Part shown: positions 1 to 64,000 of the stretch, piece by piece
Layout: each line of letters begins with the position of its first letter
Numbering within the stretch: the stretch's first letter is position 1
Made by a program: the position numbers and the translations under genes
Assembly: GCA_965223755.1 (NCBI GenBank)
Contig: CBDCXF010000001.1
Location: forward strand, 1,487,356-1,551,355
Origin: Candidatus Multivoradales bacterium
GTDB lineage: Bacteria > Acidobacteriota > Thermoanaerobaculia > Multivoradales > JAHEKO01
Direction: 5' to 3'
DNA: 64,000 bases
Notes under the pieces: generated by a model
What the model was told of the DNA's origin: nothing
What the model saw: only the letters and a program-made list of their open reading frames with translations
Database searches by the model: none

Positions 1-2
1 CG

Positions 3-3000
3 ATCGCCGCCGGCATCGACCCCAACTTCGTTGAACTGGATCGAGAACAAGCGGATGTGCTGCACGAACAGGTTTTTCGCCGATGGATCCAAGAGCAACT
101 CGGCGATCCGTCACCGGCGTTGCAGCGGACTCTCGCTCGACTCGCGCACGCGCCGGCCTGGCTCTCGGAGCCGCCTTTAGAGCGATTGCGCAGGGCCGCT
201 CTCATGCTGCTCGACTGGAGGGATTTCGACGCCCCTTGGCAACGGCCGGAGATCGACCTAGCTGTCGAAATCGATCGACTCACCGACCGGACTCTGGAAA
301 TCGCGGCGATGTCGGAAGGCGGAGGGCAATCCGACCCCCTGTTTCGCTCCTTGGCTCCGGTCCGCGACCTCGCCGACTGGGTGTTGAGGACGGAAAGCGA
401 AGGTGCCCGAATCTATCCAGAACTGGAAGCGCGCCTTGGAGCTGTTCAAAGAGAACTGTCGGGCAATCGCTGGAAGGGCCGCGGCGATCACTACACCCAT
501 GAGGTTCTGCGTGGCGACATGCTCGCCGCCAAGCACTCGCTGACTGTCGAGTTGGACGAGTTCGCGCAGCGCTCCGACGCCGACCTTGCAGCGGCTCTTC
601 ACTCCGAACTGGCGCCGCTGATGGACGCCTACGACCACGCCAAAAGGCAACTTGGCGGGCTCGATTTCGCTGACTTGCTGCTGCAGACCCGCGATCTGCT
701 GACTCGCGACCAAGATGTACGCGCCCATCTTCAGCGCCAATACAAGTACATCTTCGTCGACGAGTTCCAGGACACCGACCCGATTCAGGCCGCCATCCTC
801 CTCCTGCTCACCGCCGACGACGCCAGCGTTCGCGACTGGCGGCAGGTAACCCCGGAGGCCGGCAAACTGTTCTTGGTTGGCGACCCCAAACAGTCCATTT
901 ATCGATTTCGTCGCGCCGATGTCCGCTTCTACCAGCAGATTCAGGATTACTTGCTGGCGCGCGGAGTCGAGAGGCTCTACCTCTCCCGCAGCTTCCGTTC
1001 GCTCCAGTCACTACAGCAAACAGTCAACGCAGCATTCGCGACCGCCATGCACGAAGATCATGAGGCAGGGCAGGCGCAATATGTCCCACTCCTCCCGGTG
1101 CGCGATCGAGATGGCGACGCCGACCGCGGATCGGCCGCCCAACCTTCGGTAATCGCTCTGCCCGTGCCGCGCCCTTACGGGCGCTATTCGCTCGCCAAAA
1201 GCGCCGTCGAAGCTTCCCTCCCGGATACGACTGCCGCCTTCATTCAATGGTTGGTGGAGGAATCCGGCTGGACCATCGAAGACCCCGCCAGCGGCAAGTC
1301 CGTCGCGATTCGACCTCGGCATATCTGTCTGCTCTTTCGTCGATTTGTCGGCTGGAAAACCGATATCACCAACGGCTATGTACGCGCCCTCGAGTCACGC
1401 GGCCTCCCCCACATGCTCGTCGGCGGGCGTTCTCTGCATCACCGCGAGGAAATCGAAACGCTGCGCACGGCGTTGATGGCTATCGAGTGGCCGAGCGACG
1501 AACTCTCGGTCTACGCGACGCTCAAGGGATCTTTGTTCGCTCTGCCGGATGAACAGCTCTTTCTCTACCGTGAGCATGGGGGCAAGCTCGACCCGCTGGC
1601 CGCCCGCATTGACGACGCCCGCTTTGCCGATGTCGCGTCCGCACTCGACGTCTTGGCCGCGGCCCATCGGCAGCGCAACAGGATTCGAATCGCCACCACC
1701 ATCGGCAACCTGCTACGCGAGACGCGCGCCCATGCGGGGTTTGTCCTCCGTCCCGCCGGGCGCCAGGTGCTGGCCAACATCAACCACCTAGTCGGCGTAG
1801 CGCGCGCCTGGGAACGGCGGGACGGCAGTTCCTTTCGCGGTTTCGTCGAATACCTGGTGCGTGAATCAGAGAGCTTTTCCACCCGTCAGCCGGCAATCAT
1901 CGAAGAAACCGATGAAGGGGTCCGCGTCATGACCCTACACAGCGCCAAAGGCCTTGAGTTTCCGGTCGTGATCCTCGCTGACCCCACCACCAACGCCACC
2001 AAAGCACCATCCCTGGCGGTCGACGCGGAGATGGGGCTGTGCGCCCAAAGAATTCTTGGCCTTGCCCCTCACGATCTCCTCGAAAGGCAAGAGGTCGAAC
2101 ACACGCGAGATCGGGCTGAGGCGGTGCGCGTCGCCTATGTTGCCGCCACTCGAGCCCGCGACTTGTTGGTGGTACCGGCGGTCGGCGACCTCGACCGCAA
2201 TGGGAACTTCTTTCCCAGCCAAGGTTGGCTAGCTCCTCTTTACTCTGCCGTCTATCCGAAGCGCGAGCGCTTCCATCTTCCCGTGGTGGCCGACAAGTGC
2301 CCTCGCTTTGGCTCGTCGAGTGTCTTGGAGCGCCCAGTCGACATGGATGGCCGTGACGATCATTCGGTACGCCCGGGGCTGCACAAACCACAGATCGGCA
2401 ACCACCAAGTCGTGTGGTGGGATCCGGCGGCACTCAACCTCGACGCTCCCAGCAACTTCGGCCTGGTACACAAGAATCTTCTCGCCGAGCCGCAGGACGG
2501 CGATGGCGGCCGGAAAGAGTACGAAGCGTGGAGGCAGCGCCGAAGATCCTGGATCGAGTCGGGCAGCCGACCCTCCCGCACCGTTATTCCCGTATCGGAG
2601 GTCGATCGTTTGCCGGTTCTCCCTCAAGAGGCGCTCGTGACTCCCGAGGTCCAGCACGCCCGGCAACCCGGAGAGCGGCCGCAAGGACGACGCTTCGGAA
2701 CCTTGACCCACTCGATCTTGAGCCAGGTCAGCCTGGACGGTGAGCCGCGCCGTCTCGAAGCCGCCGCTGATTTCTACCGGCGAATCCACCAGGCCACGGT
2801 TGGCGAAGCTGCGGCGGCCATGGTCGCAGTTGAGGCCGCTCTCGCCCACCCCCTGCTCGAAGAGGCATCAAAAGCGGAGCGTCTCGAGCGCGAGTACCCC
2901 TTCCTGCACCGCCTCCCAAGTGGCGAAATCCTTGACGGCGTCATCGATCTGTTCTTCGTCGCTCGGGGAACGGTCACTTTGATCGACTTCAAGACCGACC

Positions 3001-3113
3001 TTCTGCCGGGGAATCCGATCCCGGAGCGCTATGGCCTGCAGATGTCGTGGTATTCAGAAGTGCTTCGAGCCGCCACCGACCTGCCGGTCAAGTGCGTCTT
3101 GATGGCCATTTAG
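3..3113 (+). CDS. addA: AddA-like UvrD helicase with C-terminal PD-(D/E)XK nuclease, 5'-truncated by the window
   Basis: Frame is open from base 3 (IAAGIDPNFVELD). SF1 motifs YIFVDEFQDTD, VGDPKQSIYRFR, MTLHSAKGLEF, YVAATRARD. C-terminal GVIDLFF...LIDFKTD nuclease motif. Confidence 0.85.
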   Translation: MAAGIDPNFVELDREQADVLHEQVFRRWIQEQLGDPSPALQRTLARLAHAPAWLSEPPLERLRRAALMLLDWRDFDAPWQRPEIDLAVEIDRLTDRTLEIAAMSEGGGQSDPLFRSLAPVRDLADWVLRTESEGARIYPELEARLGAVQRELSGNRWKGRGDHYTHEVLRGDMLAAKHSLTVELDEFAQRSDADLAAALHSELAPLMDAYDHAKRQLGGLDFADLLLQTRDLLTRDQDVRAHLQRQYKYIFVDEFQDTDPIQAAILLLLTADDASVRDWRQVTPEAGKLFLVGDPKQSIYRFRRADVRFYQQIQDYLLARGVERLYLSRSFRSLQSLQQTVNAAFATAMHEDHEAGQAQYVPLLPVRDRDGDADRGSAAQPSVIALPVPRPYGRYSLAKSAVEASLPDTTAAFIQWLVEESGWTIEDPASGKSVAIRPRHICLLFRRFVGWKTDITNGYVRALESRGLPHMLVGGRSLHHREEIETLRTALMAIEWPSDELSVYATLKGSLFALPDEQLFLYREHGGKLDPLAARIDDARFADVASALDVLAAAHRQRNRIRIATTIGNLLRETRAHAGFVLRPAGRQVLANINHLVGVARAWERRDGSSFRGFVEYLVRESESFSTRQPAIIEETDEGVRVMTLHSAKGLEFPVVILADPTTNATKAPSLAVDAEMGLCAQRILGLAPHDLLERQEVEHTRDRAEAVRVAYVAATRARDLLVVPAVGDLDRNGNFFPSQGWLAPLYSAVYPKRERFHLPVVADKCPRFGSSSVLERPVDMDGRDDHSVRPGLHKPQIGNHQVVWWDPAALNLDAPSNFGLVHKNLLAEPQDGDGGRKEYEAWRQRRRSWIESGSRPSRTVIPVSEVDRLPVLPQEALVTPEVQHARQPGERPQGRRFGTLTHSILSQVSLDGEPRRLEAAADFYRRIHQATVGEAAAAMVAVEAALAHPLLEEASKAERLEREYPFLHRLPSGEILDGVIDLFFVARGTVTLIDFKTDLLPGNPIPERYGLQMSWYSEVLRAATDLPVKCVLMAI

Positions 3114-3224
3114 CTTCATTTCTAGTTTCGAATGTGCCAAAGATGCGCGATACACCTCTGCAAAAGAGCAGGCATTCGCTGTGTTAGCTTCCTGAGCGGC
3201 GAAATCGCAGAGAGGAGAAATTCG

Positions 3225-4160
3225 ATGACCCAACTGAACTTTTTCCGCCAGTGTGCGGCGTACTTTCTGGTCCTGACCCTGTTTGCTGCACTTACCTCCG
3301 CCCAGCAACAAGCAGAGCAACCGGCTGTCACGTCCCAGGCGATCACCGACAACCTCTACATGATCACCGGACAAGGTGGAAATCTCGGACTCCTCGTCGG
3401 CGATGACGCAGTGGTTCTTGTCGACGACCAGATGGCCCCGGTTTACGGCGCAATCTTGGATGAGATCCATGCCTTAGTAGGTGCCGAAGCTACCGATCGG
3501 ATTTTCCTCATCAATACCCACTTTCACGCCGACCACACTGGTGGCAATGAGCTGTTCGGCCAATCCGGATCCATCATCATCGCCCACGAAAACGTCCGCG
3601 AACGGCTCACTGTCGAACAGGTTGTGCCGTTTTTCAACATGCGCAACCCGGCTCTGCAACCGCAGGGGCTGCCAGTGGTCACGTTTTCGACCGACGTGGG
3701 TCTGCATCTCAACGGTGAAGACATTGACGTCTTCTACGTAGATCCCGCCCACACCGATGGCGATGCCGTCGTCCACTTCAAGAACGCCAACGTCATTCAT
3801 GCCGGAGACCTAGTTTTCTATGGTACCTATCCGTTCATCGACCTTGATAACGGCGGCACGGTCGACGGTTACGTAGACGCCAACCGCCGCGTCCTTGAGA
3901 TGTGCGGAGAGGGAACCAAAATCATCTCGGGCCACGGACCGCTGCTGGACTGCGAACAGATGGGCGCGTACGTCGAGATGCTGAGCACCACCCGCGACGC
4001 CGTCGCGGCGCTCATCGCCGAAGACAAATCGTTCGAAGAAGTCGTTGACGCCAAACCGACGGCCGCATTCGACGAGGCGTGGAGCACCTTCATCACCGCC
4101 GAGCGTTACCTCAGCTTGCTCTATCGAGGCCTGAGCCAGAGTTCGGATTCCGAAAACTGA
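3225..4160 (+). CDS. Secreted metallo-beta-lactamase-fold hydrolase (cyclase-like)
   Basis: RBS AGAGGAG before ATG 3225; signal peptide; THFHADHTGGN, AHTDGD, GDL and SGHG motifs. Confidence 0.85.
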   Translation: MTQLNFFRQCAAYFLVLTLFAALTSAQQQAEQPAVTSQAITDNLYMITGQGGNLGLLVGDDAVVLVDDQMAPVYGAILDEIHALVGAEATDRIFLINTHFHADHTGGNELFGQSGSIIIAHENVRERLTVEQVVPFFNMRNPALQPQGLPVVTFSTDVGLHLNGEDIDVFYVDPAHTDGDAVVHFKNANVIHAGDLVFYGTYPFIDLDNGGTVDGYVDANRRVLEMCGEGTKIISGHGPLLDCEQMGAYVEMLSTTRDAVAALIAEDKSFEEVVDAKPTAAFDEAWSTFITAERYLSLLYRGLSQSSDSEN

Positions 4161-4253
4161 GATTCCCAGCCTAGATATTGAGATCCCCAGATTTGAGATC
4201 CCCAAATTTGACATCCATAGATATCAGATCCATAGATATCAGATCGCTAGCCT
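4158..4253. repeat. Degenerate 15-bp (7+8) intergenic tandem repeat
   Basis: TGAGATCCCCAGATT, TGAGATCCCCAAATT, TGACATCCATAGATA, TCAGATCCATAGATA, TCAGATCGCTAGCCT at 4179-4253, preceded by a related unit at 4158. Confidence 0.85.
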
Positions 4254-4273
4254 AGGTCGTAACGGCGTTCACG

Positions 4274-5104
4274 ATGACCCTGGCGGATTCCCAAATCGCC
4301 GATCTTGAGCGGTTGGAACGGGCGATGTACGCCGATTTCTACGCCGCGGCATCACCGCAGGTCGCAGGGCAACTCGCCCTCGAAGCCATCGACCTCCCGT
4401 TTGGGTTGCGACTGGCGAGCCCACGCGAGAACCATCCCTTCTTCAACCGGGTCATGTTGAGGAGGCCCCTATCCGCTGATGAGGCGGTCGAAATCGAGAG
4501 GCACTTCCACCGACTGCAGATCACCCGCTGGATGGTGCAGACTCCACCTGCAGCGAAGAACATCGATTTCAGCCGCTGCCGCAGCCCGATCGTGGCCCTA
4601 CGTGGCTGGGCCAAGCATGTTCTAGATCGGACTCTTTGGTCGGCTGTGGAGTCGACTGCGCCTCCCGAAGACCTCACCGTACGGAAGGTCCAGCAGAATG
4701 AAGCTGCAGTTTGGGCCGAGATCGTGACCCAGGCTTTTGACTTCCCCGCACCCTGCGTACCCTGGCTCGCGGCGCTTGCCGCACGTCCTCAGTGGAAGCT
4801 GTACCTGGCCATCGTAGCCGACCAGCCAGCGGCCACCGGAGCTCTTTATCTCAACCGCCGTCGTGCCGCGCTCAACTTCGGCGCCACCTTGCCGGAGTTC
4901 CGACGACGCGGGGCTCAGTCGGCCCTCATCCGCCACCGCATCGAAGACGCTCTGGGGATGGGAGTCGAGCAAGTGGTGTCGGAGACCGACGAAGAGTTGC
5001 CGGAGCGACCCAACCCCAGCACGCGGAATCTGATTCGACATGGCCTACCGGTCGTCTACGTGCGACCCAACTGGGGGCCACAACTACCCCTTCCACCAGC
5101 CTGA
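4274..5104 (+). CDS. GNAT family N-acetyltransferase
   Basis: Acetyl-CoA binding motif ATLPEFRRRGAQSALI; C-terminal NPSTRNL. Confidence 0.8.
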   Translation: MTLADSQIADLERLERAMYADFYAAASPQVAGQLALEAIDLPFGLRLASPRENHPFFNRVMLRRPLSADEAVEIERHFHRLQITRWMVQTPPAAKNIDFSRCRSPIVALRGWAKHVLDRTLWSAVESTAPPEDLTVRKVQQNEAAVWAEIVTQAFDFPAPCVPWLAALAARPQWKLYLAIVADQPAATGALYLNRRRAALNFGATLPEFRRRGAQSALIRHRIEDALGMGVEQVVSETDEELPERPNPSTRNLIRHGLPVVYVRPNWGPQLPLPPA

Positions 5105-5151
5105 TTCCCCTTTTGCGAAGTGCTGAAACTTTTTTGAAGCAGTCTTCGTAG

Positions 5152-5175
5152 AAAACAGAATACTGATTCTGTTTT
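5152..5175. promoter_or_regulatory. Probable TetR operator, perfect 10-bp inverted repeat
   Basis: AAAACAGAAT-ACTG-ATTCTGTTTT ends 11 nt before the tetR ATG at 5187. Confidence 0.7.
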
Positions 5176-5186
5176 AATTGGAACTC

Positions 5187-5921
5187 ATGCCCATCGCGAC
5201 CGACTTACAACTTCCGCAGCAACAACGGAGTGCTGAGAACCTCGACCGCATGCTGCGGGCGGCGGAAGATCTCCTCAACGAAGGAACCTTTGATGACGCC
5301 ACCGTGCAGCAGATCGTGGACCGGGCCGGCACCTCGGTCGGAGCGTTCTATTCCAGGTTTAGAAACAAAGATGCTCTTTTCCGTACCCTGCAGTTGCGCT
5401 CGCTCGAAGGAACTCTCGAGTTCTTTTACGGCATCCTGCACAACCTGAACTGGCGGAACGTGTGTGCTGAGGACTTCGTGCGCGCAGTGGTCACCGGTAC
5501 CGCCGCGCACTATCGCGAGCACCAAGGCGTTCTGCGCACGCTTTCCCTGCAGGCCAGGCTAGGCAACTCGCAATGGATATCTGAGGCATCCGAACGCATC
5601 AACACCGAGATCTATCGCCTCATTGTCGACTCGCTGATGTGCTGGCGAGATGCGATCGACGCCAAAGATCCTGAAGGATCGATCCGGCTGGCTACGACCA
5701 TCGTCTCATCTACGCTACGCGAGGTTCTCATCTACGCGCGGCCCAGGCTGGCACCGGTCGACGTCAGCCACACCGCATTGATCGGGCAACTGGTCGAGAC
5801 CTATTTGCTCTGCCTCGGTGTCGACGGTGCCGCCCAACCAGACCCCGATGCGGCCAAGAAATTGGCCAAGCGAATCGCAACAAAACAAGGTACCACCTCA
5901 AATGAAGGAGACCCGTCATGA
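5187..5921 (+). CDS. TetR/AcrR family transcriptional regulator
   Basis: N-terminal HTH TVQQIVDRAGTSVGAFYSRFRNKDAL; ATGA overlap with the next gene. Confidence 0.9.
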   Translation: MPIATDLQLPQQQRSAENLDRMLRAAEDLLNEGTFDDATVQQIVDRAGTSVGAFYSRFRNKDALFRTLQLRSLEGTLEFFYGILHNLNWRNVCAEDFVRAVVTGTAAHYREHQGVLRTLSLQARLGNSQWISEASERINTEIYRLIVDSLMCWRDAIDAKDPEGSIRLATTIVSSTLREVLIYARPRLAPVDVSHTALIGQLVETYLLCLGVDGAAQPDPDAAKKLAKRIATKQGTTSNEGDPS

Positions 5922-7375
5922 AGTGCATCCGCAAAACCATCGAGTCCCTAGGAGCAATATCGCTGCTGCTCGCGATGAGTCCGTTTGTCGGCGCCGGAGA
6001 GGCCCCGGCGTCAGCCACCGGCCAGCTCGACCTCCAAGATTGTTCTCCGCCCGGCGTCGTCGGTTCGGCACAGTGCGCCACCCTCACCGTTCCCGAGAAC
6101 CGCGATCTCTCCGACGGTCGTCAAATCGCCCTCAACATCCTTGTCTTACCGGCGGTCGAGGAACCGCGTGTGGCGGACCCGATGGTCTTTCTGCACGGTG
6201 GACCGGGGGGAGCGGCCACCGATCTCGCCGTACCTTTCTCCAACTTTCGCGGCTGGAAGAATCGCGATCTCGTCTTCGTCGACCAACGGGGCACCGGCCG
6301 TTCCAATCCGCTGCGTTGCGACCCGGAAACCTTTGCCGACACCATGCGCCTGGTACTCACATTCGAGTTCCAGGGACTTGAGAAATGCGCCGCGAACCTG
6401 GATGCCGACCTGACCCAGTACACGACAACCATCGCCGTCGAAGATTTGGAAGCGGTGCGCACGGCACTCGGCGCCGAGCAGTTCAATCTTTGGGGTGGCT
6501 CCTACGGGACCCGTGTCGCGCTCGAGTACGCGCGCCGCCATCCTCGAAGCATACGAAGCATGATCTTGCGCGGTGTCGGTGGAACCACCCTCAATGTCCC
6601 GCTCCACTTCGCACGCTCGAGTCAAATCGCTCTCGACGAAGTGCTGGACGACTGCCGTCATAACGAGGCTTGCTCTCGCACTTTCCCCGATTTGAATGAC
6701 AAGTACCAGGCTACTCTCGCCCGCCTGGCTTCGGAACCGCAGGCTGTGTCAATCACCCATCCAGCGACGCAGACCGTTGAGGAAGTCGAGGTCGGCCGCC
6801 AGATGCTCGCGGGCATCGTCCACTATCTGCTCTACGCTCGCCAATCTGCGAACACCATCCCTCTGGTCATCGAGCAAGCATCGCAAAACGAGTTTTCGAC
6901 CGCCTTGCAGATAGCCACGCAGCTCGTTACTCAACTGGCGCGCCTGGATTTCGGCATGACCCTGTCCGTGGTCTGCGCCGAGGACGCGCCCTTCTTTGAC
7001 CTTCGAGACGCGCGCCTCCTCGCCGAAAACACCTCCGTCGGTGACGCTTTCGCCATCAATACCATCGAGGCCTGCTCAAAATGGCCGAGAGGCGTGATCC
7101 CAAACGACTACCGCCAGCCGGTGCGCTCGGACGTCCCGACAATGCTGATCTCCGGTTCGGCAGATCCGGTGACCCCGTACTATCTCGCCATGGAAGCTAC
7201 CGAGAACCTCAGCAATAGCCTCCACTTGGTGCTCAACGACGAGGGCCACTCCGGCATCGCTCCCGGCTGCGTGCAGGGCCTGATGGAAGAATTTGTCGCC
7301 ACAGGCTCCGTCTCCGGTCTTGACGCCGATTGCGGAAGCGACTTCGAACGAGGCGCTTTTCAAGGCGCTCAGTAA
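5918..7375 (+). CDS. Secreted alpha/beta hydrolase (TAP-like/S33 peptidase family)
   Basis: Signal peptide; HGGPGG, DQRGTGRS, GGSYG nucleophile, DPVTP, EGH. Confidence 0.85.
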   Translation: MKCIRKTIESLGAISLLLAMSPFVGAGEAPASATGQLDLQDCSPPGVVGSAQCATLTVPENRDLSDGRQIALNILVLPAVEEPRVADPMVFLHGGPGGAATDLAVPFSNFRGWKNRDLVFVDQRGTGRSNPLRCDPETFADTMRLVLTFEFQGLEKCAANLDADLTQYTTTIAVEDLEAVRTALGAEQFNLWGGSYGTRVALEYARRHPRSIRSMILRGVGGTTLNVPLHFARSSQIALDEVLDDCRHNEACSRTFPDLNDKYQATLARLASEPQAVSITHPATQTVEEVEVGRQMLAGIVHYLLYARQSANTIPLVIEQASQNEFSTALQIATQLVTQLARLDFGMTLSVVCAEDAPFFDLRDARLLAENTSVGDAFAINTIEACSKWPRGVIPNDYRQPVRSDVPTMLISGSADPVTPYYLAMEATENLSNSLHLVLNDEGHSGIAPGCVQGLMEEFVATGSVSGLDADCGSDFERGAFQGAQ

Positions 7376-7459
7376 AACCGTTTCCTTCGATTTCGAGATG
7401 CTGAGAACAGTGATCGGGTTAGCGATAAGGTAGCAGGGACGCGACTACGGAGGGCAACC

Positions 7460-8080
7460 ATGAAACTACAACGGAACCAATCTAGATTCGCTCAACCAGG
7501 AACCCCCCTCGGCACGTTGTTGTTTGCCGCGGCACTTTTGGTCGGATGTTTGGGCGCCGAAGCCCCGGTACCGGAGTCGGTGACTCCGCAAGTCGTCGTT
7601 GAGCAAAGCGTTCAGATCCCCGTCGACCCCGCCACTACGCCAGAACTACTGCCCAACGCAACAGCGCCGCTGCCGGGAGTCCTCAGCGGCGGCCAGCCGA
7701 GCATCGAGCAGGTTCGTGCGCTCGCTGCCAGCGGTTACACCACTATCATCAACACCCGTCTCCACGACGAGGACGATTTTTCCGCGGAGATCGCGGAAGC
7801 TGAAGCCCTGGGTATGACCTACGTACAGATTCCGGTCGGTGGCGCCGACGACCTGACCATGGAGCATGTTCAGATCCTTGCCGACGCCATGGATGCGAGC
7901 GCGGGCAACGTCGCCATTCATTGCCGTAGCGGTAATCGCGTCGGCGCTCTGCTCGCCCTCAAGGCCGCATGGATCGATCAAGCGCCGCCAGAGGAAGCGA
8001 TTGAGGTCGGCCTCAACGGCGGTTTAACCCGGCTCGAATTGACCGTGCGCGAATTGCTGGGTCTCGGCGTCGCAGGGTAG
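7460..8080 (+). CDS. DUF442/Blh-like PTP-fold lipoprotein (putative sulfurtransferase or phosphatase)
   Basis: Lipobox-like LLVGC; SGGQP, INTR, YVQIPV; P-loop HCRSGNR. Confidence 0.7.
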   Translation: MKLQRNQSRFAQPGTPLGTLLFAAALLVGCLGAEAPVPESVTPQVVVEQSVQIPVDPATTPELLPNATAPLPGVLSGGQPSIEQVRALAASGYTTIINTRLHDEDDFSAEIAEAEALGMTYVQIPVGGADDLTMEHVQILADAMDASAGNVAIHCRSGNRVGALLALKAAWIDQAPPEEAIEVGLNGGLTRLELTVRELLGLGVAG

Positions 8081-8189
8081 CCGCCGTCGGTCTGCAACCG
8101 ATCTTCACAAAATCCGCTGTGGGCTGCTGATACCCTCCGCCAGCCGAATTGTCCGTTTCTCTACCTGCCCTCAGAACAAGGAGTAACCG

Positions 8190-11100
8190 ATGGCCAACCT
8201 TCGACGTGTTGAAGTCGCTATTGTTCTTGCCACTGCCCTGCTTGTCAGCCCTTCCGTCGGACTGAGAGCCGATGACCAAGAAGCTTCCGAGGGTTACTGG
8301 CTAACACAAGAAACCCTCGCTGGCCTCGAACTTCGTGGAATCGGCCCGGCTTTGATGTCCGGACGCATCGCCGATATCGCCATAGACCCCACGGACCAAT
8401 CGACCTGGTACGTCGGCGTCGGTTCCGGCGGCGTCTGGAAGACCACAAACGCCGGAACCACCTGGGAATCCGTATTTGAAGGCCAGGGTTCATACTCGAT
8501 CGGCACAGTCGTCGTCGATCCGCACAATACGGCGACGATCTGGGTTGGCTCAGGCGAGAACGTCAACGGTCGTCACGTCGGCTATGGAGACGGGGTCTAC
8601 CGCAGCCGCGACGGCGGAAAGACTTGGGAGAATTTGGGACTCAACGACTCACAGCACATCGGCCGCATCATCGTGCACCCGGAAGATCCCAACACCATCT
8701 TTGTCGCCTCCCAAGGTCCACTGTGGTCACCGGGCGGCGAACGAGGGTTGTTCAAGTCCGCCGACGGGGGTGCGACCTGGAACAACATCTTGAGCGGCGG
8801 AGACTTCACCGGAGTCAACGATGTCGTCATGCATCCGGAGAACTCCGATGTCCTACTCGCCACCACGCACGAGCACCATCGCACCGTCGCCGCCCTGGTC
8901 AACGGTGGTCCTGAGTCTGGGATTCACAAATCGACCGACGGTGGAGCCACCTGGCGTGAGGTCACCGAAGGACTTCCCGAGACCGACATGGGCAGGATCG
9001 GCCTTGCCATTTCGCCCCAGCAACCGAATGTTGTCTACGCCACAGTCGAACTCCCCCACCGCAAGGGAGCGTTCCTGCGTACGGAAAATTTCGGTGAAAC
9101 CTGGGAACAGATGAGCGAGCAGATTGCCGGCGGAACCGGACCGCACTACTACCAGGAGCTTTGGGCCAGTCCGCACAAGATGGACCGCGTCTACTACTCC
9201 GACGTGCAGTTGCGCGTGACCGAAGACGGTGGCGCCAGCTTCCGCTCGATCAACCGGCCGTCCAAACATGTCGACAACCACGCCATGGCCTTCAATCCCA
9301 ATGACCCCGACTATCTGTTAGTGGGATGCGACGGCGGCATCTACGAGTCCTGGGACTTGGGTGAGACCTGGAAGTTCGTTTCCAACCTTCCCCTAACCCA
9401 GTTCTACAAGGTCGCGGTGGACTATGACGAGCCGTTCTACAACATCGTTGGTGGCACTCAGGACAACAACACTCAGTACGGCCCCTCGCGGACCGACAAC
9501 ATTCACGGCATCCGCAACTCCGACTGGTCGATCACTCTTTTTGGCGACGGCCACCAGCCCGCCATCGACCCGACTAATCCGGACATCATCTATTCCGAAT
9601 GGCAGGAAGGAAACCTTACCCGTTTCGATCGCCCCACCGGTGAGATCACCTACATTCGTCCCCAGCCGGAAAAAGGCGCCGCGCTCGAACGCTACAACTG
9701 GGATGCGCCGATCTTGATTTCGGCTCACGACCCAGCCCGCATCTACTACGCCAGCCAGCGGGTGTGGCGCAGCGACAACCACGGCGACAGTTGGACCGCG
9801 ATCTCCGGCGATCTGACCCGCAACCAGAACCGATTGGAACTGCCCATCGGTGGCCGCACGCGCAGCTTCGACGCGGTCTGGGATCTCTATGCGATGTCGA
9901 TGTACAACACCATCACATCGCTCGGCGAGTCGCCACTTGACGAGAACTTGCTCTACGCCGGCACCGACGATGGGTTGATCCAAGTCAGCGAAGACGGCGG
10001 CTCCAATTGGCGCGCAGTAGAAGCCGGCTCGCTACCTGGCTTGTCCGAGACTGCCTTCATCAACGACATCAAAGCCGACTTGCACGATGTCGACACCGTC
10101 TATGCTGTTTTTGACGACCACAAGAACGGCGACTTCGCACCCTACGTCTACAAATCCATCGATCGTGGAAGAAGCTGGCGCAGCATCGTCGGCGACCTGC
10201 CCGAGCGGCACCTGGTTTGGCGGCTGGTGCAAGATCATGTGAATGCCGATCTTCTGTTTCTCGGGACCGAGTTTGGCGTCTTCACCAGCGTTGATGGCGG
10301 CGATCATTGGGTCAAGCTCAGCGGCAGCGCACCCACCATTCCGTTCCGTGACCTAGCGATCCAAAAACGTGAAAACGATCTCGTGGCCGCCACCTTCGGG
10401 CGTGGCTTTTACGTCCTCGACGACTACTCGCCGCTACGCGGTCTCAGCGCCGATTCTCTCGATCAACCGGCGGCACTCTTTGCGGTCAAAGATGCCGACT
10501 GGTATATCCCTAAGAACACGCTCGACTTCGGCAACCCCAAAGCCTCGCAGGGCGACAGCTTCTTTGTCGCTCCCAACCCTCCCTTTGGCGCCGTGTTTAC
10601 CTACTACCTCAAGGACGACTACAAATCCGCCAAGGAGGTGCGGCTCGAGGCGGAGAAAGAGATCGAAGCCGGTGACGACGTCGCGTTCCCTGGCTGGGCA
10701 GCTCTCGACGAGGAAGCCCGTGAAACAGAGCCGGCTGCCGTACTTACGGTGCGCGATGCTAACGGATCGATCGTGCGTGTTGTCGAAGGCCCCGCGACCA
10801 AAGGTATTCACCGAGTCGCCTGGGATCTCCGCGAACCAAGTACAGCACCGTTGCCCGACCTATCGACCCTAGAGGACGCTCCCGGAGACCCGCACAGCGG
10901 TCTCCTCGCAGCGCCGGGGGGTTACACAGTACAACTGGGTATTCGAGCCAATGGTGAGATTAAGGATCTCGGACCGACGCAAAGCTTCAACGTCGTGCCC
11001 CTGCGCACCAACAGCTTGAGTTCGGCGACGCCGGACCAGGTGGTGGCATTCCAACGCCGAGTCGCGGACCTTTACGGCCGTTTGCAAGGCGCCGTCGCTG

Positions 11101-11495
11101 CCACTGCCGAACTCAACGGCCGTGTCGAAAAGATCCGGGACACACTGAACTTACGCTCTCCCACTGTAGATCCGGAACTGCTGGCGACGACACGAATGAT
11201 CTGGAACCAGCTCCAGGACCACAAGAAACACCTTGAAAACGACCAGCGCCGGGTGTTCTTGAACGAGTTCGACATCACCTCGATCGATGATCGTGTGGAT
11301 TTTCTTTACTACGGCGTGCGCTACTCGACCTACGGACCGACCCCGGCGCTCGAGGAATCGGCGGCAATCGTGGAAGAGGAACTTGGCGAAGTTGAGGCAG
11401 CATTGGGCAAGATCCAGACCGAGGATCTACCTGAACTCGAAGCCAAGCTCAAAGCGGCCGGCGTACCATGGACTCCGGGAAGGGTCGTTCCTTAG
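8190..11495 (+). CDS. Secreted VPS10/BNR-repeat (sortilin-like) glycosyl hydrolase family protein
   Basis: Signal peptide; start RGIGPALMSGRI; many S/T-x-D-G-G-x-T-W Asp-box repeats; 1101 aa. Confidence 0.85.
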   Translation: MANLRRVEVAIVLATALLVSPSVGLRADDQEASEGYWLTQETLAGLELRGIGPALMSGRIADIAIDPTDQSTWYVGVGSGGVWKTTNAGTTWESVFEGQGSYSIGTVVVDPHNTATIWVGSGENVNGRHVGYGDGVYRSRDGGKTWENLGLNDSQHIGRIIVHPEDPNTIFVASQGPLWSPGGERGLFKSADGGATWNNILSGGDFTGVNDVVMHPENSDVLLATTHEHHRTVAALVNGGPESGIHKSTDGGATWREVTEGLPETDMGRIGLAISPQQPNVVYATVELPHRKGAFLRTENFGETWEQMSEQIAGGTGPHYYQELWASPHKMDRVYYSDVQLRVTEDGGASFRSINRPSKHVDNHAMAFNPNDPDYLLVGCDGGIYESWDLGETWKFVSNLPLTQFYKVAVDYDEPFYNIVGGTQDNNTQYGPSRTDNIHGIRNSDWSITLFGDGHQPAIDPTNPDIIYSEWQEGNLTRFDRPTGEITYIRPQPEKGAALERYNWDAPILISAHDPARIYYASQRVWRSDNHGDSWTAISGDLTRNQNRLELPIGGRTRSFDAVWDLYAMSMYNTITSLGESPLDENLLYAGTDDGLIQVSEDGGSNWRAVEAGSLPGLSETAFINDIKADLHDVDTVYAVFDDHKNGDFAPYVYKSIDRGRSWRSIVGDLPERHLVWRLVQDHVNADLLFLGTEFGVFTSVDGGDHWVKLSGSAPTIPFRDLAIQKRENDLVAATFGRGFYVLDDYSPLRGLSADSLDQPAALFAVKDADWYIPKNTLDFGNPKASQGDSFFVAPNPPFGAVFTYYLKDDYKSAKEVRLEAEKEIEAGDDVAFPGWAALDEEARETEPAAVLTVRDANGSIVRVVEGPATKGIHRVAWDLREPSTAPLPDLSTLEDAPGDPHSGLLAAPGGYTVQLGIRANGEIKDLGPTQSFNVVPLRTNSLSSATPDQVVAFQRRVADLYGRLQGAVAATAELNGRVEKIRDTLNLRSPTVDPELLATTRMIWNQLQDHKKHLENDQRRVFLNEFDITSIDDRVDFLYYGVRYSTYGPTPALEESAAIVEEELGEVEAALGKIQTEDLPELEAKLKAAGVPWTPGRVVP

Positions 11496-11569
11496 GACCC
11501 TTCGTCATTTCTGCGGCTTCCTATCGTCATTCCCGCGGGTGGGGCGAGGGGGGCGGGATCTTTTTCTTT

Positions 11570-11714
11570 GTACCTGCCGGCCGAAAGGCGGCGAGCGCTG
11601 TTGGGAATCCGAACGTTGGCACTCGCCTTGGCTTCGCTTCACGCCGGAGCGCTTTCTGCCTAAGACCTGACCTTGTCGTGCGCTCGCAAAGACACTTTCG
11701 GGCTCGGCAGGTAC
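11570..11714. repeat. Long imperfect intergenic inverted repeat (MITE/REP-like or structured RNA)
   Basis: GTACCTGCCGGCCGAAAG (11570-11587) pairs with CTTTCGGGCTCGGCAGGTAC (11695-11714); inner GCGAGCGC (11591-11598) pairs with GCGCTCGC (11680-11687). Confidence 0.6.
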
Positions 11715-11777
11715 GGGAGTTGCCCCCCTCCCGGAAACAGATTGTCAGCCCTGCAGGGCTTGGCTCGAGCGCATTGG

Positions 11778-11822
11778 ACTGACCACTGCCAACTGACCAC
11801 TGCCAACTGACCACTGATCACT
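11778..11822. repeat. Heptamer-based short tandem repeat
   Basis: ACTGACC-ACTGCCA-ACTGACC-ACTGCCA-ACTGACC-ACTGATC-ACT. Confidence 0.9.
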
Positions 11823-11942
11823 AGCACTACCCATACTCTTTAACTCGCGGAGACGGCTCCCGGCCCCACGCCCAAGCCCCCGCCGAGACGACGAACTGCT
11901 TTCGTCGGTTATGTTTTGCCTCTTCCCTACGTCTAAAGGACT

Positions 11943-12533
11943 ATGACGGCGCAGACCTTGACCATGACCCAGCCCGCCGCACCCCCCGATCGACCGGACG
12001 AGACCATCCTTTGGCAAGCCCTCGCCGCGGGTGATCGCGGTGCCGCGGAGCAACTTGTCGAGGCCACTTACGAGCGCATCTACGGGGCGCTTTTTCGCCT
12101 TTGCAACGGCGATGAACCCCTGGCCGCGGACCTGACCCAGGAGACCTATCGCAAGGCGTGGGCCTCGCTGAGCCGGTTCCGCGGCGATTGTGCGTTCTCG
12201 AGCTGGCTCTACCGCATTGCCCACACGACTTTCCTGAGTCACGTACGAAGGCCGCGACTCACTCTGCTCGAGGAGCCGGAACGCCTAACCGCACCCGGAC
12301 CTTCGGCGCACAGAACTGCAGAAGACAAGGAAACCTCGCTTCGATTGCAGCGAGCGATCCTTCAACTACCTGAGGACTTGCAGTTCGCGGTCACGGCTCG
12401 CTACTGGCACGAAACGCCGGTGCGAGAGATCGCAGCGCTGCAAGGCATTTCCGAAGTCGGTGTGCGCAAGCGACTCCAGCGCGCCCACCAGCAAATCGCC
12501 AACATCCTCAACCACGATGAGGTGACCTCATGA
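11943..12533 (+). CDS. ECF RNA polymerase sigma-70 factor
   Basis: Region 2 AADLTQETYRKAW...FSSWLYRIA; region 4 EIAALQGISEVGVRKRLQRA; RBS AAGGA. Confidence 0.9.
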   Translation: MTAQTLTMTQPAAPPDRPDETILWQALAAGDRGAAEQLVEATYERIYGALFRLCNGDEPLAADLTQETYRKAWASLSRFRGDCAFSSWLYRIAHTTFLSHVRRPRLTLLEEPERLTAPGPSAHRTAEDKETSLRLQRAILQLPEDLQFAVTARYWHETPVREIAALQGISEVGVRKRLQRAHQQIANILNHDEVTS

Positions 12534-14722
12534 CCGCTACCGAGAAAAAGTTCTCGCCCGAAGAAGTCGAACGGCTTCTCGAACAGAGTTCAGCGGCAGC
12601 TCCACCGCTCCACTTACTCGATGACATCAAGAACGAGATACCACACGACCCCGCCCTTGCTGTCGGCTCACGAACCTGGGGGTTCAATAGATCCCGCACC
12701 TGGATTCTCGCGGCCACGCTGGCGACCGTGGTGGTCGGCGGCTTCCTTGCCCGACGGTTGTCCGACGAAGTGCCCTTTGAGCCTTCCTCGAGCGAGGTCG
12801 ACGAACCAAGCACACTTGGATACCTCGACCTGGGGACTGCACCTGATTCGAAAGACAATAAACCACCCGTCCAGGATGCGACTCCTAAAGCGACTGAGGC
12901 AAAAAAAGCAAAGGAGCTGGGAACGCTGGAAGAAGGCCGTACGCGCACGGGAGCCAGATCAGTGGGTTTGGAGAAGACTCTGCCGCCGACGTCCTTACCG
13001 GTTGCCGAAACGGACATCGCCGAGCGCAAGATGGACAGAAGCCATTTGCGCGAGTTGTCTCCTGCCACCGCTCAGCCCGCCGCGCCAGCAGATCAGGAAG
13101 GCCTAACGGCGACTGTGGAAGAACTGGAGGCGGCCGAGTTCGCCGACGAGATCGTCATCGTTGGCGAGACACGACCTACAGTGGATACCGTTTCCACCGA
13201 ATCGGGCGTTATCGTGGAGTCGAGCCGCAGGAAGCGGGTCCGAGATTTCTTTTCCAGAAAGCGCCAGGAGATCCCCAAGCCGGGCCGGGTCGAGGCGCAA
13301 AGCGGCTACGTCGGGAGCACCGGCGGTACCGCCGAACCTAACGATCAACCCTACGGCGACATGTTCTTCGACCACTACGGCACCAACCCCTTCATCGACA
13401 CCGAAGATGATGCTCTCTCGACCTTCGGCATGGACGTCGATACCGGTTCGTACACGGTCGCGCGCAGCTACCTCGATCGCGGTCATTTGCCACCGACCGA
13501 CGCCATTCGGCTGGAAGAGTTCCTCAACTACTTCGACTACCCGGATTCTGAACCGGAGGAAGGGGACTTTGCCCTGTCGGCCGAAGCGGCCCCATCATTG
13601 TTCGGAAACAGCGAAAGACACTATCTGCTCCGCTTTGGAATCCAGGGGCGCGATGTCGCCACTGAGAACCGCCCGCCGGCTACCCTAATTTTCGTCGTCG
13701 ACGTATCCGGCTCAATGAACCAGGAGAATCGCCTGGGGCTGGTCAAAAGATCGCTTCGCCTGCTGCTCGGCGAACTCAATTCCAAAGACCGCGTCGGACT
13801 GGTCATCTACGGCAGTCAGGGTGAGGTCCTGCTGCAACCAACCTCGGACCATGAGCGTATCGAGCGCGCCATTGATCGCTTGCAAGCGGGCGGGTCCACC
13901 AATGCCGAAGAAGGCCTGGTGCTCGCCTACGACCTCGCTCGCGAGTTCTACCGCGAAGGCGACATCAACCGCGTCATCCTCTGCTCCGACGGGGTTGCCA
14001 ACGTCGGCCGCACCGGTCCCGATTCGATCCTCAAGCGCATCGGCCGGGAAGCCGATCAAGGTATCGAACTGACGACCGTGGGCTTCGGCATGGGCAACTA
14101 CAACGACGTCCTCATGGAACAACTCGCCGACAAAGGCGACGGACGCTACGCCTACGTCGACAGCTTTTCGGAAGCGCGGCGGCTCTTCGTCGAGGAACTC
14201 AATGGGACTTTGCAGACCATCGCCTCGGAAGCCAAGATCCAGGTTGAGTTCGACCCGAAAGTGGTGAGTCGCTATCGCCTGATCGGTTACGAGAACCGTG
14301 ACATTGCCGACGAGGACTTCCGCAATAACAAGGTCGACGCCGGAGAAATCGGCGCCGGACACCACGTCACCGCCCTATACGAGATCAAGTTGCGCAAACG
14401 GCCGACGGCCGACCGGCCCTTGGCGACTCTGCGCGTGCGTTATGCCTCCAACGCGACTGAGAACGTCGTCGAGCAAGACCTAGCGGTCGCCCAGGAGAAC
14501 ATCGCGGACAATTGGCAGGTCGCTCCCAGAGGGCTGCAGCAAGCCGCACTTGTGGCCGAATTCGGCGAGATTCTCAAGAAGTCGTATTGGGCCAGAGGAA
14601 GCGATCTTGAAGAGGTCCTGCGGTACGCGCAAGAATTGGCACCGCAGTTCGCCGCTGACAGAAAGTTCGCCGAATTCACCGGATTGGTCGCCAAGGCGGC
14701 ACAGATTTCGGATCGGGAGTAA
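12530..14722 (+). CDS. Membrane-anchored vWA protein, YfbK-like (vWF_A N-terminal + vWA + DUF3520)
   Basis: TM at about residue 57-73; STFGMDVDTGSY, MIDAS VDVSGSM, LCSDGVANVG, YRLIGYENR, DAGEIGAGHHVTALYE. Confidence 0.85.
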   Translation: MTATEKKFSPEEVERLLEQSSAAAPPLHLLDDIKNEIPHDPALAVGSRTWGFNRSRTWILAATLATVVVGGFLARRLSDEVPFEPSSSEVDEPSTLGYLDLGTAPDSKDNKPPVQDATPKATEAKKAKELGTLEEGRTRTGARSVGLEKTLPPTSLPVAETDIAERKMDRSHLRELSPATAQPAAPADQEGLTATVEELEAAEFADEIVIVGETRPTVDTVSTESGVIVESSRRKRVRDFFSRKRQEIPKPGRVEAQSGYVGSTGGTAEPNDQPYGDMFFDHYGTNPFIDTEDDALSTFGMDVDTGSYTVARSYLDRGHLPPTDAIRLEEFLNYFDYPDSEPEEGDFALSAEAAPSLFGNSERHYLLRFGIQGRDVATENRPPATLIFVVDVSGSMNQENRLGLVKRSLRLLLGELNSKDRVGLVIYGSQGEVLLQPTSDHERIERAIDRLQAGGSTNAEEGLVLAYDLAREFYREGDINRVILCSDGVANVGRTGPDSILKRIGREADQGIELTTVGFGMGNYNDVLMEQLADKGDGRYAYVDSFSEARRLFVEELNGTLQTIASEAKIQVEFDPKVVSRYRLIGYENRDIADEDFRNNKVDAGEIGAGHHVTALYEIKLRKRPTADRPLATLRVRYASNATENVVEQDLAVAQENIADNWQVAPRGLQQAALVAEFGEILKKSYWARGSDLEEVLRYAQELAPQFAADRKFAEFTGLVAKAAQISDRE

Positions 14723-14744
14723 GCAAATCCCTACCGAACGATCG

Positions 14745-14773
14745 CTGCCAAACACGCCTGAGATCGGTACAAT
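14745..14773 (+). promoter_or_regulatory. Putative sigma70 promoter for the RDD-MoxR cluster
   Basis: CTGCCA-N17-TACAAT in the intergenic gap upstream of GTG 14846. Confidence 0.4.
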
Positions 14774-14845
14774 CGCCTCCGTCCCGGATTCTCATGCGCG
14801 CCAGCGGCGTCGCAGTCCCGATTTTTCCGGGGTGGAGCGGCGCAC

Positions 14846-15622
14846 GTGGAGGAGTTCGACAACCGGCCTGGTGAGCAAAGTACGCTCGCAATCGACAATA
14901 TCGAAATCGAACAACCGATCGCTCGGCTCGGAAGTCGCGCCCTAGCCGCTTTCTTCGACTATCTGTTCCTGTTCTTGGCGCAGATCCTTGCCTTTGTCGT
15001 CGCCCGATCGCTGACGACTCTATTGCCCGGTGATCTTGAGGACAACGGCTGGTTTGTCGCCACTATGATCGTTCTTGTCTTTGTAGTCGAGTGGGGCTAT
15101 TTCGCGGTTAGCGAGATCATCGGGCACGGCAAGACTCTGGGTAAAAAAATCGTCGGGCTACGTGTGGTGAGTGACCTCGGCGAAGCTGCAGCCATCAAGT
15201 CTTACATCCTGAGGAATATGCTTCGCACTCCCGACATCCTTGTGGGCGCGTTCTTCCTCGCTTTGGATCCAAGAGCTCGCCGACTGGGAGATCGTTTTGC
15301 CGGCACCATGGTGGTTTACGACCCGCCGCCGAAAGCCGCCAAGACCCTGGCGTCGGTGCCCAAAGGGTGGGGACCTCGCGAAATCGCCATTGCGGAGGCG
15401 TTTCTCGACCGCGCTGAGGAAATGGAAATCAGCCAGCGCCTGGCGCTGGCTCACAAGTTGGTCGCGCTCGCGGATCGTCACGACCCGACCTTCCTCAATG
15501 CAGCCAAGGCGCACACAGTTGACTCGGTCCAGATCTTGCGGCTGGCTTTGCATTCGCTGCCCAATACCGAGCAAGGCGCGGCGTCATCGGACCTCCCACC
15601 GACAGAAATGGCCCGAGAGTGA
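14846..15622 (+). CDS. RDD family membrane protein
   Basis: R..A.FFDY, GKTLGKKIVGLRVV, RRLGDRFAGTMVV. Confidence 0.9.
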   Translation: MEEFDNRPGEQSTLAIDNIEIEQPIARLGSRALAAFFDYLFLFLAQILAFVVARSLTTLLPGDLEDNGWFVATMIVLVFVVEWGYFAVSEIIGHGKTLGKKIVGLRVVSDLGEAAAIKSYILRNMLRTPDILVGAFFLALDPRARRLGDRFAGTMVVYDPPPKAAKTLASVPKGWGPREIAIAEAFLDRAEEMEISQRLALAHKLVALADRHDPTFLNAAKAHTVDSVQILRLALHSLPNTEQGAASSDLPPTEMARE

Positions 15623-16593
15623 ACTACGCGGATTTTCTAAATCGACGCCAAGAGTCGTGGCTCAAGTTCGAACAGCGGCTCAAAAATATCAACTCACTGA
15701 GCTACGACGAACTGGAACTTCTTGCCGTCGACTATCGCTTGGTTCTCCAGGATTACGCCCTCGTCCGTAGCCGGTTTCCCGGTACCGGCGTGGTTGACAA
15801 GTTGCGCGCGCTCAGCCGCGAAGGTACGCGAAAGTTATTGCGACACCAGCCCTCCAAGTCGCGAGGCGGTGTCGCCCTGTTTTTCTTTGAGCGATTTCCA
15901 ACAACCCTGCGCCGTCACCTACCCACGATCGGCGTGGCGGCAGCGATCTTCGTGGTTGCCGCTGTCTTCGGCCTCGCGCTGGTCATCGCCCAGCCAGGGC
16001 TCACGACCTGGATCCTGGGACCGGAGGCAGTGGCAGATCTCAAGCAGGGCAAGATGTGGACCGAGTCGTTGACCTCAACCGCACCACAGGCGTCATCGTC
16101 CGCCATCGCGACCAACAACATCGCGGTGTCGTTGACCGCCTGGGCCGGTGGCGCCTTGGCGGGGGCTTTGACACTGTGGATTTTGATCTTGAACGGATTT
16201 CATCTGGGATCGGTGTTCGCGGTAACCATGCACTACTCCATGGAAAAGGAACTTGCGGAGTTCGTGGCTGCCCATGCACCGCTCGAACTGACCATCATCA
16301 TCGTTGCGAGCGGCGCCGGTTTACTGTTGATGCGTGGTTTGGTTGCCTTCGGTGATCGTCCGCGCGCGGACCAATTGCGCGAGTACGGCACCGACTCGAT
16401 GGTCTTGGTCGCCGGATGCATCCCCTGGCTGATTCTCCTGGCTTTGATCGAAACATTCTTGTCACCGCGCCCGGACGTACCGGTGGCGGTCAAGATCACT
16501 GTGGGGATCGTAATCTTCGCTCTGTTTGTGACCCTTGGGCTGGGTAGACAACGCATTTCAAATGTGGAGGGGACTCTAGATGTCAACGGTTGA
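15619..16593 (+). CDS. Stage II sporulation protein M (SpoIIM) family membrane protein
   Basis: IATNNIAVS, ILNGFHLG, HAPLELTIII..GAGL, LALIETFLSP. Confidence 0.85.
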   Translation: MNYADFLNRRQESWLKFEQRLKNINSLSYDELELLAVDYRLVLQDYALVRSRFPGTGVVDKLRALSREGTRKLLRHQPSKSRGGVALFFFERFPTTLRRHLPTIGVAAAIFVVAAVFGLALVIAQPGLTTWILGPEAVADLKQGKMWTESLTSTAPQASSSAIATNNIAVSLTAWAGGALAGALTLWILILNGFHLGSVFAVTMHYSMEKELAEFVAAHAPLELTIIIVASGAGLLLMRGLVAFGDRPRADQLREYGTDSMVLVAGCIPWLILLALIETFLSPRPDVPVAVKITVGIVIFALFVTLGLGRQRISNVEGTLDVNG

Positions 16594-17437
16594 GCGCGTA
16601 TTGACCTTTCGGGAGATTCTGGATCAAGCGATTAGCTTGCTGCGCACAAATCTGCGTTCGTACCTACTGCCGTACGCGCTGATCTTCGGTGTTGCCACCG
16701 CGGCGCTGACCGCCGTGCAGTTGGGGTGGATGGGGTCTCTGATGTTCCCCGGCAACGTTGGGGCAACTATCGATTGGCAACTTTTCGGCGGATTCGGCTG
16801 CGTCATGGCACTGTTTTGGCTTTTCTATTTCGGGCTACAAACCGGACTGGCTATAGGAGCCGTTTCCTTGGTCGCCGGCCGGTCGTCAAAGGGATCGTTT
16901 GCCGCTGCCTTCAAGCCCAAGATCTACGGCACGGTATTCCTGTCTGGTATCGCTATTGTCATCTCGGCGTTGTTTTGCTTTTTTCCCGTGCTCTACGTGG
17001 CGCCCGCCCTGGCGTTTATCGTCCCAGTGATGACGGAAGAATCACGGTTCGGTTTCGAGGCCTTCTCCGGAAGTCACGAGCTCGCTCGCTACAACCCGAG
17101 AAAGAACTTTCTGGACACCCCGATGGTGCGCGTATTGGGCCTCTTTCTCGTGACTATACTCGTGAGCTGGTTGCTCAGCATGGTGATCGCTCTACCGCTC
17201 ATGGTCCTACAGCAGATCGCAATATTCGAACAAGTGGTTCAGGAAGAAGGGAACGTCGGCGCTGTTCCCGGGCTCTTGTGGCTGCAGGTTCCTGGGCAGT
17301 TTCTGACCGCGGCCGCGCAGACCGCGGCCAATGCTTTCGCCGCGATCGCAATTGCCCTCATCTACTTCGACGTCCGCAAGCGGCGCGACGGAGCAGATCT
17401 CGAACAGGCCATCTTGGACTTGGAATCCGATTCTTGA
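16580..17437 (+). CDS. Multi-pass membrane protein typical of RDD/SpoIIM/MoxR clusters
   Basis: RVLTFREILDQA start; about 6 TM segments; C-terminal YFDVRKRRDGADL. Confidence 0.7.
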   Translation: MSTVERVLTFREILDQAISLLRTNLRSYLLPYALIFGVATAALTAVQLGWMGSLMFPGNVGATIDWQLFGGFGCVMALFWLFYFGLQTGLAIGAVSLVAGRSSKGSFAAAFKPKIYGTVFLSGIAIVISALFCFFPVLYVAPALAFIVPVMTEESRFGFEAFSGSHELARYNPRKNFLDTPMVRVLGLFLVTILVSWLLSMVIALPLMVLQQIAIFEQVVQEEGNVGAVPGLLWLQVPGQFLTAAAQTAANAFAAIAIALIYFDVRKRRDGADLEQAILDLESDS

Positions 17438-18087
17438 CCGGACGGAATGCGGGTCTCGTAGCCCTCGCCTTCCTGGCATTCCAGGTTGCGCTGTTGGCCG
17501 ACGAAGTCGACACGGACCTCGTCGAGCAGATCTACGAGTCGACACAGATTACGGAATCGACACCGTCGCCAGGACCGGTCGCCTATACCGGCCACTTGTG
17601 GGGTGAACTGTTGCGGCGGATGCTGTTCAGAGGTGGGGATCTAGCGACCAAGGTCTTGGGTATTCCGTTGGCGGTTTGGAAGGTCCTCATCTATCTCGTT
17701 GCTATCGGCTGCCTGCTCATCCTCGGTGCGCGCCTGCGCAGGCTATGGCGGCACCGCTCCACCGTGGAGCCCGAGGTGCCCGGTGTGCTCGTCACTGAGG
17801 ATGAGATGGCGAAACCGGAGGAATGGTTGCAGCGCTTTCGCGACGCACTGGCTGCGGGCGATACCACCACCGCCCTCGAATGCGTCTGGTGGTGGGCGGC
17901 GACCACGGTTGCTCCACGCGGTTTGGCCGGATCCTGGTCGACTTTCGACATGGCGCGGGCTCCCGAAGTCAGGCCGGAAGTGGTTCCTGTTCTCAGAGAT
18001 GTCGACCTTCTGGCGTTCAGCCCTCGCCCAGCGAGTACGGTTGAAGTCCAAGCCCTGCAGCAAAGGCTCGCGCAAGCGCTACCATGA
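17434..18087 (+). CDS. DUF4129-like membrane protein
   Basis: TTG start overlaps the previous TGA; TM then A.ALAAGD...AL motif; position in cluster. Confidence 0.6.
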   Translation: MTGRNAGLVALAFLAFQVALLADEVDTDLVEQIYESTQITESTPSPGPVAYTGHLWGELLRRMLFRGGDLATKVLGIPLAVWKVLIYLVAIGCLLILGARLRRLWRHRSTVEPEVPGVLVTEDEMAKPEEWLQRFRDALAAGDTTTALECVWWWAATTVAPRGLAGSWSTFDMARAPEVRPEVVPVLRDVDLLAFSPRPASTVEVQALQQRLAQALP

Positions 18088-19160
18088 GCAGGAACCTCCG
18101 ATTGGTCGTCATCTTGGCCGGAGCCGGCGTCGTGCTGCTCTCGATTGGCCTGCGTCCAGAGTTGGGAACCCCAAGTAGTCTGTCCAAGACGGCGGATGGA
18201 TGGCTGGCGGCGCGGCTTTATCTTGAAGGTCGAGGAGACACGGTCGAACTTCTGGATCATTCCGATGTCGCCAACATTGGAAGTGGCACTCTGGTAACCG
18301 TATTCCCGTGGAGTTCACCCTATCTGGGTGATTCTGCCGAATCCTATTGGAGCCACGTCCGAGCCGGTGGCAACTTGATCATTGCAACCGGCGTCGCCAA
18401 TACAGTCCTTCAAGAGCAAGTACTCGACAGGTTTGGCTTTGCGACAACCACGATCCGCGGCAAGCCACCGTTGCGCTATACGGACTGGCGTCGTTATCAC
18501 CGGCAGACGGCCAACTTAGTCTCGGCCAACTCGCAGCACGAGATTCAAATCCCTTTGCCGAGGGACGCTGCGGTATCTCCGAGTGGCGCCGACGTGTTAT
18601 TCGAAGACCAACGAAGCGGAATTTCGGTTTTTGCGCAAGACGTCGGCCGCGGAACGGTTGTCGTGTTGCCGGCCGCCGTTTTGGACAACTCTGGTTTTCG
18701 TAACGACGCCGGCCCCGTACTGCTCGAGGAACTTCGGCGGAGATACGACAACTCCTGGGTCTTTGACGAATACCACCAAGGCTTGAGAGCCCAAACGTCG
18801 GGCGAGATGACCGCGATCGGCGCCGCGACACGAGCGTGGACGATTCAGATCTTGATGCTCTACGTCGTTGCGCTCGTGGCGTTGTGGCGACCGTTTGGTG
18901 GTTCCTGGCCGGCGCCGCAACGCTCGGCGGGAGCGACCGCCCAGTATCTGCTTGGGCTCGGAGCGACCCACCAACGATTGAACCATTTTGGCGATGCGGC
19001 GAAGCATCTATTGGCTCGCTTGCAACTCTACGATCGCCGGTTTTCGGCAACACAAACAATGACCAATCGAGCTGACGGCGTCAGTAGCGGAGCGGAGCTT
19101 GTCTCGCTGGCGCAAGATGTCGCCGACGATCGACACTGCCTTCCGAAAGGGAAACGATGA
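18084..19160 (+). CDS. DUF4350-like protein
   Basis: N-terminal anchor, G..A...YL.GRG, GRGTVVVL..., WVFDEYHQG; directly upstream of moxR. Confidence 0.7.
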   Translation: MSRNLRLVVILAGAGVVLLSIGLRPELGTPSSLSKTADGWLAARLYLEGRGDTVELLDHSDVANIGSGTLVTVFPWSSPYLGDSAESYWSHVRAGGNLIIATGVANTVLQEQVLDRFGFATTTIRGKPPLRYTDWRRYHRQTANLVSANSQHEIQIPLPRDAAVSPSGADVLFEDQRSGISVFAQDVGRGTVVVLPAAVLDNSGFRNDAGPVLLEELRRRYDNSWVFDEYHQGLRAQTSGEMTAIGAATRAWTIQILMLYVVALVALWRPFGGSWPAPQRSAGATAQYLLGLGATHQRLNHFGDAAKHLLARLQLYDRRFSATQTMTNRADGVSSGAELVSLAQDVADDRHCLPKGKR

Positions 19161-20143
19161 CCATGGATGAACGCATCGAACACGAAACTTCGACAATTGA
19201 TGAAGCCACCGCGAACGCGATCCACCTTTTGCAAGAACGACTCGGCGAGGTGGTCTTGGGGCAAGATCAGGCCATTCGTCTTGTAACCGCGGGATACGTA
19301 GCCGGAGGGCATGTGTTGCTCGAGGGGATCCCCGGAATCGGCAAGACCTTGCTCGCGCGTACCTTCGCCCGGCTTTTGGGCCGCAGTTTTTCGCGCATAC
19401 AGTTCACACCGGACTTGATGCCAGCGGATGTTGTCGGCTCCAATATCCTGCGTCCCGGGAGTCAGCAGTTCGAACTACTGCGCGGGCCCATTTTTAACGA
19501 CGTTCTCCTCGCCGACGAAATCAACCGCACGCCACCCAAGACTCAGGCTGCTCTGCTTGAGGCAATGCAGGAACGCCAGGCCACGATCGACGGAACTGCA
19601 CACCAACTTCCCGACGATTTCTTCATTATTGCTACGCAAAATCCGCTCGAGTTTGAAGGCGTCTACCCGCTGCCTGAGGCTCAGCTCGACCGGTTCCAAC
19701 TACGTATCCCGATGGGATTGCCCGACCTTGAAGCAGAAATGACCTTGATGCGTCAGGCGGTCGCCGGTGACTTGCAGCTCGACCAACGCCAACAACTCGC
19801 TGAACCCGTCCTTGAGAATGGCGTATCGATCAGGCGCGCAGCGTCTGGAACCCATGTGCGAGACGACATTCTCGAGTACGTGCAGCAACTTGCGGTCGCG
19901 GTCCGAGAGTCGCCTCACGTCGAATTGGGCCCCAGTCCGCGCGCGGTGCTGGCGCTGCTTGAAACTGCGCGGTCACTGGCGTTGCTAGGCAACCGTGCGT
20001 TCGTCATCCCAGATGACGTCAAAGAGGCCGCCGAGCCTTGTTGGGCTCACCGTATTCGCTTGCTTTCCGAATCCGAATTGGAAAGCCACACTCCCTCGAC
20101 AGTTCTTGCCCAAGTAGTCGAGTCGGTGGACGTTCCGCACTAG
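19157..20143 (+). CDS. moxR: MoxR family AAA+ ATPase
   Basis: GHVLLEGIPGIGKT, RIQFTPDLMPAD, LADEINRTPPKTQAALLEAMQE, YPLPEAQLDRF. Confidence 0.95.
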   Translation: MTMDERIEHETSTIDEATANAIHLLQERLGEVVLGQDQAIRLVTAGYVAGGHVLLEGIPGIGKTLLARTFARLLGRSFSRIQFTPDLMPADVVGSNILRPGSQQFELLRGPIFNDVLLADEINRTPPKTQAALLEAMQERQATIDGTAHQLPDDFFIIATQNPLEFEGVYPLPEAQLDRFQLRIPMGLPDLEAEMTLMRQAVAGDLQLDQRQQLAEPVLENGVSIRRAASGTHVRDDILEYVQQLAVAVRESPHVELGPSPRAVLALLETARSLALLGNRAFVIPDDVKEAAEPCWAHRIRLLSESELESHTPSTVLAQVVESVDVPH

Positions 20144-20152
20144 AGGAAAGCG

Positions 20153-21490
20153 GTGTTTCGACCTCGTTTCTTCGTCATCCTTGGAGTGGCGACGCTTGCG
20201 GTTGCCGCCGGAGTCGTAGCTCCATTGCTGCTCCACGCGGGGCTGGCGCTCAACGCTATCGCCTTCCTGTTGTTGGGTTTGGACTGGTTCCTGGCGCGCC
20301 GCATTCGCATCCACGCCGACCGTAGATGGCCGCCTTTGCTCGCGCAAGGGACTCCATCCCAACTCCTTGTCACGGTGCTATCAAGCCGCGGTCGGCTGAC
20401 TCGTTTGCAGCTCAGAGAGGAGTTGTGCTCCGCCATCGCCATCCTTCCGACCCGACTCTCGCTTGTCCTGGAACCGCGAAAAGCCAGCAAGTGGCACATC
20501 GATCTCGTGCCGAGCATCCGAGGCGATCACCAAACCGGGGCTCTCGTGGCTCGTGTCGAAGGACCACTAGGCATCGCAGCGCACCAGCGTGTTCTCATCG
20601 AGCCTGAAACCGTGAGTGTTTACCCTCGCATTCGCTGGGGCGGCAAGTTGGGTGTGTTGCTTGCGCAAGCGGCCCGCCATCAAATCGGAGCCAATGAGAT
20701 CGGCAAGCAGGGTCTCGGAGGAGACTTCTATGCGCTTCGCCATCACGTCGCCAGTGACGGGTTGCGGCCAATTCACTGGCGGGCATCCGCCCGACACCAG
20801 CGCCTGTTGACGCGCGAGACGACCCACCAGTCGGGAGCCCACGTCTTAATCTTGCTGGATCGCTCGCGGACGATGCTCGGGCACGAACGCGAGTTTTCCA
20901 AACTCGACTACTCTCTGGCTGCTTGCTTGGCACTGGCCAGAGTGGCATCGGGTCGCGGTGACCGAGTCACACTGCTCCCTTTCGCCGACCGTCCCGACGC
21001 TCCCGTGCCGTTCGGCAACCATTCACAGCAATGGTCAAAGGCATTTGGCCGCCTTTACGGCATCACCGCATCTCGCGTTGAACCCAACTTTGACGTCCTG
21101 GCGGAACGGGCGTTACGAGTGGCCCAGCCTGGCGCGACGACCGTACTGATGACCTCCATCACCGACCTAACTACCACAGATTTGCTGCGCCGCGCGGTGT
21201 CTCAGCTGAATCGGCGCCACCAACTCTTGGTGATCAATCTTGAGGATGCGGATCTCAGGAAGCTGGCTTCGGCTCGGCCTGACGAATCAGTTGAGGTCTT
21301 TGCACAGGTTGCCGCGCTCGGTATTCAATTGCAGAACCGCGCCCTCGGAGTGACGATGAGTCGATCGGGGGTCCGTATGGTGAGCTGCTCCGCGGACACC
21401 CTGGCGATGGGCACCGTTTCGGCATACTTGGAGGCGGCAGCGGGAATCCCGGCGCAACGAGCGAGGGCGACCGTCACTGCCTCGGCGTAG
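20153..21490 (+). CDS. DUF58 domain protein (vWA-like C-terminus)
   Basis: G.DFYALRHH..SD..RPIHWRASAR; LLDRSRTM; KLDYSLAA. Confidence 0.9.
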   Translation: MFRPRFFVILGVATLAVAAGVVAPLLLHAGLALNAIAFLLLGLDWFLARRIRIHADRRWPPLLAQGTPSQLLVTVLSSRGRLTRLQLREELCSAIAILPTRLSLVLEPRKASKWHIDLVPSIRGDHQTGALVARVEGPLGIAAHQRVLIEPETVSVYPRIRWGGKLGVLLAQAARHQIGANEIGKQGLGGDFYALRHHVASDGLRPIHWRASARHQRLLTRETTHQSGAHVLILLDRSRTMLGHEREFSKLDYSLAACLALARVASGRGDRVTLLPFADRPDAPVPFGNHSQQWSKAFGRLYGITASRVEPNFDVLAERALRVAQPGATTVLMTSITDLTTTDLLRRAVSQLNRRHQLLVINLEDADLRKLASARPDESVEVFAQVAALGIQLQNRALGVTMSRSGVRMVSCSADTLAMGTVSAYLEAAAGIPAQRARATVTASA

Positions 21491-21499
21491 AATCTCGAA

Positions 21500-22015
21500 A
21501 TGGATACGACCCCGGCAATCGACCTCAGTGCGATTCGTCGTCCCCATCCCAACCTCCTCAAGTACTACATCTTGTTGTCGCTGATTGCGGGGCCGTTTTT
21601 CTTTGTCCTTCTCGTGCCGCTGTTCTTCAAGTACCACACCTTGCACTACTCCTTCGACGAAGAAGGCGTGACCATGGGCTGGGGGAAGTTGTTTCGGCGC
21701 GAGGTGCGGCTCAACTATGCGCGCCTGCAGGACATTCACCTCGCCAGCAACGTCGTCGAACGCTGGTTTGGCCTCGCTCGCGTGCAGTTGCAGACCGCCA
21801 GTGGCTCGGCCAAGCCGGAGATGACCTTGGAGGGTATCCAGGAGTACGAGTTGGTGCGGGACTTTCTCTACCGCAAGATGCACGGGGACGAGCCGGACCG
21901 ACCCGAGAGGGGTGAGTTATCGACTGCGGAATCCCATGACCTGGCCGGCGTATTGAACCAAGTGGCCGACGAACTGGCGGCGATCCGCAAGCTTCTGGCT
22001 GGCGACCAAGGCTGA
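21500..22015 (+). CDS. Bacterial PH domain (bPH_2/YdbS-like) membrane protein
   Basis: One TM, then Y.FDEEGV...G.LFR, LQDIHL..NVVERWFGLA.V.LQTASG. Confidence 0.85.
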   Translation: MDTTPAIDLSAIRRPHPNLLKYYILLSLIAGPFFFVLLVPLFFKYHTLHYSFDEEGVTMGWGKLFRREVRLNYARLQDIHLASNVVERWFGLARVQLQTASGSAKPEMTLEGIQEYELVRDFLYRKMHGDEPDRPERGELSTAESHDLAGVLNQVADELAAIRKLLAGDQG

Positions 22016-22821
22016 TGAGCAAGACACTGCGGCGGTATTTGCTCGCTTTCCTGCGCATCTCCGAGCGACCCGATCCGCCCGAAGGATCCGAGCAATCGAT
22101 CTCGATGTTCCGGGCCTCGACCAAGTACTTCTGGTACTCCGCCTTGAGCTGGGCTCTCAGGCAGGCCGGGCTGTTGTTCGGTTTGTTGATCCCTCTCGGC
22201 ATCATCGATCGAATTGTGAACGTGCAAATCGGTGGCATCACGGCAATCCCTGAAACAGTGGCTGGAATCCCGTTTAAGGTTGTTGAGGGCCTGGTTGGGA
22301 TTTCGGCAGATCGACTCATTCTCTGGGCTCAAGTGCTTGCTTTCACCGCGTTCGTCATTCAGTTCGTAACCAGTGGCCTGTTCCTGCGCCTGGCCTGGGA
22401 AATGCGTTGGTACATCGTCACCGACAAAGCAATCCGCATCCGCGAAGGACTTTTTCGAGTCAATGAGCAGACCCTGACCATCGCCAAGATCCAAAACCTG
22501 CGCATCCACCAGGGGCCACTGCAACGCCTGTTCGGCATTGCCGACCTGGAAGTTCAGACCGCAGGCGGCGGAGGCGGATCCAGCAGTAAGAGCGATGATG
22601 AACACAAGGCTCGCCTAGGCCGCTTTCGCGGCATTGAAGGTGTCGAAAGTTTGCGCAATCGGTTGCGCGCCTTGCAGGTCCAACACGGTGACACCGGCTT
22701 GGGTGAACGACCCGCGCGCCGAACTCGGAGCACCGCCGCCAATGGTTCCCGCGCCGCGGCCGAGAAGCTGCTGCAGGAAGCGCGGCTATTGCGCCAGAGC
22801 CTCTCCGAGCAATCGGTTTAG
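22015..22821 (+). CDS. Bacterial PH domain (bPH_2) membrane protein
   Basis: Two TMs; RWYIVTDKAIRIREG, IQNLRIHQGPLQRLFGIADLEVQTAGG. Confidence 0.85.
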   Translation: MSKTLRRYLLAFLRISERPDPPEGSEQSISMFRASTKYFWYSALSWALRQAGLLFGLLIPLGIIDRIVNVQIGGITAIPETVAGIPFKVVEGLVGISADRLILWAQVLAFTAFVIQFVTSGLFLRLAWEMRWYIVTDKAIRIREGLFRVNEQTLTIAKIQNLRIHQGPLQRLFGIADLEVQTAGGGGGSSSKSDDEHKARLGRFRGIEGVESLRNRLRALQVQHGDTGLGERPARRTRSTAANGSRAAAEKLLQEARLLRQSLSEQSV

Positions 22822-22870
22822 ACGCAATCCGCGTCACCACGGTTACGAACCGCCAATCTCGACTGTCTTG

Positions 22871-22923
22871 TCCGAGCAACACGAGGCCTTTCCCGAACAT
22901 CGACTCTGCGGGAGTTGCTCGGA
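22871..22923. terminator. Hairpin between convergent genes, possible bidirectional terminator
   Basis: TCCGAGCAAC (22871-22880) pairs with GTTGCTCGGA (22914-22923); inner TCCCG/CGGGA. Confidence 0.45.
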
Positions 22924-22931
22924 GGCGGGGA

Positions 22932-23507
22932 CTACTTGACCGCGTCTTCCAACTCGTCGGCGATCGCTTCCAACTGCTCGCGGGTTTTGCCGTCGAAGTC
23001 GCGACAGGCGACATCGCAAAACCCGGCCGCGAGTTGGACCTGGTCGGCACCCGCCATCACCTGGTCACCGATCTCAAACAGAATATTGTCTTCCTTGTAG
23101 ATGTGTTGGGTGAGGAGCTGCAAATAGCTGCTTGCAGCCTCGCAGAATTCGTCCTGAGCTGCCTTGCCTTCGTCGGCGTCAAAGCCATCGAGTGCCGCAG
23201 CCATCCGCGCGACCAAACTACGGCCGATTCTGTGCTCCTCGAGCATCACTCCGATGGGCCCACCCTCGCGGGGCACTCCGCGCCGTTCTAACACCGGAAA
23301 CAGCAGGTCCTCTTCTTTGGCGTGATGGCAGGCATCGGCGTAGAGGCGGAAGAACTCCACGCCCTGGGCCAGCAACGAGGTACGCGGTGGCGCCCCACGC
23401 TCCATCTCTCTGACGAGCTTTTCAAGCACCACGAGCATTCTCTTGATGACGCGATGTTCGGCCTTGAGTTCTGCGGTGGGACTGGGCTGAGTGGCGGTTG
23501 AAGTCAT
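22932..23507 (-). CDS. Single-domain hemerythrin (HHE) protein
   Basis: EHRVI, CHHAKEEDLLFP, EHRIGR, QHIYKEDNILF di-iron ligand pattern; RBS AGGGGA. Confidence 0.9.
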   Translation of the reverse strand: MTSTATQPSPTAELKAEHRVIKRMLVVLEKLVREMERGAPPRTSLLAQGVEFFRLYADACHHAKEEDLLFPVLERRGVPREGGPIGVMLEEHRIGRSLVARMAAALDGFDADEGKAAQDEFCEAASSYLQLLTQHIYKEDNILFEIGDQVMAGADQVQLAAGFCDVACRDFDGKTREQLEAIADELEDAVK

Positions 23508-23530
23508 TGGTTCCCCTGCCTTGAATCTTG

Positions 23531-23560
23531 TTGACGAACGAACGTTCGTTAAAATACCAT
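23531..23560 (+). promoter_or_regulatory. Sigma70-like promoter with a perfect 14-bp operator palindrome in its spacer
   Basis: TTGACG (23531-23536), N18, TACCAT (23555-23560); AACGAACGTTCGTT at 23537-23550; the predicted start site coincides with ATG 23567 (leaderless). Confidence 0.7.
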
Positions 23561-23566
23561 ATCCAC

Positions 23567-24280
23567 ATGGTTGAATCGCATAAACGCAACCGCGAGCGGC
23601 AACGGATCCTGGCGGCCGCGGCCAGTTTCATCGCCACCGAGGGCTACCACGGCATGACCATGCGGGGATTGGCCAAAGAAACCGGACGCAGTCTGGCATC
23701 TGCCTACAACTACTTCTCTTCCAAAGAGGAGATTCTGTTCGCGCTGCAAAAAGAGGCGTTTCAACAACTGATCTCAACCACCGAGTCTTCGCTTGAGGGG
23801 GTCGAGTCGGCCAACAGCCAGCTCAGCATCTTGATCCTCAACCACCTCACTTACTTCTCGCAGAACACCGACGTCATGCGCGTGCTGGTGCACGAAGCCG
23901 GATCGCTTCCCGCGGAGGGGCGCGATCAGATTCGAGCCCTCAAGACCCGCTACTTCGATCTAGCAAGTCAAGTGACTTCGGAAGTCATTCGGCAAGGCTG
24001 CGGGCACGTCGGCGCCGTCGGCAAACCCGCCAGCAAGGTTGAAGTGGAGCGGCTGACTTACTGCCTCTTCGGCATGCTCAATTGGATCTACGGTTGGTAC
24101 CAGCCCAAGCGCCATGGCGATCTCCCGGAACTGGCTCGCACCATCCACCGGCTCTTCTTGTGCGGAGCGGTTACCCACTGTCCCGAACAAGAAGCGGCGA
24201 CTGAAGTCGACTTGACCAAGACTCCCATGTTGCCTCCGTTGCTCGGTATTGGCGCGGATGCTCTGGGCAAGGGCGACTGA
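23567..24280 (+). CDS. TetR family regulator heading the benzoyl-CoA operon
   Basis: HTH MTMRGLAKETGRSLASAYNYFSSKEEILF; C-terminal LFGMLNWIYGWYQP as in CoA-ester-sensing TetRs. Confidence 0.9.
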   Translation: MVESHKRNRERQRILAAAASFIATEGYHGMTMRGLAKETGRSLASAYNYFSSKEEILFALQKEAFQQLISTTESSLEGVESANSQLSILILNHLTYFSQNTDVMRVLVHEAGSLPAEGRDQIRALKTRYFDLASQVTSEVIRQGCGHVGAVGKPASKVEVERLTYCLFGMLNWIYGWYQPKRHGDLPELARTIHRLFLCGAVTHCPEQEAATEVDLTKTPMLPPLLGIGADALGKGD

Positions 24281-25330
24281 ATGACCACCGAGCAAATGTT
24301 CTCCTGGCAAATGACCGAACCCGGTCAACCACTGGTCTTGAACCGCCGCCCGCTGCCGACGCCTACAGCCGACGAGGTCCTTCTCCAGGTTCGGGCTTGC
24401 GGCCTATGCCACACCGATGTCGCCTTCCTCTATGGCGGTGTGCGCCCTAACGCCGAGCTTCCTTTAACTCTCGGCCACGAAATCGTCGGCACGGTCGTCG
24501 CCACCGGAGTGAAGCACACAGACATGATGGGCCGCGACTACGTGGTGCCGGCGGTATTGCCCTGCGGAAACTGCGACCTGTGCGCCGCAGGCCGGGGCAA
24601 CGTCTGCAGATCGCAGAAGATGCCGGGCAACGACTTCGACGGCGGCTTCGCCTCCCATTTCCTGACTCCCGCCCGTTTCCTCTGCCCCTTACCCCAAGAC
24701 GCCGGTTCGATCGAGGACTACTCGGTGGTTGCCGACGCGGTGTCCACCGCCTACCAGGCAGTGGTGCGCGCCGAAGTCGGGCCGGACGACATGGTCATCG
24801 TGGTCGGTGCGGGAGGAGTCGGCACCTTTGCCGCTCAGGCCGCCAAACACCTGGCCGCTCATGTGGTCGCAATCGATATCGACGACGCGCGGCTCGAAGC
24901 CGTGGGCTCCTCTCTCGACCTGGCGATCAACAGCGCCGAAACGGACGCGCGTGAAATTCGGACCGCGGTGACCGGCTACGAGCGCCAGCACGGTCTCCCC
25001 TCACACCGTCGCAAGATTTTGGAGTGTTCGGGCAGCGCCGCAGGTCAACAGACCGCGTGGTCCCTTCTCGCGCACAATGCCACGCTGATGGTGGTCGGTT
25101 TCACCATCGAGAAGACCCCGCTCCGCCTTTCCAACCTGATGGCATTTGACGCCACCGCTCAGGGCAACTGGGGATGTCTGCCGGAGCACTACCCAGCAAT
25201 TCTCGATCTCGTAGCGCAGGGCGCGATTCAACTCGACCCCTTTGTAGAACGGCATCCGATGAGCTCTTTGAACGATCTGCTGCGCCAGGAGCACCACACC
25301 CGCCGTCCAGTCCTTATCCCGGATTCTTAA
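24281..25330 (+). CDS. had: 6-hydroxycyclohex-1-ene-1-carbonyl-CoA dehydrogenase
   Basis: Zn-MDR motifs CHTD, GHE, C..C..C, QKMPGND..GGFASH; LSNLMAFDATAQGNWGC; operon context. Confidence 0.9.
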   Translation: MTTEQMFSWQMTEPGQPLVLNRRPLPTPTADEVLLQVRACGLCHTDVAFLYGGVRPNAELPLTLGHEIVGTVVATGVKHTDMMGRDYVVPAVLPCGNCDLCAAGRGNVCRSQKMPGNDFDGGFASHFLTPARFLCPLPQDAGSIEDYSVVADAVSTAYQAVVRAEVGPDDMVIVVGAGGVGTFAAQAAKHLAAHVVAIDIDDARLEAVGSSLDLAINSAETDAREIRTAVTGYERQHGLPSHRRKILECSGSAAGQQTAWSLLAHNATLMVVGFTIEKTPLRLSNLMAFDATAQGNWGCLPEHYPAILDLVAQGAIQLDPFVERHPMSSLNDLLRQEHHTRRPVLIPDS

Positions 25331-25369
25331 TCGACTCTTCGAACACCCAGAAAGCAAAAACCAAGAGCA

Positions 25370-26479
25370 ATGAGCAGCCTAAAGAATCACGAACTTCTAT
25401 CCAACGTCGAGTTTTCCAGTATCCACTACGAGCATCGTCCACTGATCGATGCGAATGGCGCCCCAGTACCGGATCTATTCAACGCCTGGATCATCTTCGA
25501 CAACCCCAGCCAGCTCAATTCCTACACCACCGCCATGGTCAAGGAGACCATCCTTGCCTTCCGCAGGGCGTCTGCCGCGAGGGATGTCGTCTGTGTCGTG
25601 TTCACCGCGGTCGGAGAGCGAGCTTTTTGCACCGGTGGCAATACCGCCGAATACGCCGAGTACTACTCCGGGCGGCCGCAGGAGTACCGCCAGTACATGC
25701 GCCTGTTCAACGACATGGTGACGGCGATCCTGGAGTGCGACAAGCCGGTCATCAACCGCGTCAACGGCATGCGTGTCGCCGGCGGCCAGGAGATCGGCAT
25801 GGCCTGTGATTTCACCATCGCCGCCGACACCGCCGTCTTCGGCCAAGCCGGCCCCAAGCACGGCTCGGCTCCCGACGGAGGGTCGACCGACTTTCTGCCC
25901 GGGTACGTCGGCTTTGCCAAGGCGATGGAGTCCTGCACTCTGTGCGAACTGTGGAGCGCCCACGAAGCGTTACGCCTGGGGCTCGTGAACGCCATCGAGC
26001 CGGTGTTGGTCGAAAACGGTGAATTCATCGCCAATCCGCGGGTGGTGACCGACCGTTGGCTCGACGCTTTCGGCCAAATTGTCTACGGCTCGTTTCTGCA
26101 AGGTGACGAACTCGCCGCCGCCAAGGTGCGGACAAACGCTTGTGAAATCGATTTCTCTCGCCTCGATGCAGCCGTCGAACAACTGGCCTGGAAGCTGGCT
26201 CTGACCCTGCCGGATTGCACCACCAAGACCGTCGAGTCGGTGCGCAAGCACAAACTCCAGCATTGGCACCGCAACCGGGAGAGCAACCGCGCCTGGCTGG
26301 CACTCAATATGGCGACCGAAGCCAAGGCGGGGTTCCCCGCTTTTCATTACGGCGAACGCGGGCGCCGTGAAGTGGACTTCCTGGACGCCCGTCGCCGCAT
26401 CGCCCGCGGCGAGGCATGGGACGACGATCTCATCGCCGCCATTTCGCCCCACCGAAGCAAGGACAAGGACGCCTCATGA
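25370..26479 (+). CDS. oah: 6-oxocyclohex-1-ene-1-carbonyl-CoA hydrolase (ring opening)
   Basis: NAWII.DNPSQLNSYTT, FCTGGNTAEYAEYY, GQAGPKHGSAPDGGSTDFLP, NRESNRAWLALNM. Confidence 0.92.
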   Translation: MSSLKNHELLSNVEFSSIHYEHRPLIDANGAPVPDLFNAWIIFDNPSQLNSYTTAMVKETILAFRRASAARDVVCVVFTAVGERAFCTGGNTAEYAEYYSGRPQEYRQYMRLFNDMVTAILECDKPVINRVNGMRVAGGQEIGMACDFTIAADTAVFGQAGPKHGSAPDGGSTDFLPGYVGFAKAMESCTLCELWSAHEALRLGLVNAIEPVLVENGEFIANPRVVTDRWLDAFGQIVYGSFLQGDELAAAKVRTNACEIDFSRLDAAVEQLAWKLALTLPDCTTKTVESVRKHKLQHWHRNRESNRAWLALNMATEAKAGFPAFHYGERGRREVDFLDARRRIARGEAWDDDLIAAISPHRSKDKDAS

Positions 26480-27642
26480 GGGAACCGGTCTTTACGGAGT
26501 GGCAGGGCCGCGATCTAGACGAGGCTCTCGACCTCGCCACCGACTTAGTAGAGGACGCCGCATACCCCACCGTGCGCTCCTGGCGCGATCAGGGCGGGAA
26601 GGTGGTCGGTCATTTCCAGGTCTACTTTCCGGAGGAACTGGCCCACGCCGCCGGCATGCTGCCGGTCAAGATCCGCGGCAGCAACCTGCAGGCGACCCAA
26701 GCGGAATCGCGTTTCGGTTCCTACCTTTGTTCAATCCTCAAAACTTCGCTGGAACTCGCGCTCTCCGGCAACCTGGAACTGGATCTCTTCGTCAGCCACC
26801 CCATCTGCGACGCGGCGCGCAACCTAGCGGCCGTTTGGGGCCGCAATGTCGACTATCCAACGCAGATTCTTTACCTGCCGCAGAACGCCAACTCCGCCTA
26901 CGCTCCCACCTATCTGCGCGGCGAATATGACCGTCTGCTCGGCGAAATGGCCGAGATCGGCGGACGCGAGGTCAGCGACGAGGACCTCGCCGCGTCGATT
27001 CAAGTGTTCAATCGCAACCGCCAATTGCTACGCGAACTCTACGACATCAAGCGCGATCGTCCATGGTTGGTCTCCGCGGTCGAAGCCTACGTACTGGTGG
27101 CTCTTGCCGGCATCCTGCCGCGCGAGGAACACAACCAGTTCCTGGAGTGGGTGTTGCCGCAGCTTCACCGCCGCCAGCGCCGGCAGCAAGACCGCATCCG
27201 GGTGGTGTTCGAAGGCGGTTTCTGCGAACAGCCGCCCATCGATCTCATCCGCACCATCGGACGCTCCTGCTACGTGGTCGATGACGACCTCCTGATCGGA
27301 CTGCGCTGGATTCTCGAAGACATCGACGCCGGCGACGACCCTCTTGGCGCCCTCGCCACCGCCTACCTCGAACAGTCTTCGTACAGTCCGGTGCAGCACG
27401 ATCTGCGCAAGCTCAAGGAGAAGATGCTGCTGGAGCGGATCGCCCAGTCGAAAGCGGAGGCGGCGATCGTCACCGCCGCCAAGATGTGCGAGCCCGGACT
27501 GGAGGAGCAGGTCGCCTACACCCGCGCCCTGGACGAAGAGGGCGTCCCCTATTTCGTCAGCGAATTCCAAGAATCGATGTGGAGTTTCGAGCACCTGCAA
27601 CTGCAGCTTGAGACCTTTGTCGAGAACCTGATGTTCGCTTAA
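26476..27642 (+). CDS. bcrC: Class I benzoyl-CoA reductase subunit C (gamma)
   Basis: 2-hydroxyacyl-CoA dehydratase fold; PEELAHAAGMLP, SYLCSI, HPICDAARNL, KMCEPGL; ATGA overlap with oah. Confidence 0.85.
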   Translation: MREPVFTEWQGRDLDEALDLATDLVEDAAYPTVRSWRDQGGKVVGHFQVYFPEELAHAAGMLPVKIRGSNLQATQAESRFGSYLCSILKTSLELALSGNLELDLFVSHPICDAARNLAAVWGRNVDYPTQILYLPQNANSAYAPTYLRGEYDRLLGEMAEIGGREVSDEDLAASIQVFNRNRQLLRELYDIKRDRPWLVSAVEAYVLVALAGILPREEHNQFLEWVLPQLHRRQRRQQDRIRVVFEGGFCEQPPIDLIRTIGRSCYVVDDDLLIGLRWILEDIDAGDDPLGALATAYLEQSSYSPVQHDLRKLKEKMLLERIAQSKAEAAIVTAAKMCEPGLEEQVAYTRALDEEGVPYFVSEFQESMWSFEHLQLQLETFVENLMFA

Positions 27643-27655
27643 CCAATTCGAGAAG

Positions 27656-28993
27656 ATGACCATGAACCCAAGCTCAGAAACCACTTCTCCAGAGATTCTC
27701 GGCCGCGGCAACTCGGAGGGCGCCTTGCTGTTCAGCACTTGGTTCTCCGATCTCACCGAAACTGCCGACCAGGAGGGCTCCGCCGCCTACGTCTTCGTCA
27801 TGGGTAGCCTGGTCGAAATCCTGCGCAGCTTCGACCTACCGGTGGTCTTTCCCGAGATCAACTCTCTGCAGACCGCAGTACGCCACGTCGCCCATGAGTA
27901 TCTCGATGAAGCCGAAGACTACGGCTACTCCCCCGACATCTGTGGCTATGTCAAGGCCGATGTCGCAGTGCAACTGGGGGGTGGCAAGCACCCCGCGGGA
28001 AAAATTCCGCGGCCTTCGATCGCAGTGCTGACCAACGCCTGCAACACCTACATCAAGTGGGCGGAGATCTGGGAACGACTCTACGACACCCGAGTCTTCA
28101 CCCTCGATATCCCTGGCACCCGCGGCGCCGGCTCCCTGGCAACGCTAGGGTCCGTCGCAGGGGGCAGCGTCAGCCACGACAACGACCAGCGTTACGTCGA
28201 GGCTCAAATCCGCGAGCTCATCTCCACTTGCGAAGACATCACGGGTAAGCGCTTCGACATCGACCGCCTGCGCGAGGTCCTCGGACACTGCAATACGGTG
28301 TCCGCGTCCTGGAAACGCATCATCGATCTCAACCGCACCCAGCCGGCGGTATTCAACGCCCTCACCGACGGCACCATCTATCTTGGCGTCGCCAATGGCC
28401 TGCGTGGCACCCCTGAAGCGGCCAAGTATTTCGCCGACCTGGTCGAAGAAATGGAGCTCAAGGCCGCCGAGGGCATCGGCACGCTGGACGAGGAAACCTA
28501 CCGCCTGACCTTCGTCGGCGTGCCCTGCTACCCGATCTTTCGCCGCTTCAACGAAATGTTCAGTGACTGGGGCGGAGTGTTCGTCAACTCCACCTACCTT
28601 TGGTTTGCGTCGGGAGGCGGCAATCTGGGATTTCAGTACGACCTTGAGCGCCCCATCGAGAGCTTGGCCGAGGGCGTACTGCTGGCGACCCGCGATGCCA
28701 TGGACTCGATGTTCTTCAACGATCGCATCGTCGGCGCGATGATCGAAGACTTCGCCATCGACGGCGTCGTCTACCACCCGATCAAGAGCTGCCGCACCGT
28801 TTCCACTGGCCTCGCCGACGGGAGAAGAGTGCTGATGGAAGAGCACGACGTGGCCACCCTGTTTCTCGAATCCGACATGATGGACCGCCGGGTGATCTCC
28901 GAAGCACAGATGAAAAATCGCGTCGACGCCTTCTTCGAGGGCCTGCAGAGTCGACGGCTGCGCAGCGGCATGGCCGGCGCGGGAGGAAACTGA
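27656..28993 (+). CDS. bcrB: Class I benzoyl-CoA reductase subunit B (beta)
   Basis: [49 protein letters not shown]. Confidence 0.85.
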
Positions 28994-29826
28994 TGGCATA
29001 TGCAGCGGGAGTCGATGTCGGCTCCACCCAGACCAAAGCCGTAGTTCTCAACGAAGGCGAAGAAATCGTCGGCCGTTGCCTCATCGATACTGGGGCCAAT
29101 GTCGTCATCGCGGCGGAGAACGCTTTCGAGCAGGCGCTCCGCGATGCCGACATCCGCGAGACCGAAGTCGAGTTCGTCATCGGTACCGGTTACGGTCGCT
29201 ACCAAATCACCTTCGGCAACGATCAGGTCACCGAGATCTCGTGTCACGGACGCGGCGCCGTGCATATGTTTCCCGGCACCCGTACGGTGATCGACATGGG
29301 CGGCCAGGACACCAAGGCCATTCGCATCGGCAAAGAAGGCATGGTTGACGACTTTTGTATGAACGACAAATGCGCCGCCGGGACCGGGAGGTTTCTCGGT
29401 GCCGCTTCCACCGCTTTGGAGATTCCGCTCGAAGACCTGGGGCCGACCGCTCTGCAGGCGACCAAGGCGGTCCGTATCTCCACCACTTGCACCGTCTTCG
29501 CCGAGTCCGAGATCCTCTCTTGGCTCGGGCGTGGTAAGAAGATCGAAGACATCCTCAAGGGCGTCCACGATTCGATCGCTTCGCGTTCGCTGGGCCTGTT
29601 GCGCCGCGTCGGCATCGAACCCGAAGTCACCTTCACCGGCGGCGTCGCCAAGAACATCGGCATGATCGCGACCCTGGAAAAACAGTTGGGCTTCTCACTC
29701 AACGTCAGCGACGACTCGCACTTCATGGGAGCGCTGGGGGCGGCGCTGTTTGCCATGGACCGCATTCGCGCCGGACGACGGCCGGGACACCGACAAACCT
29801 CCAAACGACTCGCGGAGGCCTCATGA
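28993..29826 (+). CDS. bcrA: Benzoyl-CoA reductase ATPase subunit (BcrA/BzdQ-like, short form)
   Basis: ASKHA ATPase [24 protein letters not shown]; cluster Cys in NDKCAAG and [10 protein letters not shown]. Confidence 0.8.
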
Positions 29827-30659
29827 CCTATACCGCTGGACTCGATGTCGGCTCGACCTACACCAAAGCGGTCATTCTCGACGGCGACGACGAGGTCGTC
29901 GCCAAGTCGATTGCCCGCACCGGTTTTCGCTTGCCGGAGGTGTCGCGGCGACTGTTCGATGAGTGCCTCGCCAACGCTGAACTTTCCGAGGAAGACGTCG
30001 GCTACGTCATCGCCACCGGTTTCGGGCGCCATCAGGTGCCCTTCCGCGACGCCCAAGTCACCGATCTGACCGCCACCGCTCGCGCGGCCTGCCTGCTGTT
30101 TCCCGGCACTCAGACCGTGCTCGACATCGGCGGCCAGACGATGAAAGCGTCGCGCCTGGATGACGCGGCCAAGGTCAAGTCCTTCCGCCTCAACGACAAG
30201 TGCGCCGCTGGGACCGGAGCCTTCATCGAGAAGACCGCCAAATACATGGGCTACTCCACCGAAGAGATCGGGCCATTGGCGGCGACCTCCAAGCAGCCAG
30301 CCTCGATTTCCGGAGTCTGCGCCGTCTTCGCCGAATCCGAGGTCATCAACCACCTCTCGCTCGGCCGACCGCCCGCCGACATCATGCTCGGCGCGATGGT
30401 TTCGCTCATCGGCCGTTCGGTACAGCTCATGAAGCGGGTACGCATGGAGCCCGAATACACCTTGGTAGGCGGAATCTTGCGCTTTGAATCTCTCGCCAGA
30501 GAGATTCGCGAGCAACTCGGCGAGAAGGTCAACGTACCCGGGGGCGATATGGTGCAGTTCGCCGCCGCGCTCGGCGCCGCCTACCTCGGCAAACAGCGCG
30601 TGGGGTTGCGCGCGCCGTTGCCGACGGGCGATTCAAACTCGCTCGCGGCCAGCGTCTGA
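29823..30659 (+). CDS. bcrD: Benzoyl-CoA reductase ATPase subunit (BcrD/BzdP-like)
   Basis: [35 protein letters not shown]; ATGA overlap. Confidence 0.8.
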
Positions 30660-30703
30660 TCCAATACCGCCTGAGCCAAACCACCTGAGCCGAACTGAGC
30701 GCC

Positions 30704-31465
30704 ATGAGCATCACCGTCGATCACGCTAACAACGTCTGCAAGCTGACCCTCGACCTGCCGCCGGGCAACGTCATCGATTTCACGGTCGCTCGGGAACTGG
30801 AAGCGGCAATCCTCGACTGCGGCAACGACTCCGACCTCAAGGCCTTCGTCATCAGTGGCAACGGCAAGAACTTCTCGTACGGGGCCTCCGTCCCCGACCA
30901 CCTGCCCGGCCAAATGGAAGAATTTCTGCCCCAGTTCCACCGCCTGTTTGCGGCGCTGGCGGAAACACGCGTACCAGCCGTCGCCGCGGTACGCGGTCAA
31001 TGTCTGGGCGGAGGCTTCGAACTCGCCGCTTTCTGCCACTTCTTGATCGCCGAGCCCAACGCCAGGTTCGCCGTGCCCGAGATTCAACTCGGGGTGTTTC
31101 CACCCGTGGCCTGTGCTCTCTTTCCCTGGCGGCTGGGTGGCGCCGTGGCCGAGGACCTCATCCTTACGGGACGCAGTCTCGGCGCCGAGGACCCCAAAGC
31201 GTGCGGCCTAGTCACCCAGATGTGCGGCGAAGGGGAGCTAGAACAGGCCACCGACGCATTCGTCGAAGATCGTCTGCTGCCCAAATCCGCCAGCAGTCTG
31301 CGCTTGGCCACCGAGGCGGCGCGCAAGACACTCTACGGGGAATTCTTTCCCAGTCTGGAGAAGCTGGAGCAGCTCTACCTGGAAGACTTGATGGGCACCC
31401 AAGACGCCAACGAAGGCATCCAGGCGTTCCTCGACAAACGCCCGCCCGAGTGGCTCAATCGCTAG
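30704..31465 (+). CDS. dch: Cyclohexa-1,5-diene-1-carbonyl-CoA hydratase
   Basis: Crotonase motifs PPGNVID, FSYGASV.DH, CLGGGFELA, PEIQLGVFPP; LE.LYL.DLM.T.DA.EGI.AFL.KR.P. Confidence 0.88.
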   Translation: MSITVDHANNVCKLTLDLPPGNVIDFTVARELEAAILDCGNDSDLKAFVISGNGKNFSYGASVPDHLPGQMEEFLPQFHRLFAALAETRVPAVAAVRGQCLGGGFELAAFCHFLIAEPNARFAVPEIQLGVFPPVACALFPWRLGGAVAEDLILTGRSLGAEDPKACGLVTQMCGEGELEQATDAFVEDRLLPKSASSLRLATEAARKTLYGEFFPSLEKLEQLYLEDLMGTQDANEGIQAFLDKRPPEWLNR

Positions 31466-31472
31466 CGGGGAG

Positions 31473-31593
31473 GTAGGGGAGGCCCTCGCGGCCTCCCGGG
31501 AGGGGGCAAGCCCCTCCCCTACCGGAATATCGCATTGACGGTCTCGCGTAGGGGAGCCCCTTGTGGGCTCCCGGGAGGGGTAAGCCCCTCCCC
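31473..31593. repeat. Two GTAG-type REP-like palindromic units between convergent genes
   Basis: GTAGGGGAGGCCCTCGCGGCCTCCCGGGAGGGGGCAAGCCCCTCCCCTAC (31473-31522) and GTAGGGGAGCCCCTTGTGGGCTCCCGGGAGGGGTAAGCCCCTCCCC (31548-31593). Confidence 0.75.
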
Positions 31594-31597
31594 GAAT

Positions 31598-32362
31598 CTA
31601 GCGGCTCGGACGGGTTCGCAACGCCGATCCGCGCCTGCGCCGATCCCGATCACGATCTCGGTCGTCGTAGCGATCATCGCGATCGTAGTCGCGTCCGCGG
31701 CGGGAGTCCCTGCGCTTGTCGTACTTGTAGTGCTTCTTCTTATGCTTGTAGTGCTTCTTCTTGTACTTCAAGTAGTAGCCAGGCTTGCCGTAGTGCTTGT
31801 CCCTATACCTGCGATCCCGGTAGTGACGGTCCCGATAGTAGTGATCGTGACCGCCGTATCCAAAGGTGATGTAGAGCCCTGACCGGTACGGACGATGCCC
31901 GGAAAACCGATACCAATCGGAGATCGCGTAGTCGAGACGCCGCATGCTTTCGTGCAAGCGATAGAAGTCGCGATCGACGTGGCGAATCGCATGCAAATCG
32001 CGGCGACTGTGGTGCGCTTCGCGATAGGCGCGCGTCAGGCGTTCAAAATCGCGACCGAGGTGACGATCCCAATAATGGGAACGTCGGACCTCGTGGTGAA
32101 AATGCTTCGCCGCCCGGCACAGTTCATACAACTGATCCAAAGCTCGCGCCTCGCGGTAGTCGCCATGATGGGCGTAACGCTGGGCGTCGCGAAACAAGTC
32201 GTTGGCGGCGTATTCAACGTCACGGGCGAGAGAGCGAATCACGCGTTCATTGCCACCTAGATTTCTGCCATAACCTGAATTTCTGCCGTAAGGGGATCCC
32301 CATGCCATAGCCGGCAAGAGCAGCGCGGCGGTGGTTGCGGTGACGATTGCGGTGCGTTTCAT
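31598..32362 (-). CDS. Secreted His/Tyr/Arg/Lys/Asp-rich hypothetical protein with a low-complexity tail
   Basis: RBS AAAGGAGG before ATG 32362; signal peptide MKRTAIV...PAMA; helical domain then YRDxHY, KKKHYK and DRD repeats. Confidence 0.75.
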   Translation of the reverse strand: MKRTAIVTATTAALLLPAMAWGSPYGRNSGYGRNLGGNERVIRSLARDVEYAANDLFRDAQRYAHHGDYREARALDQLYELCRAAKHFHHEVRRSHYWDRHLGRDFERLTRAYREAHHSRRDLHAIRHVDRDFYRLHESMRRLDYAISDWYRFSGHRPYRSGLYITFGYGGHDHYYRDRHYRDRRYRDKHYGKPGYYLKYKKKHYKHKKKHYKYDKRRDSRRGRDYDRDDRYDDRDRDRDRRRRGSALRTRPSR

Positions 32363-32645
32363 GGTGACCTCCTTTCGGTCATGTAGCGACAGTAAGCCGC
32401 AAAGCCGATGCCAAAAAAAGAGCAATGGCGAAGAAGGACAGTTACCTGCAGTGTCTCAAAAAGGTGACGCCATTTAGGTCGTTTCTACAAAACCCGCTTG
32501 CCCACCCGATTAGCCCTCTGGACATCCTGAGTGGTCAACGCTGATTTACAATTTGTCAATTACAGATAGAATTCGCGCGTCCAAGGTAATCGGATTGCAG
32601 CCGGACTTGCGTAGTTGGCTATGCGCGAAGCCTATTGGAGGCAAA

Positions 32646-34153
32646 GTGAGCACAGTTGAGATTGTAATAGCACTGGCCCTCGGCGTCGTGGCGTCGCTGA
32701 TAGCGGCTATAAGATTCAGACACGTGCGACCAATTACGAAAAGGGTCGCTCGCGTCTTTGCTGCGCGTGGTTACGTTTTGTGCCACAGAGAATGGCCGCT
32801 GACACGTATCCACAATCTCACATGCAAAGCCCAGAATCGACTATGGATCCTTCAGACGTGGTTCCCTGATTGGTCAAACGAGTTCGCCACATGGAAAAAA
32901 CTCATGAGACGACTCGAAAACGAAGGCCCACATAGTAACTTCGAAATGAAAGTCCTGCTAATGGACCCGTCACTGTATCCAAGTCGTCTTCGTGCACGCT
33001 CCGACCTCCGGGACATCAAAATAGACACCATTGACATGTTCTCCATGCAGCGTGAGGAGGAACTAAAGGAGTTTGTCGCAAAAAAGAGGGATGGGAAGGT
33101 AGGGATACGCTTTGGGCTGTTTAACAATCTGCCGTTTGGGCCGATCTATGTTGTCGACGACCATGTCTTCTTTGGCAGCTTTGTGTCGCATAGAGATGCC
33201 ATGGATTCAGTTTGCTTTGAGACTACTGACTCCTCTATTCCGGGCAAAGAAATTATCGCTTCATTCGAAAACTCTTGGAAAACACGCTGCAGTGAGATTC
33301 AACCAAGTTGGGAAAGAAGAGAATTGCGGTCAACCATTAGGGCGGAATTCAATGCCGCTCGAAAGATGTTCTCGAACTTTCATCTTCTGGGCTCTATTGG
33401 TCCCCAAAAACCGATCTCAGATGACTTCCGAGCTTGTCTTAAATACGCACTCGACGGACCAATTCAGACAGTGGTACTTGCACGACACGCGCGGCCACTC
33501 AACTTAATGCTGAGGGGATTTTTTCTGGGCTCCTTTCTGTGAAGATCTGCGAGGATGGGCGACGATCAATACAAAAGTTTTCTGCGGATCTTGAGATACT
33601 TCGAACCGCGAAGTGGAGAAGGATATATTGCTCGACAGCGCTCCGAACGTACGAGACGCTTGTTGGCCTGACGGACCCACGGGAAATATCTCCTAGGCGG
33701 GAACTGGACGAGAGATATATTGGCGACTTCGAGGGGATGAGTAAGTCTGAGGTTGTACGTGATCACCCGCGGGTTTGGGATTTTTTTTATGAGCCTCCGC
33801 ACGGAGAAAGCTACGCCAGGCTGTTTCGCAGAATGAACGACAGTGTAGGTAATGGTTCAAGTCTGCTAAGTGAGGTCGCAAGTAAGGGTGCAGAAGGCCG
33901 CCAAAACACACTGCTTTGCGTTCATGAAGGGACGATCAAGATCTTTCGACTACTCGTCGAGAGTACTAGAGAATTCAACGAAGGAGAGCTCAACCACATT
34001 AAAGACGTCGATGTCTCTAACCTCGAAACGCTCGTCTACGTAAACCTGAGCAGCCTTGAAACGGACTCAGCAACCTCTATTGAAAAGGACCGAATGCGCA
34101 AAACCGTGCGGCAAGCCAAAGAGCAAAGTGTTGTGTCGCGCCTATTAGCATAG
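32646..34153 (+). pseudogene. Frameshifted fusion: N-terminal TM + PLD-like (DUF5919-like) domain + histidine phosphatase
   Basis: ORF1 (GTG 32646 with GGAGG, or TTG 32553) ends VVLARHA then loses homology. The other frame continues ATQLNAEGIFSG...STALRT...ELDERYIGDFEG...PPHGES...VHEG. The frames differ by an extra CG in CGCGCG at 33488-33493. AT-richer (45% GC in a spot count). Confidence 0.7.
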
Positions 34154-34173
34154 ACGCGTACTGAAGGCTGGCA

Positions 34174-35043
34174 TTGAATCCTCTCGACTCTTGGCGGCTT
34201 GCCGGCCGAATGTTTTCGTTCCATCGTCACGAGATTTTCCTGCGGCGCGATGGTAGTGGCCTCTGCCACCTACTTCTAATCCATGGCTTCCCCACCGCCT
34301 CCTGGGACTGGCACCGCCTCTGGCCCCATTTGATCGAACGCTTCGACGTCGCGACTTTCGACCTGCTGGGCTTCGGGTTTTCTGACAAGCCCCGTAAACA
34401 CGATTATTCGCTGTTGGAACAAGCGGACTTGGTGGAGGCGCTCGCCGATCACCTCGGCTGGGAGGATTTCCATGTCCTCGCCCACGACTACGGCGATACG
34501 GTGGTGCAGGAGCTGTTGGCGCGGCAGCTGGATGGCGAGCCCAAAGTGCGGTTGCGAACTGCGACTCTGCTCAATGGCGGTATTTTCTTTGACGCCGCCA
34601 AACCGAGGCCGATTCAGAAGCTGCTGCGCTCACCGATTGGCGGCCTCGTCGCGGCCCTACTGAACGAAAAACGATTCAACGCCAGCTTCTCGCGCGTTTT
34701 TGCGCCCGAAACCCAACCGACTCAGAAGGAACTCCAGGACTACTGGCGCCTGGTCAGCCATGACGGTGGTCATCGCATCGCTCACCGCCTCAGCCGCTAC
34801 TTGGACGAGCGAGTCGAGCACATGCAGCGCTGGCGCCGCGCCCTGGTGGAGGCCCCGGTGCCGCTGCAGTTCGTCGCCGGTGACCTCGATCCAGTAGCCG
34901 GGCAATCGATGATCGACCGCTACCGCGAGCTCATTCCGAATGGTTCTTTGGTCGTTCTGCCGGGCGTCGGTCACTACCCGCAGATCGAGTCTTCACGGGC
35001 GACGTTGGAGGCGTTTATCGAGTTCGTCGACGGAGCTGTGTAG
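34174..35043 (+). CDS. Alpha/beta hydrolase (epoxide hydrolase/MEST-like)
   Basis: LIHGFPTASWDW, DLLGFGFSDKP, AHDYG nucleophile, GDLDPV, GHYPQIE. Confidence 0.9.
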   Translation: MNPLDSWRLAGRMFSFHRHEIFLRRDGSGLCHLLLIHGFPTASWDWHRLWPHLIERFDVATFDLLGFGFSDKPRKHDYSLLEQADLVEALADHLGWEDFHVLAHDYGDTVVQELLARQLDGEPKVRLRTATLLNGGIFFDAAKPRPIQKLLRSPIGGLVAALLNEKRFNASFSRVFAPETQPTQKELQDYWRLVSHDGGHRIAHRLSRYLDERVEHMQRWRRALVEAPVPLQFVAGDLDPVAGQSMIDRYRELIPNGSLVVLPGVGHYPQIESSRATLEAFIEFVDGAV

Positions 35044-35990
35044 TGCGCGCAGTGTGGTTTGAGGGCGGCGCGGTTGAAGTGCGGACGCTGCCCGACCCGC
35101 AACCACGAGACGGAGAGGCGGTGGTTCAAGTGTCGCTCGCCGGAATCTGCGCCACCGACTTGGAACTGCTTCGCGGCTACGCTGGCTTCAGCGGCATTCC
35201 CGGCCACGAGTTCGTCGGCAGGGTGGTCAAGGGGCCGGCGCAACTGCTCGACCAAAGGGTGGTCGCCGACATCAACGTGGCTTGTGGGAGTTGCAGAGAA
35301 TGCCGGCAGCAGAATCAGCACCATTGCCGGCAACGGGCGGTCCTCGGCATCCGCGATCGAGCCGGCGCGTTCGCCGAATACATCTCGGTCCCGGCAGCCA
35401 ATCTGTTTCCCGTCCCGACAGACCTCACAGATCGCCAGGCGGTCTTCGCCGAACCGCTGGCTGCCGCCGATGCGGCGGTTGCTGAGGTAGCCAGTAGCTC
35501 CGGTCCAGTCCTGGTGATCGGCGCTGGCAAACTGGGACTGTTGGTAGTTCAGTGCTTGCTGGCTGATGGAAGAGCGGTCGTTCTAGCCCGGCGCCAAGCC
35601 ACTCCCTTGCCAATTCCAGTGCACCGCAGACTCGATCTCCTGGTCGCCGACCAACTCCCGGAGCGGTCGTTCTCGACAGCCATCGAATGCAGCGGCAACC
35701 CGGAAGGAGCGCGCCTAGCCCTCAGATCGCTACGGCCCCAGGGCACGCTAGTGTTGAAGTCCACCTACATACAGCCCCTTCAACTCGACAGCGCGGAGAT
35801 CGTGGTCAATGAACTTCGACTGCTGGGCTCGCGGTGCGGTACGATGGCACGAGCTCTCAGCCGCCTTGCCGAGGGACAAGTCAATACAGAGGCTCTACCG
35901 AGCGAGATCTTGCCTTTGGACGAGGTGGTGGCGGCCCTGGATCGAGCCGCGCAGCCCGGCCTTTTGAAAGTCCTTCTCAACCCCAACTAA
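35043..35990 (+). CDS. Zn-dependent MDR alcohol dehydrogenase family protein
   Basis: GICATD, GHEFVG, C..C.EC...HHC, EPLAA, GAGKLG, LLGSRCG. Confidence 0.9.
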   Translation: MRAVWFEGGAVEVRTLPDPQPRDGEAVVQVSLAGICATDLELLRGYAGFSGIPGHEFVGRVVKGPAQLLDQRVVADINVACGSCRECRQQNQHHCRQRAVLGIRDRAGAFAEYISVPAANLFPVPTDLTDRQAVFAEPLAAADAAVAEVASSSGPVLVIGAGKLGLLVVQCLLADGRAVVLARRQATPLPIPVHRRLDLLVADQLPERSFSTAIECSGNPEGARLALRSLRPQGTLVLKSTYIQPLQLDSAEIVVNELRLLGSRCGTMARALSRLAEGQVNTEALPSEILPLDEVVAALDRAAQPGLLKVLLNPN

Positions 35991-36033
35991 CCAGATCGAC
36001 CAGCCGATCAACGATGCCGGAGTCCGTTGCAAA

Positions 36034-37437
36034 ATGCCATCAACCGCAACCCTTGGCCCCCGCTTTCCTCAGCTCAAGTTGATCGCTGCAAGCATTCGTT
36101 CCGGGTTCCAAATCATTCTGTGTTTGGTGACGGTGACGATGGCGGGATGCGCGTCCGAGGGATGCTCTTCCAAAGAAGGCGAAGTGGCGCCAACTGCGAA
36201 CGACATCGAGACGAGGCAGCAGGCGGATACCGAAGTGCGGCCTTTTGCACGTCCGCTCGCCGATTATCGCTTGGAGCGAACCGCGACGAGACGGTTGCGC
36301 GGAGAGTATCTCGTCAACGGAATCCTGCGTTGCGCCTTGTGCCACTCGCCGCGCGACTGGAGTCAGCCGGGAGCGCCACCGGTCGCGGGGCTGGAGATGG
36401 CGGGAGCGGTGTGGGCCGACATTCCCGACCAGAGCTACCGCATGGTCGCTCCCAATCTGACCTCGGATATCGAACACGGCGCCGGTGGGTGGAGTGACGA
36501 TGCGCTGGCGCGTGCGATTCGCGAAGGAGTCGGCCACGACGGCCGAGCCCTCAACCCGGCGATGCCGTACCAGACCTTTCGCCGACTGTCGGACGAGGAT
36601 GTAGCCTCGGTGGTGGTCTACTTGCGCTCTTTGCCGGCCGTTCAAAGCGAACTTCCCGAGCGGCTGGTGTCCCAAGAACGCCAAAGCGAATATGACGGGA
36701 TCCCGACGCCGCTCCTCGGTGCGGTCCCCAGCCCGGACGACGACCTTTTGGCGCGGGGAACCTACTTGATCGCCATTGGCGAATGCCTCGGCTGCCACAC
36801 CAACTGGTATGGCAGCTACAACCCGGGCATCTTCGCCGGCGGCAACTTCATCGAGCGACATGGCGCTCCCGAGCAAGAAAACGCCTACTCCACCAACATT
36901 ACACCGGCTCCGTCTGGCATTCCTTACTACGACCGAGACCTGTTCATCCGTTCCATCCGCGGCGGTACTGTCGTCGCCAGACGACTGCGGTCCACGATGC
37001 CGTGGGTGGCGTTACGCAATCTTACGGATGGAGACCTCGACGCCATTTTCACCGCACTCAGCGCTTTGCCTCCACGCGACCACTGGGTGGACAACAACGC
37101 TCCACCAACGTTTTGCCCGCGCTGCGAGACGGAGCACGGCGGCGGCGAGCGCAATCATGCCTGGCAGCCGCCGGCCCATGACCCGTTGCCGGCGGCGCTG
37201 CTCGAGCAGTACACCGGCACCTATCGGTTTGACGACGGCACGGAACTCACTTTCGTTGTGCACGAGGACTACTTGGAGTCGCCGCCCACCGGGCGTCTGT
37301 ACCCGCTCTCTGACGATCGTTTCGCAACCGTCAATTGGGGCAATAGCGTTCGCTTCGAGCGAGACACGGCAAACGAAGTGACCGCCCTGATTTCTGAAGA
37401 TCTCGATCAGTGGCGGGCAGTGCGAGTCGGTTCTTAG
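36034..37437 (+). CDS. Exported diheme cytochrome c with a C-terminal DUF3471-like domain
   Basis: CALCH and CLGCH; two APNLT/STNIT..D..L..AIR..MP repeats; lipobox-like MAGC; extra CPRCETEH. Confidence 0.8.
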   Translation: MPSTATLGPRFPQLKLIAASIRSGFQIILCLVTVTMAGCASEGCSSKEGEVAPTANDIETRQQADTEVRPFARPLADYRLERTATRRLRGEYLVNGILRCALCHSPRDWSQPGAPPVAGLEMAGAVWADIPDQSYRMVAPNLTSDIEHGAGGWSDDALARAIREGVGHDGRALNPAMPYQTFRRLSDEDVASVVVYLRSLPAVQSELPERLVSQERQSEYDGIPTPLLGAVPSPDDDLLARGTYLIAIGECLGCHTNWYGSYNPGIFAGGNFIERHGAPEQENAYSTNITPAPSGIPYYDRDLFIRSIRGGTVVARRLRSTMPWVALRNLTDGDLDAIFTALSALPPRDHWVDNNAPPTFCPRCETEHGGGERNHAWQPPAHDPLPAALLEQYTGTYRFDDGTELTFVVHEDYLESPPTGRLYPLSDDRFATVNWGNSVRFERDTANEVTALISEDLDQWRAVRVGS

Positions 37438-37584
37438 GGGCGTCAGTCGGAGGTCACCAGGCGGCCTCATCCGGCATCGCTGCGCCAAGACACCGGTCTT
37501 CCCTAGCCGTCGATCGCAGCGAACTTCCGCGCCATCGTCATTTTTTTGTTGCAATCCCACCTACAGGTGGGAAAATCACTGGTG

Positions 37585-38331
37585 ATGCTTGAGGTCATGG
37601 ATCTCACCCCCTCGCTCGCCAAAGAGGACTACAGCGAGCAACTTCCTTTGCTGCAACGAAAGGCCTGGCGGCTGCAGCGAGCGTGTTGGGTGGCCGGAAT
37701 TCCGACCATATTGATCTTTGAGGGTTGGGACGCTGCTGGCAAGGGAACCATCATTCGCAAACTGACTTCGCGACTGGAGCCACGGGGTTACGAACTCCAT
37801 CACACTACCGACCAACCGCGCACCCATGAGAGCGGCTTGCCTTGGATGTGCCGGTTCTGGACCTCCATCCCGGCGCGCGGTTCGATGGCCATCTACGATC
37901 GCAGTTGGAATCGTGTCGCGGTGGAAGAAAAAGTCAACGGCTGCGAGGAGCTGCGCTGGCGGCGTGCGTTACGAGACATCGGCGACTTTGAGCGCACCCT
38001 GACCGACGACGGCTACGTACTCATCAAGTTCTTCCTCCACATCAGTAAAGAAGAGCAAGCTGAGCGATACGACGCATGGAAAGAAAACCCTGGCACAAGC
38101 TGGAAAGCTCTAGAAGGGAGCTGGCACAAGCCCAAGCGCTACCAGTCGCGACTCTGCGCCACCGAAGAGTTGCTGCAGCACACTGAGTTTCCCCACGCCC
38201 CTTGGCGGTTAGTGGCCGCAACCGATCAGCGTTGGGCCACCATCGATGTCCTCGCGCACCTCACCGAAACGCTGACCCAAGTGCTCGTCGAACGCGCGCC
38301 GAGCGCTCTTGAGAATGGGGAGGATTCGTAG
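37585..38331 (+). CDS. ppk2: Polyphosphate kinase 2 family protein (N-half of a bidomain Pap-type enzyme)
   Basis: FEGWDAAGKG, YDRSW, IKFFLHISKEEQ, APW.LV.ATD.RWA. Confidence 0.9.
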   Translation: MLEVMDLTPSLAKEDYSEQLPLLQRKAWRLQRACWVAGIPTILIFEGWDAAGKGTIIRKLTSRLEPRGYELHHTTDQPRTHESGLPWMCRFWTSIPARGSMAIYDRSWNRVAVEEKVNGCEELRWRRALRDIGDFERTLTDDGYVLIKFFLHISKEEQAERYDAWKENPGTSWKALEGSWHKPKRYQSRLCATEELLQHTEFPHAPWRLVAATDQRWATIDVLAHLTETLTQVLVERAPSALENGEDS

Positions 38332-39053
38332 GTGCTCAACCAAGTCGACCTCGGGCAGCGACTGGAACGCGACGAATATCGGCAGCGGCTGCATGAGTTG
38401 CAATTGCGCGTCGCGCACTTGGCGCGCGACCTTTACCAGCAGCAACGTACGCTGGCGATTGTCTTCGAGGGTTGGGACGCAGGCGGCAAAGGCGGCGCCA
38501 TTCGCCGCATGACAGAGAGCCTCGACCCACGCGCATTTCGAGTGCTGGCCTATGCGGCGCCAACCGACGAAGAAAAGGCCCATCACTACCTGTGGCGCTT
38601 CTGGCGGCGACTGCTGCCTCCGAGCGAAAAGCAGATCTTGATCTTCGACCGCAGTTGGTACGGACGAGTCTTGGTCGAACGCGTCGAAGGTTTCGCCCAA
38701 GAGGAGGAGTGGCGGCGCGCCTATCGCGAAATCAACGACTTTGAACGGCAGTTGGTCGACGCCCAAGCGACGGTGATCAAGTTCTGGTTCCATATCGACC
38801 AGGACGAGCAACTGCGCCGCTTCGAGCGCCGCAAGCGTGTACCACACAAGAGCTGGAAACTAACCGATGAAGACTGGCGCAATCGCGACCGTTGGGATGA
38901 ATACGAGCAGGCCGTCCAAGACATGTTGATCAAGACCAGTACTTCGCAAGCACCTTGGACCATTGTCGCCGGTAACGACAAACGTTGGGCGCGAGTGCAA
39001 TCGCTGCAGACCGTGGTCGACGCTCTCGAGGCGTGGAAGCAAGAGGCCGCGTC

Positions 39054-39057
<4 letters not shown>
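38332..39057 (+). CDS. ppk2: Polyphosphate kinase 2 family protein (C-half of a bidomain Pap-type enzyme)
   Basis: FEGWDAGGKG, FDRSWYGRVLVERVEG, KFWFHI, WKLTDEDWRNR, GNDKRWAR; own GGAGG RBS. Confidence 0.9.
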
Positions 39058-42640
<3,583 letters not shown>

Positions 42641-42644
<4 letters not shown>

Positions 42645-43651
42645 ACCTCAGCACCAACTACCTAGGCCTCAAGCTTCAACATCCGCTGATGGTCGGCGCG
42701 TCTCCTCTGGCCGATGACTTGGATCAAGTGCGACAACTCGAAGACGAAGGCTCGGCCGCCATCGTCATGCACTCGCTATTCGAAGAACAGATCGAACGCG
42801 AACAGTTCGCCTCCCAATTCGCTTTCGACTACGCCGCCGACTCTCACGTCGAGGCGCTTTCCTACCTGCCGGAACCGGAGGCGTTCGCGCTCGGACCCGA
42901 TGAGTACCTGGAACAACTGCAACGTGTTCGCGATGCAGTCTCGATCCCGGTCATCGGGTCGCTCAACGGCACCCACGCCGGTCGTTGGCTTTCGTACGCA
43001 CGGGCCATGGAAGAAGCTGGGGCCTCGGCGCTCGAACTCAACAACTATCAAGTCGTATCCGAATTTGCGCTCAGCGCTCAGGACATCGAGAACGAATTGG
43101 TCGAAATGGTGCGGAGCGTCAAAGAGCGCGTCGGCATTCCGGTGGCGGTCAAGCTCGCTCCCTTCTACTCCGCTCTGCCGCATTTGGTCGCGCGTCTGGT
43201 CGAAGCCGGCGCCGACGGCGTCATCCTCTTCAACCGGTTTCTGCAACCGGATGTCGACCCCGAGCTATTGGAAGTCGAGCGTCGCCTCCACCTCTCAACT
43301 CCGGAGGAGCTTTCTCTGCGGCTCACTTGGCTAGCGATTCTCTACGGTGAGACCGGCGGATCCTTGGCCGCCTCGGGGGGAATTCATGCTGGCGTCGACG
43401 CGGTCAAAGCGCTGGCCTGCGGTGCTGACGCCATTCAAGCGGTGTCGGCGATTTTGCGCCATGGGCCGAAGCGCATCGGTGAACTCGTGGGCGAGTTGCA
43501 AGGCTGGCTCGACGAAAACGAGTACGAATCTCTGCAGCAGTTGCGCGGGGCTCTCAGCCTGCAGCGTTGCCCCGATCCCGAGGCCTACCGCCGAGTCAAC
43601 TACATTCGCATTCTGCAGAGTTGGCGTGGTCTAGACTCCCACCATGGCTGA
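42641..43651 (+). CDS. Dihydroorotate dehydrogenase-like flavoprotein (nifJ-associated type)
   Basis: LSTNYLGLKL.HPL..GASPL, SLFEEQI, IPVIGSLNG, ALELN, PVAVKL.PFY, LFNRF.QPD, SGG.H. Confidence 0.88.
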
Positions 43652-44228
43652 CAAAAACGATCCAATCCAGCGCTTCCAAGCGCTTCTTGACCGCGCCTTC
43701 GCTGCCGAAATTCCCAACGCCGACGCCATGACGCTGTGCACGGTGAACTCCGATGGACGACCGAGTTCGCGGGCGGTGTTGCTCAAAGGTCTCGATGAAA
43801 CCGGTTTCGTTTTCTATACCAATCTCAACAGTCGTAAGGGGCAGCAACTCGGTGGCAACCCCGCCGTGAGCCTGACCTTCTATTGGCGGCAACTCGACCG
43901 GCAGGTCCATGTCGAGGGCTCCGTCACTCTCGTTTCGGAGGAGGAGGCGGACGCCTATTTCGCCACCCGACCGCGCAAAGCCCAGCTCGGCGCTTGGGCG
44001 TCACAGCAAAGCGAGTCCATGAAAAACCGTAGCGAGCTGCTGGCGCGGGTCGCCAAGTACGAAGCGAAGTTCCTCGGTCGCCAGGTATCTCGTCCACCCC
44101 ACTGGTCGGGATTTCGCGTCGCTCCAGAACGCATCGAGTTTTGGGAGGCGGGCGCCTTCCGGCTCCACAAACGAACGCTCTTTGAAAAAACCGAAAACGG
44201 CTGGGACAAATCCACGCTCTTCCCTTGA
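43644..44228 (+). CDS. pdxH: Pyridoxamine 5'-phosphate oxidase
   Basis: RAVLLKG, FYTNLNSRKG, YFATRPR, WAS.QS, PPHWSGFRV.PERIEFW, RLHKR. Confidence 0.95.
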   Translation: MADKNDPIQRFQALLDRAFAAEIPNADAMTLCTVNSDGRPSSRAVLLKGLDETGFVFYTNLNSRKGQQLGGNPAVSLTFYWRQLDRQVHVEGSVTLVSEEEADAYFATRPRKAQLGAWASQQSESMKNRSELLARVAKYEAKFLGRQVSRPPHWSGFRVAPERIEFWEAGAFRLHKRTLFEKTENGWDKSTLFP

Positions 44229-44262
44229 CGGAGAGAGTCGACTGCCACCGCGGCCCATCATC

Positions 44263-45636
44263 ATGCCCAACATCATCGAACCGTTCCGCATCAAAGTCGT
44301 CGAACCCATCCGCATGAGCACGCTCGAAGAGCGCCAGGAAGCTCTGCGCGAAGCCGGGTACAACCTCTTCAAAGTGCCCGCTTCCGCAATCATCATCGAC
44401 CTTCTCACCGACAGCGGTACCGGGGCGATGAGTTCCGAACAGTGGTCGGCAATGATGCGCGGCGATGAGTCCTACGCCGGCGGAGCCAGCTTTCGCCGCT
44501 TCGAGAACGCGGTCCACGACATCACCGGGTTCCGCCACGTCATTCCTACCCACCAGGGCCGCGCCGCCGAACGCATCCTGGCTTCGACTCTGTGTCGCCC
44601 GGGCCATGTCGTTCCCAATAACACTCACTTCGACACCACCCGTGCCAACATCGAGGCAACCGGCGCAACCGCATTGGATCTGCCCTGCAAAGAGGCTGAC
44701 GATCTCTCGGAGCGATACCCCTTCAAAGGCAATATCGATCTTGAGGCGCTCGAGTCCTGCTTGAATGAAAACGAGGACAAGGTGCCCTTCGCCATGATCA
44801 CCCTCACTAACAACGGAGGCGGCGGTCAACCCGCTTCGATGGAGAACATCGCCGCGGCATCGCGTCTCTGCCGCGATCGGGGAGTGCCCTTCTACGTCGA
44901 CGCCTGCCGCTTCGCCGAGAACTCGTTCTTCATCCAGCAACGAACCGAAAACTATGCAGGCAGCTCACTGATCGAGATCGCACGTGAAATTTTTTCGTAC
45001 GCCGACGGCTGCACCATGAGCGCCAAAAAAGACGGCATGGCTAACATCGGCGGCTTTTTGTGCAGCAACGATGACGCCCTTGCCCGGCGAGAGAAGGAGA
45101 TTCTCATTCTCACCGAAGGCTTCCCCACCTACGGCGGTCTCGCCGGTCGCGACCTGGAAGCGATCGCCGTGGGTCTCTACGAAGCTCTCGACCAGGACTA
45201 CCAGACCTACCGTGCGGCTTCGACTCGCTACCTCGGCCAGCACGTCGCAGAACACGGAGTCCCGATCGTGCAGCCGCCGGGCGGCCACGCCATCTACATC
45301 GATGCCGAGGCGATGCTGCCCCACATTCCGCCATCGGAGTTTCCCGGCCAGGCTCTGGCGTTGGAGCTCTATCTCGTCGGCGGAATCCGCTGCGTCGAGG
45401 TCGGTTCGGTGATGTTCGGCTCACGTGACCCCCAAACCGGCGATGAACGCCCCGCTCCACACGAGTTGGTTCGCTTGGCCATTCCTCGGCGGGTCTACAC
45501 TCAAAGTCAGATCGACTACGTCGTCGACACTTTGCTCGCGATCCACCGGCGCCGGGAACAACTCCGTGGCGTACGCATCGTTGAACAGCCCCCGGCCTTG
45601 CGCCATTTCAGCGCCATTTTCGAACCGCTCCACTAG
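44263..45636 (+). CDS. tnaA: Tryptophanase (beta-eliminating lyase)
   Basis: EPFRIKVVEPI, DLLTDSGT, THQGRAAE, PLP lysine in MSAKKD, EGFPTYGGL. C-terminal LRHF favours tryptophanase over tyrosine phenol-lyase (LRFF). Confidence 0.85.
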   Translation: MPNIIEPFRIKVVEPIRMSTLEERQEALREAGYNLFKVPASAIIIDLLTDSGTGAMSSEQWSAMMRGDESYAGGASFRRFENAVHDITGFRHVIPTHQGRAAERILASTLCRPGHVVPNNTHFDTTRANIEATGATALDLPCKEADDLSERYPFKGNIDLEALESCLNENEDKVPFAMITLTNNGGGGQPASMENIAAASRLCRDRGVPFYVDACRFAENSFFIQQRTENYAGSSLIEIAREIFSYADGCTMSAKKDGMANIGGFLCSNDDALARREKEILILTEGFPTYGGLAGRDLEAIAVGLYEALDQDYQTYRAASTRYLGQHVAEHGVPIVQPPGGHAIYIDAEAMLPHIPPSEFPGQALALELYLVGGIRCVEVGSVMFGSRDPQTGDERPAPHELVRLAIPRRVYTQSQIDYVVDTLLAIHRRREQLRGVRIVEQPPALRHFSAIFEPLH

Positions 45637-45762
45637 GGCCTGTTCACACTACCTGGTAGGCGCAGCCAGCGGCAGTTTTTTAGCCTGGTAAGGCCTTCGG
45701 CGCTTGGTGTAGCCTCGCTACAGTAGCGCCGGACAACGCAGGAGGACGGAAAACCGCCCTGG
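45634..45762. mobile_element. Structured MITE/IS-end-like remnant at the left edge of the island
   Basis: Begins TAGGGCCTGTTCACACTA using the tnaA stop; nested stems CGGCGC/GCGCCG and TGTAGC-CTC-GCTACA; outer CCAGCGGCAGTTTT/AAAACCGCCCTGG; no matching right end found. Confidence 0.35.
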
Positions 45763-45836
45763 CCCACCGGGTTCCCTTCCATAGTGGCGAGCCCCTCGCC
45801 GGCGCTCGGGCGTTCGAAGTCGGCGCACACCCCCTG

Positions 45837-45845
45837 TGCTACAGT
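45837..45845 (+). promoter_or_regulatory. Putative extended -10 promoter for the island
   Basis: TGcTACAGT, about 180 nt upstream of ATG 46023. Confidence 0.3.
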
Positions 45846-46022
45846 AACCGCGCAATTTGTTAGCTCGAACTCGACTGCGCCGCCGCGCAATTGCGGCCTG
45901 AACGCAGAAATCGAGTCATTTGATCGTGAGGAGGACATCGTGTCAATCCGTGAACTCGACCTTCAGCTCCGACGGAATCTCCGTGCCGTGCCCGTCCAGA
46001 TGTATGAAACAAGGAGAAGCGC

Positions 46023-46646
46023 ATGACCAGCAAGCTCAACTATTACGACGTCCTTGGAGTCCTACTTCCCGGTGTGTTGGTGGTCGCCGTCCTGACCTGG
46101 CTGCTGCCGATGGACTTCGGGGCCGCTTTTAAGGGTGTTCCCGCAGGCCTTCTCACAATCACCGTCACCGGGATCGCCCTGGTGGCGGGACAAGCCGTTC
46201 ACGGTCTTGGCAGCTTGATCGAGCCGTTGCTATTCCGTTCTTGGGGCGGCGTCCCGTCGCATCACTTGCTTTCCGACTCACCCATCGGCGCCCACTACTT
46301 GCCAGCGGCTTCAGTCAAGAGAATTCGCAAAAAACTCGAAGCCGAGGTGCCAAAAGGAAAGGCAAAGGACCTTTTTCTTTACGCCCTTACCGCTGCCGGT
46401 GGTGAGAAAGGCAGAGTTGGAATTTTCAACAGTCTTTACGCGCACCATCGCAGCCTGTTCATCGCCAGCTTGATCACCATCTTCGTCATCGCATGTCGAT
46501 GGTCGACGGAGCGAATTGCGGAGTTCCGCTGCGAGTTGCTTATCCTCGCCATCCTCCTGGCTCTGCTCTTTTGGTGGCGGGCTCGTGCCCGCGCCTACTA
46601 CTTCGCCCGAGAAGTTCTGTTGGCTGCTGAGAAGGAACTCAAATGA
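46023..46646 (+). CDS. Hypothetical multi-pass membrane protein (about 4 TM)
   Basis: RBS AAGGAG; two TM pairs flanking a soluble loop; YDVLGVLLPG, WGGVPS, FNSLY, YYFAREVL. Confidence 0.8.
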   Translation: MTSKLNYYDVLGVLLPGVLVVAVLTWLLPMDFGAAFKGVPAGLLTITVTGIALVAGQAVHGLGSLIEPLLFRSWGGVPSHHLLSDSPIGAHYLPAASVKRIRKKLEAEVPKGKAKDLFLYALTAAGGEKGRVGIFNSLYAHHRSLFIASLITIFVIACRWSTERIAEFRCELLILAILLALLFWWRARARAYYFAREVLLAAEKELK

Positions 46647-48376
46647 TCGCCAAACATAAACCGAGCCTGGCCTGTGCGGCCCTAGCCCTGACTCTCGTTG
46701 CTCCACTTCGGGCAGAGACGGAAGATGAACTGGCAACGAACCGCAATCCCGCCCCAAAACGCATCGTCATCTGCATGGATGGCACCTGGAACAGTCCGGC
46801 CAAGAAAGTAAAGGACGACGATGGAGAGGAGCGCTTCAAGGCATCCAACGTACTCAAGACGTGCCGTGCCGTTAAGGCCCTCGATGACGTGACGGCGACA
46901 TTGGTATTTACCGGCCAACCAACCGATGGAGAGACGGTCACTATCGATTCTGTGAACTACACCTTTCAAGAGCAACTCACCGAAGTCGATGGACACGTTC
47001 AAATTGGGAAGGATGAAGTCAAATCGTTACAGAACCTCCTATATGCCATCAACAAGAAAGGACACAGAGGACGTTATGCGGACTCGACGCCGCGCCACCC
47101 ATCTGTAGTTGCACGAACGGTTCGTGGCAATCCACGTAGCATCGAAATCGTCAGCCGTCCAGATTGTCCATACTGCGACCCGTTTGCTGTTGAAGAGGGG
47201 TTGGCAAACGGCTACTGGATTAGCAAGAACGAAATCGCGACCCGCATGAGAAAACAGGGTCTCGATCCACGAACCGGCATCTCCCAAATCACCTACTACG
47301 ACCTCGGCGTCGGCGCCCTGCATAAGTTTCCAGGCTTTGCCAATCGAATCCACCGAACAGTCGATAAATTGTTTGGAGGAGCTGCTGGCGCAGGTTTCGA
47401 GGGCAATATTGAAGACGCCTACACGTTCCTTTCCCTCAACTACCGCGAAGGCGACGAAGTCTTTCTATTCGGTTTCAGTCGCGGTGCCAGCTCGGCTAGA
47501 GGTCTATCGCGATTCATCGATTGGATGGGAGGTATTCCGCCGCCTGAAGACGCGTATTGGATTCCCGAACACTTTGACGCCTTCATTCGGGGGGCATCGT
47601 TCAAGTCAACACGTAAGGCTCTTCTCGAAGAACGTGAGCGAAGGCGAATCGCGGCAGGAGACGAGCCCGAAAAAGCCAAGGAGAAAGCCCAGGAGACCCT
47701 TGGGGTCATTGTTCCAGCGAGGGTCAAGTTCCTGGGCGCGTGGGACACCGTCTTGTCTCTAGGCGGCCGTCGTACAAAGGCTTTCGTCGGCAAGTCGCCG
47801 GCGCCAGCGGTGGACCACGCACGCCAAGCGATTGCCATTGACGAGCGGCGTGTCGCGTATCGTCAGCGGCCGTGGACACAGCCTGCCGTAGAGCAGCGGA
47901 ACCAGACGCTGGAACAGCGCTGGTTCGCTGGCGCTCACTCCAACGTTGGTGGGGGCTATCCACAACAGGATCTTTCCAATATCGCGCTTCGATGGATGGT
48001 CAACGAAGCTCGTGATGCCGGCTTGGGCTTCGACTGGAACTACTTTTGGGATCGCTCACGGCGCGGCGAATCGGAACCATACGACGGCAAGCTCTACAAC
48101 TCGAACAAAGCATTCTGGCGATTCCTACATACGATCACGTTCCGGCGTGGCAAAGGCGTACGCCCTGTAGAGGTTTCCGAAACTGCGGGGCTCACCCTGC
48201 ACAGATCCGTGTTGGAGCGTCTGGCGTCGAGCGAAGTCGAATATCGACCCAAAAACCTCCTCCGCTACCTGGCCAGCGTCCCCGATCTCGACACCTTCCT
48301 TGACACAGTCCCAGGGCTCCCAGACGGTTTCGAACTGCCCGATGACGTTCTCGAAGCCATCGAAGCGGAGCGCTAG
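46643..48376 (+). CDS. Secreted DUF2235 (Tle1-like) alpha/beta hydrolase with an inserted domain
   Basis: Signal peptide; RIVICMDGTWN, SNV, YYDLGVG, FLFGFSRGA nucleophile, FLGAWDTV, AIAIDERR, WFAGAHSNVGGGY. Confidence 0.88.
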   Translation: MIAKHKPSLACAALALTLVAPLRAETEDELATNRNPAPKRIVICMDGTWNSPAKKVKDDDGEERFKASNVLKTCRAVKALDDVTATLVFTGQPTDGETVTIDSVNYTFQEQLTEVDGHVQIGKDEVKSLQNLLYAINKKGHRGRYADSTPRHPSVVARTVRGNPRSIEIVSRPDCPYCDPFAVEEGLANGYWISKNEIATRMRKQGLDPRTGISQITYYDLGVGALHKFPGFANRIHRTVDKLFGGAAGAGFEGNIEDAYTFLSLNYREGDEVFLFGFSRGASSARGLSRFIDWMGGIPPPEDAYWIPEHFDAFIRGASFKSTRKALLEERERRRIAAGDEPEKAKEKAQETLGVIVPARVKFLGAWDTVLSLGGRRTKAFVGKSPAPAVDHARQAIAIDERRVAYRQRPWTQPAVEQRNQTLEQRWFAGAHSNVGGGYPQQDLSNIALRWMVNEARDAGLGFDWNYFWDRSRRGESEPYDGKLYNSNKAFWRFLHTITFRRGKGVRPVEVSETAGLTLHRSVLERLASSEVEYRPKNLLRYLASVPDLDTFLDTVPGLPDGFELPDDVLEAIEAER

Positions 48377-48404
48377 TGTCTTCTTCCATCGAAAGGACAT
48401 TCTC

Positions 48405-49949
48405 ATGACCATCCAAGCCGGCACCCTGGCCTACATCCGCCGCGAGAAGGTGAAATACAAGCCTCTTAAGGCCGCACGCAGCTTTAAGAAAGTAAAAGAG
48501 AAGGTTCCGTTTTTGTGGGGAGACGCCGTCTATGTCATCTCCACCAATAGCCGCTCGTCGGTGGTGTCCGCGAAAGGACACCACTTTCGCATCGAAAACA
48601 AGGACTTGATGGAAGAGGGCATCTTCTGCCTGTGGCAGATTGACTGCGGGCAAGGAGACGCCGGCTTCATTCGCTTTCCGAATGGCAAGACCATGCTCAT
48701 TGACTGTGGCCCCGGACCGATGATGAGCAACAGTGCCGCCGAGGCTTCCTCATTTTTGTTTTGGATGCGCCACGTCGACCAGTCCTGGCGAGACGAATTC
48801 AAACATCAAGACGGCCCATTTCAAATCGATGCTGTGGTTTGTTCCCATCCAGATTACGACCACTTCGGCGGTTTCCTGAAACTGACCTCGGCCCTCAAAA
48901 GCGGGTGGTTCAGCTTCGGCACGGTTTACCACAACGGCCAAGGCCGCTTTAATGGCACACCCACCGCGTTCAAAAATGGCAAAGGCATGTCGCAGCTCGG
49001 CCCGGTGGAAGGGTTGGGCAGTCCCGAGCTTTACCTCACCACCTTGCTCGACGGGTTCGACGACGTTGACAAGTACAAATCGGCGCGCGGTGGGAGAAAG
49101 TGGAAGCTGTCGGGCAGCTACGCGACCTGGCTGACCGACCTTCTCGCTCTCCAAGGGCAAGGCGTTGGCCGACTCCAGCGCGTGCACTCGGGTATGGGTA
49201 CCCTGCCAGACTTCGACGCGGGCCCTGACGCAACCGTCAAGGTTCTCGGCCCAGTCGACGAGTCGTGGAAAGGCAAGCCGGCGCTACGCTACATCGACCG
49301 CGAAAGTAAAAGCTCGATGGAGAAACCATCGCTGACTCGAAATGGCATGTCCGTTGTGCTGCGCATCGACTACGGCGATGTGCGCATGCTGATGACCGGC
49401 GACCTCAACTTCAACTCGCAGGCGCTTCTCCTGCACCACATTCCTGCGGTCGAGTTCAAATGCCACGTCGCCAAAGCCTGCCATCACGGTTCAGAAGATG
49501 TTTCCACTACGTTTCTACAAGCAATGGCACCGATGGCCACTCTTTTTTCCAGCGGTGACAACGAAACCCACGCTCACCCCCGCGCCAAAGTTCTCGGTAT
49601 GGCGGGCGCTTATACCCCGGCTGCCATGACCGGCAAGAAGAAGTTTCTCGACCTCGAAGAACGCAAGTACGTCGCGCCACTCATCTATTCCACTGAGCTT
49701 TCGCGCTCGGTCCAACTTTTCAAACCCGCTGGCCTGGAGAGGAAGGGCAAGGCCGTTCGTGGCGCGACGCTGAAAAGCAAAGGCGCCGGGGGCCGTAGCG
49801 GCCCGAAAAAAAAAGTGGTGGACTGGCTGCTGGTCGACAGTTTGGTCTACGGCCTGATCAATGTGCGCACCGATGGCAAGAAGGTGGTGATCGGGGTTCT
49901 TAAGGAAGGCGAAGGAGAGGGCTTTCAGGTCGAGAGCTTCAGAGTGTGA
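48405..49949 (+). CDS. Soluble ComEC/Rec2-like metallo-beta-lactamase-fold hydrolase (putative nuclease)
   Basis: RBS GAAAGGA; DCGQGDA, LIDCG, SHPDYDHFGG, NGMSVVL, LMTGDL, KACHHGS, SSGDNETHAHP; no TM domain. Confidence 0.85.
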   Translation: MTIQAGTLAYIRREKVKYKPLKAARSFKKVKEKVPFLWGDAVYVISTNSRSSVVSAKGHHFRIENKDLMEEGIFCLWQIDCGQGDAGFIRFPNGKTMLIDCGPGPMMSNSAAEASSFLFWMRHVDQSWRDEFKHQDGPFQIDAVVCSHPDYDHFGGFLKLTSALKSGWFSFGTVYHNGQGRFNGTPTAFKNGKGMSQLGPVEGLGSPELYLTTLLDGFDDVDKYKSARGGRKWKLSGSYATWLTDLLALQGQGVGRLQRVHSGMGTLPDFDAGPDATVKVLGPVDESWKGKPALRYIDRESKSSMEKPSLTRNGMSVVLRIDYGDVRMLMTGDLNFNSQALLLHHIPAVEFKCHVAKACHHGSEDVSTTFLQAMAPMATLFSSGDNETHAHPRAKVLGMAGAYTPAAMTGKKKFLDLEERKYVAPLIYSTELSRSVQLFKPAGLERKGKAVRGATLKSKGAGGRSGPKKKVVDWLLVDSLVYGLINVRTDGKKVVIGVLKEGEGEGFQVESFRV

Positions 49950-50002
49950 ACACCCACGACCCATATCGTCTTTGTTGCAGCCGAAAGTCCGGGGAATAGA
50001 TC

Positions 50003-51679
50003 ATGAAACAGTCACTCACTCTATACGCGCTGAATGCCACCATCAAAGAGTTTGACGACGCGATTCGTAGCGAAGTCCTCGAGGGGAAGTTGGAGACTTT
50101 CGACCTCGATTCGAAAAAATCTGGGTTCGAGGCACGCCTGTACAGCGTTCCTCAAGACACGAAGGAGCCCAATTGGGCGAAGTTCCTGCGCGACGGCGGA
50201 TTCCACGATTTCAAAGCGACCCCAACGGCAATGAATCGCGTCGCGCTCATCCTGCGGCTGAAGAAGAAGGATGGCGGCGATCTATTCGCTGCAACGTTCG
50301 GCAGCGGACGCTTTCTGCTAAGGCCGACTGCCTACAAGAAGGGATACGGCCTTCGCGTCGCACTCAACACCATCTACGACGGAAACCAAGAAGGCATCAC
50401 CGAAAGATTGCGCCAGATCAAGGCTACTCACGTGGCAGGGAATACTTTTCACACTAGTCGCCAAGCCAACCGAAATGCGGCCTTTCAGGACTTTGAAATC
50501 GACCTAACGACAGATCTTCTAAATGGAGTCGTAGGCGCTCCGTCCAACGCAAAGCGATGGGGTTCCCGCATTAGTGGCGGAGACTCAGTAAGTATCCACG
50601 TTGTCGATTCCTTCGTCGGAGGTGGTGGCACCGTTGGCTTGCTAGAAGCCTGCAAGCGTTTACGCAAAGCCAGCAGCAGCACCGTCTATAAGACAAGGTT
50701 CACCCAACTTGACCAGATTCGTGGAGCGCCCAACGCAATAATCACATCGCTTGAAGACGCTCTTTTGACCAAACTCAGTCAATCTCCACAGCGATTCGTA
50801 TTGGCCCCGCCTCGGCTAATCGATTTCGATGAGGCTGCACAGTTCTCTTTTTCCATTGACACAGAAGAACTGTTCGATGACTTACGAATCGGAGACTTTC
50901 TAAATGTGCTGAGAACCAAGAAAAAAAAGCTCTCAGTCAACACGCTCAAGAAGCAGAGAGTGCGAGCGTTCGACTCCGCAGGCATTCAGGTCTACGACTG
51001 GGGACTATTCGAGGTGCTGGATGGGGAGTTCGAACACGACGACCGCACCTTCCTCCTCGTCAACGGCCAGTTCTGGGAAGTCGACAATGACCTTGTTCGC
51101 ACTCTGAACAACTTCGTCGACTCCTTGCCTCCATCCGAAGTTGAATTGCCACCTTCGAAGAGGGTGCCATTCGTGAAGGACGACGGCACGAAAGCGATCC
51201 GCGAAGAAACTGAGGGCGAATACAACATACGTGCGGCGAGAGAAGGCAAACACGCACTTATGGATAAGAAAACCGTCAAGATTTCCTCTTTTACCGATGC
51301 GATCGAAGTCTGCGATGTATTCACCACCAAAAAACAGTTTGTGCACGTAAAGCGGAAATTTGGTTCGTCTTTATTGAGTCATCTGTTCGGCCAGGGTGCT
51401 GTATCCAGTGAGCTGTTTATTCGGAGTCCAGAGTACCGCCAGAAGACTCGCGAGAAACTCGACGGGCACTTCCGAGACCTTATCCCCGCCGGACACCCGG
51501 ACCCAGGTGACTTCGAAGTCTGTTACGCAATTATTGGTCCCTGGGAAAACAAACCTCCATCCAAGAAACTGCCCTTCTTCAGCAAGCTCAACTTGAGGCG
51601 TCATGTCGTCGACTTGCGGACTCTTGGTTTCAAAGTCACCTATAAGAAGATCGACTTACCTAAGATCGCACCAAAGTGA
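50003..51679 (+). CDS. TIGR04141/DUF6119-like sporadically distributed protein
   Basis: FAATFGSGRFLL, YGLRVALN, RQANRNAAFQDF.ID...DLL..V.G; C-terminal IEVCDVF...FVHVKR..SS.LSHLF.QG.VS and LPFFSKLNL. Confidence 0.75.
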   Translation: MKQSLTLYALNATIKEFDDAIRSEVLEGKLETFDLDSKKSGFEARLYSVPQDTKEPNWAKFLRDGGFHDFKATPTAMNRVALILRLKKKDGGDLFAATFGSGRFLLRPTAYKKGYGLRVALNTIYDGNQEGITERLRQIKATHVAGNTFHTSRQANRNAAFQDFEIDLTTDLLNGVVGAPSNAKRWGSRISGGDSVSIHVVDSFVGGGGTVGLLEACKRLRKASSSTVYKTRFTQLDQIRGAPNAIITSLEDALLTKLSQSPQRFVLAPPRLIDFDEAAQFSFSIDTEELFDDLRIGDFLNVLRTKKKKLSVNTLKKQRVRAFDSAGIQVYDWGLFEVLDGEFEHDDRTFLLVNGQFWEVDNDLVRTLNNFVDSLPPSEVELPPSKRVPFVKDDGTKAIREETEGEYNIRAAREGKHALMDKKTVKISSFTDAIEVCDVFTTKKQFVHVKRKFGSSLLSHLFGQGAVSSELFIRSPEYRQKTREKLDGHFRDLIPAGHPDPGDFEVCYAIIGPWENKPPSKKLPFFSKLNLRRHVVDLRTLGFKVTYKKIDLPKIAPK

Positions 51680-51691
51680 AGTTTTGCAGTG

Positions 51692-51721
51692 AAAAGGCCC
51701 GGTCGCCGAGGCGACCGGGCC
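51692..51721 (-). terminator. Rho-independent terminator downstream of mtrB (possibly bidirectional)
   Basis: GGCCCGGTCGCC-GA-GGCGACCGGGCC 12-bp stem preceded by AAAA (U tract on the minus strand). Confidence 0.8.
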
Positions 51722-51751
51722 CGAAGGGGGTAAGCCTTTGGTCCGAAGGCT

Positions 51752-53626
51752 TTACCAGCTGTAGCCGACCCCGATGTCGACCATGTCGGCATCGTAGTCG
51801 TCGAAGTCAAACCGGACCTCGTCGTAGTCGACCGTGCGGTAGCCAAGTTGCAGCACGTAGTCGTCAAAGACTCCAACCTCGATGTAGCCGCGGAAGTCGT
51901 CCCGCTCAAGGCCGAAGGAGCCGTCGTTCTCGTACATGCGTACCTCCGCACCAAGCGTCAAGCGGTCGTTCGCCTTCACCCGACCGCGAGCGTCAAAGAA
52001 GCTCGAGTCAGCTAGGTAGCGAATGTCGAAAACGTTGGTGAGAAAGCCAGCTTCCACCGCTTGGCTGACGCTGCGCTCAGCATCGACCGCCGAGTACCCC
52101 ACCGAGAACGAGAACCGATCGTCGCTACGGCCGAGGCGCACAGCGGTGATATCGGTATCCGACACCCAGCCGGAGTCATTGTTCTCGTAATCCTTCATGG
52201 TGAGGGACCCTGATGCGGTCCATCCATCGCCGAAGCGATAACGGCCACGCACCCGGTAGCGGGAGCGGTCGGTTGGTGTGGCGAGGGTGAACGGATCGTC
52301 GAAGGAATTCTCTTCCAAATCGACGGTCAACTGGAAGGCCTTGGACGGGCGCCATGCCGCCCCGGCATAGAAGCCGGTGCGATCGGTCTTTTCGTCCTCG
52401 GTCTTGCCGTCGCTACCCAGTGACCACTCGGCGTCGACATCGCGAGATTCTTGCGCCAAACCGACGTGCAAAGTGAGCTGCGGCGAAGCGTAGAACTCGA
52501 CCCCAGCGCTGAAGCCGGTGGTGTCGATCTGCCAGTCGCCGCTGCCGAGATTGCCGGCCCAGGCAAATGTGCCATCTTGGTCGACGCTCTGTTGGCGAGC
52601 ACCAGCCACCAAGGCGACCCGGTGGGTCGCCAAATAGGTCAGCTCGATCTCAAAGCGGTCGGCATCACGATCGACCGAACCACCGCCGGTCAAGCTTTCG
52701 CTAAACGGCAGGCCGCGAAAGTCGAATCCTTGCGATTCGAGGCTGGCGCCGGCGTCCATGTCCAGACTTTGGATCAGGCCGCTGACGCGGATGTTGAGCT
52801 TGTCGTTGGGATCGGCTAGCAAACGCACCACGTGGGTGTTACTGGACAAGTCGTAGGGTTGATCGAGGAAAAAGAAGTCGAGAATTGTCGCGTCTTCAGG
52901 ATCCTCACCCAGTGAACGCCCCGGCAAGAAGATGTCGTAGGCGTTGTCGTAGTCACGGACGCGCTCCTCCAATACCAACGTCGCCTTGTCCCATGCGTAG
53001 CGAAACGCGCCGTAGTACGAGTTCATCGACTCGTGAATCGGACGATCGAGCTCAAACTCGTCACGCGAGACGTCCAGCGTTGTGGTCGATTCGCCGCGCT
53101 TGGTAAACCGATCCATGCCAAACGTCAACTGTGCCGCCTGGCTCAAGTTAATGTCGAGCTTGGCGCGATCTCGCACGCGCTCAAAATCGAAGGTGTGGAA
53201 GTCGCCGGCATTAGACTTGGTCGGATTAAACAATGCCGGTGGCAGCAGCATGTCGTAGTAGAAGTAATCGGACTTGGTGCGGTTGTACGTCAGGTTGTAT
53301 TTGCCGTACTTACGCACGCCGAAGTTGATGGCCTCAAAGGGGTCGCCGCCGAGATTGGTGACCTCGAGCCGCACCTGGTCGGCGAACTTACGGTTGCTAC
53401 CCTGGGGCACCAGGTTGAAGTGAAAATCGAACAGGCGTGGTCCGTCTTCGAGGTTGAAATCTTCTTTGAACTTACGATCGGCGCCGTCGACATCGACGCT
53501 GCGAACGCCAATCGAGAAGCCTCCGGTGAACGTTGTCTGGGACGGCTCATCGGCAGCCAGCCCGGTGACAAGCAACAAGCCGGTGGCGAGGCCAATCAGA
53601 CTTTTGATCTGTGCAGTCTTCATCAT
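51752..53626 (-). CDS. mtrB: MtrB/PioB-type outer-membrane beta-barrel
   Basis: Signal peptide; alternating beta-strand pattern; start KFKEDFNLEDG; terminal aromatic YSW; directly downstream of the decaheme gene. Confidence 0.8.
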   Translation of the reverse strand: MMKTAQIKSLIGLATGLLLVTGLAADEPSQTTFTGGFSIGVRSVDVDGADRKFKEDFNLEDGPRLFDFHFNLVPQGSNRKFADQVRLEVTNLGGDPFEAINFGVRKYGKYNLTYNRTKSDYFYYDMLLPPALFNPTKSNAGDFHTFDFERVRDRAKLDINLSQAAQLTFGMDRFTKRGESTTTLDVSRDEFELDRPIHESMNSYYGAFRYAWDKATLVLEERVRDYDNAYDIFLPGRSLGEDPEDATILDFFFLDQPYDLSSNTHVVRLLADPNDKLNIRVSGLIQSLDMDAGASLESQGFDFRGLPFSESLTGGGSVDRDADRFEIELTYLATHRVALVAGARQQSVDQDGTFAWAGNLGSGDWQIDTTGFSAGVEFYASPQLTLHVGLAQESRDVDAEWSLGSDGKTEDEKTDRTGFYAGAAWRPSKAFQLTVDLEENSFDDPFTLATPTDRSRYRVRGRYRFGDGWTASGSLTMKDYENNDSGWVSDTDITAVRLGRSDDRFSFSVGYSAVDAERSVSQAVEAGFLTNVFDIRYLADSSFFDARGRVKANDRLTLGAEVRMYENDGSFGLERDDFRGYIEVGVFDDYVLQLGYRTVDYDEVRFDFDDYDADMVDIGVGYSW

Positions 53627-53632
53627 GACCTC

Positions 53633-54559
53633 CTATTGCAAGAAGTAAGGATCGAAGTTCGATCCGTGGATTGCGGAGTGGCAGTTGACGCAGTTGGTCG
53701 TGGTGTCGAAGCGCGGCGGAGCCACCGGGCTGAAACCAGCGTGGAACTGCGGCACTTCGGCATGGCAACTGAAGCAAAGTTCGCCCCCATCTTGGTTCGC
53801 CAGCATGTGGCGATTGGGAGAGCCATGAGGTGCATGGCAAGCCGTACAACCTTCGACCATCACCGAACCGTGTTCGAACACAAACGGTCCTTCTTTGTCG
53901 GTGTGACAGCTAACGCAAGGCTCCTTGGCCGTGCTGCTCAGCATCGCCCGCTGCGCCGGAGCATGCGGATCGTGGCAAGAAGTGCATTCCAGAACGCCCT
54001 CGTGCAAGCGATGGCGTTCGTTGAACTCGAATTCGACGAACGCCTCCTGATGGCACTCGTGACACGTGGCTGACGAACCTCCAACGTTCGCCAACTTGGC
54101 CGCAGCTTCGATGCCTTGCAGCAAGGGCGGGCCGGCCGGAGTGGCACTGTGAATCGAGTGGCAGTCGCTGCACGACATGCCTGCTTGGGCGTGTGGCGAA
54201 GCAACGTAGCGGGGGTGCGAACTCTGATGACAGCTGAGGCAGGCCGCCTCGGTAGGCAGGGCGTCGTCGAAAGTGAACATGGTGCCCTCACCACCCTCTT
54301 CCTCGAGGTGCTGGGTGGCGTCGCCATGGCAAGCCTCACAGCTCACCCTGGCCGCAATTCCAGCCTCTGACAAGCTCCAGTCGGTGCCTTCAAAGATTGA
54401 GTGGGGCCCCAGTCCGGCTGCCTGAACGTACTCCTCGTGGCAGTCTCCACAGACCTGCATCGCGGTCTGCGCGCCTTCATCTTCGGTTTCGGTGGACCTC
54501 GCCAACCAAGGTGTAGCAACAGCGACTGTTGCAGCTAGGAATAAGATCTTCCACCGCAT
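53633..54559 (-). CDS. mtrA: DmsE/MtrA-type decaheme cytochrome c
   Basis: Ten CxxCH motifs (CGDCH, CEACH, CLSCH, CSDCH, CHECH, CTSCH, CVSCH, CTACH, CFSCH, CVNCH); GPFVFEH; signal peptide; RBS AGGAGG. Confidence 0.92.
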   Translation of the reverse strand: MRWKILFLAATVAVATPWLARSTETEDEGAQTAMQVCGDCHEEYVQAAGLGPHSIFEGTDWSLSEAGIAARVSCEACHGDATQHLEEEGGEGTMFTFDDALPTEAACLSCHQSSHPRYVASPHAQAGMSCSDCHSIHSATPAGPPLLQGIEAAAKLANVGGSSATCHECHQEAFVEFEFNERHRLHEGVLECTSCHDPHAPAQRAMLSSTAKEPCVSCHTDKEGPFVFEHGSVMVEGCTACHAPHGSPNRHMLANQDGGELCFSCHAEVPQFHAGFSPVAPPRFDTTTNCVNCHSAIHGSNFDPYFLQ

Positions 54560-54732
54560 TGACCTCTGACCTCCTGTTCTGAACAACACGAGGTTGCGGA
54601 TACGTCGATCGCGGGGTTGTCAGCCCCACTGACACTTAGCCCAACCTGAAGGGTATTTTAGCATGTGGTTGGCTCATTCTCGGGTAAAATTGGATTGGAG
54701 TGGACTGCTCCTCATAAATTGAAGGACTGACT

Positions 54733-55128
54733 ATGAGAACCTCCAAAGAACTTACTCCTGCCTTGTTTCTGGCTGGATGTTGCGCGGCACTCGTGTTCGT
54801 GCTCGCCTCGGCAGTCGGTGCCGAAGAAACAAGCGGCGATGAGGCCGAACAACTCTTCGTCGAAACCTACAAATGCGTGCGTTGCCATGGGGTGGCGAGC
54901 GCCGGTTTGGAAGCTACTTCAGAAAAGATGAAGAGCACTGACCTTGGCGGCTACACCAGCGACGATATGGCCACCTTGACCAAGTTCTTGCGCAAAGAAG
55001 AACTCAAAGAAGACGGCACCAAACACAAGAAGACTTTTGACGGCAGCGACGAAGATCTAGCGACGATTCTGGATTGGCTAGGTACTCTGGAAGCCAGTTC
55101 GTTGGAATCCGCTCCGGAGGATGGGTAA
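54733..55128 (+). CDS. Periplasmic monoheme cytochrome c
   Basis: Signal peptide; single CVRCH; RBS GAAGGA. Confidence 0.85.
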   Translation: MRTSKELTPALFLAGCCAALVFVLASAVGAEETSGDEAEQLFVETYKCVRCHGVASAGLEATSEKMKSTDLGGYTSDDMATLTKFLRKEELKEDGTKHKKTFDGSDEDLATILDWLGTLEASSLESAPEDG

Positions 55129-55137
55129 GGAGGTCCG

Positions 55138-55740
55138 ATGAACCTGCTTTTCCTGTTGGGCGCGGTCGCCGGCTTGGCCGCGCTCGGCCTGGCGCTGACC
55201 CCTAACTTCTCCGTCGGACGGCGCGGAGCGATCCTCGGCTTTCTAGCCTTGTTTGCGCTCCCGCTCTTGGTCACCGCCCTCAACGCCAACGTTCATTTGG
55301 AACACTCCAAGTCGACCGACTTTTGCCTCTCATGCCACGAGATGGACGACTACGGCAAGAGCATGTTGATTGATGACAGCGAGTATCTGCCCGCGGTGCA
55401 TTACCAGAATCATCTAGTTGATCCGGATCACGCCTGCTACACCTGCCACACCACCTACACCATGTACGGCGACATCGACGCCAAGATGAAGGGCGTGATG
55501 CACGTATGGGTGCACTATTTCGGGAAAGCACCGGACGAAATTAAACTCTACGACCCCTATAACTCGCGCGAATGTCTCCACTGCCATCAAGGTGCGCGTT
55601 CGTATGAGGAAGGGGAAGACCACATCGACGAAGCCGAAGCTATCGCCTCAGGTGAAACCAGCTGTCTGGACTGTCATGATCTGGTTCATGACGTGGACGA
55701 GATCGACAACTTCGACCTGTGGCAGGAGGGGGCGCGATGA
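55138..55740 (+). CDS. NapC/NirT (CymA-like) membrane tetraheme cytochrome c
   Basis: N-terminal TM segments; STDFCLSCHEM, CYTCH, CLHCH, CLDCH. Confidence 0.88.
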   Translation: MNLLFLLGAVAGLAALGLALTPNFSVGRRGAILGFLALFALPLLVTALNANVHLEHSKSTDFCLSCHEMDDYGKSMLIDDSEYLPAVHYQNHLVDPDHACYTCHTTYTMYGDIDAKMKGVMHVWVHYFGKAPDEIKLYDPYNSRECLHCHQGARSYEEGEDHIDEAEAIASGETSCLDCHDLVHDVDEIDNFDLWQEGAR

Positions 55741-55940
55741 GCTTAAAGCAAGGTGCCGTGTTGTCACCGAAGGGCGCCAAAATCGTGCGCGCCTCGGCAA
55801 TCCTCATTGCCATCGGAATCCTGGTGCAAATGATGACTTTGAGCTGGGCCAAGCCGACCGGTTTCTTGGTCTTCGCGTTGGTCGGCGCGGGGCTGGTCGC
55901 GTTGGGCGTGCTGGGGTTCCTCTGGTCGCGCTTCGTTTAG
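55737..55940 (+). CDS. Small 2-TM membrane protein coupled to the NapC/NirT gene
   Basis: ATGA overlap; GGAGG RBS; 67 aa with two hydrophobic segments. Confidence 0.6.
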   Translation: MSLKQGAVLSPKGAKIVRASAILIAIGILVQMMTLSWAKPTGFLVFALVGAGLVALGVLGFLWSRFV

Positions 55941-55996
55941 TTCAGCGACGGCAGCGATTACAGACCGCGGCGCTCCTTGCGACCGCGTCGCTTTGC

Positions 55997-57805
55997 ATGC
56001 TGACTCCTCTTACCGCCGAGGAAGGGTCTCCAGTCCAGGTTCGTTCTCAGCTACCGCCGATACCGACTTGGCCGGGCGAGACTCGCAGCCTCATCGCCGA
56101 CGCAGCTGACCCTTGGGTCACTCCCGCTGAAGCTTCCGGCCTTACGCGCACGCCGCGCTATGCGGAGACCGTCTCGTTTGCGCGCCGGCTGGCGGAGGCG
56201 GCACCTGAGGTGTCGATGGTGTCCCTCGGCCAGAGCGACGAGCGGCGCGACATCTGGATGTTGGTCGCGGCCGGCGGAGCATCCACGCCCGAGGAAGTGC
56301 GAACCAACGGGCGTCCCACGGTCCTGATCCAAGCGGGAATCCACGCCGGCGAGATCGACGGCAAAGACGCAGGCTTGATGCTGCTGCGCGACCTGACGGT
56401 CGGGGGTAAGGATCCCGAAGAGCTGCTGCATAGAGTGAACTTCCTGTTTATCCCGATCTTGTCGGTAGATGGACACGAGCGCTTCTCACCCACCAACCGC
56501 TTCAACCAGCGCGGCCCGGAGGCCATGGGATGGCGCACCAACCGCCGCAACCGCAACCTCAACCGCGACTACGCCAAGCTCGATACTGCGGAGATTCGGG
56601 CGGTGGTTGCGGCCATCAATTCTTACCAGCCCGACCTCTACGTCGACGTTCATGTCACCAACGGCGAGGACTATCAGTACGACATCACGTACGGCTGGAA
56701 CTTCGGAGGATGGTCGCCGGCGATTCGCTCCTGGCTCGACGACCGCCTCCGGCCGTTCGTCGACAGTGAACTGGGCACGGCCGGACACATTCCAGGCCCA
56801 CTGGTGCTCTCGGTCAACCACCGCGACCTGTCCGACGGCTTCTGGGGTTGGTCCGCTGGGCCGCGCTTTTCCAACGGATATGGCGATGCTCGGCACTTAC
56901 CCACGATCTTGGTCGAAAACCACTCGCTCAAGCCCTACGACCAGCGCGTGCTCGGCACTTACGTGTTTCTCCGCAGCGTCCTGCGCCTGTTGGCCGAAGA
57001 CATCGAAACTTTGCGGACCGCCGTTGCGTCCGACAGTGAGCGGCGCATGCCAGAGGTTCCCCTGGCATTCGGGCCCGGACCCGACTCTGCAGTGGAACTG
57101 GACTTCGCCGCCATCAAATCGCGGACCCGTCACTCTGAGGTCACCGGAAGCGAAACCATCGACTGGCTAGGCACCGGCGAGATCCAAAAGGTCAAACGTA
57201 TCGACATGGATCAGCCACTCTTTCCGATCGTTCGACCCGCCGCCTACTACATTCCAGCGGCCTGGGCCGACGTCGCCAGTCGGTTGCGGCATCACGGAGT
57301 CGAACTTGAAGAGATTCAAGAGCCCTTGACGGTCGACGTCGAAATGTACCGTCTTCCGGAAGCCCGGTTGGCAGACGACGCAAGCCCGTCCCTGGTCGGG
57401 GCGACCAACCCGTTCGAGGGTCACGCTCGCGTCGATCCTGGAAGGCCGAAGATCGAAGCCCACCGGCGCACCTTCACTCCGGGATCATTCAAAGTGTCGA
57501 CCGACCAACTTCTGGGCGACTTGGCGGTGCTCCTGCTCGAACCGCAGGCGCCCGACTCGTTTTTTCAGTGGGGTTTCTTTCTCGAGATCCTCAACCGCAC
57601 TGAGTACTACGACGATGACGCCATGGAGGCCACCGCCGCCCAGATGCTTACTGCCGACCCCGACCTCAAACGAGCTTTCGAGGCCAAGCTCGCCGAAGAC
57701 GCGGAGTTTGCAGCCGATCCAAATGCGCGGCTGATGTGGTTCTACCGCCAGACCCCGTACTACGATGCGGAGTACCTGCTCTACCCGGTGGCTAGGTCAC
57801 ACTGA
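55997..57805 (+). CDS. M14 family zinc carboxypeptidase (start uncertain, probably slightly upstream)
   Basis: IHAGEIDG, DGHER, NRNLNRDY, DVHVTNG; signal-peptide-like stretch in frame upstream of ATG 55997. Confidence 0.85.
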   Translation: MLTPLTAEEGSPVQVRSQLPPIPTWPGETRSLIADAADPWVTPAEASGLTRTPRYAETVSFARRLAEAAPEVSMVSLGQSDERRDIWMLVAAGGASTPEEVRTNGRPTVLIQAGIHAGEIDGKDAGLMLLRDLTVGGKDPEELLHRVNFLFIPILSVDGHERFSPTNRFNQRGPEAMGWRTNRRNRNLNRDYAKLDTAEIRAVVAAINSYQPDLYVDVHVTNGEDYQYDITYGWNFGGWSPAIRSWLDDRLRPFVDSELGTAGHIPGPLVLSVNHRDLSDGFWGWSAGPRFSNGYGDARHLPTILVENHSLKPYDQRVLGTYVFLRSVLRLLAEDIETLRTAVASDSERRMPEVPLAFGPGPDSAVELDFAAIKSRTRHSEVTGSETIDWLGTGEIQKVKRIDMDQPLFPIVRPAAYYIPAAWADVASRLRHHGVELEEIQEPLTVDVEMYRLPEARLADDASPSLVGATNPFEGHARVDPGRPKIEAHRRTFTPGSFKVSTDQLLGDLAVLLLEPQAPDSFFQWGFFLEILNRTEYYDDDAMEATAAQMLTADPDLKRAFEAKLAEDAEFAADPNARLMWFYRQTPYYDAEYLLYPVARSH

Positions 57806-57811
57806 CCCTGC

Positions 57812-57910
57812 ATCCGCCTGAGGCGGATCGAGTTGCGGCGAAGTGGAATAACGCCACTACGGTGGTCCGCAATAAGATCCGCGAACCACCGTGGACCGCT
57901 AGCGCGGTCG
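57812..57910. terminator. Stacked hairpins between convergent genes
   Basis: ATCCGCC-TGA-GGCGGAT (57812-57828), ACGGTGGT...ACCACCGT, GACCGC-TAGC-GCGGTC. Confidence 0.5.
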
Positions 57911-57921
57911 CAAGGTCGCTC

Positions 57922-58395
57922 TTACCAGAAGATCACCACCAGGATGCAGATCAGGACCGGGATGGTGATGATCACCGTAATCCAGCGGCAGACCCAACGC
58001 AGCACCCAGACGCAGACCCACTTGATGCAGCAGACGATAAACCCGAACCAAGTCCACGGGTTGATCCAGATGATGCGCCGCCAGCACACGATGATCGCGA
58101 GCGGCTGGCGCACCCAGGTCCTTCTGCAGACCAGCCTCACCACCACATAGGTGATGAAACCGATCCAGCAACAAAGTAGGATTCTCCCTCCCCAAAGAAG
58201 CGACGGATAGCGAAACAGAAGAGGCAGGGCCAAGCCCTCTCCCGAGGCGAGCGCGCCAAAAAGGCTGTTGAAAGCGTGCGCCACCAAGTTGTAGGTGACT
58301 GCGATCGCTCCCAAGCCCTCTAGCGCGTGGGCAAAGTCATCAAAGACCCGAGCATTGGGGTTGCGCGCGACATCCGCGCTTTGTTGTTCGCTCAC
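57922..58395 (-). CDS. Orphan 157-aa Trp/Cys-rich hydrophobic protein with a symmetric Cys ladder
   Basis: RBS AAAGGAGG about 5 nt before GTG 58395; 9 Cys and 12 Trp, almost all after residue 67; downstream hairpins. Confidence 0.7.
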   Translation of the reverse strand: MSEQQSADVARNPNARVFDDFAHALEGLGAIAVTYNLVAHAFNSLFGALASGEGLALPLLFRYPSLLWGGRILLCCWIGFITYVVVRLVCRRTWVRQPLAIIVCWRRIIWINPWTWFGFIVCCIKWVCVWVLRWVCRWITVIITIPVLICILVVIFW

Positions 58396-58850
58396 GAACA
58401 CCTCCTTTGGGTTCGGCTCTGCCCGGCGGGGGCCGCCGCGACCGAGCCAATTGTCGTCGTAAGACCAGCTCAGTGTAAGTGTTTTGCATAGAGAGCGCAA
58501 AACAACCCGCCCGTGCAGCACTCAAAAAGATCCGAAAGATCGGTGGATCACCGCTACGGAAGAAGGCCTGATCCGCATTTTCGGCTTCAAATTAATGCGG
58601 ATCCCCACCCCACTCCCCTACCCCCGCGGGGATGACTAACTAATCCCCGTTGGTGACCCCGAGCGACCTACTTGCTTTGGTACTCCTGGGCGGAGGCAAC
58701 CCCGCATCCGCCGCCTTCAGAGGCATCCCCACAAGCACCTGGCAAGCCGCGAGCAGGTCACTCGGGACTGGGTGCGCAGTGGGGCTGAGGTGGGCGCCTA
58801 CGGTGCGAAGTAGTCATTGCGCCCACCGCCCTCTTGAGCGGCGGATTTAG

Positions 58851-60233
58851 CTAATGGTTCGGTTCGCGCTCCAGCCGTCGACCTCGTCCCACCGTCCCCA
58901 CGAACTCGCCATCCCGTACCGCAACTTCCCCGCGCACGGTCACTGCGCTCGGTCGTCCCTTGATCTCCCAGCCTTCAAAGGCGCTGTAGTCGGTGTTGAT
59001 GGTGTGGGTCGAGGCTGAAATCTCACCGCGGTAATCGGGATCATAGACCACCAGGTCGGCGTCGGCCCCCGGCTGGATCGTGCCTTTACGCGGGTAGAGG
59101 CCGAAAATCTTGGCCGCCTGCGTGGAAGCGCAGTCGACGAAGGTCTGGAGGTCGAGGCGCCCATTGGCGACGCCCCGGGTATAGAGCAGGTTGACTCGGT
59201 CCTCGAGGGCTGGAATGCCGTTGGGGATCAAAGTGAAGTCGTCCTTGCCCATGGTTTTCTGATCGGCGAAATCGAAAGGAGCGTGGTCGGTCGCCAAGGT
59301 ACTGATGAAGCGCTGGCGCAGGCCATTCCACAGCACTTCCTGATTGGAGCGATCGCGTAGCGGCGGCGACATGACGTACTTGGCGCCTTCGAAGTCGGGG
59401 CGCTCAGCGTAGGTCATGTCGAGCAACAAATATTGAATCAATGTCTCCACCCACACGCTGACGCCGCGATCCTTGGCCCGCATCGCCGCCGCCAGAGCTT
59501 CAAGACAACTCAAGTGCACCACGTAGACGTGGGCGTCGTGGAGTTCGGCGAAGGTCATCAAGTGCTGGGTTCCCTCAGCCTCGATCAGGGGCGGGCGCGA
59601 ATGGTAGTGCCATTCCGGACCGTTTTTGCCCTGAGCAATCAGTTCCTTTTGCAGCTCGAGGACGGCATCTGCATTCTCACAATGGGCCGCGGTGATGACG
59701 CCGAGTTCCTTGGCCAGTTTGAGCGTGTGGTAAAGCTCCTCATCCGGAACCCCGAAGGCGCCTTTGTAGGCGAGAAAGACTTTGAATGACGACACGCCCT
59801 CCTTTTCGACGATGTGCCGCAGTTGTTCCGCCGCACTGTCGTCAAAGCGGGTCACCGCCATGTGGTAAGTGAAATCGCACGCCGACTTGCCCCTGCTTTG
59901 GCTCTCCCAAGTGACAAAGGCATCGCGCGGTTGTTCATCGCGGCTGGGAATGCAGAAATCAATGAAGCAGGTCGTACCGCCAATGAGCGCTGCGATGCTC
60001 GCCGTCTCGTAAGTATCCTTCGAGAAAGTGCCCATGAACGGCAGGTAGATGTGGGTGTGCGGATCGATGAAGCCTGGGAAGACGTACTTGCCGCTGGCGT
60101 CGATGACTTCCGCGTCGGGTGCCGCCTCCAAGTCGGGGCCGATGCGCGTGATGGTTTCGCCTTCGCAGTAGATGTCGGCGTGGTAGCGCTCGCTGGCGGT
60201 GACCACCTCTCCGTTTTTGATCAATAGGGCCAT
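58851..60233 (-). CDS. hydA: Dihydropyrimidinase (D-hydantoinase)
   Basis: PGFIDPHTHI, SSFKVFLAYK, AHCEN, YVVHLS, YVMSPPLR, ATDHAPF, IPNGIP; RBS AGGAGG. Confidence 0.93.
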   Translation of the reverse strand: MALLIKNGEVVTASERYHADIYCEGETITRIGPDLEAAPDAEVIDASGKYVFPGFIDPHTHIYLPFMGTFSKDTYETASIAALIGGTTCFIDFCIPSRDEQPRDAFVTWESQSRGKSACDFTYHMAVTRFDDSAAEQLRHIVEKEGVSSFKVFLAYKGAFGVPDEELYHTLKLAKELGVITAAHCENADAVLELQKELIAQGKNGPEWHYHSRPPLIEAEGTQHLMTFAELHDAHVYVVHLSCLEALAAAMRAKDRGVSVWVETLIQYLLLDMTYAERPDFEGAKYVMSPPLRDRSNQEVLWNGLRQRFISTLATDHAPFDFADQKTMGKDDFTLIPNGIPALEDRVNLLYTRGVANGRLDLQTFVDCASTQAAKIFGLYPRKGTIQPGADADLVVYDPDYRGEISASTHTINTDYSAFEGWEIKGRPSAVTVRGEVAVRDGEFVGTVGRGRRLEREPNH

Positions 60234-60453
60234 CGATTGTGCCTCCTGGTCAGGATGATTCGCGTCGCTTCGCAAGCGACGCCACAGGCTGCGCGCAGTT
60301 GGGCTCGGAAGTCTCGCTGCAAGCGCTCTGGAAGTTGTTCAAAGTCTTGGCAGATCGGCATGCAGCAGCGCGAAGGCGAGTCGTCATTTCGAAAGTCCAA
60401 TCACGACAAGCCGTCTTCTGGGTCCAACTGCGTTTGCCACCTACTATCCGTTG

Positions 60454-61962
60454 CTAGTCCCGATGCCAGACATCGCCCTCTCCCGGTGCGTGCCAACGTG
60501 AGGTAACGACCTTCTGGCGCGTGTAGAACTGCACCCCTTCCCGACCCTGCATGTGAAGGTCGCCGAAAAACGAGTAGTCCCAACCGCTAAACGGGAAGTA
60601 GGCCAGTGGCGCCGGCACACCAACATTGATGCCGATCATTCCCGCCTTGACCCGATGCGAAAACTCGCGCGCGGCCTTTCCGGAATCCGTGTAAAGACAG
60701 GCTCCGTTGCCGTAAGCCTGCTTATTGGCGGCCTCGATTGCGGAGTCGAGGTCGTCAAACCGCATGACATTGAGAACCGGGCCGAAGATCTCTTCGTGGC
60801 AGATCTGCATGTCATCACGCACGTGGTCGAGAATCGTCGCGCCTAAGTAAAAGCCATCGTGGCCGTTGACGTTAGGATTGCGCCCGTCCACGCGCACCTC
60901 GGCACCCTCGTTGGCGCCGACCTCGATCAACCCATGGATACGCTCGAGGTGTTCTCTGGTGATCACCGCCCCCATCGCGGCACTGGGATCGCGATCGGTG
61001 GCGCCAACCTTGATTTGCGCCGCCTGTTCGGAGAGTGGTGCGAGGAAGGGTTCGGCCACGTCTCCGACGACCACGGCGGTCGACGCAGCCATGCAGCGCT
61101 GGCCCGCACAGCCGAATGCGCCGTCGATCATTCCTTCGACCGCCTTGGGGATATTGGCGTCCGGCAAGACGAAGACGAAGTTCTTGGCTCCGCCGGCCGC
61201 CTGTACACGCTTGCCATTGGCGGTGCCGGTTTCGTAGATGTACTTGGCTACTTTTGACGAGCCGACGAAGGAAATCGCGCGCACTTTGGGATGGGTCAGC
61301 AACGCGTCGACGCACTCGCGGCCGCCGTGGACAATGTTGAGCACTCCTGACGGCAATCCCGCCTCGATCAGCAGCTCGATCAATCGGTTGCCGGTCAACG
61401 GCACTTTCTCGCTCGGTTTGAGAACAAAGGTATTACCGCAGGCGATGGCCAATGGATACATCCACATCGGGACCAAGGCCGGGAAGTTGTAGGGGCAGAT
61501 GCCGACGCAAACGCCTACTGGCTGGCGAATGGTCGTGCAATCAATGCCCGTGGCGATGTTCTCCAAGCTTTCGCCCTTGAGCAGCTCCGGCGCTCCACAG
61601 GCGTACTCGACCACCTCGATTCCGCGGCGTACGTCGCCACGCGCTTCGGTCAGGGTCTTGCCGTGCTCGCGGGTCACCAGTTGGGCCAGTTCCTCGAAAT
61701 GGTCTTCGAGCAGCATCTTGTAGCGGAACAGGACCCGGGCGCGCTCGATCGGAGGCGTCTCCATCCAGCCCGGAAAGGCCCGTTCGGCTGCGTCAACCGC
61801 GGCCTCGACTTCGGCGGCGCCGCACATCGGCGCCTCAGCGATGATCTCGCCAGTCGATGGGTTGTGGACTGGATTGCCGGCACCTTCGATCTCCTGCCAT
61901 TGGTTGTCGATCAGGATCGGACACGGAGTCAGCGTCGTTTTTGTGGGTACTTCAGTGGTCAT
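60454..61962 (-). CDS. mmsA: CoA-acylating (methyl)malonate-semialdehyde dehydrogenase
   Basis: PYNFPA, KPSEKVP, FVGSS, GGAKN, GCAGQRCMA, EEIFGPV, GMIGINVGVPAP, FFGDLH.QG. Confidence 0.93.
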   Translation of the reverse strand: MTTEVPTKTTLTPCPILIDNQWQEIEGAGNPVHNPSTGEIIAEAPMCGAAEVEAAVDAAERAFPGWMETPPIERARVLFRYKMLLEDHFEELAQLVTREHGKTLTEARGDVRRGIEVVEYACGAPELLKGESLENIATGIDCTTIRQPVGVCVGICPYNFPALVPMWMYPLAIACGNTFVLKPSEKVPLTGNRLIELLIEAGLPSGVLNIVHGGRECVDALLTHPKVRAISFVGSSKVAKYIYETGTANGKRVQAAGGAKNFVFVLPDANIPKAVEGMIDGAFGCAGQRCMAASTAVVVGDVAEPFLAPLSEQAAQIKVGATDRDPSAAMGAVITREHLERIHGLIEVGANEGAEVRVDGRNPNVNGHDGFYLGATILDHVRDDMQICHEEIFGPVLNVMRFDDLDSAIEAANKQAYGNGACLYTDSGKAAREFSHRVKAGMIGINVGVPAPLAYFPFSGWDYSFFGDLHMQGREGVQFYTRQKVVTSRWHAPGEGDVWHRD

Positions 61963-61982
61963 GGCAGTTTTCCTCGTGTGAT

Positions 61983-63293
61983 TCAGGGATGCGCTGGAAT
62001 GGGCTCCATCTCACCCTTGTCGACTCGCTCCTGATAGGTCTTCCAATTCATCGAATCCCGGCCGTTGTCGATCGCAGTCATGGTGATGCAATCGTCCACC
62101 GGACACACCAGCGAACAAAGGTTGCAACCGACACAGTCGTCTTCGCGAACTTTGGGAATGGCCTTAAAGGGTACTCGGCCGGGACCGAGGCCATGGCCAT
62201 TGGGGTCCACCAAGTCAATGCACTGATGGGCGCCGTCCTCACAGGCGATGTAGCAGAGATTGCAGCCGATGCACTTGTCGTAGTCAATACGGGCGACCCT
62301 CTGGTAGTTGAGATTGAGACTCTCCCAGGTCGTGACATTGGCCGTCGCCCGCCCTACCAAGTCGTCGAGATTGCGAAATCCTTTGGAATCTAAGTACTCG
62401 TTGAGACCCTCGGTCATGTCGGCGACGATGCGGAAGCCGTGGTGCATGATCGCGGTGCAGACCTGCAAACTGCCCGCGCCCAAAGCCAAAAATTCGGCGG
62501 CGTCTCGCCAGGTCGAGATGCCTCCGATTCCCGAGATCGGAATGCCGACCTCGGAGTCCGCCGCACAACGCTGCACCATGTTGAGGGCGATCGGCTTGAC
62601 CGCCGGTCCGCAGTAGCCGCCGTGTGTGCTCTTGCCGTCGACCAGGGGCTCCGGGACGAAGGTATCCAGATTGACCTGAGTGATGCTCTGCACGGTGTTG
62701 ATCATCGAGATCGCGTCCGCGCCGGCGTTGACCGCGGCCCGCGCCGGGCGCGTGATGTCCGTGATGTTGGGTGTGAGTTTGACGATAACCGGAATCTCGG
62801 CCACTTCCATGACCCAACCGACAATGGTCTCGATGACATCCGGGTTCTGTCCCACCGCGGACCCCATGCCGCGCTCACACATGCCGTGCGGACAGCCAAA
62901 GTTGAGCTCGACGCCATCGGAGCCGGCGTCGGTGGCTTGCTTCATGATGTCGTGCCAGTTGTCCCTGGTGTCGGTCATCAAGGACGCAATGACCGCGTGG
63001 TCCGGCCAGCGGTCTTTGACTTCACGAATCTCCCGAAAGTTGGTTTCGATGCTGCGGTCCGAGATCAGCTCGATGTTGTTGAAGCCGACCATGCGCTCGG
63101 GCCCCAGATTCAGCGCCGAGTAGCGGGAAGAGACGTTGACGATCGGCTCACCGATAGTCTTCCACACCACGCCGCCCCAGCCGGCCTCGAAGGCGCGGTG
63201 CGCTTGATAAGCGGTGTTGGAAGGCGGACCGGAAGCCACCCAAAAGGGATTCGGCGACCGAATGCCGGCGAAGTTGGTTTGAAGATCAGCCAT
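61983..63293 (-). CDS. preA: NAD-dependent dihydropyrimidine dehydrogenase subunit PreA
   Basis: SPNPFWVASGPP, NNIELISDR, ELNFGCPHGMCERGMG, KLTPNITD, GGYCGPAVKPIAL; C-terminal CIGCNLC and CVGCNLC ferredoxin motifs. Confidence 0.95.
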   Translation of the reverse strand: MADLQTNFAGIRSPNPFWVASGPPSNTAYQAHRAFEAGWGGVVWKTIGEPIVNVSSRYSALNLGPERMVGFNNIELISDRSIETNFREIREVKDRWPDHAVIASLMTDTRDNWHDIMKQATDAGSDGVELNFGCPHGMCERGMGSAVGQNPDVIETIVGWVMEVAEIPVIVKLTPNITDITRPARAAVNAGADAISMINTVQSITQVNLDTFVPEPLVDGKSTHGGYCGPAVKPIALNMVQRCAADSEVGIPISGIGGISTWRDAAEFLALGAGSLQVCTAIMHHGFRIVADMTEGLNEYLDSKGFRNLDDLVGRATANVTTWESLNLNYQRVARIDYDKCIGCNLCYIACEDGAHQCIDLVDPNGHGLGPGRVPFKAIPKVREDDCVGCNLCSLVCPVDDCITMTAIDNGRDSMNWKTYQERVDKGEMEPIPAHP

Positions 63294-64000
63294 CGGCATC
63301 TCCCTGTTGTGCTCCCCGACCGGCGTAGTACTCGCGTTCGAGGGCCGGCACCCGCACCGGTCGATGGAATCCGGCGCCAAAGTCCTGTTCCGCTCCCAGG
63401 CGACTCTTTTGCCGCAAGCCGCCGAAATCCTCCGCAGTGAACTGGGCATGAATGGCGTGCGCGGCGCGCTTGCCTTCGGCCACCGCATCGACGACCTCGG
63501 AGCCGCCGTTGGCGGCGTCCCCGCCGGCGTAGACCCGAGCTGCAGCCGTCGCCCCGGTGGCGAAATCCCGCTCGATTTCGCCGCGTTTTGAGAACTCGAC
63601 CTCCGGGAAGATGCGCTGCACTGCCTGCTGCATACGCTGTTGACCGAGGGCCTTGATGACCATGTCGAACTCCATGTCGACGGCGTTGTCGATATCCGTC
63701 TCGATCCTGCCGTCGGAGCCGACAACGGTCGGGGCCACCCGCAGTCCGGTCACGCGCTCGTCCCCAAGCACCTCGATCGGCTGGCTGAAAAAGTGGAACT
63801 CCGCACCGTCCCGCTTGGCCAATTCGTACTCGAATTCGTAGGCGGGCATCGACTCGGGGCCGCGACGGTAGATCACCGCCGCCGCCTCAGCCCCCAGCCG
63901 TTTGGACTGAGTCACCGCGTCGATGGCGGTGTTGCCGCAGCCGATCACCGCCACCCGGCGACCGACCGCCACCTCATGCAAAGGTCGAGTGCGAACCTCT
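63286..64000 (-). CDS. preT: Dihydropyrimidine dehydrogenase subunit PreT, 5'-truncated by the window
   Basis: VAVIGCGNTAIDA, YRRG...MPAY..E, KALGQ, YAGGDAANGG.EVV.AVAEGKRAA; overlaps the preA start. Confidence 0.9.
   Translation of the reverse strand, partial: EVRTRPLHEVAVGRRVAVIGCGNTAIDAVTQSKRLGAEAAAVIYRRGPESMPAYEFEYELAKRDGAEFHFFSQPIEVLGDERVTGLRVAPTVVGSDGRIETDIDNAVDMEFDMVIKALGQQRMQQAVQRIFPEVEFSKRGEIERDFATGATAAARVYAGGDAANGGSEVVDAVAEGKRAAHAIHAQFTAEDFGGLRQKSRLGAEQDFGAGFHRPVRVPALEREYYAGRGAQQGDADG

Follow-up and report, generated by a model that had tools for sequence, protein, structure and literature searches.

The MBR type of benzoyl-CoA reductase (MbdNOQP, "methyl-BCR") is defined as a permanent heterotetramer that carries out the ATP-dependent reduction of benzoyl-CoA and of its methyl- and halo-substituted analogues. 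It is the third type of class I benzoyl-CoA reductase (BCR), and the usual setting of class I enzymes is facultative aerobes (PMC11971306). The MBR systems considered here are those of the betaproteobacteria Thauera chlorobenzoica 3CB-1 and Aromatoleum (Azoarcus) sp. CIB, with the structures PDB 9g87, 9gai, 9gal, and 9gba; in the literature searched, we found neither a paper describing 9g87/9gai nor a study of an MBR enzyme from outside Betaproteobacteria. The mbd cluster is under the control of MbdR, a TetR-family repressor that responds to 3-methylbenzoyl-CoA (PMC4424350). The other two class I types are the Bcr-type (BcrCBAD in Thauera aromatica, or BadDEFG in Rhodopseudomonas), which has the same four-subunit architecture as the enzyme described below, and the Bzd-type of Aromatoleum/Azoarcus (BzdNOPQ, PDB 8s02), which has in common with it two short ATPases, an active-site cluster held by three cysteines, and the thioester tyrosines. 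More remote members of the BCR/HAD radical superfamily, such as HadBC/HadI and HgdAB/HgdC, share the ATPase fold and the bridging-cluster cysteines, but their sequence scores are far lower. These 2-hydroxyacyl-CoA dehydratases work with one homodimeric activator and catalytic electron recycling, and do not reduce arenes (PMC11971306).

The stretch of DNA analyzed here (64,000 nucleotides, hereafter the window) comes from a member of Candidatus Multivoradales (Acidobacteriota, Thermoanaerobaculia), so that the non-proteobacterial host suspected in the original prediction is confirmed; the literature search turned up no paper about BCR in Ca. Multivoradales. Eight genes, tetR-had-oah-N-O-Q-P-dch, form a tightly packed operon on the + strand at 23567–31465, and the co-oriented, mostly overlapping or abutting arrangement that had been described for them holds at every gene. 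tetR and had abut, had and oah are separated by 39 nt, oah and N overlap in an ATGA, N and O are 13 nt apart, O and Q overlap by 1 nt, Q and P overlap by 4 nt, and a 44-nt gap precedes dch. Behind dch, a REP-like element (31473–31593, no strand) consists of two copies of a 46-nt G+C-rich double hairpin and likely marks the operon end; across the genome, 28 copies of its core motif are found.

The flanking genes point to the lower benzoyl-CoA pathway. had (24281–25330, + strand) encodes a 6-hydroxycyclohex-1-ene-1-carbonyl-CoA dehydrogenase with 441 bits on TIGR03201 (cut-off 338.65), and oah (25370–26479, + strand) encodes the ring-opening 6-oxocyclohex-1-ene-1-carbonyl-CoA hydrolase with 527 bits on TIGR03200 (cut-off 464.45). 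dch (30704–31465, + strand) is a probable cyclohexa-1,5-diene-1-carbonyl-CoA hydratase gene: its best match, TIGR03189, stays below the cut-off (206 vs. 292.5 bits) and is the sole match to this model in the genome, and a genome of the same genus (L005) has no dch at the corresponding position. A similar layout, had-oah-dch-C-B-A-D, is found in two Bcr-type loci (L103 and L104).

The four reductase subunits together span 26476–30659, all on the + strand. In the catalytic dimer, the MbdN/BcrC-like γ subunit of 388 aa, encoded at 26476–27642, is the FeS subunit for electron transfer, and the MbdO/BcrB-like β subunit of 445 aa (as the longest ORF), encoded at 27656–28993, is the active-site subunit. 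They are followed by the MbdQ-like α ATPase subunit of 277 aa (28993–29826) and the MbdP-like δ ATPase subunit of 278 aa (29823–30659). For N, the longest-ORF start (26416, 408 aa) was dropped in favor of ATG 26476, which gives 388 aa and the ATGA overlap with oah. The order N-O-Q-P differs from that in strain CIB, which we take to be O-N-Q-P.

In phmmer searches against PDB, the best solved relatives of all four subunits are MbdN (9g87_B, 541.6 bits), MbdO (9g87_A, 519 bits), MbdQ (9gai_D, 422.6 bits), and MbdP (9gai_C, 300.8 bits), with the next unrelated types at 229 bits or less; BzdN and BzdO reach 94 and 74.5 bits, and 2-hydroxyacyl-CoA dehydratase 96–125 bits. The solved MBR chains measure 388, 445, 269, and 273 aa against 388, 445, 277, and 278 aa here, and an identity of about 55–65% to the MBR enzyme can be estimated from the bit scores and a partial alignment count. 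Furthermore, every curated cut-off for the other two types is missed. On the Bcr-type models, the catalytic subunits score 240 vs. 421 (TIGR02263) and 187 vs. 487 bits (TIGR02260), and the ATPases 218 vs. 578 (TIGR02259) and 136 vs. 313 bits (TIGR02261), while genuine Bcr-type references score 676–862 bits on TIGR02260. On the Bzd-type models, the scores are 96 vs. 454 (TIGR03190), 84 vs. 449 (TIGR03191), and 187 and 133 vs. 380 bits (TIGR03192). Identities to the Bcr-type are 30–38% for the catalytic subunits and 32–50% for the ATPases, and the catalytic subunits are 24–26% identical to those of a Bzd-type reference that passes TIGR03191. A tblastn search of plasmids for named Bcr, Bzd, and Mbd references gave only distant HAD-like matches (21–26% identity).

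Phylogenies agree with these scores. Their references were Bcr-type sequences and one Bzd-type sequence, labeled by curated HMMs, together with proteobacterial MBR-like genes; the crystallized MbdONQP stood outside the trees, and MbdO was placed by score triangulation. In the O tree, the MBR-like clade (support 99) lies apart from the Bcr-type clade (100; TIGR02260-labeled) and from the Bzd-type sequence (TIGR03191-labeled), and the N and ATPase trees repeat the same nearest neighbors in the order L005, L006, L015, so that the subunit trees are congruent. Because the four best structures are all Mbd proteins and the subunit trees agree, the reductase is assigned to the known and structurally solved MBR type, here in an uncultured acidobacterium. 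The original prediction was right to set the enzyme apart from both the Bcr-type reductase of Thauera and the Bzd-type reductase of Azoarcus, but its proposal of a distinct, undescribed subclass is not supported, since all four subunits fall congruently nearest one described type.

Another reading would deny arene reduction altogether and see in these genes a 2-hydroxyacyl-CoA dehydratase, or some other radical enzyme of the BCR/HAD family, with its activator. In Pfam, the proteins match nothing more specific than the general HGD-D and BcrAD_BadFG families, and several databases call the homologues "2-hydroxyacyl-CoA dehydratase". The HadB and HadC models, however, score 125–154 bits against 519–542 bits for MbdO and MbdN, the enzyme genes are embedded between had/oah and dch, and the operon encodes two different ATPase subunits, whereas dehydratases have a single homodimeric activator. 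This alternative is extremely improbable.

In alignments, Cys85, Cys111, and Cys338 of N are common to BcrC and BzdN, and Cys250 to BcrC, so that BzdN has only three cysteine positions in common with N. O keeps the cluster ligands Cys96, Cys129, and Cys379 and the thioester tyrosines Tyr98 and Tyr314, and is identical to MbdO also at Phe47, Glu67, Ala318, Arg380, Thr381, and Val382. Differences are found at position 128 (Ala here, Tyr in MbdO), at position 289 (Val here, Thr in MbdO), and at position 132, which is Tyr here, Phe in MbdO and BcrB, and in BzdO is occupied by His131, a catalytic residue (PMC11971306). In addition, MbdO carries a 9-residue insert, placed after residue 279, that O of the window lacks.

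Both ATPase subunits keep Cys127 and Cys166 for the bridging [4Fe-4S] cluster, and the two short ATPases of about 278 aa that had been noted, each with both motifs, are borne out at 277 and 278 aa with NDKCAAGTG and C(T/A)VFAESE. The long N-terminal extension ascribed to BcrA has to be redrawn, since in the alignment the ~170 extra residues sit inside the chain, inserted after about residue 55. This insertion, which brings Bcr-type BcrA to ~437 aa, is absent from both ATPases of the window when aligned with BcrA of three Bcr-type loci (L103, L104, and L106), and it is likewise missing from the solved MbdQ and MbdP, of 269 and 273 aa. A careful tree unites Q and BcrA (87/83), and likewise P and BcrD (95/88). 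In an AU test, a single clade of MBR-like Q and BzdQ was not rejected (p = 0.81), and of the two trees the quick, unconstrained one had the lower likelihood. By the careful tree and the identities, the ATPases may be Bcr-like. What had looked like a mosaic of a Bcr-like catalytic pair and Bzd-like ATPases appears to be typical of the whole MBR type, whose features found here include the missing BcrA insertion, the same cluster cysteines, a nearly identical substrate pocket, and a TetR-family regulator in the gene neighborhood.

This regulator (23567–24280, + strand; PF00440 and TetR_C_24) is of the acyl-CoA-sensing, FadR/PfmR-like kind: its best NCBIfam match is the Bacillus-type FadR, and among solved structures 3vpr, 3whb, and 1vi0 are closest to it. 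The longest ORF begins at TTG 23528, and ATG 23567 was preferred for its place directly after a conserved promoter/operator block. A consensus scan finds there a promoter-like site, TTGACG-N18-TACCAT (23531–23560, + strand), whose spacer holds the perfect palindrome AACGAACGTTCGTT (23537–23550), a likely TetR operator as predicted from its sequence and position. The block CTTGTTGACGAACGAACGTTCGTTAA recurs unchanged in L005, the genome of the same genus, although the flanks have diverged. The palindrome differs from the MbdR operator, ATAC-N10-GTAT (PMC4424350). Divergent from the operon lies a hemerythrin-domain gene (22932–23507, – strand; PF01814, 81.6 bits), which is 72% identical to its counterpart in the same-genus genome. 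In at least 10 further loci, a homologue lies next to an MBR-like operon. The gene is regarded as context, possibly co-regulated with the operon.

A TetR-family repressor, MbdR, likewise governs the mbd cluster of Aromatoleum sp. CIB (PMC4424350), and the nearest characterized enzyme is named 3-methylbenzoyl-CoA reductase; the enzyme of the window might then be a dedicated reductase of substituted benzoates (3-methyl- or halobenzoyl-CoA) like that of the mbd cluster, and not a general BCR. Several findings make this quite unlikely. The TetR protein is FadR-like, and its search gave no specific link to MbdR, the 60 listed matches carrying generic names. had and oah exceed the equivalog cut-offs of the benzoyl-CoA pathway, a point in which this acidobacterial locus is set apart from the betaproteobacterial MBR systems. 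The window holds the sole HGD-D (BCR/HAD catalytic) pair, and thus the only BCR, of a 98%-complete genome, and this genome has a benzoate-CoA ligase equivalog. It also counts against a dedicated enzyme that, as Tiedt and colleagues are said to have reported in 2018, benzoyl-CoA is reduced by MBR as well.

Taken together, the locus is very probably, as judged from sequence, a TetR-controlled operon of the central anaerobic benzoyl-CoA pathway with an ATP-dependent class I reductase of the MBR type. Its ligase and electron donor would be encoded elsewhere. As had been stated, the cluster has no benzoate-CoA ligase or ferredoxin gene; indeed, no AMP-ligase or small ferredoxin is found in the whole window, where a ferredoxin motif search met only ferredoxin-like domains within a pyruvate:ferredoxin oxidoreductase (PFOR) and one 588-aa ORF. 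The accompanying view that CoA esters and electron donors come from other parts of the genome gains support from the benzoate-CoA ligase equivalog, above cut-off on another contig (C2:514412), and from candidate ferredoxins elsewhere in the genome. The host looks like a facultative aerobe because its genome has four haem-copper oxidase genes.

From these components a working scheme may be drawn. Benzoate would be converted to benzoyl-CoA by the ligase from the other contig, and, by analogy with MbdR and FadR-like TetR proteins, an aromatic acyl-CoA would free the repressor from the palindrome within the promoter. The [4Fe-4S] cluster bridged by Cys127 and Cys166 of Q and P would receive an electron from reduced ferredoxin, whose gene lies elsewhere and which the PFOR 7.5 kb downstream could plausibly re-reduce. 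ATP hydrolysis would push the electron first to the FeS clusters of N, next to those of O. At the three-cysteine [4Fe-4S] cluster of O (Cys96, Cys129, and Cys379), with its free iron site, the ring would be reduced to cyclohexa-1,5-diene-1-carbonyl-CoA. Dch would hydrate this dienoyl-CoA, Had would oxidize the product, and Oah would open the ring to give 3-hydroxypimeloyl-CoA.

Relatives 67–87% identical to the enzyme occur in at least 587 species genomes from many phyla, including Acidobacteriota, Planctomycetota, Chloroflexota, Gemmatimonadota, and Actinomycetota, among others, and the order N-O-Q-P is kept in 80/80 of the related loci that include neighboring genes. Tyr132 is invariant in this clade (85 of 85 members), and neither of two clade-derived search patterns fits the MbdO sequence. 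MbdO scores 519, 480, 474, and 468 bits (the last two against proteobacterial loci, L102 and L100), between the levels of the sequence clusters P0131 and P0134. By this score triangulation, with the tree itself built from the other sequences, MbdO would either branch first within the conserved environmental clade or stand right beside it.

Such a tight clade across phyla, with no MbdO insert, with Tyr at a position where MbdO and BcrB have Phe and BzdO has His131, with MbdO scores lower than those between its members, and with recurrent hemerythrin genes beside its operons, could be read as a functionally distinct fourth subtype that has its own substrate range, route of proton delivery, or way of handling oxygen. 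We consider this unlikely. After MbdO (519 bits), the next sequence clusters score only 417 (P0134) and 398 bits (P0135) against O of the window, the pocket residues are nearly all the same as in MbdO, the subunit lengths are as in the solved MBR chains, the lower-pathway neighbors are as in Bcr-type loci, and a single residue change is no evidence for altered function. A broader proposal is that the enzyme represents a biochemically untouched class I lineage, ~70% identical between many phyla, that provides the main ATP-dependent arene reductase in soils and sediments and departs from proteobacterial MBR in how it delivers protons, in its substrate range, or in how it handles oxygen; as far as can be judged, this is rather unlikely. 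The recurring hemerythrin neighbor would fit a different oxygen handling, if the proposal of such a lineage were true.

The MBR assignment also bears on annotation. No MBR-specific model is among the NCBIfam matches of the window proteins, and NCBIfam appears to lack equivalog models for this type; homologues are named "2-hydroxyacyl-CoA dehydratase" or, KEGG-style, "BcrB" in databases. A class I BCR that stays below the cut-offs of the Bcr and Bzd models alike need not be new, because the MBR type, now structurally solved, fills the gap, and the present result corrects a tempting over-reading of such a failure. The distribution of MBR-like operons across uncultured phyla outside the Proteobacteria is very wide, and therefore the ATP-dependent anaerobic arene-degrading capacity of soils and sediments may largely rest on the MBR type.

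Eight co-oriented genes, tetR-had-oah-N-O-Q-P-dch, occupy 23567-31465 on the + strand of the window. The first gene encodes a TetR-family regulator, and the products of had (TIGR03201, 441 bits) and oah (TIGR03200, 527 bits) score over the NCBIfam curated cut-offs; the best match of dch is TIGR03189 at 206 bits, under the cut-off of 292.5. Four members of the BCR/HAD superfamily are encoded between them: two HGD-D catalytic subunits, gamma (N) and beta with the active site (O), and two BcrAD_BadFG ATPases, Q and P. Between them, the reductase and the enzymes Dch, Had and Oah cover every step of the predicted route from benzoyl-CoA to 3-hydroxypimeloyl-CoA. The genes abut or overlap, as had been described: for example, ATGA at 26476-26479 is common to the oah stop and the gamma-subunit start, and because of this overlap the gamma subunit is taken as 388 aa, although its longest ORF would give 408 aa. 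The two short ATPases with NDKCAAG and C.VFAESE motifs are likewise present, having 277 and 278 aa and carrying NDKCAAGTG and C(T/A)VFAESE in both.

All four subunits match the methylbenzoyl-CoA reductase (MBR) type, MbdONQP. Against the Thauera-type (Bcr) models the subunits reach 240, 187, 218 and 136 bits, all below the cut-offs of 421, 487, 578 and 313, and against the Azoarcus-type (Bzd) models 96, 84 and 187 bits, all below 454, 449 and 380. Among all solved structures, the top relative of every subunit is 3-methylbenzoyl-CoA reductase (PDB 9g87, 9gai, 9gal, 9gba), with 541.6 bits to MbdN, 519 to MbdO, 422.6 to MbdQ and 300.8 to MbdP; in the same search BzdN and BzdO (8s02) gave only 94 and 74 bits. 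Since MbdQ and MbdP have 269 and 273 aa, two ATPases as short as those in the window are a feature of the MBR type. The long BcrA had been attributed to an N-terminal extension; in fact it is an internal insertion of ~170 residues after about residue 55 that brings BcrA of genuine Bcr-type loci to 437 aa. Fuchs et al. (2025, PMC11971306) explicitly list three types of class I enzyme, namely BCR, MBR (“methyl-BCR”, from Thauera chlorobenzoica) and BZD, so that the “distinct subclass” of the original prediction has already been described. Thus its observations hold and its interpretation stands in part, except for the new subclass: the window reductase belongs to the known MBR type. There is no MBR-specific equivalog model among the NCBIfam matches, and public records call the homologues “2-hydroxyacyl-CoA dehydratase” or “hypothetical protein”.

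Subunit trees agree with this assignment. Their references were labelled through curated models, the MbdONQP sequences themselves not being among the tree sequences: Bcr-type references were eleven related loci (L087-L094, L103, L104 and L106; 676-862 bits on TIGR02260, BcrA of 437 aa), two of which, L103 and L104, have the order had-oah-dch-C-B-A-D, and the Bzd-type reference was L096/L105 (907 bits on TIGR03191, 574 bits on TIGR03192). The beta-subunit tree puts window O inside a 27-sequence MBR-like clade (support 99), separate from the Bcr-type clade (support 100) and the Bzd-type sequence; the next relatives are the uncharacterised sequence clusters P0134 and P0135, with 45-46% identity. 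Separate phylogenies of catalytic and ATPase subunits, proposed in the original prediction, all place the window next to the same loci, with the same-genus locus L005 nearest, then L006, then L015, and the gamma, beta and ATPase trees bear no sign of a chimeric origin of the four-subunit set. For every subunit, identity to the Bcr type exceeds that to the Bzd type (N, 33-38% vs. 26%; O, 30-32% vs. 24%; Q, 50% vs. 40%; P, 36% vs. 33%). A careful ATPase tree rooted on a dehydratase activase groups Q with BcrA (87/83) and P with BcrD (95/88), leaving the Bzd ATPases outside. This favours a pairing of Q with BcrA rather than with BzdQ but does not settle the deep relation, because the alternative of Q with BzdQ was not rejected by the AU test on a larger quick data set.

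The characterised MbdO scores 519 bits against window O, 480 against cluster P0131, 474 against L107 and 468 against L108, while these four score 493-632 bits among themselves and P0134 and P0135 reach only 364-420 bits against them. With these intermediate scores, bit-score comparison places MbdO at the base of, or as sister to, the conserved clade with the window enzyme, an environmental clade for which no characterised member was found in the literature. In one genome, an orphan O-like gene (L107, G473:C33, 5367-6848), 61% identical to the window beta subunit, has no adjoining N, Q or P, but that genome carries a complete MBR-like locus, L098, as well.

In a HMMER alignment, MbdO and window O share Phe47, Glu67, Cys96, Tyr98, Cys129, Tyr314, Ala318 and Cys379-Arg-Thr-Val. 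They differ in Thr289 (Val in the window), Tyr128 (Ala) and a 9-residue insert carried by MbdO, and the clade departs from MbdO at one position that is probably catalytic: Phe132 of MbdO is Tyr in window O and in 85 of the 85 clade members examined. This position aligns to BzdO His131, one of two proposed acid/base residues beside the iron-bound water (PMC11971306), and the difference there is the only feature that might have functional meaning. The ligands of the active-site [4Fe-4S] cluster in BzdO, Cys95, Cys128 and Cys380, correspond to Cys96, Cys129 and Cys379 of window O, and both thioester-oxygen-binding tyrosines are kept. In the gamma subunit, Cys85, Cys111 and Cys338 are common to BcrC and BzdN, and Cys250 to BcrC. 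Both window ATPases keep Cys127 and Cys166, the counterparts of the HgdC ligands of the subunit-bridging cluster.

The host genome (3.24 Mb, two contigs, 98% complete) is non-proteobacterial, as expected: the sole same-genus genome is a Candidatus Multivoradales bacterium MAG (Acidobacteriota, Thermoanaerobaculia), having the hemerythrin/tetR-had-oah-N-O-Q-P block at 77% DNA identity without dch. Behind P, dch is missing there (L005 9923-13142 vs. window 30660-31960); collinearity breaks off precisely where P ends and restarts ~1.3 kb on in the window and 3.2 kb on in L005, so that dch was recently gained here or lost in L005. Behind dch lie two copies of a 46-nt G+C-rich double-hairpin, REP-like element (31473-31593). 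The core motif of this element, GGGAGGGG-N(1-3)-AAGCCCCTCCC, recurs at 26 further sites, giving 28 occurrences genome-wide. An MBR-type homologue is found in 5 of 24 other genomes of the host's family, a sixth having only a 36%-identical relative, and in none of the 16 genomes searched from other families of the order.

The host genome encodes no BCR/HAD catalytic pair besides the HGD-D subunits of this operon. A search across the window detected no AMP-forming ligase or small ferredoxin, in the cluster or elsewhere, in line with the prediction that these are encoded at a distance: a benzoate-CoA ligase equivalog stands alone on contig 2 (440 bits, over cut-off), and two candidate small ferredoxins lie 170 and 600 kb away. 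A 4-hydroxybenzoyl-CoA reductase alpha-like gene on contig 1 of the host genome (G000:C1:290004-292274; TIGR03194, 773 bits, under its cut-off of 995) points to a putative route from 4-hydroxybenzoate to benzoyl-CoA. A single-chain pyruvate:ferredoxin oxidoreductase is encoded 7.5 kb downstream of the operon (38985-43651; TIGR02176, 1733 bits), with a dihydroorotate-dehydrogenase-like gene behind it; this oxidoreductase may supply the BCR with reduced ferredoxin. Two adjoining PPK2-family polyphosphate:AMP phosphotransferase-like genes at 37546-39057 may be separately encoded halves of a two-domain enzyme. Four haem-copper oxidase genes in the genome are consistent with a facultative anaerobe, the kind of organism in which ATP-dependent class I BCR usually occurs (PMC11971306).

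Immediately upstream of the TetR start, a palindrome, AACGAACGTTCGTT, lies within the spacer of a promoter-like TTGACG-N18-TACCAT. The same-genus genome has this entire block unchanged between diverged flanks. The TetR protein is similar to acyl-CoA-sensing FadR/PfmR-type proteins, and with MbdR (PMC4424350) taken as an analogue rather than an orthologue, an aryl-CoA is a plausible inducer.

When one genome per species was scanned, relatives turned up in at least 587 genomes. The best 80 of these, with 67-87% identity, belong to Acidobacteriota, Planctomycetota, Chloroflexota, Gemmatimonadota, Actinomycetota, Zixibacteria, Elusimicrobiota, Ignavibacteriota, Calditrichota and some Pseudomonadota, and the order N-O-Q-P is kept in every one with flanks present. 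A hemerythrin-domain gene adjoins the operon (22932-23507, - strand), as beside MBR-like operons in at least 10 loci of several phyla (L005, L006, L023, L027, L029, L035, L039, L041, L061 and L108), and its product may be an O2/NO sensor or protector for the oxygen-labile reductase. About one third of the loci have Thauera-like had and oah, and others only distant crotonase and dehydrogenase genes (33-40% identity). Nine loci (L010, L012, L017, L028, L048, L050, L054, L057 and L079) show a second layout, in which N-O-Q-P is preceded by distant oah-like and dch-like genes (33-40% identity) and followed by a had-like gene; this may represent another lower pathway, such as one for substituted rings. 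Phyla are intermixed in the tree, where for instance Ignavibacteriales group with Zixibacteria, and Kiloniellaceae with Actinomycetota (support 100 in both cases), which points to frequent horizontal transfer.

Follow-up and report, generated by a model that had tools for sequence, protein, structure and literature searches.

Several described systems resemble parts of the locus that we analyse here. The 6A-MBL anti-phage system, mentioned in PMC13276650 and bioRxiv 10.1101/2025.09.30.679545, combines an E1/E2/JAB Cap2_3 protein with an MBL-fold enzyme (NCBIfam NF058523, NF058524). The PADLOC candidate PDC-M48, on which we found no publications, pairs a membrane protein (PDC-M48A) with an MBL protein (PDC-M48B). 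Csx27 is a membrane accessory protein of type VI-B CRISPR-Cas that adjoins cas13b, ComEC/Rec2 is a competence protein with a C-terminal MBL nuclease domain, and the Tle1 (DUF2235) proteins are phospholipase effectors of the T6SS. The gene prrC is a defence gene known to be embedded in a type I R-M operon. In the window, i.e. the whole stretch of 64,000 nucleotides that was analysed, four genes (G1 to G4) form a small islet, for which the initial annotation knew no named system. This is in agreement with our searches: no single PADLOC-DB v2 system matches all components, G2 and G4 have no PADLOC match, and G1 and G3 match partially and to different systems. Since only pairs of these families recur in other genomes, we read the locus as a chromosomally fixed mosaic of separate candidate defence or conflict modules rather than as one new, obligate four-gene system, and we put the probability of this reading at about 0.5.

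The four genes are co-oriented on the plus strand and their junctions are as first reported. G1 (46023-46646) encodes a 207-aa membrane protein and is translationally coupled, via an ATGA overlap, to G2 (46643-48376), which encodes a 577-aa DUF2235/Tle1-like serine hydrolase. After 28 nt follows G3 (48405-49949), coding for a 514-aa metallo-beta-lactamase-fold (MBL) protein with ComEC-type motifs, and after a further 53 nt G4 (50003-51679), coding for a 558-aa DUF6119/TIGR04141 protein. All these reading frames are intact and their catalytic motifs are conserved. The start ATG of G1 at 46023 is preceded by a GGAGA ribosome-binding site. The mechanical start of the G3 reading frame is a TTG at 48300, but we placed it at ATG 48405 because this codon follows an AGGA ribosome-binding site and yields a protein of the family-typical length of 514 aa. 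Between G4 and a convergent porin-like gene lies a GC-rich hairpin (51696-51721, no strand assigned; ggcccggtcgcc-ga-ggcgaccgggcc), within which a scan placed a terminator-like site on the minus strand (51710-51698); the hairpin is probably a bidirectional terminator that ends the islet. The tight spacing, the ribosome-binding sites and the one hairpin at the end are consistent with a single transcription unit.

The spacer between tnaA and G1 (45637-46022, no strand assigned) is the presumed location of the promoter. It had been described as a structured, MITE-like remnant with an extended -10, and neither feature was recovered: the spacer is not a repeat element, as it contains no direct or inverted repeats and is present in a single copy in the window, its fold z-score is -0.42, and the promoter scan gave no sigma-70-like site on its plus strand. 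The label mtrB, proposed for the gene beyond the islet, had no match to any MtrB model; the next gene encodes a DmsE-family decahaem cytochrome. Over about 8 kb the islet is flanked by PFOR, a DHO dehydrogenase, pdxH, tnaA, the porin-like gene, cytochromes and an M14 peptidase. The islet had also been called AT-richer; the dip is real but mild, as the genes have a GC of 0.52-0.57 where the window mean is 0.60, and a GC3 of 0.61-0.71 compared with 0.68-0.75 for the larger of the flanking genes; G4 deviates most. No mobility genes or tRNA were found at the islet which, given also this mild shift and an age equal to that of the split between the two genomes described below, looks like ordinary accessory or core DNA.

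The full quartet was located in one other place only, namely at the same site in a relative that is about 72% identical in DNA. The DNA identity is about 70-73% throughout the islet and its flanks, the amino-acid identity is 63-86% in the islet and 69-90% in the flanks, and the spacer upstream of G1 is scarcely kept (one 53-nt match, 77%). The islet has been retained vertically in these two genomes. The relative's copy of G4 carries a frameshift and a rearrangement but its G1-G3 are intact, which we count in favour of the independence of G4. The quartet is absent from about 165 other loci that hold G3 or G4 homologues, and not even three of the genes occur together at 80 genome loci with DUF6119, at 80 metagenome loci with G3 homologues or at several further G3 loci. 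The closest homologues of G2, at three loci, are not accompanied by homologues of G1, G3 or G4, the closest homologues of G3 and G4 are found alone or with other partners, and HMM searches detected G1, among the loci examined, in the window and the relative only. The initial annotation had likened the locus to a sensor/effector anti-phage cassette, and had named a lack of co-occurrence elsewhere, or a core and syntenic position, as speaking against it. One recurring cassette is not supported, and the first of these pictures is largely what we see, with co-occurrence in one relative only, in synteny and with core-like divergence. Its own alternative, that several genes inserted independently at a hotspot, comes closer to the truth but is too strong, because pairs of TM protein and MBL, of MBL and lipase, and of DUF6119 and lipase recur above chance.

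G1 was taken to be a 4TM protein, and four helices are indeed predicted (residues 10-28, 36-54, 144-162 and 165-183). The PADLOC model of Csx27 aligns to G1 over nearly its full length (residues 3-186, E 1.5e-9). The G1 family has 227 representatives, and 26 out of 28 members match the Csx27 model while 8 out of 28 match PDC-M48A. Judged by these profile matches, G1 is a distant homologue of both proteins. Although it is similar to Csx27 in size and 4TM layout, it reaches only 18.3 bits against the cut-off of 65 of the Csx27 equivalog NF040557, and its neighbours are tnaA and the lipase gene G2 instead of cas13b; on these two grounds membership in Csx27 is ruled out. The islet shows the same pairing of a membrane protein with an MBL as PDC-M48, but PDC-M48A aligns only to residues 2-32 of G1 (8e-4) and PDC-M48B only to residues 111-195 of G3, i.e. 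to the N-terminal motif region (1e-6). With these partial matches, and with G2 separating G1 from G3, the islet was not assigned to PDC-M48.

The description of G2 as a DUF2235 lipase holds, as the protein matches the Tle1-like catalytic domain PF09994 with 217 bits (cut-off 27, E 3.5e-64). The GFSRG (Ser279), WDTV (Asp368) and His432 motifs are conserved in at least 98% of 120 homologues, and G2 thus has the GxSxG serine, Asp and His motifs of the Tle1/DUF2235 effectors. It differs from them by a Sec-type signal peptide and by a subfamily-specific insert of 127 aa (aa 83-209) that is confined to about 19 close homologues. The signal peptide is predicted on G2 of the window and on its homologues in L001 and P0178, but not in other close homologues, and it is hard to reconcile with a simple cytoplasmic effector model. 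The DUF2235 proteins that adjoin DUF6119 in two loci (L002 and L037) are cytoplasmic, unlike G2, which is predicted to be exported. The roughly 8 kb to each side of the islet contain no T6SS genes such as vgrG, hcp or PAAR; for this reason, and on account of the signal peptide, a type VI-delivered effector was rejected. The contexts of the closest G2 homologues are ordinary, e.g. beside an SSF transporter or a sigma factor, and hold no obvious defence neighbours except for a PIN-domain gene in L089.

G3 had been described as a ComEC-like MBL hydrolase, and it is an MBL protein with HPDxDH..GG and HHGS motifs (PF00753, E 1.3e-13). The ComEC MBL domains 9ic4 and 30bt of the PDB align to it across both motif blocks. 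The family is large and strongly conserved in different phyla: we found 1259 homologues at E<=1e-5 (identity 50-86%), including proteins of Bacteroidota and Acidobacteriota, and residues H148, P149, D150, D152, H153, H360, H361 and H391 are invariant in the family. Neither a TM helix nor a signal peptide is predicted, and G3 is a cytoplasmic protein and probably a metal-dependent nuclease. Both motif blocks are common to G3 and the MBL nuclease domain of ComEC/Rec2; however, G3 lacks the competence channel and any TM segment, and carries about 75 additional aa at the N-terminus, about 150 inserted aa and about 110 aa at the C-terminus, none of which contains a known domain. TIGR00361 matches only the C-terminal MBL part of G3 and stays below its cut-off (54.5 against 190 bits), so that with the polytopic channel missing we do not consider G3 a ComEC/Rec2 competence protein. 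The ComEC-type MBL-fold enzyme is likewise shared with 6A-MBL, as G3 matches NF058524 with E 1.4e-7, but the score of 31 bits falls short of the cut-off of 220, and the identity to the MBL of the 6A-MBL-like locus L174 is only about 24-30%, in the motif blocks alone. The window contains no E1/E2/JAB gene, and the islet has a lipase and DUF6119 instead, so that 6A-MBL was also rejected.

The match of G4 to the TIGR04141/DUF6119 families was correctly recognized and is full-length (E 9e-116 and 1.6e-103): PF19614 scores 388 bits (cut-off 27) over positions 1-523 of 524, and TIGR04141 scores 347 bits (cut-off 35). The C-terminal domain contains a conserved D..E..D..HVK block with D421, E435, D438, H448, V449 and K450 as invariant residues (D44, E58, D61 and H71-V-K73 in the numbering of the domain). 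PD-(D/E)xK nucleases are recognised in fold comparisons by an alpha-beta-beta-beta-alpha-beta core that carries D...(D/E)xK, and the secondary-structure order of the modelled domain is compatible with such a core (AF2 pLDDT 95.7, and 85.6 for the whole protein). The AF2 models of G4 gave no significant match in the PDB, the best one for the C-terminal domain being a weak match to the CdiA-CT toxin 4zqu (E 8e-3, TM 0.27/0.36), and the Pfam nuclease models did not match G4, which leaves the label of a predicted nuclease without confirmation. Members of the DUF6119 family are found on 23 plasmids, and our literature search returned no paper on DUF6119/TIGR04141 or on an MBL-lipase pair.

It is in the neighbourhoods of the homologues that the link to defence becomes apparent, and the expected proximity to known defence genes was found for the families of G1, G3 and G4, which reside in defence islands elsewhere. 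R-M genes are near DUF6119 in 17 out of 82 loci (parts of type I systems in 12, type III or N6_N4 methylases in 5), including operons of the form hsdM-hsdS-DUF6119-hsdR. This position between hsdS and hsdR (e.g. L024, L035, L059 and L074) resembles the embedding of prrC, but G4 of the window has no R-M neighbour and no sequence or fold similarity to an anticodon nuclease. Septu lies beside both G3 homologues (L091, L097) and DUF6119 (L017), IetAS (L182) and Lamassu (L002) beside DUF6119, and bSEFIR (L171) and bpMoxR (L172) beside G3 homologues. In L174 a G1 homologue (41% identical) directly precedes, at a distance of 8 nt, a ComEC-type MBL and an E1/E2/JAB fusion in a 6A-MBL-like operon (6A-MBL_enzyme 1.8e-10, 6A-MBL_cap2_3 1.4e-45) with AbiE adjoining; this single lineage and the weak profile matches are the basis of the link between G1 and the MBL. 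Patatin-like lipases adjoin G3 homologues in L091 and L094, where the genes overlap, and in the mutually related L143, L147 and L158, they are less close in L118 and L093, and DUF2235 genes are near G3 homologues in L171 and L097. Counted over 10-kb flanks, 9 lipase genes are within 3 kb of G3 homologues (331 kb searched) and none beyond (389 kb), and around DUF6119 lipases are within 3 kb in 4 out of 81 loci and absent further out. The association with lipases concerns a minority of loci.

These data bear on three rival explanations. That a sensor G1 controls the lipase, the MBL nuclease and DUF6119 in one integrated system whose parts are all needed together is quite unlikely in our view, even though the genes are packed as in an operon, their order is kept in the relative, and the recurring pairs, taken together, link all four families. 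Neither quartet nor trio was found at the DUF6119, G3 and closest-G2 loci examined, the relative keeps G1-G3 with a broken G4, and an exported G2 would be separated from a cytoplasmic G3 and G4. A role outside defence, with G2 as an exported lipase or esterase serving nutrition or envelope remodelling, G1 as its partner and G3 and G4 as unrelated accessory genes, would agree with the signal peptides of G2 and its L001 homologue, with the closest G2 homologues standing in ordinary contexts without the other three, and with metabolic and respiratory flanks and vertical inheritance without mobility genes. We nevertheless regard it as unlikely, given the ties of the G1 family to Csx27, PDC-M48A and the 6A-MBL-like operon, the presence of Septu, R-M, Iet, Lamassu and bSEFIR next to members of the G3 and G4 families, and the clustering of lipases next to G3 and G4 homologues but nowhere else in the flanks.

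Effector-immunity pairs of the T6SS have been reviewed (PMC6099711). If G1 and G2 were an interbacterial toxin/immunity pair, the Tle1-like phospholipase G2 would be secreted, the membrane protein G1 would protect the producing cell, and G3 and G4 would be separate; DUF2235 is after all the Tle1 effector family, and the predicted export of G2 and its coupling to G1 fit this explanation. It is very unlikely, however, as T6SS genes are missing from the surrounding 8 kb or so on each side and a Sec signal is not the route of T6SS effectors. Known Tli1 immunity proteins, moreover, are periplasmic and encoded after the effector, the G1 homologue in L174 accompanies an MBL and not a lipase, and in L089 a G2 homologue that carries a signal peptide stands without G1.

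Returning to the mosaic of candidate modules, one module would consist of G1-G2-G3, i.e. a Csx27-like 4TM protein, a coupled, exported DUF2235 serine lipase and then a cytoplasmic ComEC-type MBL, and the other of G4, whose family is found elsewhere alone beside defence systems or between hsdS and hsdR. We speculate that upon infection or an envelope signal the membrane protein G1 would control or localise the hydrolases, where the MBL would attack foreign or host nucleic acid and the lipase membrane lipid, and that DUF6119 might act independently as an accessory to, or a back-up for, restriction.

A more specific version, which we put forward tentatively, is that two undescribed anti-phage modules, a lipase- and membrane-partnered MBL nuclease and a restriction-associated DUF6119, are joined in one operon. 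The first would represent a widespread, strongly conserved family of 514-aa ComEC-type MBL nucleases, counting over 1,200 proteins in different phyla, whose partners would be a membrane protein and a lipase that can be either a patatin or a DUF2235 protein; the second would be a new restriction-associated defence protein, often placed between hsdS and hsdR, and in the window the two would be naturally fused. The Csx27-like protein would couple membrane events to the nuclease, and may do so in 6A-MBL-like and type VI-B CRISPR systems too. Should the proposed role of the locus in defence not hold, the islet would be an ordinary accessory gene cluster, and the neighbourhood data on the families would be the sole lasting result. 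If it does hold, the DUF6119/TIGR04141, large ComEC-like MBL and Csx27-like membrane families would gain a testable role in defence against phages or plasmids, the pairings of MBL with lipase and of membrane protein with MBL would be new combinations in the modular toolkit of defence effectors, and the link to Csx27 could help to clarify the role of that CRISPR accessory protein.

The islet consists of four co-oriented genes on the + strand, and this core of the initial annotation, i.e. the order and the tight junctions, is borne out by the ORFs. The gene of the four-helix membrane protein, G1 (46023-46646), shares an ATGA overlap with the DUF2235/Tle1-like lipase gene G2 (46643-48376); 28 nt separate G2 from G3 (48405-49949), which encodes a ComEC-type protein of the metallo-beta-lactamase (MBL) fold, and 53 nt separate G3 from the DUF6119/TIGR04141 gene G4 (50003-51679), with a ribosome-binding site before each downstream gene. 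The longest mechanical ORF of G3 begins 105 nt further upstream at a TTG (48300-48404) and runs into the end of G2. Nevertheless, we favour the ATG at 48405 as the probable start, because it is preceded by an AGGA ribosome-binding site and gives a protein of 514 aa, the length typical of the homologues. The islet had also been described as AT-richer than its surroundings; the dip is real, though mild, with a per-gene GC content of 0.52-0.57 (lowest in G4) against 0.60 for the window. A GC-rich hairpin (51696-51721) closes the islet. Among sequencing runs, a search turned up DNA assemblies only, and no RNA that could be used.

The flanks were described less accurately. Upstream lies a tryptophanase-family gene (44260-45636; NF009709, 662 bits), and the spacer between it and G1 was thought to carry a MITE-like remnant and an extended -10 element. 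Neither is supported, since the spacer contains no repeats, has no second copy in the window, shows no Rfam match and no excess of folding (z = -0.42), and the promoter scan found no sigma-70-like site on its + strand. No tRNA gene is present in the window. Downstream, on the - strand and convergent to G4, there is a porin-like gene of 624 aa (51752-54589 with its neighbouring genes) that had been labelled mtrB; no MtrB model matches it, and the only match is a weak one to GSU2204. The gene after it encodes a decahaem cytochrome of the DmsE family (183.6 bits, just below the cut-off of 192.2), and genes of NrfH/NapC-type cytochromes come after these two. The 624-aa protein and the DmsE-family cytochrome look like a porin-cytochrome conduit.

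The complete quartet was found again solely in L001, a 3.3-Mb metagenome contig of a relative, where the same four genes stand between the same neighbours. The amino-acid identity between the two is 63-86% for the islet and 69-90% for the flanks, and the DNA identity is about 70-73% across both. The islet is as diverged as its flanks and must therefore be older than the split of the two genomes. G1-G3 are intact in L001, while its DUF6119 gene carries a frameshift near aa 465 and a rearrangement. A duplicated junction in the same locus (10001-16008), made up of the 3' ends of G4 and of the porin gene, flanks an orphan minus-strand gene (12249-13535, 428 aa) with no Pfam or NCBIfam match. None of 80 DUF6119 loci of species-representative genomes contained G1 or G3, and only one had DUF2235; 80 metagenome loci and several contigs with G3 homologues contained neither G1 nor G4. 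HMM searches of the loci confirmed the absence of the quartet outside L001; among the loci searched, the four genes recur together only in this one syntenic relative.

G1 has four predicted transmembrane helices and a loop of roughly 90 aa that is conserved and contains the motifs WGGRPS and FNxLYAYHR; the protein has no match in Pfam. The PADLOC model of Csx27 aligns to it over nearly its full length (1.5e-9), and in the G1 family this model is matched by 26 of 28 members and that of PDC-M48A, a membrane protein whose partner is an MBL protein, by 8 of 28. As a Csx27 equivalog G1 was rejected, scoring 18 bits where the cut-off is 65. No member of the family, which has 227 representatives, was found on viral contigs and no match to G1 on plasmids. 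G3 is an MBL-fold protein, predicted to be cytoplasmic; the solved MBL domains of ComEC can be aligned with its HPDxDH..GG and HHGS blocks. Its family (1259 hits) is strikingly conserved across phyla, e.g. with 66% identity to an Aquimarina protein; viral contigs gave only two generic MBL fragments, plasmids two distant homologues in unrelated contexts, and Pfam searches with the N-terminal part, the insert and the C-terminal part nothing new.

G4 belongs to DUF6119/TIGR04141 over its full length; this family has more than 581 members, with homologues in Thermosulfurimonas, Mesobacillus and Stenotrophomonas among others. Its AF2 models are confident, the pLDDT being 85.6 for full-length G4 and 95.7 when the C-terminal domain is modelled alone. 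A profile-based sequence search of PDB returned nothing, Foldseek with the whole protein gave no significant match (the best was RdgC, probability 0.6), and neither did the C-terminal domain against PDB structures. In BFVD this domain had a single match at E<=0.001 (2.3e-4), a phage protein with the uninformative annotation 'Type VII secretion protein', and Pfam searches with three parts of G4 added nothing new. The invariant D..E..D..HVK block can be read as PD-(D/E)xK-like; the order of secondary structure elements in the models is compatible with this, but the reading is unproven.

G2 is a hydrolase of the DUF2235/Tle1-like type (3.5e-64); its motifs at Ser279, Asp368 and His432 are conserved, and it has no match in PDB by sequence. 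Within its DUF2235 domain lies an insert of 127 aa (aa 83-209; window 46889-47269), in which Pfam detects no domain; the close homologues that share this insert number only about 19, most of them labelled Acidobacteriota. A Sec-type signal peptide is predicted in G2, in its L001 homologue and in the close homologue P0178, and not in other close homologues, i.e. the subfamily with the insert is divided in this respect. The closest full-length homologues (55-58% identity) have no G1, G3 or G4 nearby.

Links between the parts are found in pairs. In L174 (45-7261) an operon contains, in this order, an HTH gene, a G1-like 4TM protein, a ComEC-type MBL, an E1/E2/JAB fusion and an ORF of 66 aa, with AbiEi/AbiEii coming next; the 4TM protein is a G1 homologue (41% identity) lying 8 nt upstream of the MBL gene, and such an arrangement is present on 11 contigs. 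The operon resembles the 6A-MBL anti-phage system, for which the literature we saw offers a name and a one-line description, but it falls under the NCBIfam cut-offs and has an additional membrane protein. The transmembrane proteins adjoining G3 homologues in L092 and L118 are not homologous to G1.

The second link joins MBL and lipase. In L091, L094, L143, L147 and L158 a patatin-like gene overlaps or abuts the G3 homologue, in L118 and L093 it is less close, and in L171 and L097 the lipase gene nearby belongs to DUF2235. These gene sets were built by greedy selection, raw ORF clustering being noisy at high GC. As an internal control, lipase genes were counted by distance: nine were located within 3 kb of G3 homologues (331 kb searched) and none beyond (389 kb); the corresponding numbers for DUF6119 are 4 (437 kb) and 0 (804 kb). 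If lipases were uniformly spread, the chance of finding all of them near would by our own arithmetic be about 0.46^9 for G3, somewhat overstated as L143, L147 and L158 are related loci, and 0.35^4 for G4. In L091 (11539-12915) and L094 (147-1517) the patatin-like gene is joined to the G3 homologue by an ATGA overlap; the patatin domain of both proteins contains two predicted transmembrane helices, so membrane anchor and lipase would there be a single protein. In another recurring pair, an HExxH protein (about 570 aa) is accompanied by an MBL protein of about 390 aa; the pair stands directly upstream of a G3 homologue (L085, 5049-7926), near another (L171, 1-2612) and 8 kb from DUF6119 (L006, 46-2158), and the HExxH protein alone comes right after the relative's second G2 paralogue (L090, 11756-13813). 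The pair may be another uncharacterised conflict module.

DUF6119 has its own partners. It lies between hsdS and hsdR (hsdM-hsdS-DUF6119-hsdR) in seven loci (L024, L035, L048, L059, L074, L076 and L079), mostly around position 10001. Of 82 DUF6119 loci, 12 contain parts of type I restriction-modification (R-M) systems and a further 5 contain methylases of the type III or N6_N4 kind; we found no paper on DUF6119 inserted in type I R-M operons. Septu adjoins G3 homologues (L091, L097) as well as DUF6119 (L017), IetAS adjoins DUF6119 on plasmid pAMI8, and Lamassu, bSEFIR and bpMoxR are also near homologues. The G1, G3 and G4 families behave like residents of defence islands. To this extent the proposal of a candidate defence or conflict locus is supported; that of a single four-gene system is not.

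Judged against named systems, the locus belongs to none of 6A-MBL, PDC-M48, Csx27, ComEC or T6SS-delivered Tle1, and agreement is limited to the domain level, i.e. to DUF2235, DUF6119 and an MBL carrying ComEC motifs. The most fitting description is that known types of domain are newly combined here. Nothing relevant to these families came from the literature on DUF6119, TIGR04141, PDC-M48, DUF2235 with defence, and patatin with MBL, and as far as that literature can be searched, none of the four genes has been studied by experiment.

What the evidence demonstrates is a mosaic with pairwise links between its parts, and not a four-gene system. Our preferred reading is accordingly one of two modules, G1-G3 and G4, kept together in the lineage of the window. 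In the inferred mechanism, the membrane protein would control the MBL protein, acting as a nuclease, together with the lipase, and DUF6119 would act separately, in a role allied to restriction. The main difficulties of this reading are the signal peptide predicted in G2, the islet itself, which has no mobility signature and has been passed on in the manner of core DNA, the link between G1 and MBL, which is based on a single lineage, and DUF6119, which offers no biochemical handle. Two readings outside defence are less probable: a lipase that is exported and works with a membrane partner, and a toxin/immunity pair. The neighbours of the G1, G3 and G4 families in other genomes speak for the two defence modules, the predicted export of G2 against them. 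The most useful results are at the family level, namely the pairing of MBL and lipase, the presence of DUF6119 within R-M operons and the position of the Csx27-like protein beside MBLs, and the particular arrangement of the four genes is less important than these links.

What the first reader, a model, noticed from the sequence alone, without database searches (positions are those of the whole stretch)
57922..58395. Orphan Trp/Cys-rich protein whose cysteines form an exactly symmetric 14-residue ladder around a central turn
Seen: with start GTG 58395 (strong AAAGGAGG RBS) the 157-aa product has a plain 70-aa N-terminal part ending LLWGG. An 87-aa Trp/Val/Ile/Arg/Cys-rich segment follows. Cys lie at 75, 76, 90, 104, 122, 123, 128, 136 and 150. 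C76/C90/C104 and C122/C136/C150 are each spaced exactly 14 apart. C104+C122, C90+C136 and C76+C150 all sum to 226, so they mirror around the I-N-P-W turn, and W110/W116 mirror on the same axis. Inference: a long antiparallel hairpin (about 37 residues per arm) clamped by three disulfide rungs, with C75, C123 and C128 spare for inter-subunit links. Arg/Trp/Cys hairpins recall membrane-active peptides of the protegrin/tachyplesin type and the stems of pore-forming proteins. The GG at 69-70 could be a processing site, but it lacks the canonical ELxxIxGG double-glycine leader. No modifying enzyme or exporter is adjacent. I recognise no family for it.
Basis: partly seen in the sequence, partly recalled or inferred. 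Interest (0 to 1): 0.8.

Follow-up and report, generated by a model that had tools for sequence, protein, structure and literature searches.

The report
Cysteine-zipped helical-hairpin membrane protein family
The ORF is a real gene for a small membrane protein of a rare, uncatalogued bacterial family in which six conserved cysteines face each other pairwise across a long helix-turn-helix, so it is not a beta-hairpin antimicrobial peptide, and what it does is still unknown.

Summary
The Cys positions are exactly as reported. The ORF is not an orphan. An exhaustive HMMER search found about 25 true distant homologues, and loci and cluster look-ups bring the total to about 40 sequences from soil and sediment metagenomes and from Sphingomonadales and Anaerolineales MAGs.

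The family signature is C-x14-C-x13-C-x17-C-x13-C-x13-C. The two inner mirrored pairs (90/136, 104/122) and W110/W116 are conserved exactly. The conserved outer partner of C150 is C75, not C76. C76, C123 and C128 are private to this protein.

AlphaFold2 models of two members are confident (pLDDT 86 and 80) and all-helical: an N-terminal helix, TM1, a Trp-rich turn and TM2. There is no beta-hairpin. The cationic Arg/Trp character and the GG are not family traits.

Four results support direct pairing across an antiparallel helical hairpin:
- a compensated one-turn shift of both outer Cys in one member;
- turn deletions of 7-8 residues;
- mirrored Glu/Lys pairs;
- dN/dS of 0.10.

Charge statistics suggest the hairpin is cytoplasmic. 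Pfam, NCBIfam, PHROGs, PADLOC, PDB and BFVD give no match. There is no conserved neighbour gene, and a close relative lacks the gene. Function is unknown and no expression data exist.

The parts
57922..58395 (-). CDS of 157 aa plus stop, with a GTG start at 58393-58395
   Evidence: Translation. In-frame GC3 is 0.78. The N-terminus aligns with the starts of homologues, for example P0039 MSQSEK.... Homologues appear.
58401..58408 (-). Shine-Dalgarno sequence AAAGGAGG, five nt upstream of the GTG
   Evidence: Read directly from the sequence.
58249..58359 (-). Residues 13-49: a long N-terminal helix H0. Its C-terminal half (about 28-49) is a probable first membrane span. It holds the conserved motif ALEGLGA..TYNL.AHAFNS.
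   Evidence: AF2 helix 13-49. The best 19-residue hydropathy window is 1.25 here, the family median is 1.65, and 16 of 29 members reach 1.6 or more. Conservation with P0039, P0002 and P0034 is shown.
58189..58248 (-). Residues 50-69: variable linker (loop1), poor in Lys/Arg and probably extracytoplasmic. It contains the non-conserved GG at 69-70.
   Evidence: K+R density is 0.036 per residue, against 0.134 for the N-tail and 0.131 for the hairpin. Extra Cys occur here as 0 (23 members) or 2 (7 members). The GG columns are not conserved.
58126..58188 (-). Residues 70-90: TM1, also the membrane part of hairpin arm A. It holds the conserved C75 (58171-58173), the private C76 (58168-58170) and the conserved C90 (58126-58128).
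   Evidence: AF2 helix 70-90. Hydropathy reaches 2.3. Column counts: C75 in 30 of 31, C90 in 33 of 33.
58069..58125 (-). Residues 91-109: arm A outside the membrane. It is Arg-rich here and Glu-rich in most members. W94, C104 (58084-58086) and W105 are conserved.
   Evidence: AF2 predicts short helices at 93-96 and 101-106.
58048..58068 (-). Residues 110-116: the turn W-I-N-P-W-T-W (family consensus W-Y-N-P-W-S-W), which is the mirror axis
   Evidence: Column counts: W110 32/32, N112 30/33, P113 32/33, W116 33/33. AF2 shows a non-helical stretch at 107-112.
57982..58047 (-). Residues 117-138: arm B, an amphipathic helix. C122 (58030-58032) and C136 (57988-57990) are conserved. C123 and C128 are private.
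   Evidence: AF2 helix 113-137. C122 and C136 are present in 34 of 34 sequences. On a helical wheel the Cys lie inside the Lys-rich arc.
57925..57981 (-). Residues 139-157: TM2, with the conserved C150 (57946-57948). The protein ends in the membrane.
   Evidence: AF2 helix 139-156. Hydropathy reaches 3.0. C150 is present in 33 of 34 sequences.
57859..57892 (.). A 12-bp inverted repeat between the convergent stop codons of this gene and the M14 peptidase gene. It may be a bidirectional terminator hairpin, but it has no T-run.
   Evidence: the repeat finder pair I3, 92% complementary. The consensus terminator scan did not call it.
57787..58850 (.). A 1064-bp stretch holding the gene, its 455-nt upstream spacer and the downstream spacer. 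A related genome in the same study has 113 unrelated nt here instead.
   Evidence: read laying joint 57786 to 58851 in a contig of run X4 whose flanks are about 84% identical to the window.

Best explanation
Window 57922-58395 (-) is a genuine gene with its own ribosome-binding site. It encodes a small integral membrane protein of a rare, undescribed family of about 145-195 aa.

The predicted protein is three long antiparallel helices:
- an N-terminal helix whose distal half probably spans the membrane;
- a variable, probably extracytoplasmic linker;
- a helix-turn-helix of roughly 40 residues per arm, made of TM1, an acidic or (in this protein) Arg-rich arm, a W-x-N-P-W-x-W turn, an amphipathic Lys- and Trp-rich arm, and TM2.

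Six conserved Cys sit one per four helical turns (14 residues, or two heptads) on the faces where the two arms meet. They form three rungs about 21 A apart: 104-122 near the tip, 90-136 at the membrane surface, and 75-150 inside the bilayer. The mirror symmetry is therefore the sequence footprint of an antiparallel alpha-helical hairpin, and the Cys pairs clamp its arms.

The positive-inside rule suggests N-in, linker out, Cys hairpin on the cytoplasmic side, C-terminus out. In that case the two hairpin rungs are more likely metal-bridged or redox-switchable thiol pairs than permanent disulfides. Only the 75-150 rung, near the outer face, would be a good disulfide candidate.

Shown: the gene is real, the family exists, the Cys register is conserved, and the prediction is helical. 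Inferred: direct Cys-Cys contact, the topology and the chemistry. The cellular role is unknown. The gene is accessory and stand-alone.
For: - Family: 27 phmmer hits among 1.84 billion representatives, 25 of them true members of similar length. More came from profile searches, loci and clusters.
- Cys register: spacings 15, 14, 18, 14, 14 in 24 of the 31 members with all six Cys positions. C104, C122 and C136 are invariant. C90, C150, W94, W110, P113 and W116 are conserved in at least 90%.
- Structure: AF2 on the window protein gives pLDDT 85.9 and pTM 0.71, all helical. AF2 on the typical member P0029 gives pLDDT 80.3, above 90 across the hairpin, with the same plan.
- Pairing, compensated shift: in P0023 (loci L005 and L006) the outer Cys moves 4 residues towards the N-terminus and its partner 4 towards the C-terminus. 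The sum stays at 225.
- Pairing, turn deletions: deletions of 7 and 8 residues (P0004, P0020) and of 1 residue (P0002, P0022, P0024, L008) leave all other spacings intact.
- Pairing, charges: opposite-charge pairs between the arms peak at mirror offset 0 (40 opposite to 11 same) and at +/-4 (47:5 and 29:3). E93/K133 and E97/K129 both sum to 226.
- Selection: dN/dS is 0.10 between L007 and L010.
- Topology: K+R density is 0.134 in the N-tail, 0.036 in the linker and 0.131 in the hairpin. The window hairpin has 8 K/R and no D/E. Extra linker Cys occur only in twos.
- Accessory status: unrelated neighbours in nine lineages, and a related genome lacks the locus.
Against: - No model coordinates were available, so S-S distances were not measured. 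The pairing rests on sequence logic.
- AF2 breaks arm A into short helices around P98, so arm A may not be a regular helix.
- The N-terminal helix is only marginally hydrophobic in the window protein (1.25). If it does not span the membrane, the hairpin would be periplasmic and three disulfides would become plausible.
- One rung lies within the bilayer, where neither disulfide formation nor metal binding is common.
- The charge-pair statistics are not corrected for phylogeny, and there are only about 40 sequences.
- There is no transcript, proteomic or phenotype evidence. The only public runs that hold the DNA are of unstated type.
Confidence: 0.6

Rival explanations
1. The C-terminal 87 residues form a long beta-hairpin clamped by three disulfide rungs. 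It is released at GG69-70 and acts as a cationic, membrane-active (protegrin- or tachyplesin-like) peptide or as a pore stem.
For: The mirrored Cys ladder is real and conserved. The window protein's hairpin is Arg/Trp/Cys-rich with no acidic residue.
Against: - Both AF2 models are entirely helical and confident across this region.
- The GG is not conserved.
- Most members have a Glu-rich arm A and a net acidic or neutral hairpin.
- Residues 71-89 and 139-157 are classical hydrophobic membrane spans.
- No signal peptide, leader, C39-peptidase exporter or modifying enzyme occurs in any of nine genomic contexts.
Confidence: 0.03
2. The same helical hairpin with the opposite topology. The N-terminal helix does not span the membrane, the Trp-rich hairpin protrudes into the periplasm, and at least the two exposed rungs are structural disulfides made by the Dsb system. 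The result would be a bacterial, membrane-anchored counterpart of twin-CXnC helix-loop-helix domains.
For: - The invariance of all six Cys and their pairwise register fit cystine staples.
- H0 hydropathy is marginal in the window protein and in about half of the members.
- Known cystine-stapled helical hairpins use the same C1-C4 and C2-C3 mirror logic (PMC5404111, PMC7191063).
Against: - The K+R distribution places the linker outside and the hairpin inside. The window hairpin carries +8 net charge.
- Paired extra Cys in the linker suggest that the linker, not the hairpin, is in the oxidising compartment.
- The 75/150 rung would then lie near the cytoplasmic leaflet.
Confidence: 0.2
3. The cysteines are ligands rather than staples. 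In a dimer or higher oligomer the pairs from each protomer would converge into Cys4 (or larger) layers that bind soft metals or Fe-S clusters. Alternatively they would pass a thiophilic metal or reducing equivalents stepwise across the membrane, in the way MerT/MerF or CcdA are thought to work.
For: - Two rungs are predicted to be cytoplasmic.
- The arm-B Cys are embedded in a Lys-rich face that would favour thiolates.
- The rungs are spread from the cytoplasm to the outer leaflet.
- The window protein has vicinal CC pairs at 75-76 and 122-123.
- Many neighbouring genes are oxidoreductases. One lineage has Nramp and MgtE-domain genes 5-7 kb away.
Against: - The rungs are about 21 A apart, too far for direct hand-over or efficient electron tunnelling.
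- No mer, cop, czc, isc or suf gene is adjacent in any context.
- The vicinal CC pairs are not conserved.
- No oligomer model could be computed.
- Enrichment for oxidoreductase neighbours was not tested statistically.
Confidence: 0.15
4. A spurious ORF: a chance reading frame, or the shadow of a DNA repeat or of a gene on the other strand.
For: The composition is unusual and weak short tandem repeats are present (periods 18 and 12, scores 48-49). The word-index search found only the protein itself.
Against: - Protein-level homologues exist in different phyla with conserved motifs.
- dN/dS is 0.10.
- GC3 is 0.78-0.87 in this frame.
- The Shine-Dalgarno sequence is strong.
- No Rfam family matches the region.
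- The ORFs on the opposite strand are shadows and have no independent homologues.
Confidence: 0.02

Closest known systems
Twin CX9C / CX3C (CHCH) helix-loop-helix proteins of the mitochondrial intermembrane space, and atypical relatives such as yeast Mix23 (CX14C, CX13C)
   Same: Two antiparallel helices carry Cys at a fixed spacing on each helix, so that the outer Cys pairs with the outer and the inner with the inner (a mirror-symmetric register). Mix23 is listed with CX14C/CX13C spacings (PMC5404111), which are numerically the same as here. That these motifs form disulfide-stapled hairpins is established knowledge of the family.
   Different: The CHCH proteins are eukaryotic, soluble and oxidised by Mia40, with two rungs. 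Here the protein is bacterial, there are three rungs, the hairpin continues into two membrane spans with one rung inside the bilayer, and the hairpin is probably cytoplasmic. No sequence similarity was found (no Pfam hit at E<10). Whether disulfides form was not tested.
Plant alpha-hairpinins (CX3C-Xn-CX3C antimicrobial peptides) and other cystine-stapled helical peptides
   Same: A helix-loop-helix held by two mirrored Cys pairs (PMC7191063, PMC11591084). Some members are Trp- and Arg-rich.
   Different: They are secreted peptides of about 30-40 residues with CX3C spacing (one turn) and are processed from plant precursors. Here the spacing is 14, the protein has membrane spans, and there is no signal or leader. 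The family as a whole is not cationic.
Protegrin / tachyplesin beta-hairpin antimicrobial peptides
   Same: A mirrored Cys ladder around a turn. The Arg/Trp/Cys-rich composition applies only to the window protein.
   Different: They are animal peptides of 17-18 residues with beta strands and Cys spaced 2-4 apart. Here the protein has 157 aa, is predicted helical, has a spacing of 14 and two hydrophobic membrane spans.
MerT / MerF mercury transport proteins (small 2-3-TM proteins with Cys pairs at different membrane depths)
   Same: A small inner-membrane protein with few spans, one Cys pair within the first hairpin span near the outer face and further Cys on the cytoplasmic side. The window protein even has a vicinal CC in TM1. 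This resemblance is recalled from general knowledge and was not tested.
   Different: No sequence similarity (no Pfam or NCBIfam hit). No mer operon is present in any context. The vicinal CC is not conserved. There are six Cys in a strict 14-residue register instead of two pairs.

Membership tests
Beta-hairpin cationic antimicrobial peptides (protegrin/tachyplesin type) | Two antiparallel beta strands joined by a tight turn | tested here: not met
   AF2 on two family members gives only helices. pLDDT in the hairpin region is about 88-94 for the window protein and 90-95 for P0029.
Beta-hairpin cationic antimicrobial peptides (protegrin/tachyplesin type) | A short (under about 25 aa), strongly cationic mature peptide released from a precursor | tested here: not met
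   The segment is 87 aa with two hydrophobic spans. The hairpin is net acidic or neutral in most members. The proposed GG cleavage site is not conserved.
Class II bacteriocins with a double-glycine leader | A conserved leader ending in GG, and an adjacent C39-peptidase ABC exporter or immunity gene | tested here: not met
   Columns 69-70 are mostly A/C/G and E/D/G. No exporter or peptidase C39 domain occurs among the neighbours in the window or in eight other lineages.
Twin CXnC / CHCH helix-loop-helix domains | Two helices, each with a CXnC motif, arranged antiparallel so that the Cys pair in mirror order | tested here: inconclusive
   Helix-turn-helix predicted. Mirror register conserved, with a compensated double shift in P0023. 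No coordinates were available and Cys-Cys distances were not measured.
Twin CXnC / CHCH helix-loop-helix domains | Sequence or profile similarity to CHCH-type families | tested here: not met
   No Pfam family at E<10 for the window protein, and none shared by the 34 members at E<0.1. No PDB sequence or fold match.
Twin CXnC / CHCH helix-loop-helix domains | The Cys are oxidised to disulfides in an oxidising compartment | not testable with these tools
   This needs thiol trapping or a mass-spectrometric disulfide map. The charge-based topology argues that two pairs are cytoplasmic.
MerT/MerF-type thiol-pair metal transporters | Homology to MerT/MerF/MerC and a mer operon context (merR, merP, merA) | tested here: not met
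   No Pfam or NCBIfam hit. No mer genes among the neighbours.
Known anti-phage defence or phage protein families | A profile match to PADLOC or PHROGs models, or presence on viral contigs | tested here: not met
   0 of 34 members match PADLOC or PHROGs at E<0.1. No relative was found in IMG/VR contigs. No BFVD fold match.
New family defined here (six-Cys, Trp-rich helical-hairpin membrane proteins) | C-x14-C-x13-C-x17-C-x13-C-x13-C with W94, W105, W110, N112-P113 and W116, flanked by two hydrophobic spans and preceded by an N-terminal helix | tested here: met
   The window protein keeps all six Cys and all the named Trp/Asn/Pro positions. Its N-terminal helix motif is shared with P0039, P0002 and P0034.

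The most novel reading that the evidence does not exclude
The family is a new type of minimal transmembrane thiol ladder. Three pairs of cysteines are held in register by a helical hairpin. On oligomerisation they would form Cys4-6 layers running from the cytoplasm to the outer leaflet. The ladder would bind or relay soft metal ions (Cu(I), Cd, Hg, Zn) or redox equivalents across the inner membrane, on a scaffold unrelated to MerT, CcdA/DsbD, Ctr or P1B-ATPases.
Probability: 0.1. Interest if true: 0.8.

Novelty: new variant of a known kind. Interest (0 to 1): 0.5.

Why it matters
If the pairing is real, this is a compact bacterial membrane scaffold in which a transmembrane helical hairpin is held in register by three evenly spaced cysteine pairs, one of them inside the bilayer. 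That arrangement is known from soluble eukaryotic twin-CXnC proteins and from designed coiled coils. None of the libraries searched here holds a natural bacterial membrane protein with it.

It defines a small family with no Pfam, NCBIfam, PHROGs, PADLOC or PDB counterpart, and it offers clear experiments on topology, thiol state and metal content. It is also a tidy example of how a numerical pattern in a single sequence can correctly flag a structural constraint while the first structural guess (beta rather than alpha) is wrong.

Its practical importance is limited for now. The family is rare (2 of 185,579 species representatives), it is accessory, and it has no functional context.

Tried and rejected
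- Curated libraries. Pfam, NCBIfam, PADLOC and PHROGs scans of the window protein and of all 34 members gave no family. A few weak, isolated hits to unrelated membrane domains look compositional.
- Solved and predicted structures. The PDB sequence-profile search gave 0 hits at E<10. Foldseek of both models against PDB and of the first against BFVD gave nothing below E 0.8, with TM-scores of 0.34 or less normalised to the query.
- The word-index homology search with the single sequence found only the protein itself. Only the exhaustive HMMER scan revealed the family.
- P0018 and P0027 (about 1000 aa) are tandem-repeat proteins whose scores add up over repeats, so I rejected them as spurious.
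- Genome scan. The first pattern did not confirm against the divergent window protein. The second, built on a typical member, gave two true loci, plus L009 (Pseudorhizobium), which translates to nothing related and was rejected.
- Conserved operon partner. All-against-all BLASTP of the neighbours found only two weak links. An mmsA-like aldehyde dehydrogenase is shared by the window and the Sphingomonadales lineage (48% identity). L007, L010 and L011 are one lineage, so this is two independent occurrences. A distant S9 peptidase is shared by L001 and L010. I judged this insufficient.
- The M14 peptidase next to the gene is unrelated to the 684-aa convergent gene in L001.
- Non-coding explanations. 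Rfam gave no credible hit. Tandem and direct repeats are short and weak. The promoter and terminator consensus scans were uninformative.
- Expression. No RNA library could be identified among the runs holding the sequence.
- Literature. There is no paper containing the WYNPW motif.
Full report
**1. The observation**

Window 57922-58395 on the minus strand, read from GTG 58395, gives a 157-aa product. Its Cys lie at 75, 76, 90, 104, 122, 123, 128, 136 and 150, and its Trp positions include 110 and 116. AAAGGAGG lies five nt upstream of the GTG. Every number in the finding is correct.

In-frame GC3 is 0.78, and 0.87 over residues 71-157. Neighbouring genes have 0.61-0.77, so this frame looks coding. 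Only short, low-scoring DNA repeats are present, and no Rfam family fits the region.

I placed nine Cys at random in 87 positions. Two non-overlapping, equally spaced triples appeared in 0.2% of trials, and at least three mirrored pairs in 8.5%. The ladder is therefore unusual, but conservation is the real test.

**2. The ORF is not an orphan**

Pfam and NCBIfam give nothing at E<10, and the word-indexed search finds only the protein itself. The exhaustive phmmer scan of 1.84 billion representatives returns 27 hits at E<1e-3, 11 of them below 1e-10. Two of the 27 are long repeat proteins and are spurious. The other 25 are proteins of 65-196 aa, most of them 145-196 aa, that align over their whole length.

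Profile searches, two genome or metagenome scans and cluster look-ups add more members. The closest relative is P0039, also 157 aa and 42% identical. It shares the N-terminal motif ALEGLGA..TYNL.AHAFNS.

Among 185,579 species representatives, only a Sphingomonadales MAG and an Anaerolineales MAG carry a member. The remaining members come from metagenome assemblies; the records I recognised (from memory, not checked here) are from soil and sediment. No member occurs on viral contigs. Two Sphingomonadales-lineage copies differ with dN/dS of 0.10, so the family is under purifying selection as a protein.

**3. The Cys register is conserved, with one correction**

Cys spacings are 15, 14, 18, 14, 14 in 24 of the 31 members that carry all six Cys positions, and three further fragments keep the part of the pattern they contain. 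The family signature is therefore C-x14-C-x13-C-x17-C-x13-C-x13-C.

- C104, C122 and C136 are invariant.
- C90, C150, W94, W110, P113 and W116 are conserved in at least 90% of sequences.
- The conserved outermost Cys aligns with window C75 (30 of 31 sequences), not C76.
- C76, C123 and C128 are private to the window protein.

The mirror is thus exact (sum 226) for 90/136, 104/122 and W110/W116. It is off by one (sum 225) for 75/150.

The exceptions are informative. P0023 has moved the first Cys four residues towards the N-terminus and the last Cys four residues towards the C-terminus. This is a compensated shift of one helical turn that keeps the sum at 225. P0004 and P0020 have lost 7 and 8 residues at the turn, about one turn from each arm, without disturbing the other spacings. 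Four members have lost one residue at the turn.

**4. The structure is helical, not beta**

AlphaFold2 with the 34-sequence alignment gives pLDDT 85.9 and pTM 0.71 for the window protein. The predicted helices are 13-49, 70-90, 93-96, 101-106, 113-137 and 139-156, with a non-helical turn at 107-112. A typical member, P0029, gives the same plan with pLDDT above 90 across the hairpin.

Fourteen residues is four helical turns, or two heptads, so successive Cys fall on one face of a helix.

On helical wheels, C90 and C104 share a stripe with W94, V101, W105 and V108, flanked by E93 and E97. C122 and C136 sit in the middle of the Lys-rich arc of arm B (K118, K125, K129, K133, K137). The opposite 200 degrees of arm B is Trp, Val, Ile and Leu.

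E93/K133 and E97/K129 are mirror pairs on the same axis as the Cys (both sum to 226). Across the family, opposite-charge pairs between the arms peak at mirror offset 0 (40 opposite to 11 same) and at +/-4 (47:5 and 29:3). They are disfavoured at +/-1 and +/-3. These statistics are not corrected for phylogeny.

**5. Membrane topology (inference)**

Residues 71-89 and 139-157 are strongly hydrophobic (mean Kyte-Doolittle 2.0 and 3.0). The N-terminal helix has a best 19-residue window with a family median of 1.65, and 1.25 in the window protein.

Lys+Arg density is 0.134 per residue in the N-tail, 0.036 in the linker and 0.131 in the hairpin. The window hairpin has eight Lys/Arg and no acidic residue. 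By the positive-inside rule this favours N-in, linker out, hairpin in and C-terminus out.

Extra Cys in the linker occur as none (23 members) or two (7 members). The single exception is P0023's shifted ladder Cys. This is what a disulfide in an oxidising compartment would look like.

Under this topology the 104/122 and 90/136 rungs are cytoplasmic or interfacial, and the 75/150 rung lies in the outer leaflet. Three permanent disulfides are then unlikely. Metal-bridged or redox-switchable thiol pairs are more plausible for the inner rungs. I could not test this. The opposite topology, with a periplasmic disulfide-stapled stalk, remains a serious rival.

**6. Genomic context**

In the window the gene follows, on the same strand, three Pfam-annotated genes that look like a reductive pyrimidine-catabolism set: a DHO_dh plus 4Fe-4S protein (61983-63725), an mmsA-like aldehyde dehydrogenase (60454-61962) and a dihydropyrimidinase-like amidohydrolase (58851-60275). 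A 455-nt gap separates the last of these from the gene. The gene converges on an M14 carboxypeptidase.

Nine independent contexts share no neighbour. The one exception is an mmsA-like dehydrogenase directly upstream in the Sphingomonadales lineage, 48% identical to the window's. Many neighbours are oxidoreductases, but I did not test this for enrichment.

A contig in run X4, about 84% identical to the window in the flanks, joins window position 57786 to 58851 with 113 unrelated nt between. A close relative therefore lacks the whole 1064-bp stretch. The gene is accessory and stand-alone. One member lies about 3 kb from an IstB-like gene.

**7. Comparison with known families**

No curated or structural library recognises the family. 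No paper contains the turn motif.

The closest logic is that of twin-CXnC helix-loop-helix proteins, including Mix23 with CX14C/CX13C (PMC5404111), and of plant alpha-hairpinins (PMC7191063). It is not a member of either. There is no sequence similarity, there are three rungs, the arms are membrane-spanning, and the host is bacterial.

The protegrin or bacteriocin reading fails its defining features: beta structure, small size, a conserved cationic character, and a conserved GG leader with an exporter.

**8. Verdict**

The structural interpretation has to change from a beta-hairpin peptide to a membrane-embedded alpha-helical hairpin. The function is unknown and expression is unverified. I rate it of moderate interest: a clean, rare, uncatalogued family with an unusually explicit structural signature and straightforward decisive experiments.

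Noticed in passing
window 57787-58850: A contig in run X4, from the same study and about 84% identical in the flanks, joins 57786 to 58851 with 113 unrelated nt. A close relative therefore lacks the gene and its spacers. Run X3 also contains the variant flanks.
   Followed up: partly
window 51752-55740: A possible porin-cytochrome module. It comprises a 318-aa protein with 10 CXXCH motifs (53633-54589, -) next to a 624-aa protein with a weak outer-membrane beta-barrel hit (51752-53626, -). Also present are a mono-haem cytochrome c (54733-55128, +) and a 4-haem NapC/NirT-type protein (55138-55740, +). The arrangement resembles MtrAB/PioAB.
   Followed up: no
window 58851-63725: Three same-strand genes that look like a reductive pyrimidine-catabolism set: a DHO_dh plus 4Fe-4S protein (PreA-like), an mmsA-like aldehyde dehydrogenase and a dihydropyrimidinase-like amidohydrolase. 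A family member in a Sphingomonadales MAG also sits directly after an mmsA-like gene that is 48% identical (L007 4081-5583).
   Followed up: partly
family alignment A3, linker before TM1 (for example P0003, P0005, P0010, P0014, P0016, P0021, P0022): Seven members carry exactly two additional Cys in the linker. The second is usually 6 residues before the conserved C75, and no member has just one. This suggests an extra disulfide in an extracytoplasmic loop.
   Followed up: partly
L007 6378-6827 and L010 6453-6995: Directly downstream of the family member in the Sphingomonadales lineage lies a conserved gene for an uncharacterised protein of about 149 aa. The two copies are 89% identical and have no Pfam hit. 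The window has no counterpart.
   Followed up: no
window 57859-57892: A 12-bp inverted repeat (92% complementary, 10-nt loop) lies between the convergent ends of the target gene and the M14 peptidase gene. It has no T-run on either strand.
   Followed up: no
window 55592-57805: The M14 carboxypeptidase ORF extends upstream to a GTG at 55592 and overlaps the end of the NapC/NirT gene (55138-55740). The true start is probably further downstream, since the Pfam domain begins about 95 residues after 55892.
   Followed up: no
P0001, P0004, P0020 (alignment A1/A3): A subgroup that includes the window protein has replaced the Glu/Lys-rich hairpin faces by Arg, Trp and hydrophobic residues (shared LRWVCRW). 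In two of the three the turn is shortened by 7-8 residues. The hairpin may be more deeply membrane-embedded in this subgroup.
   Followed up: partly
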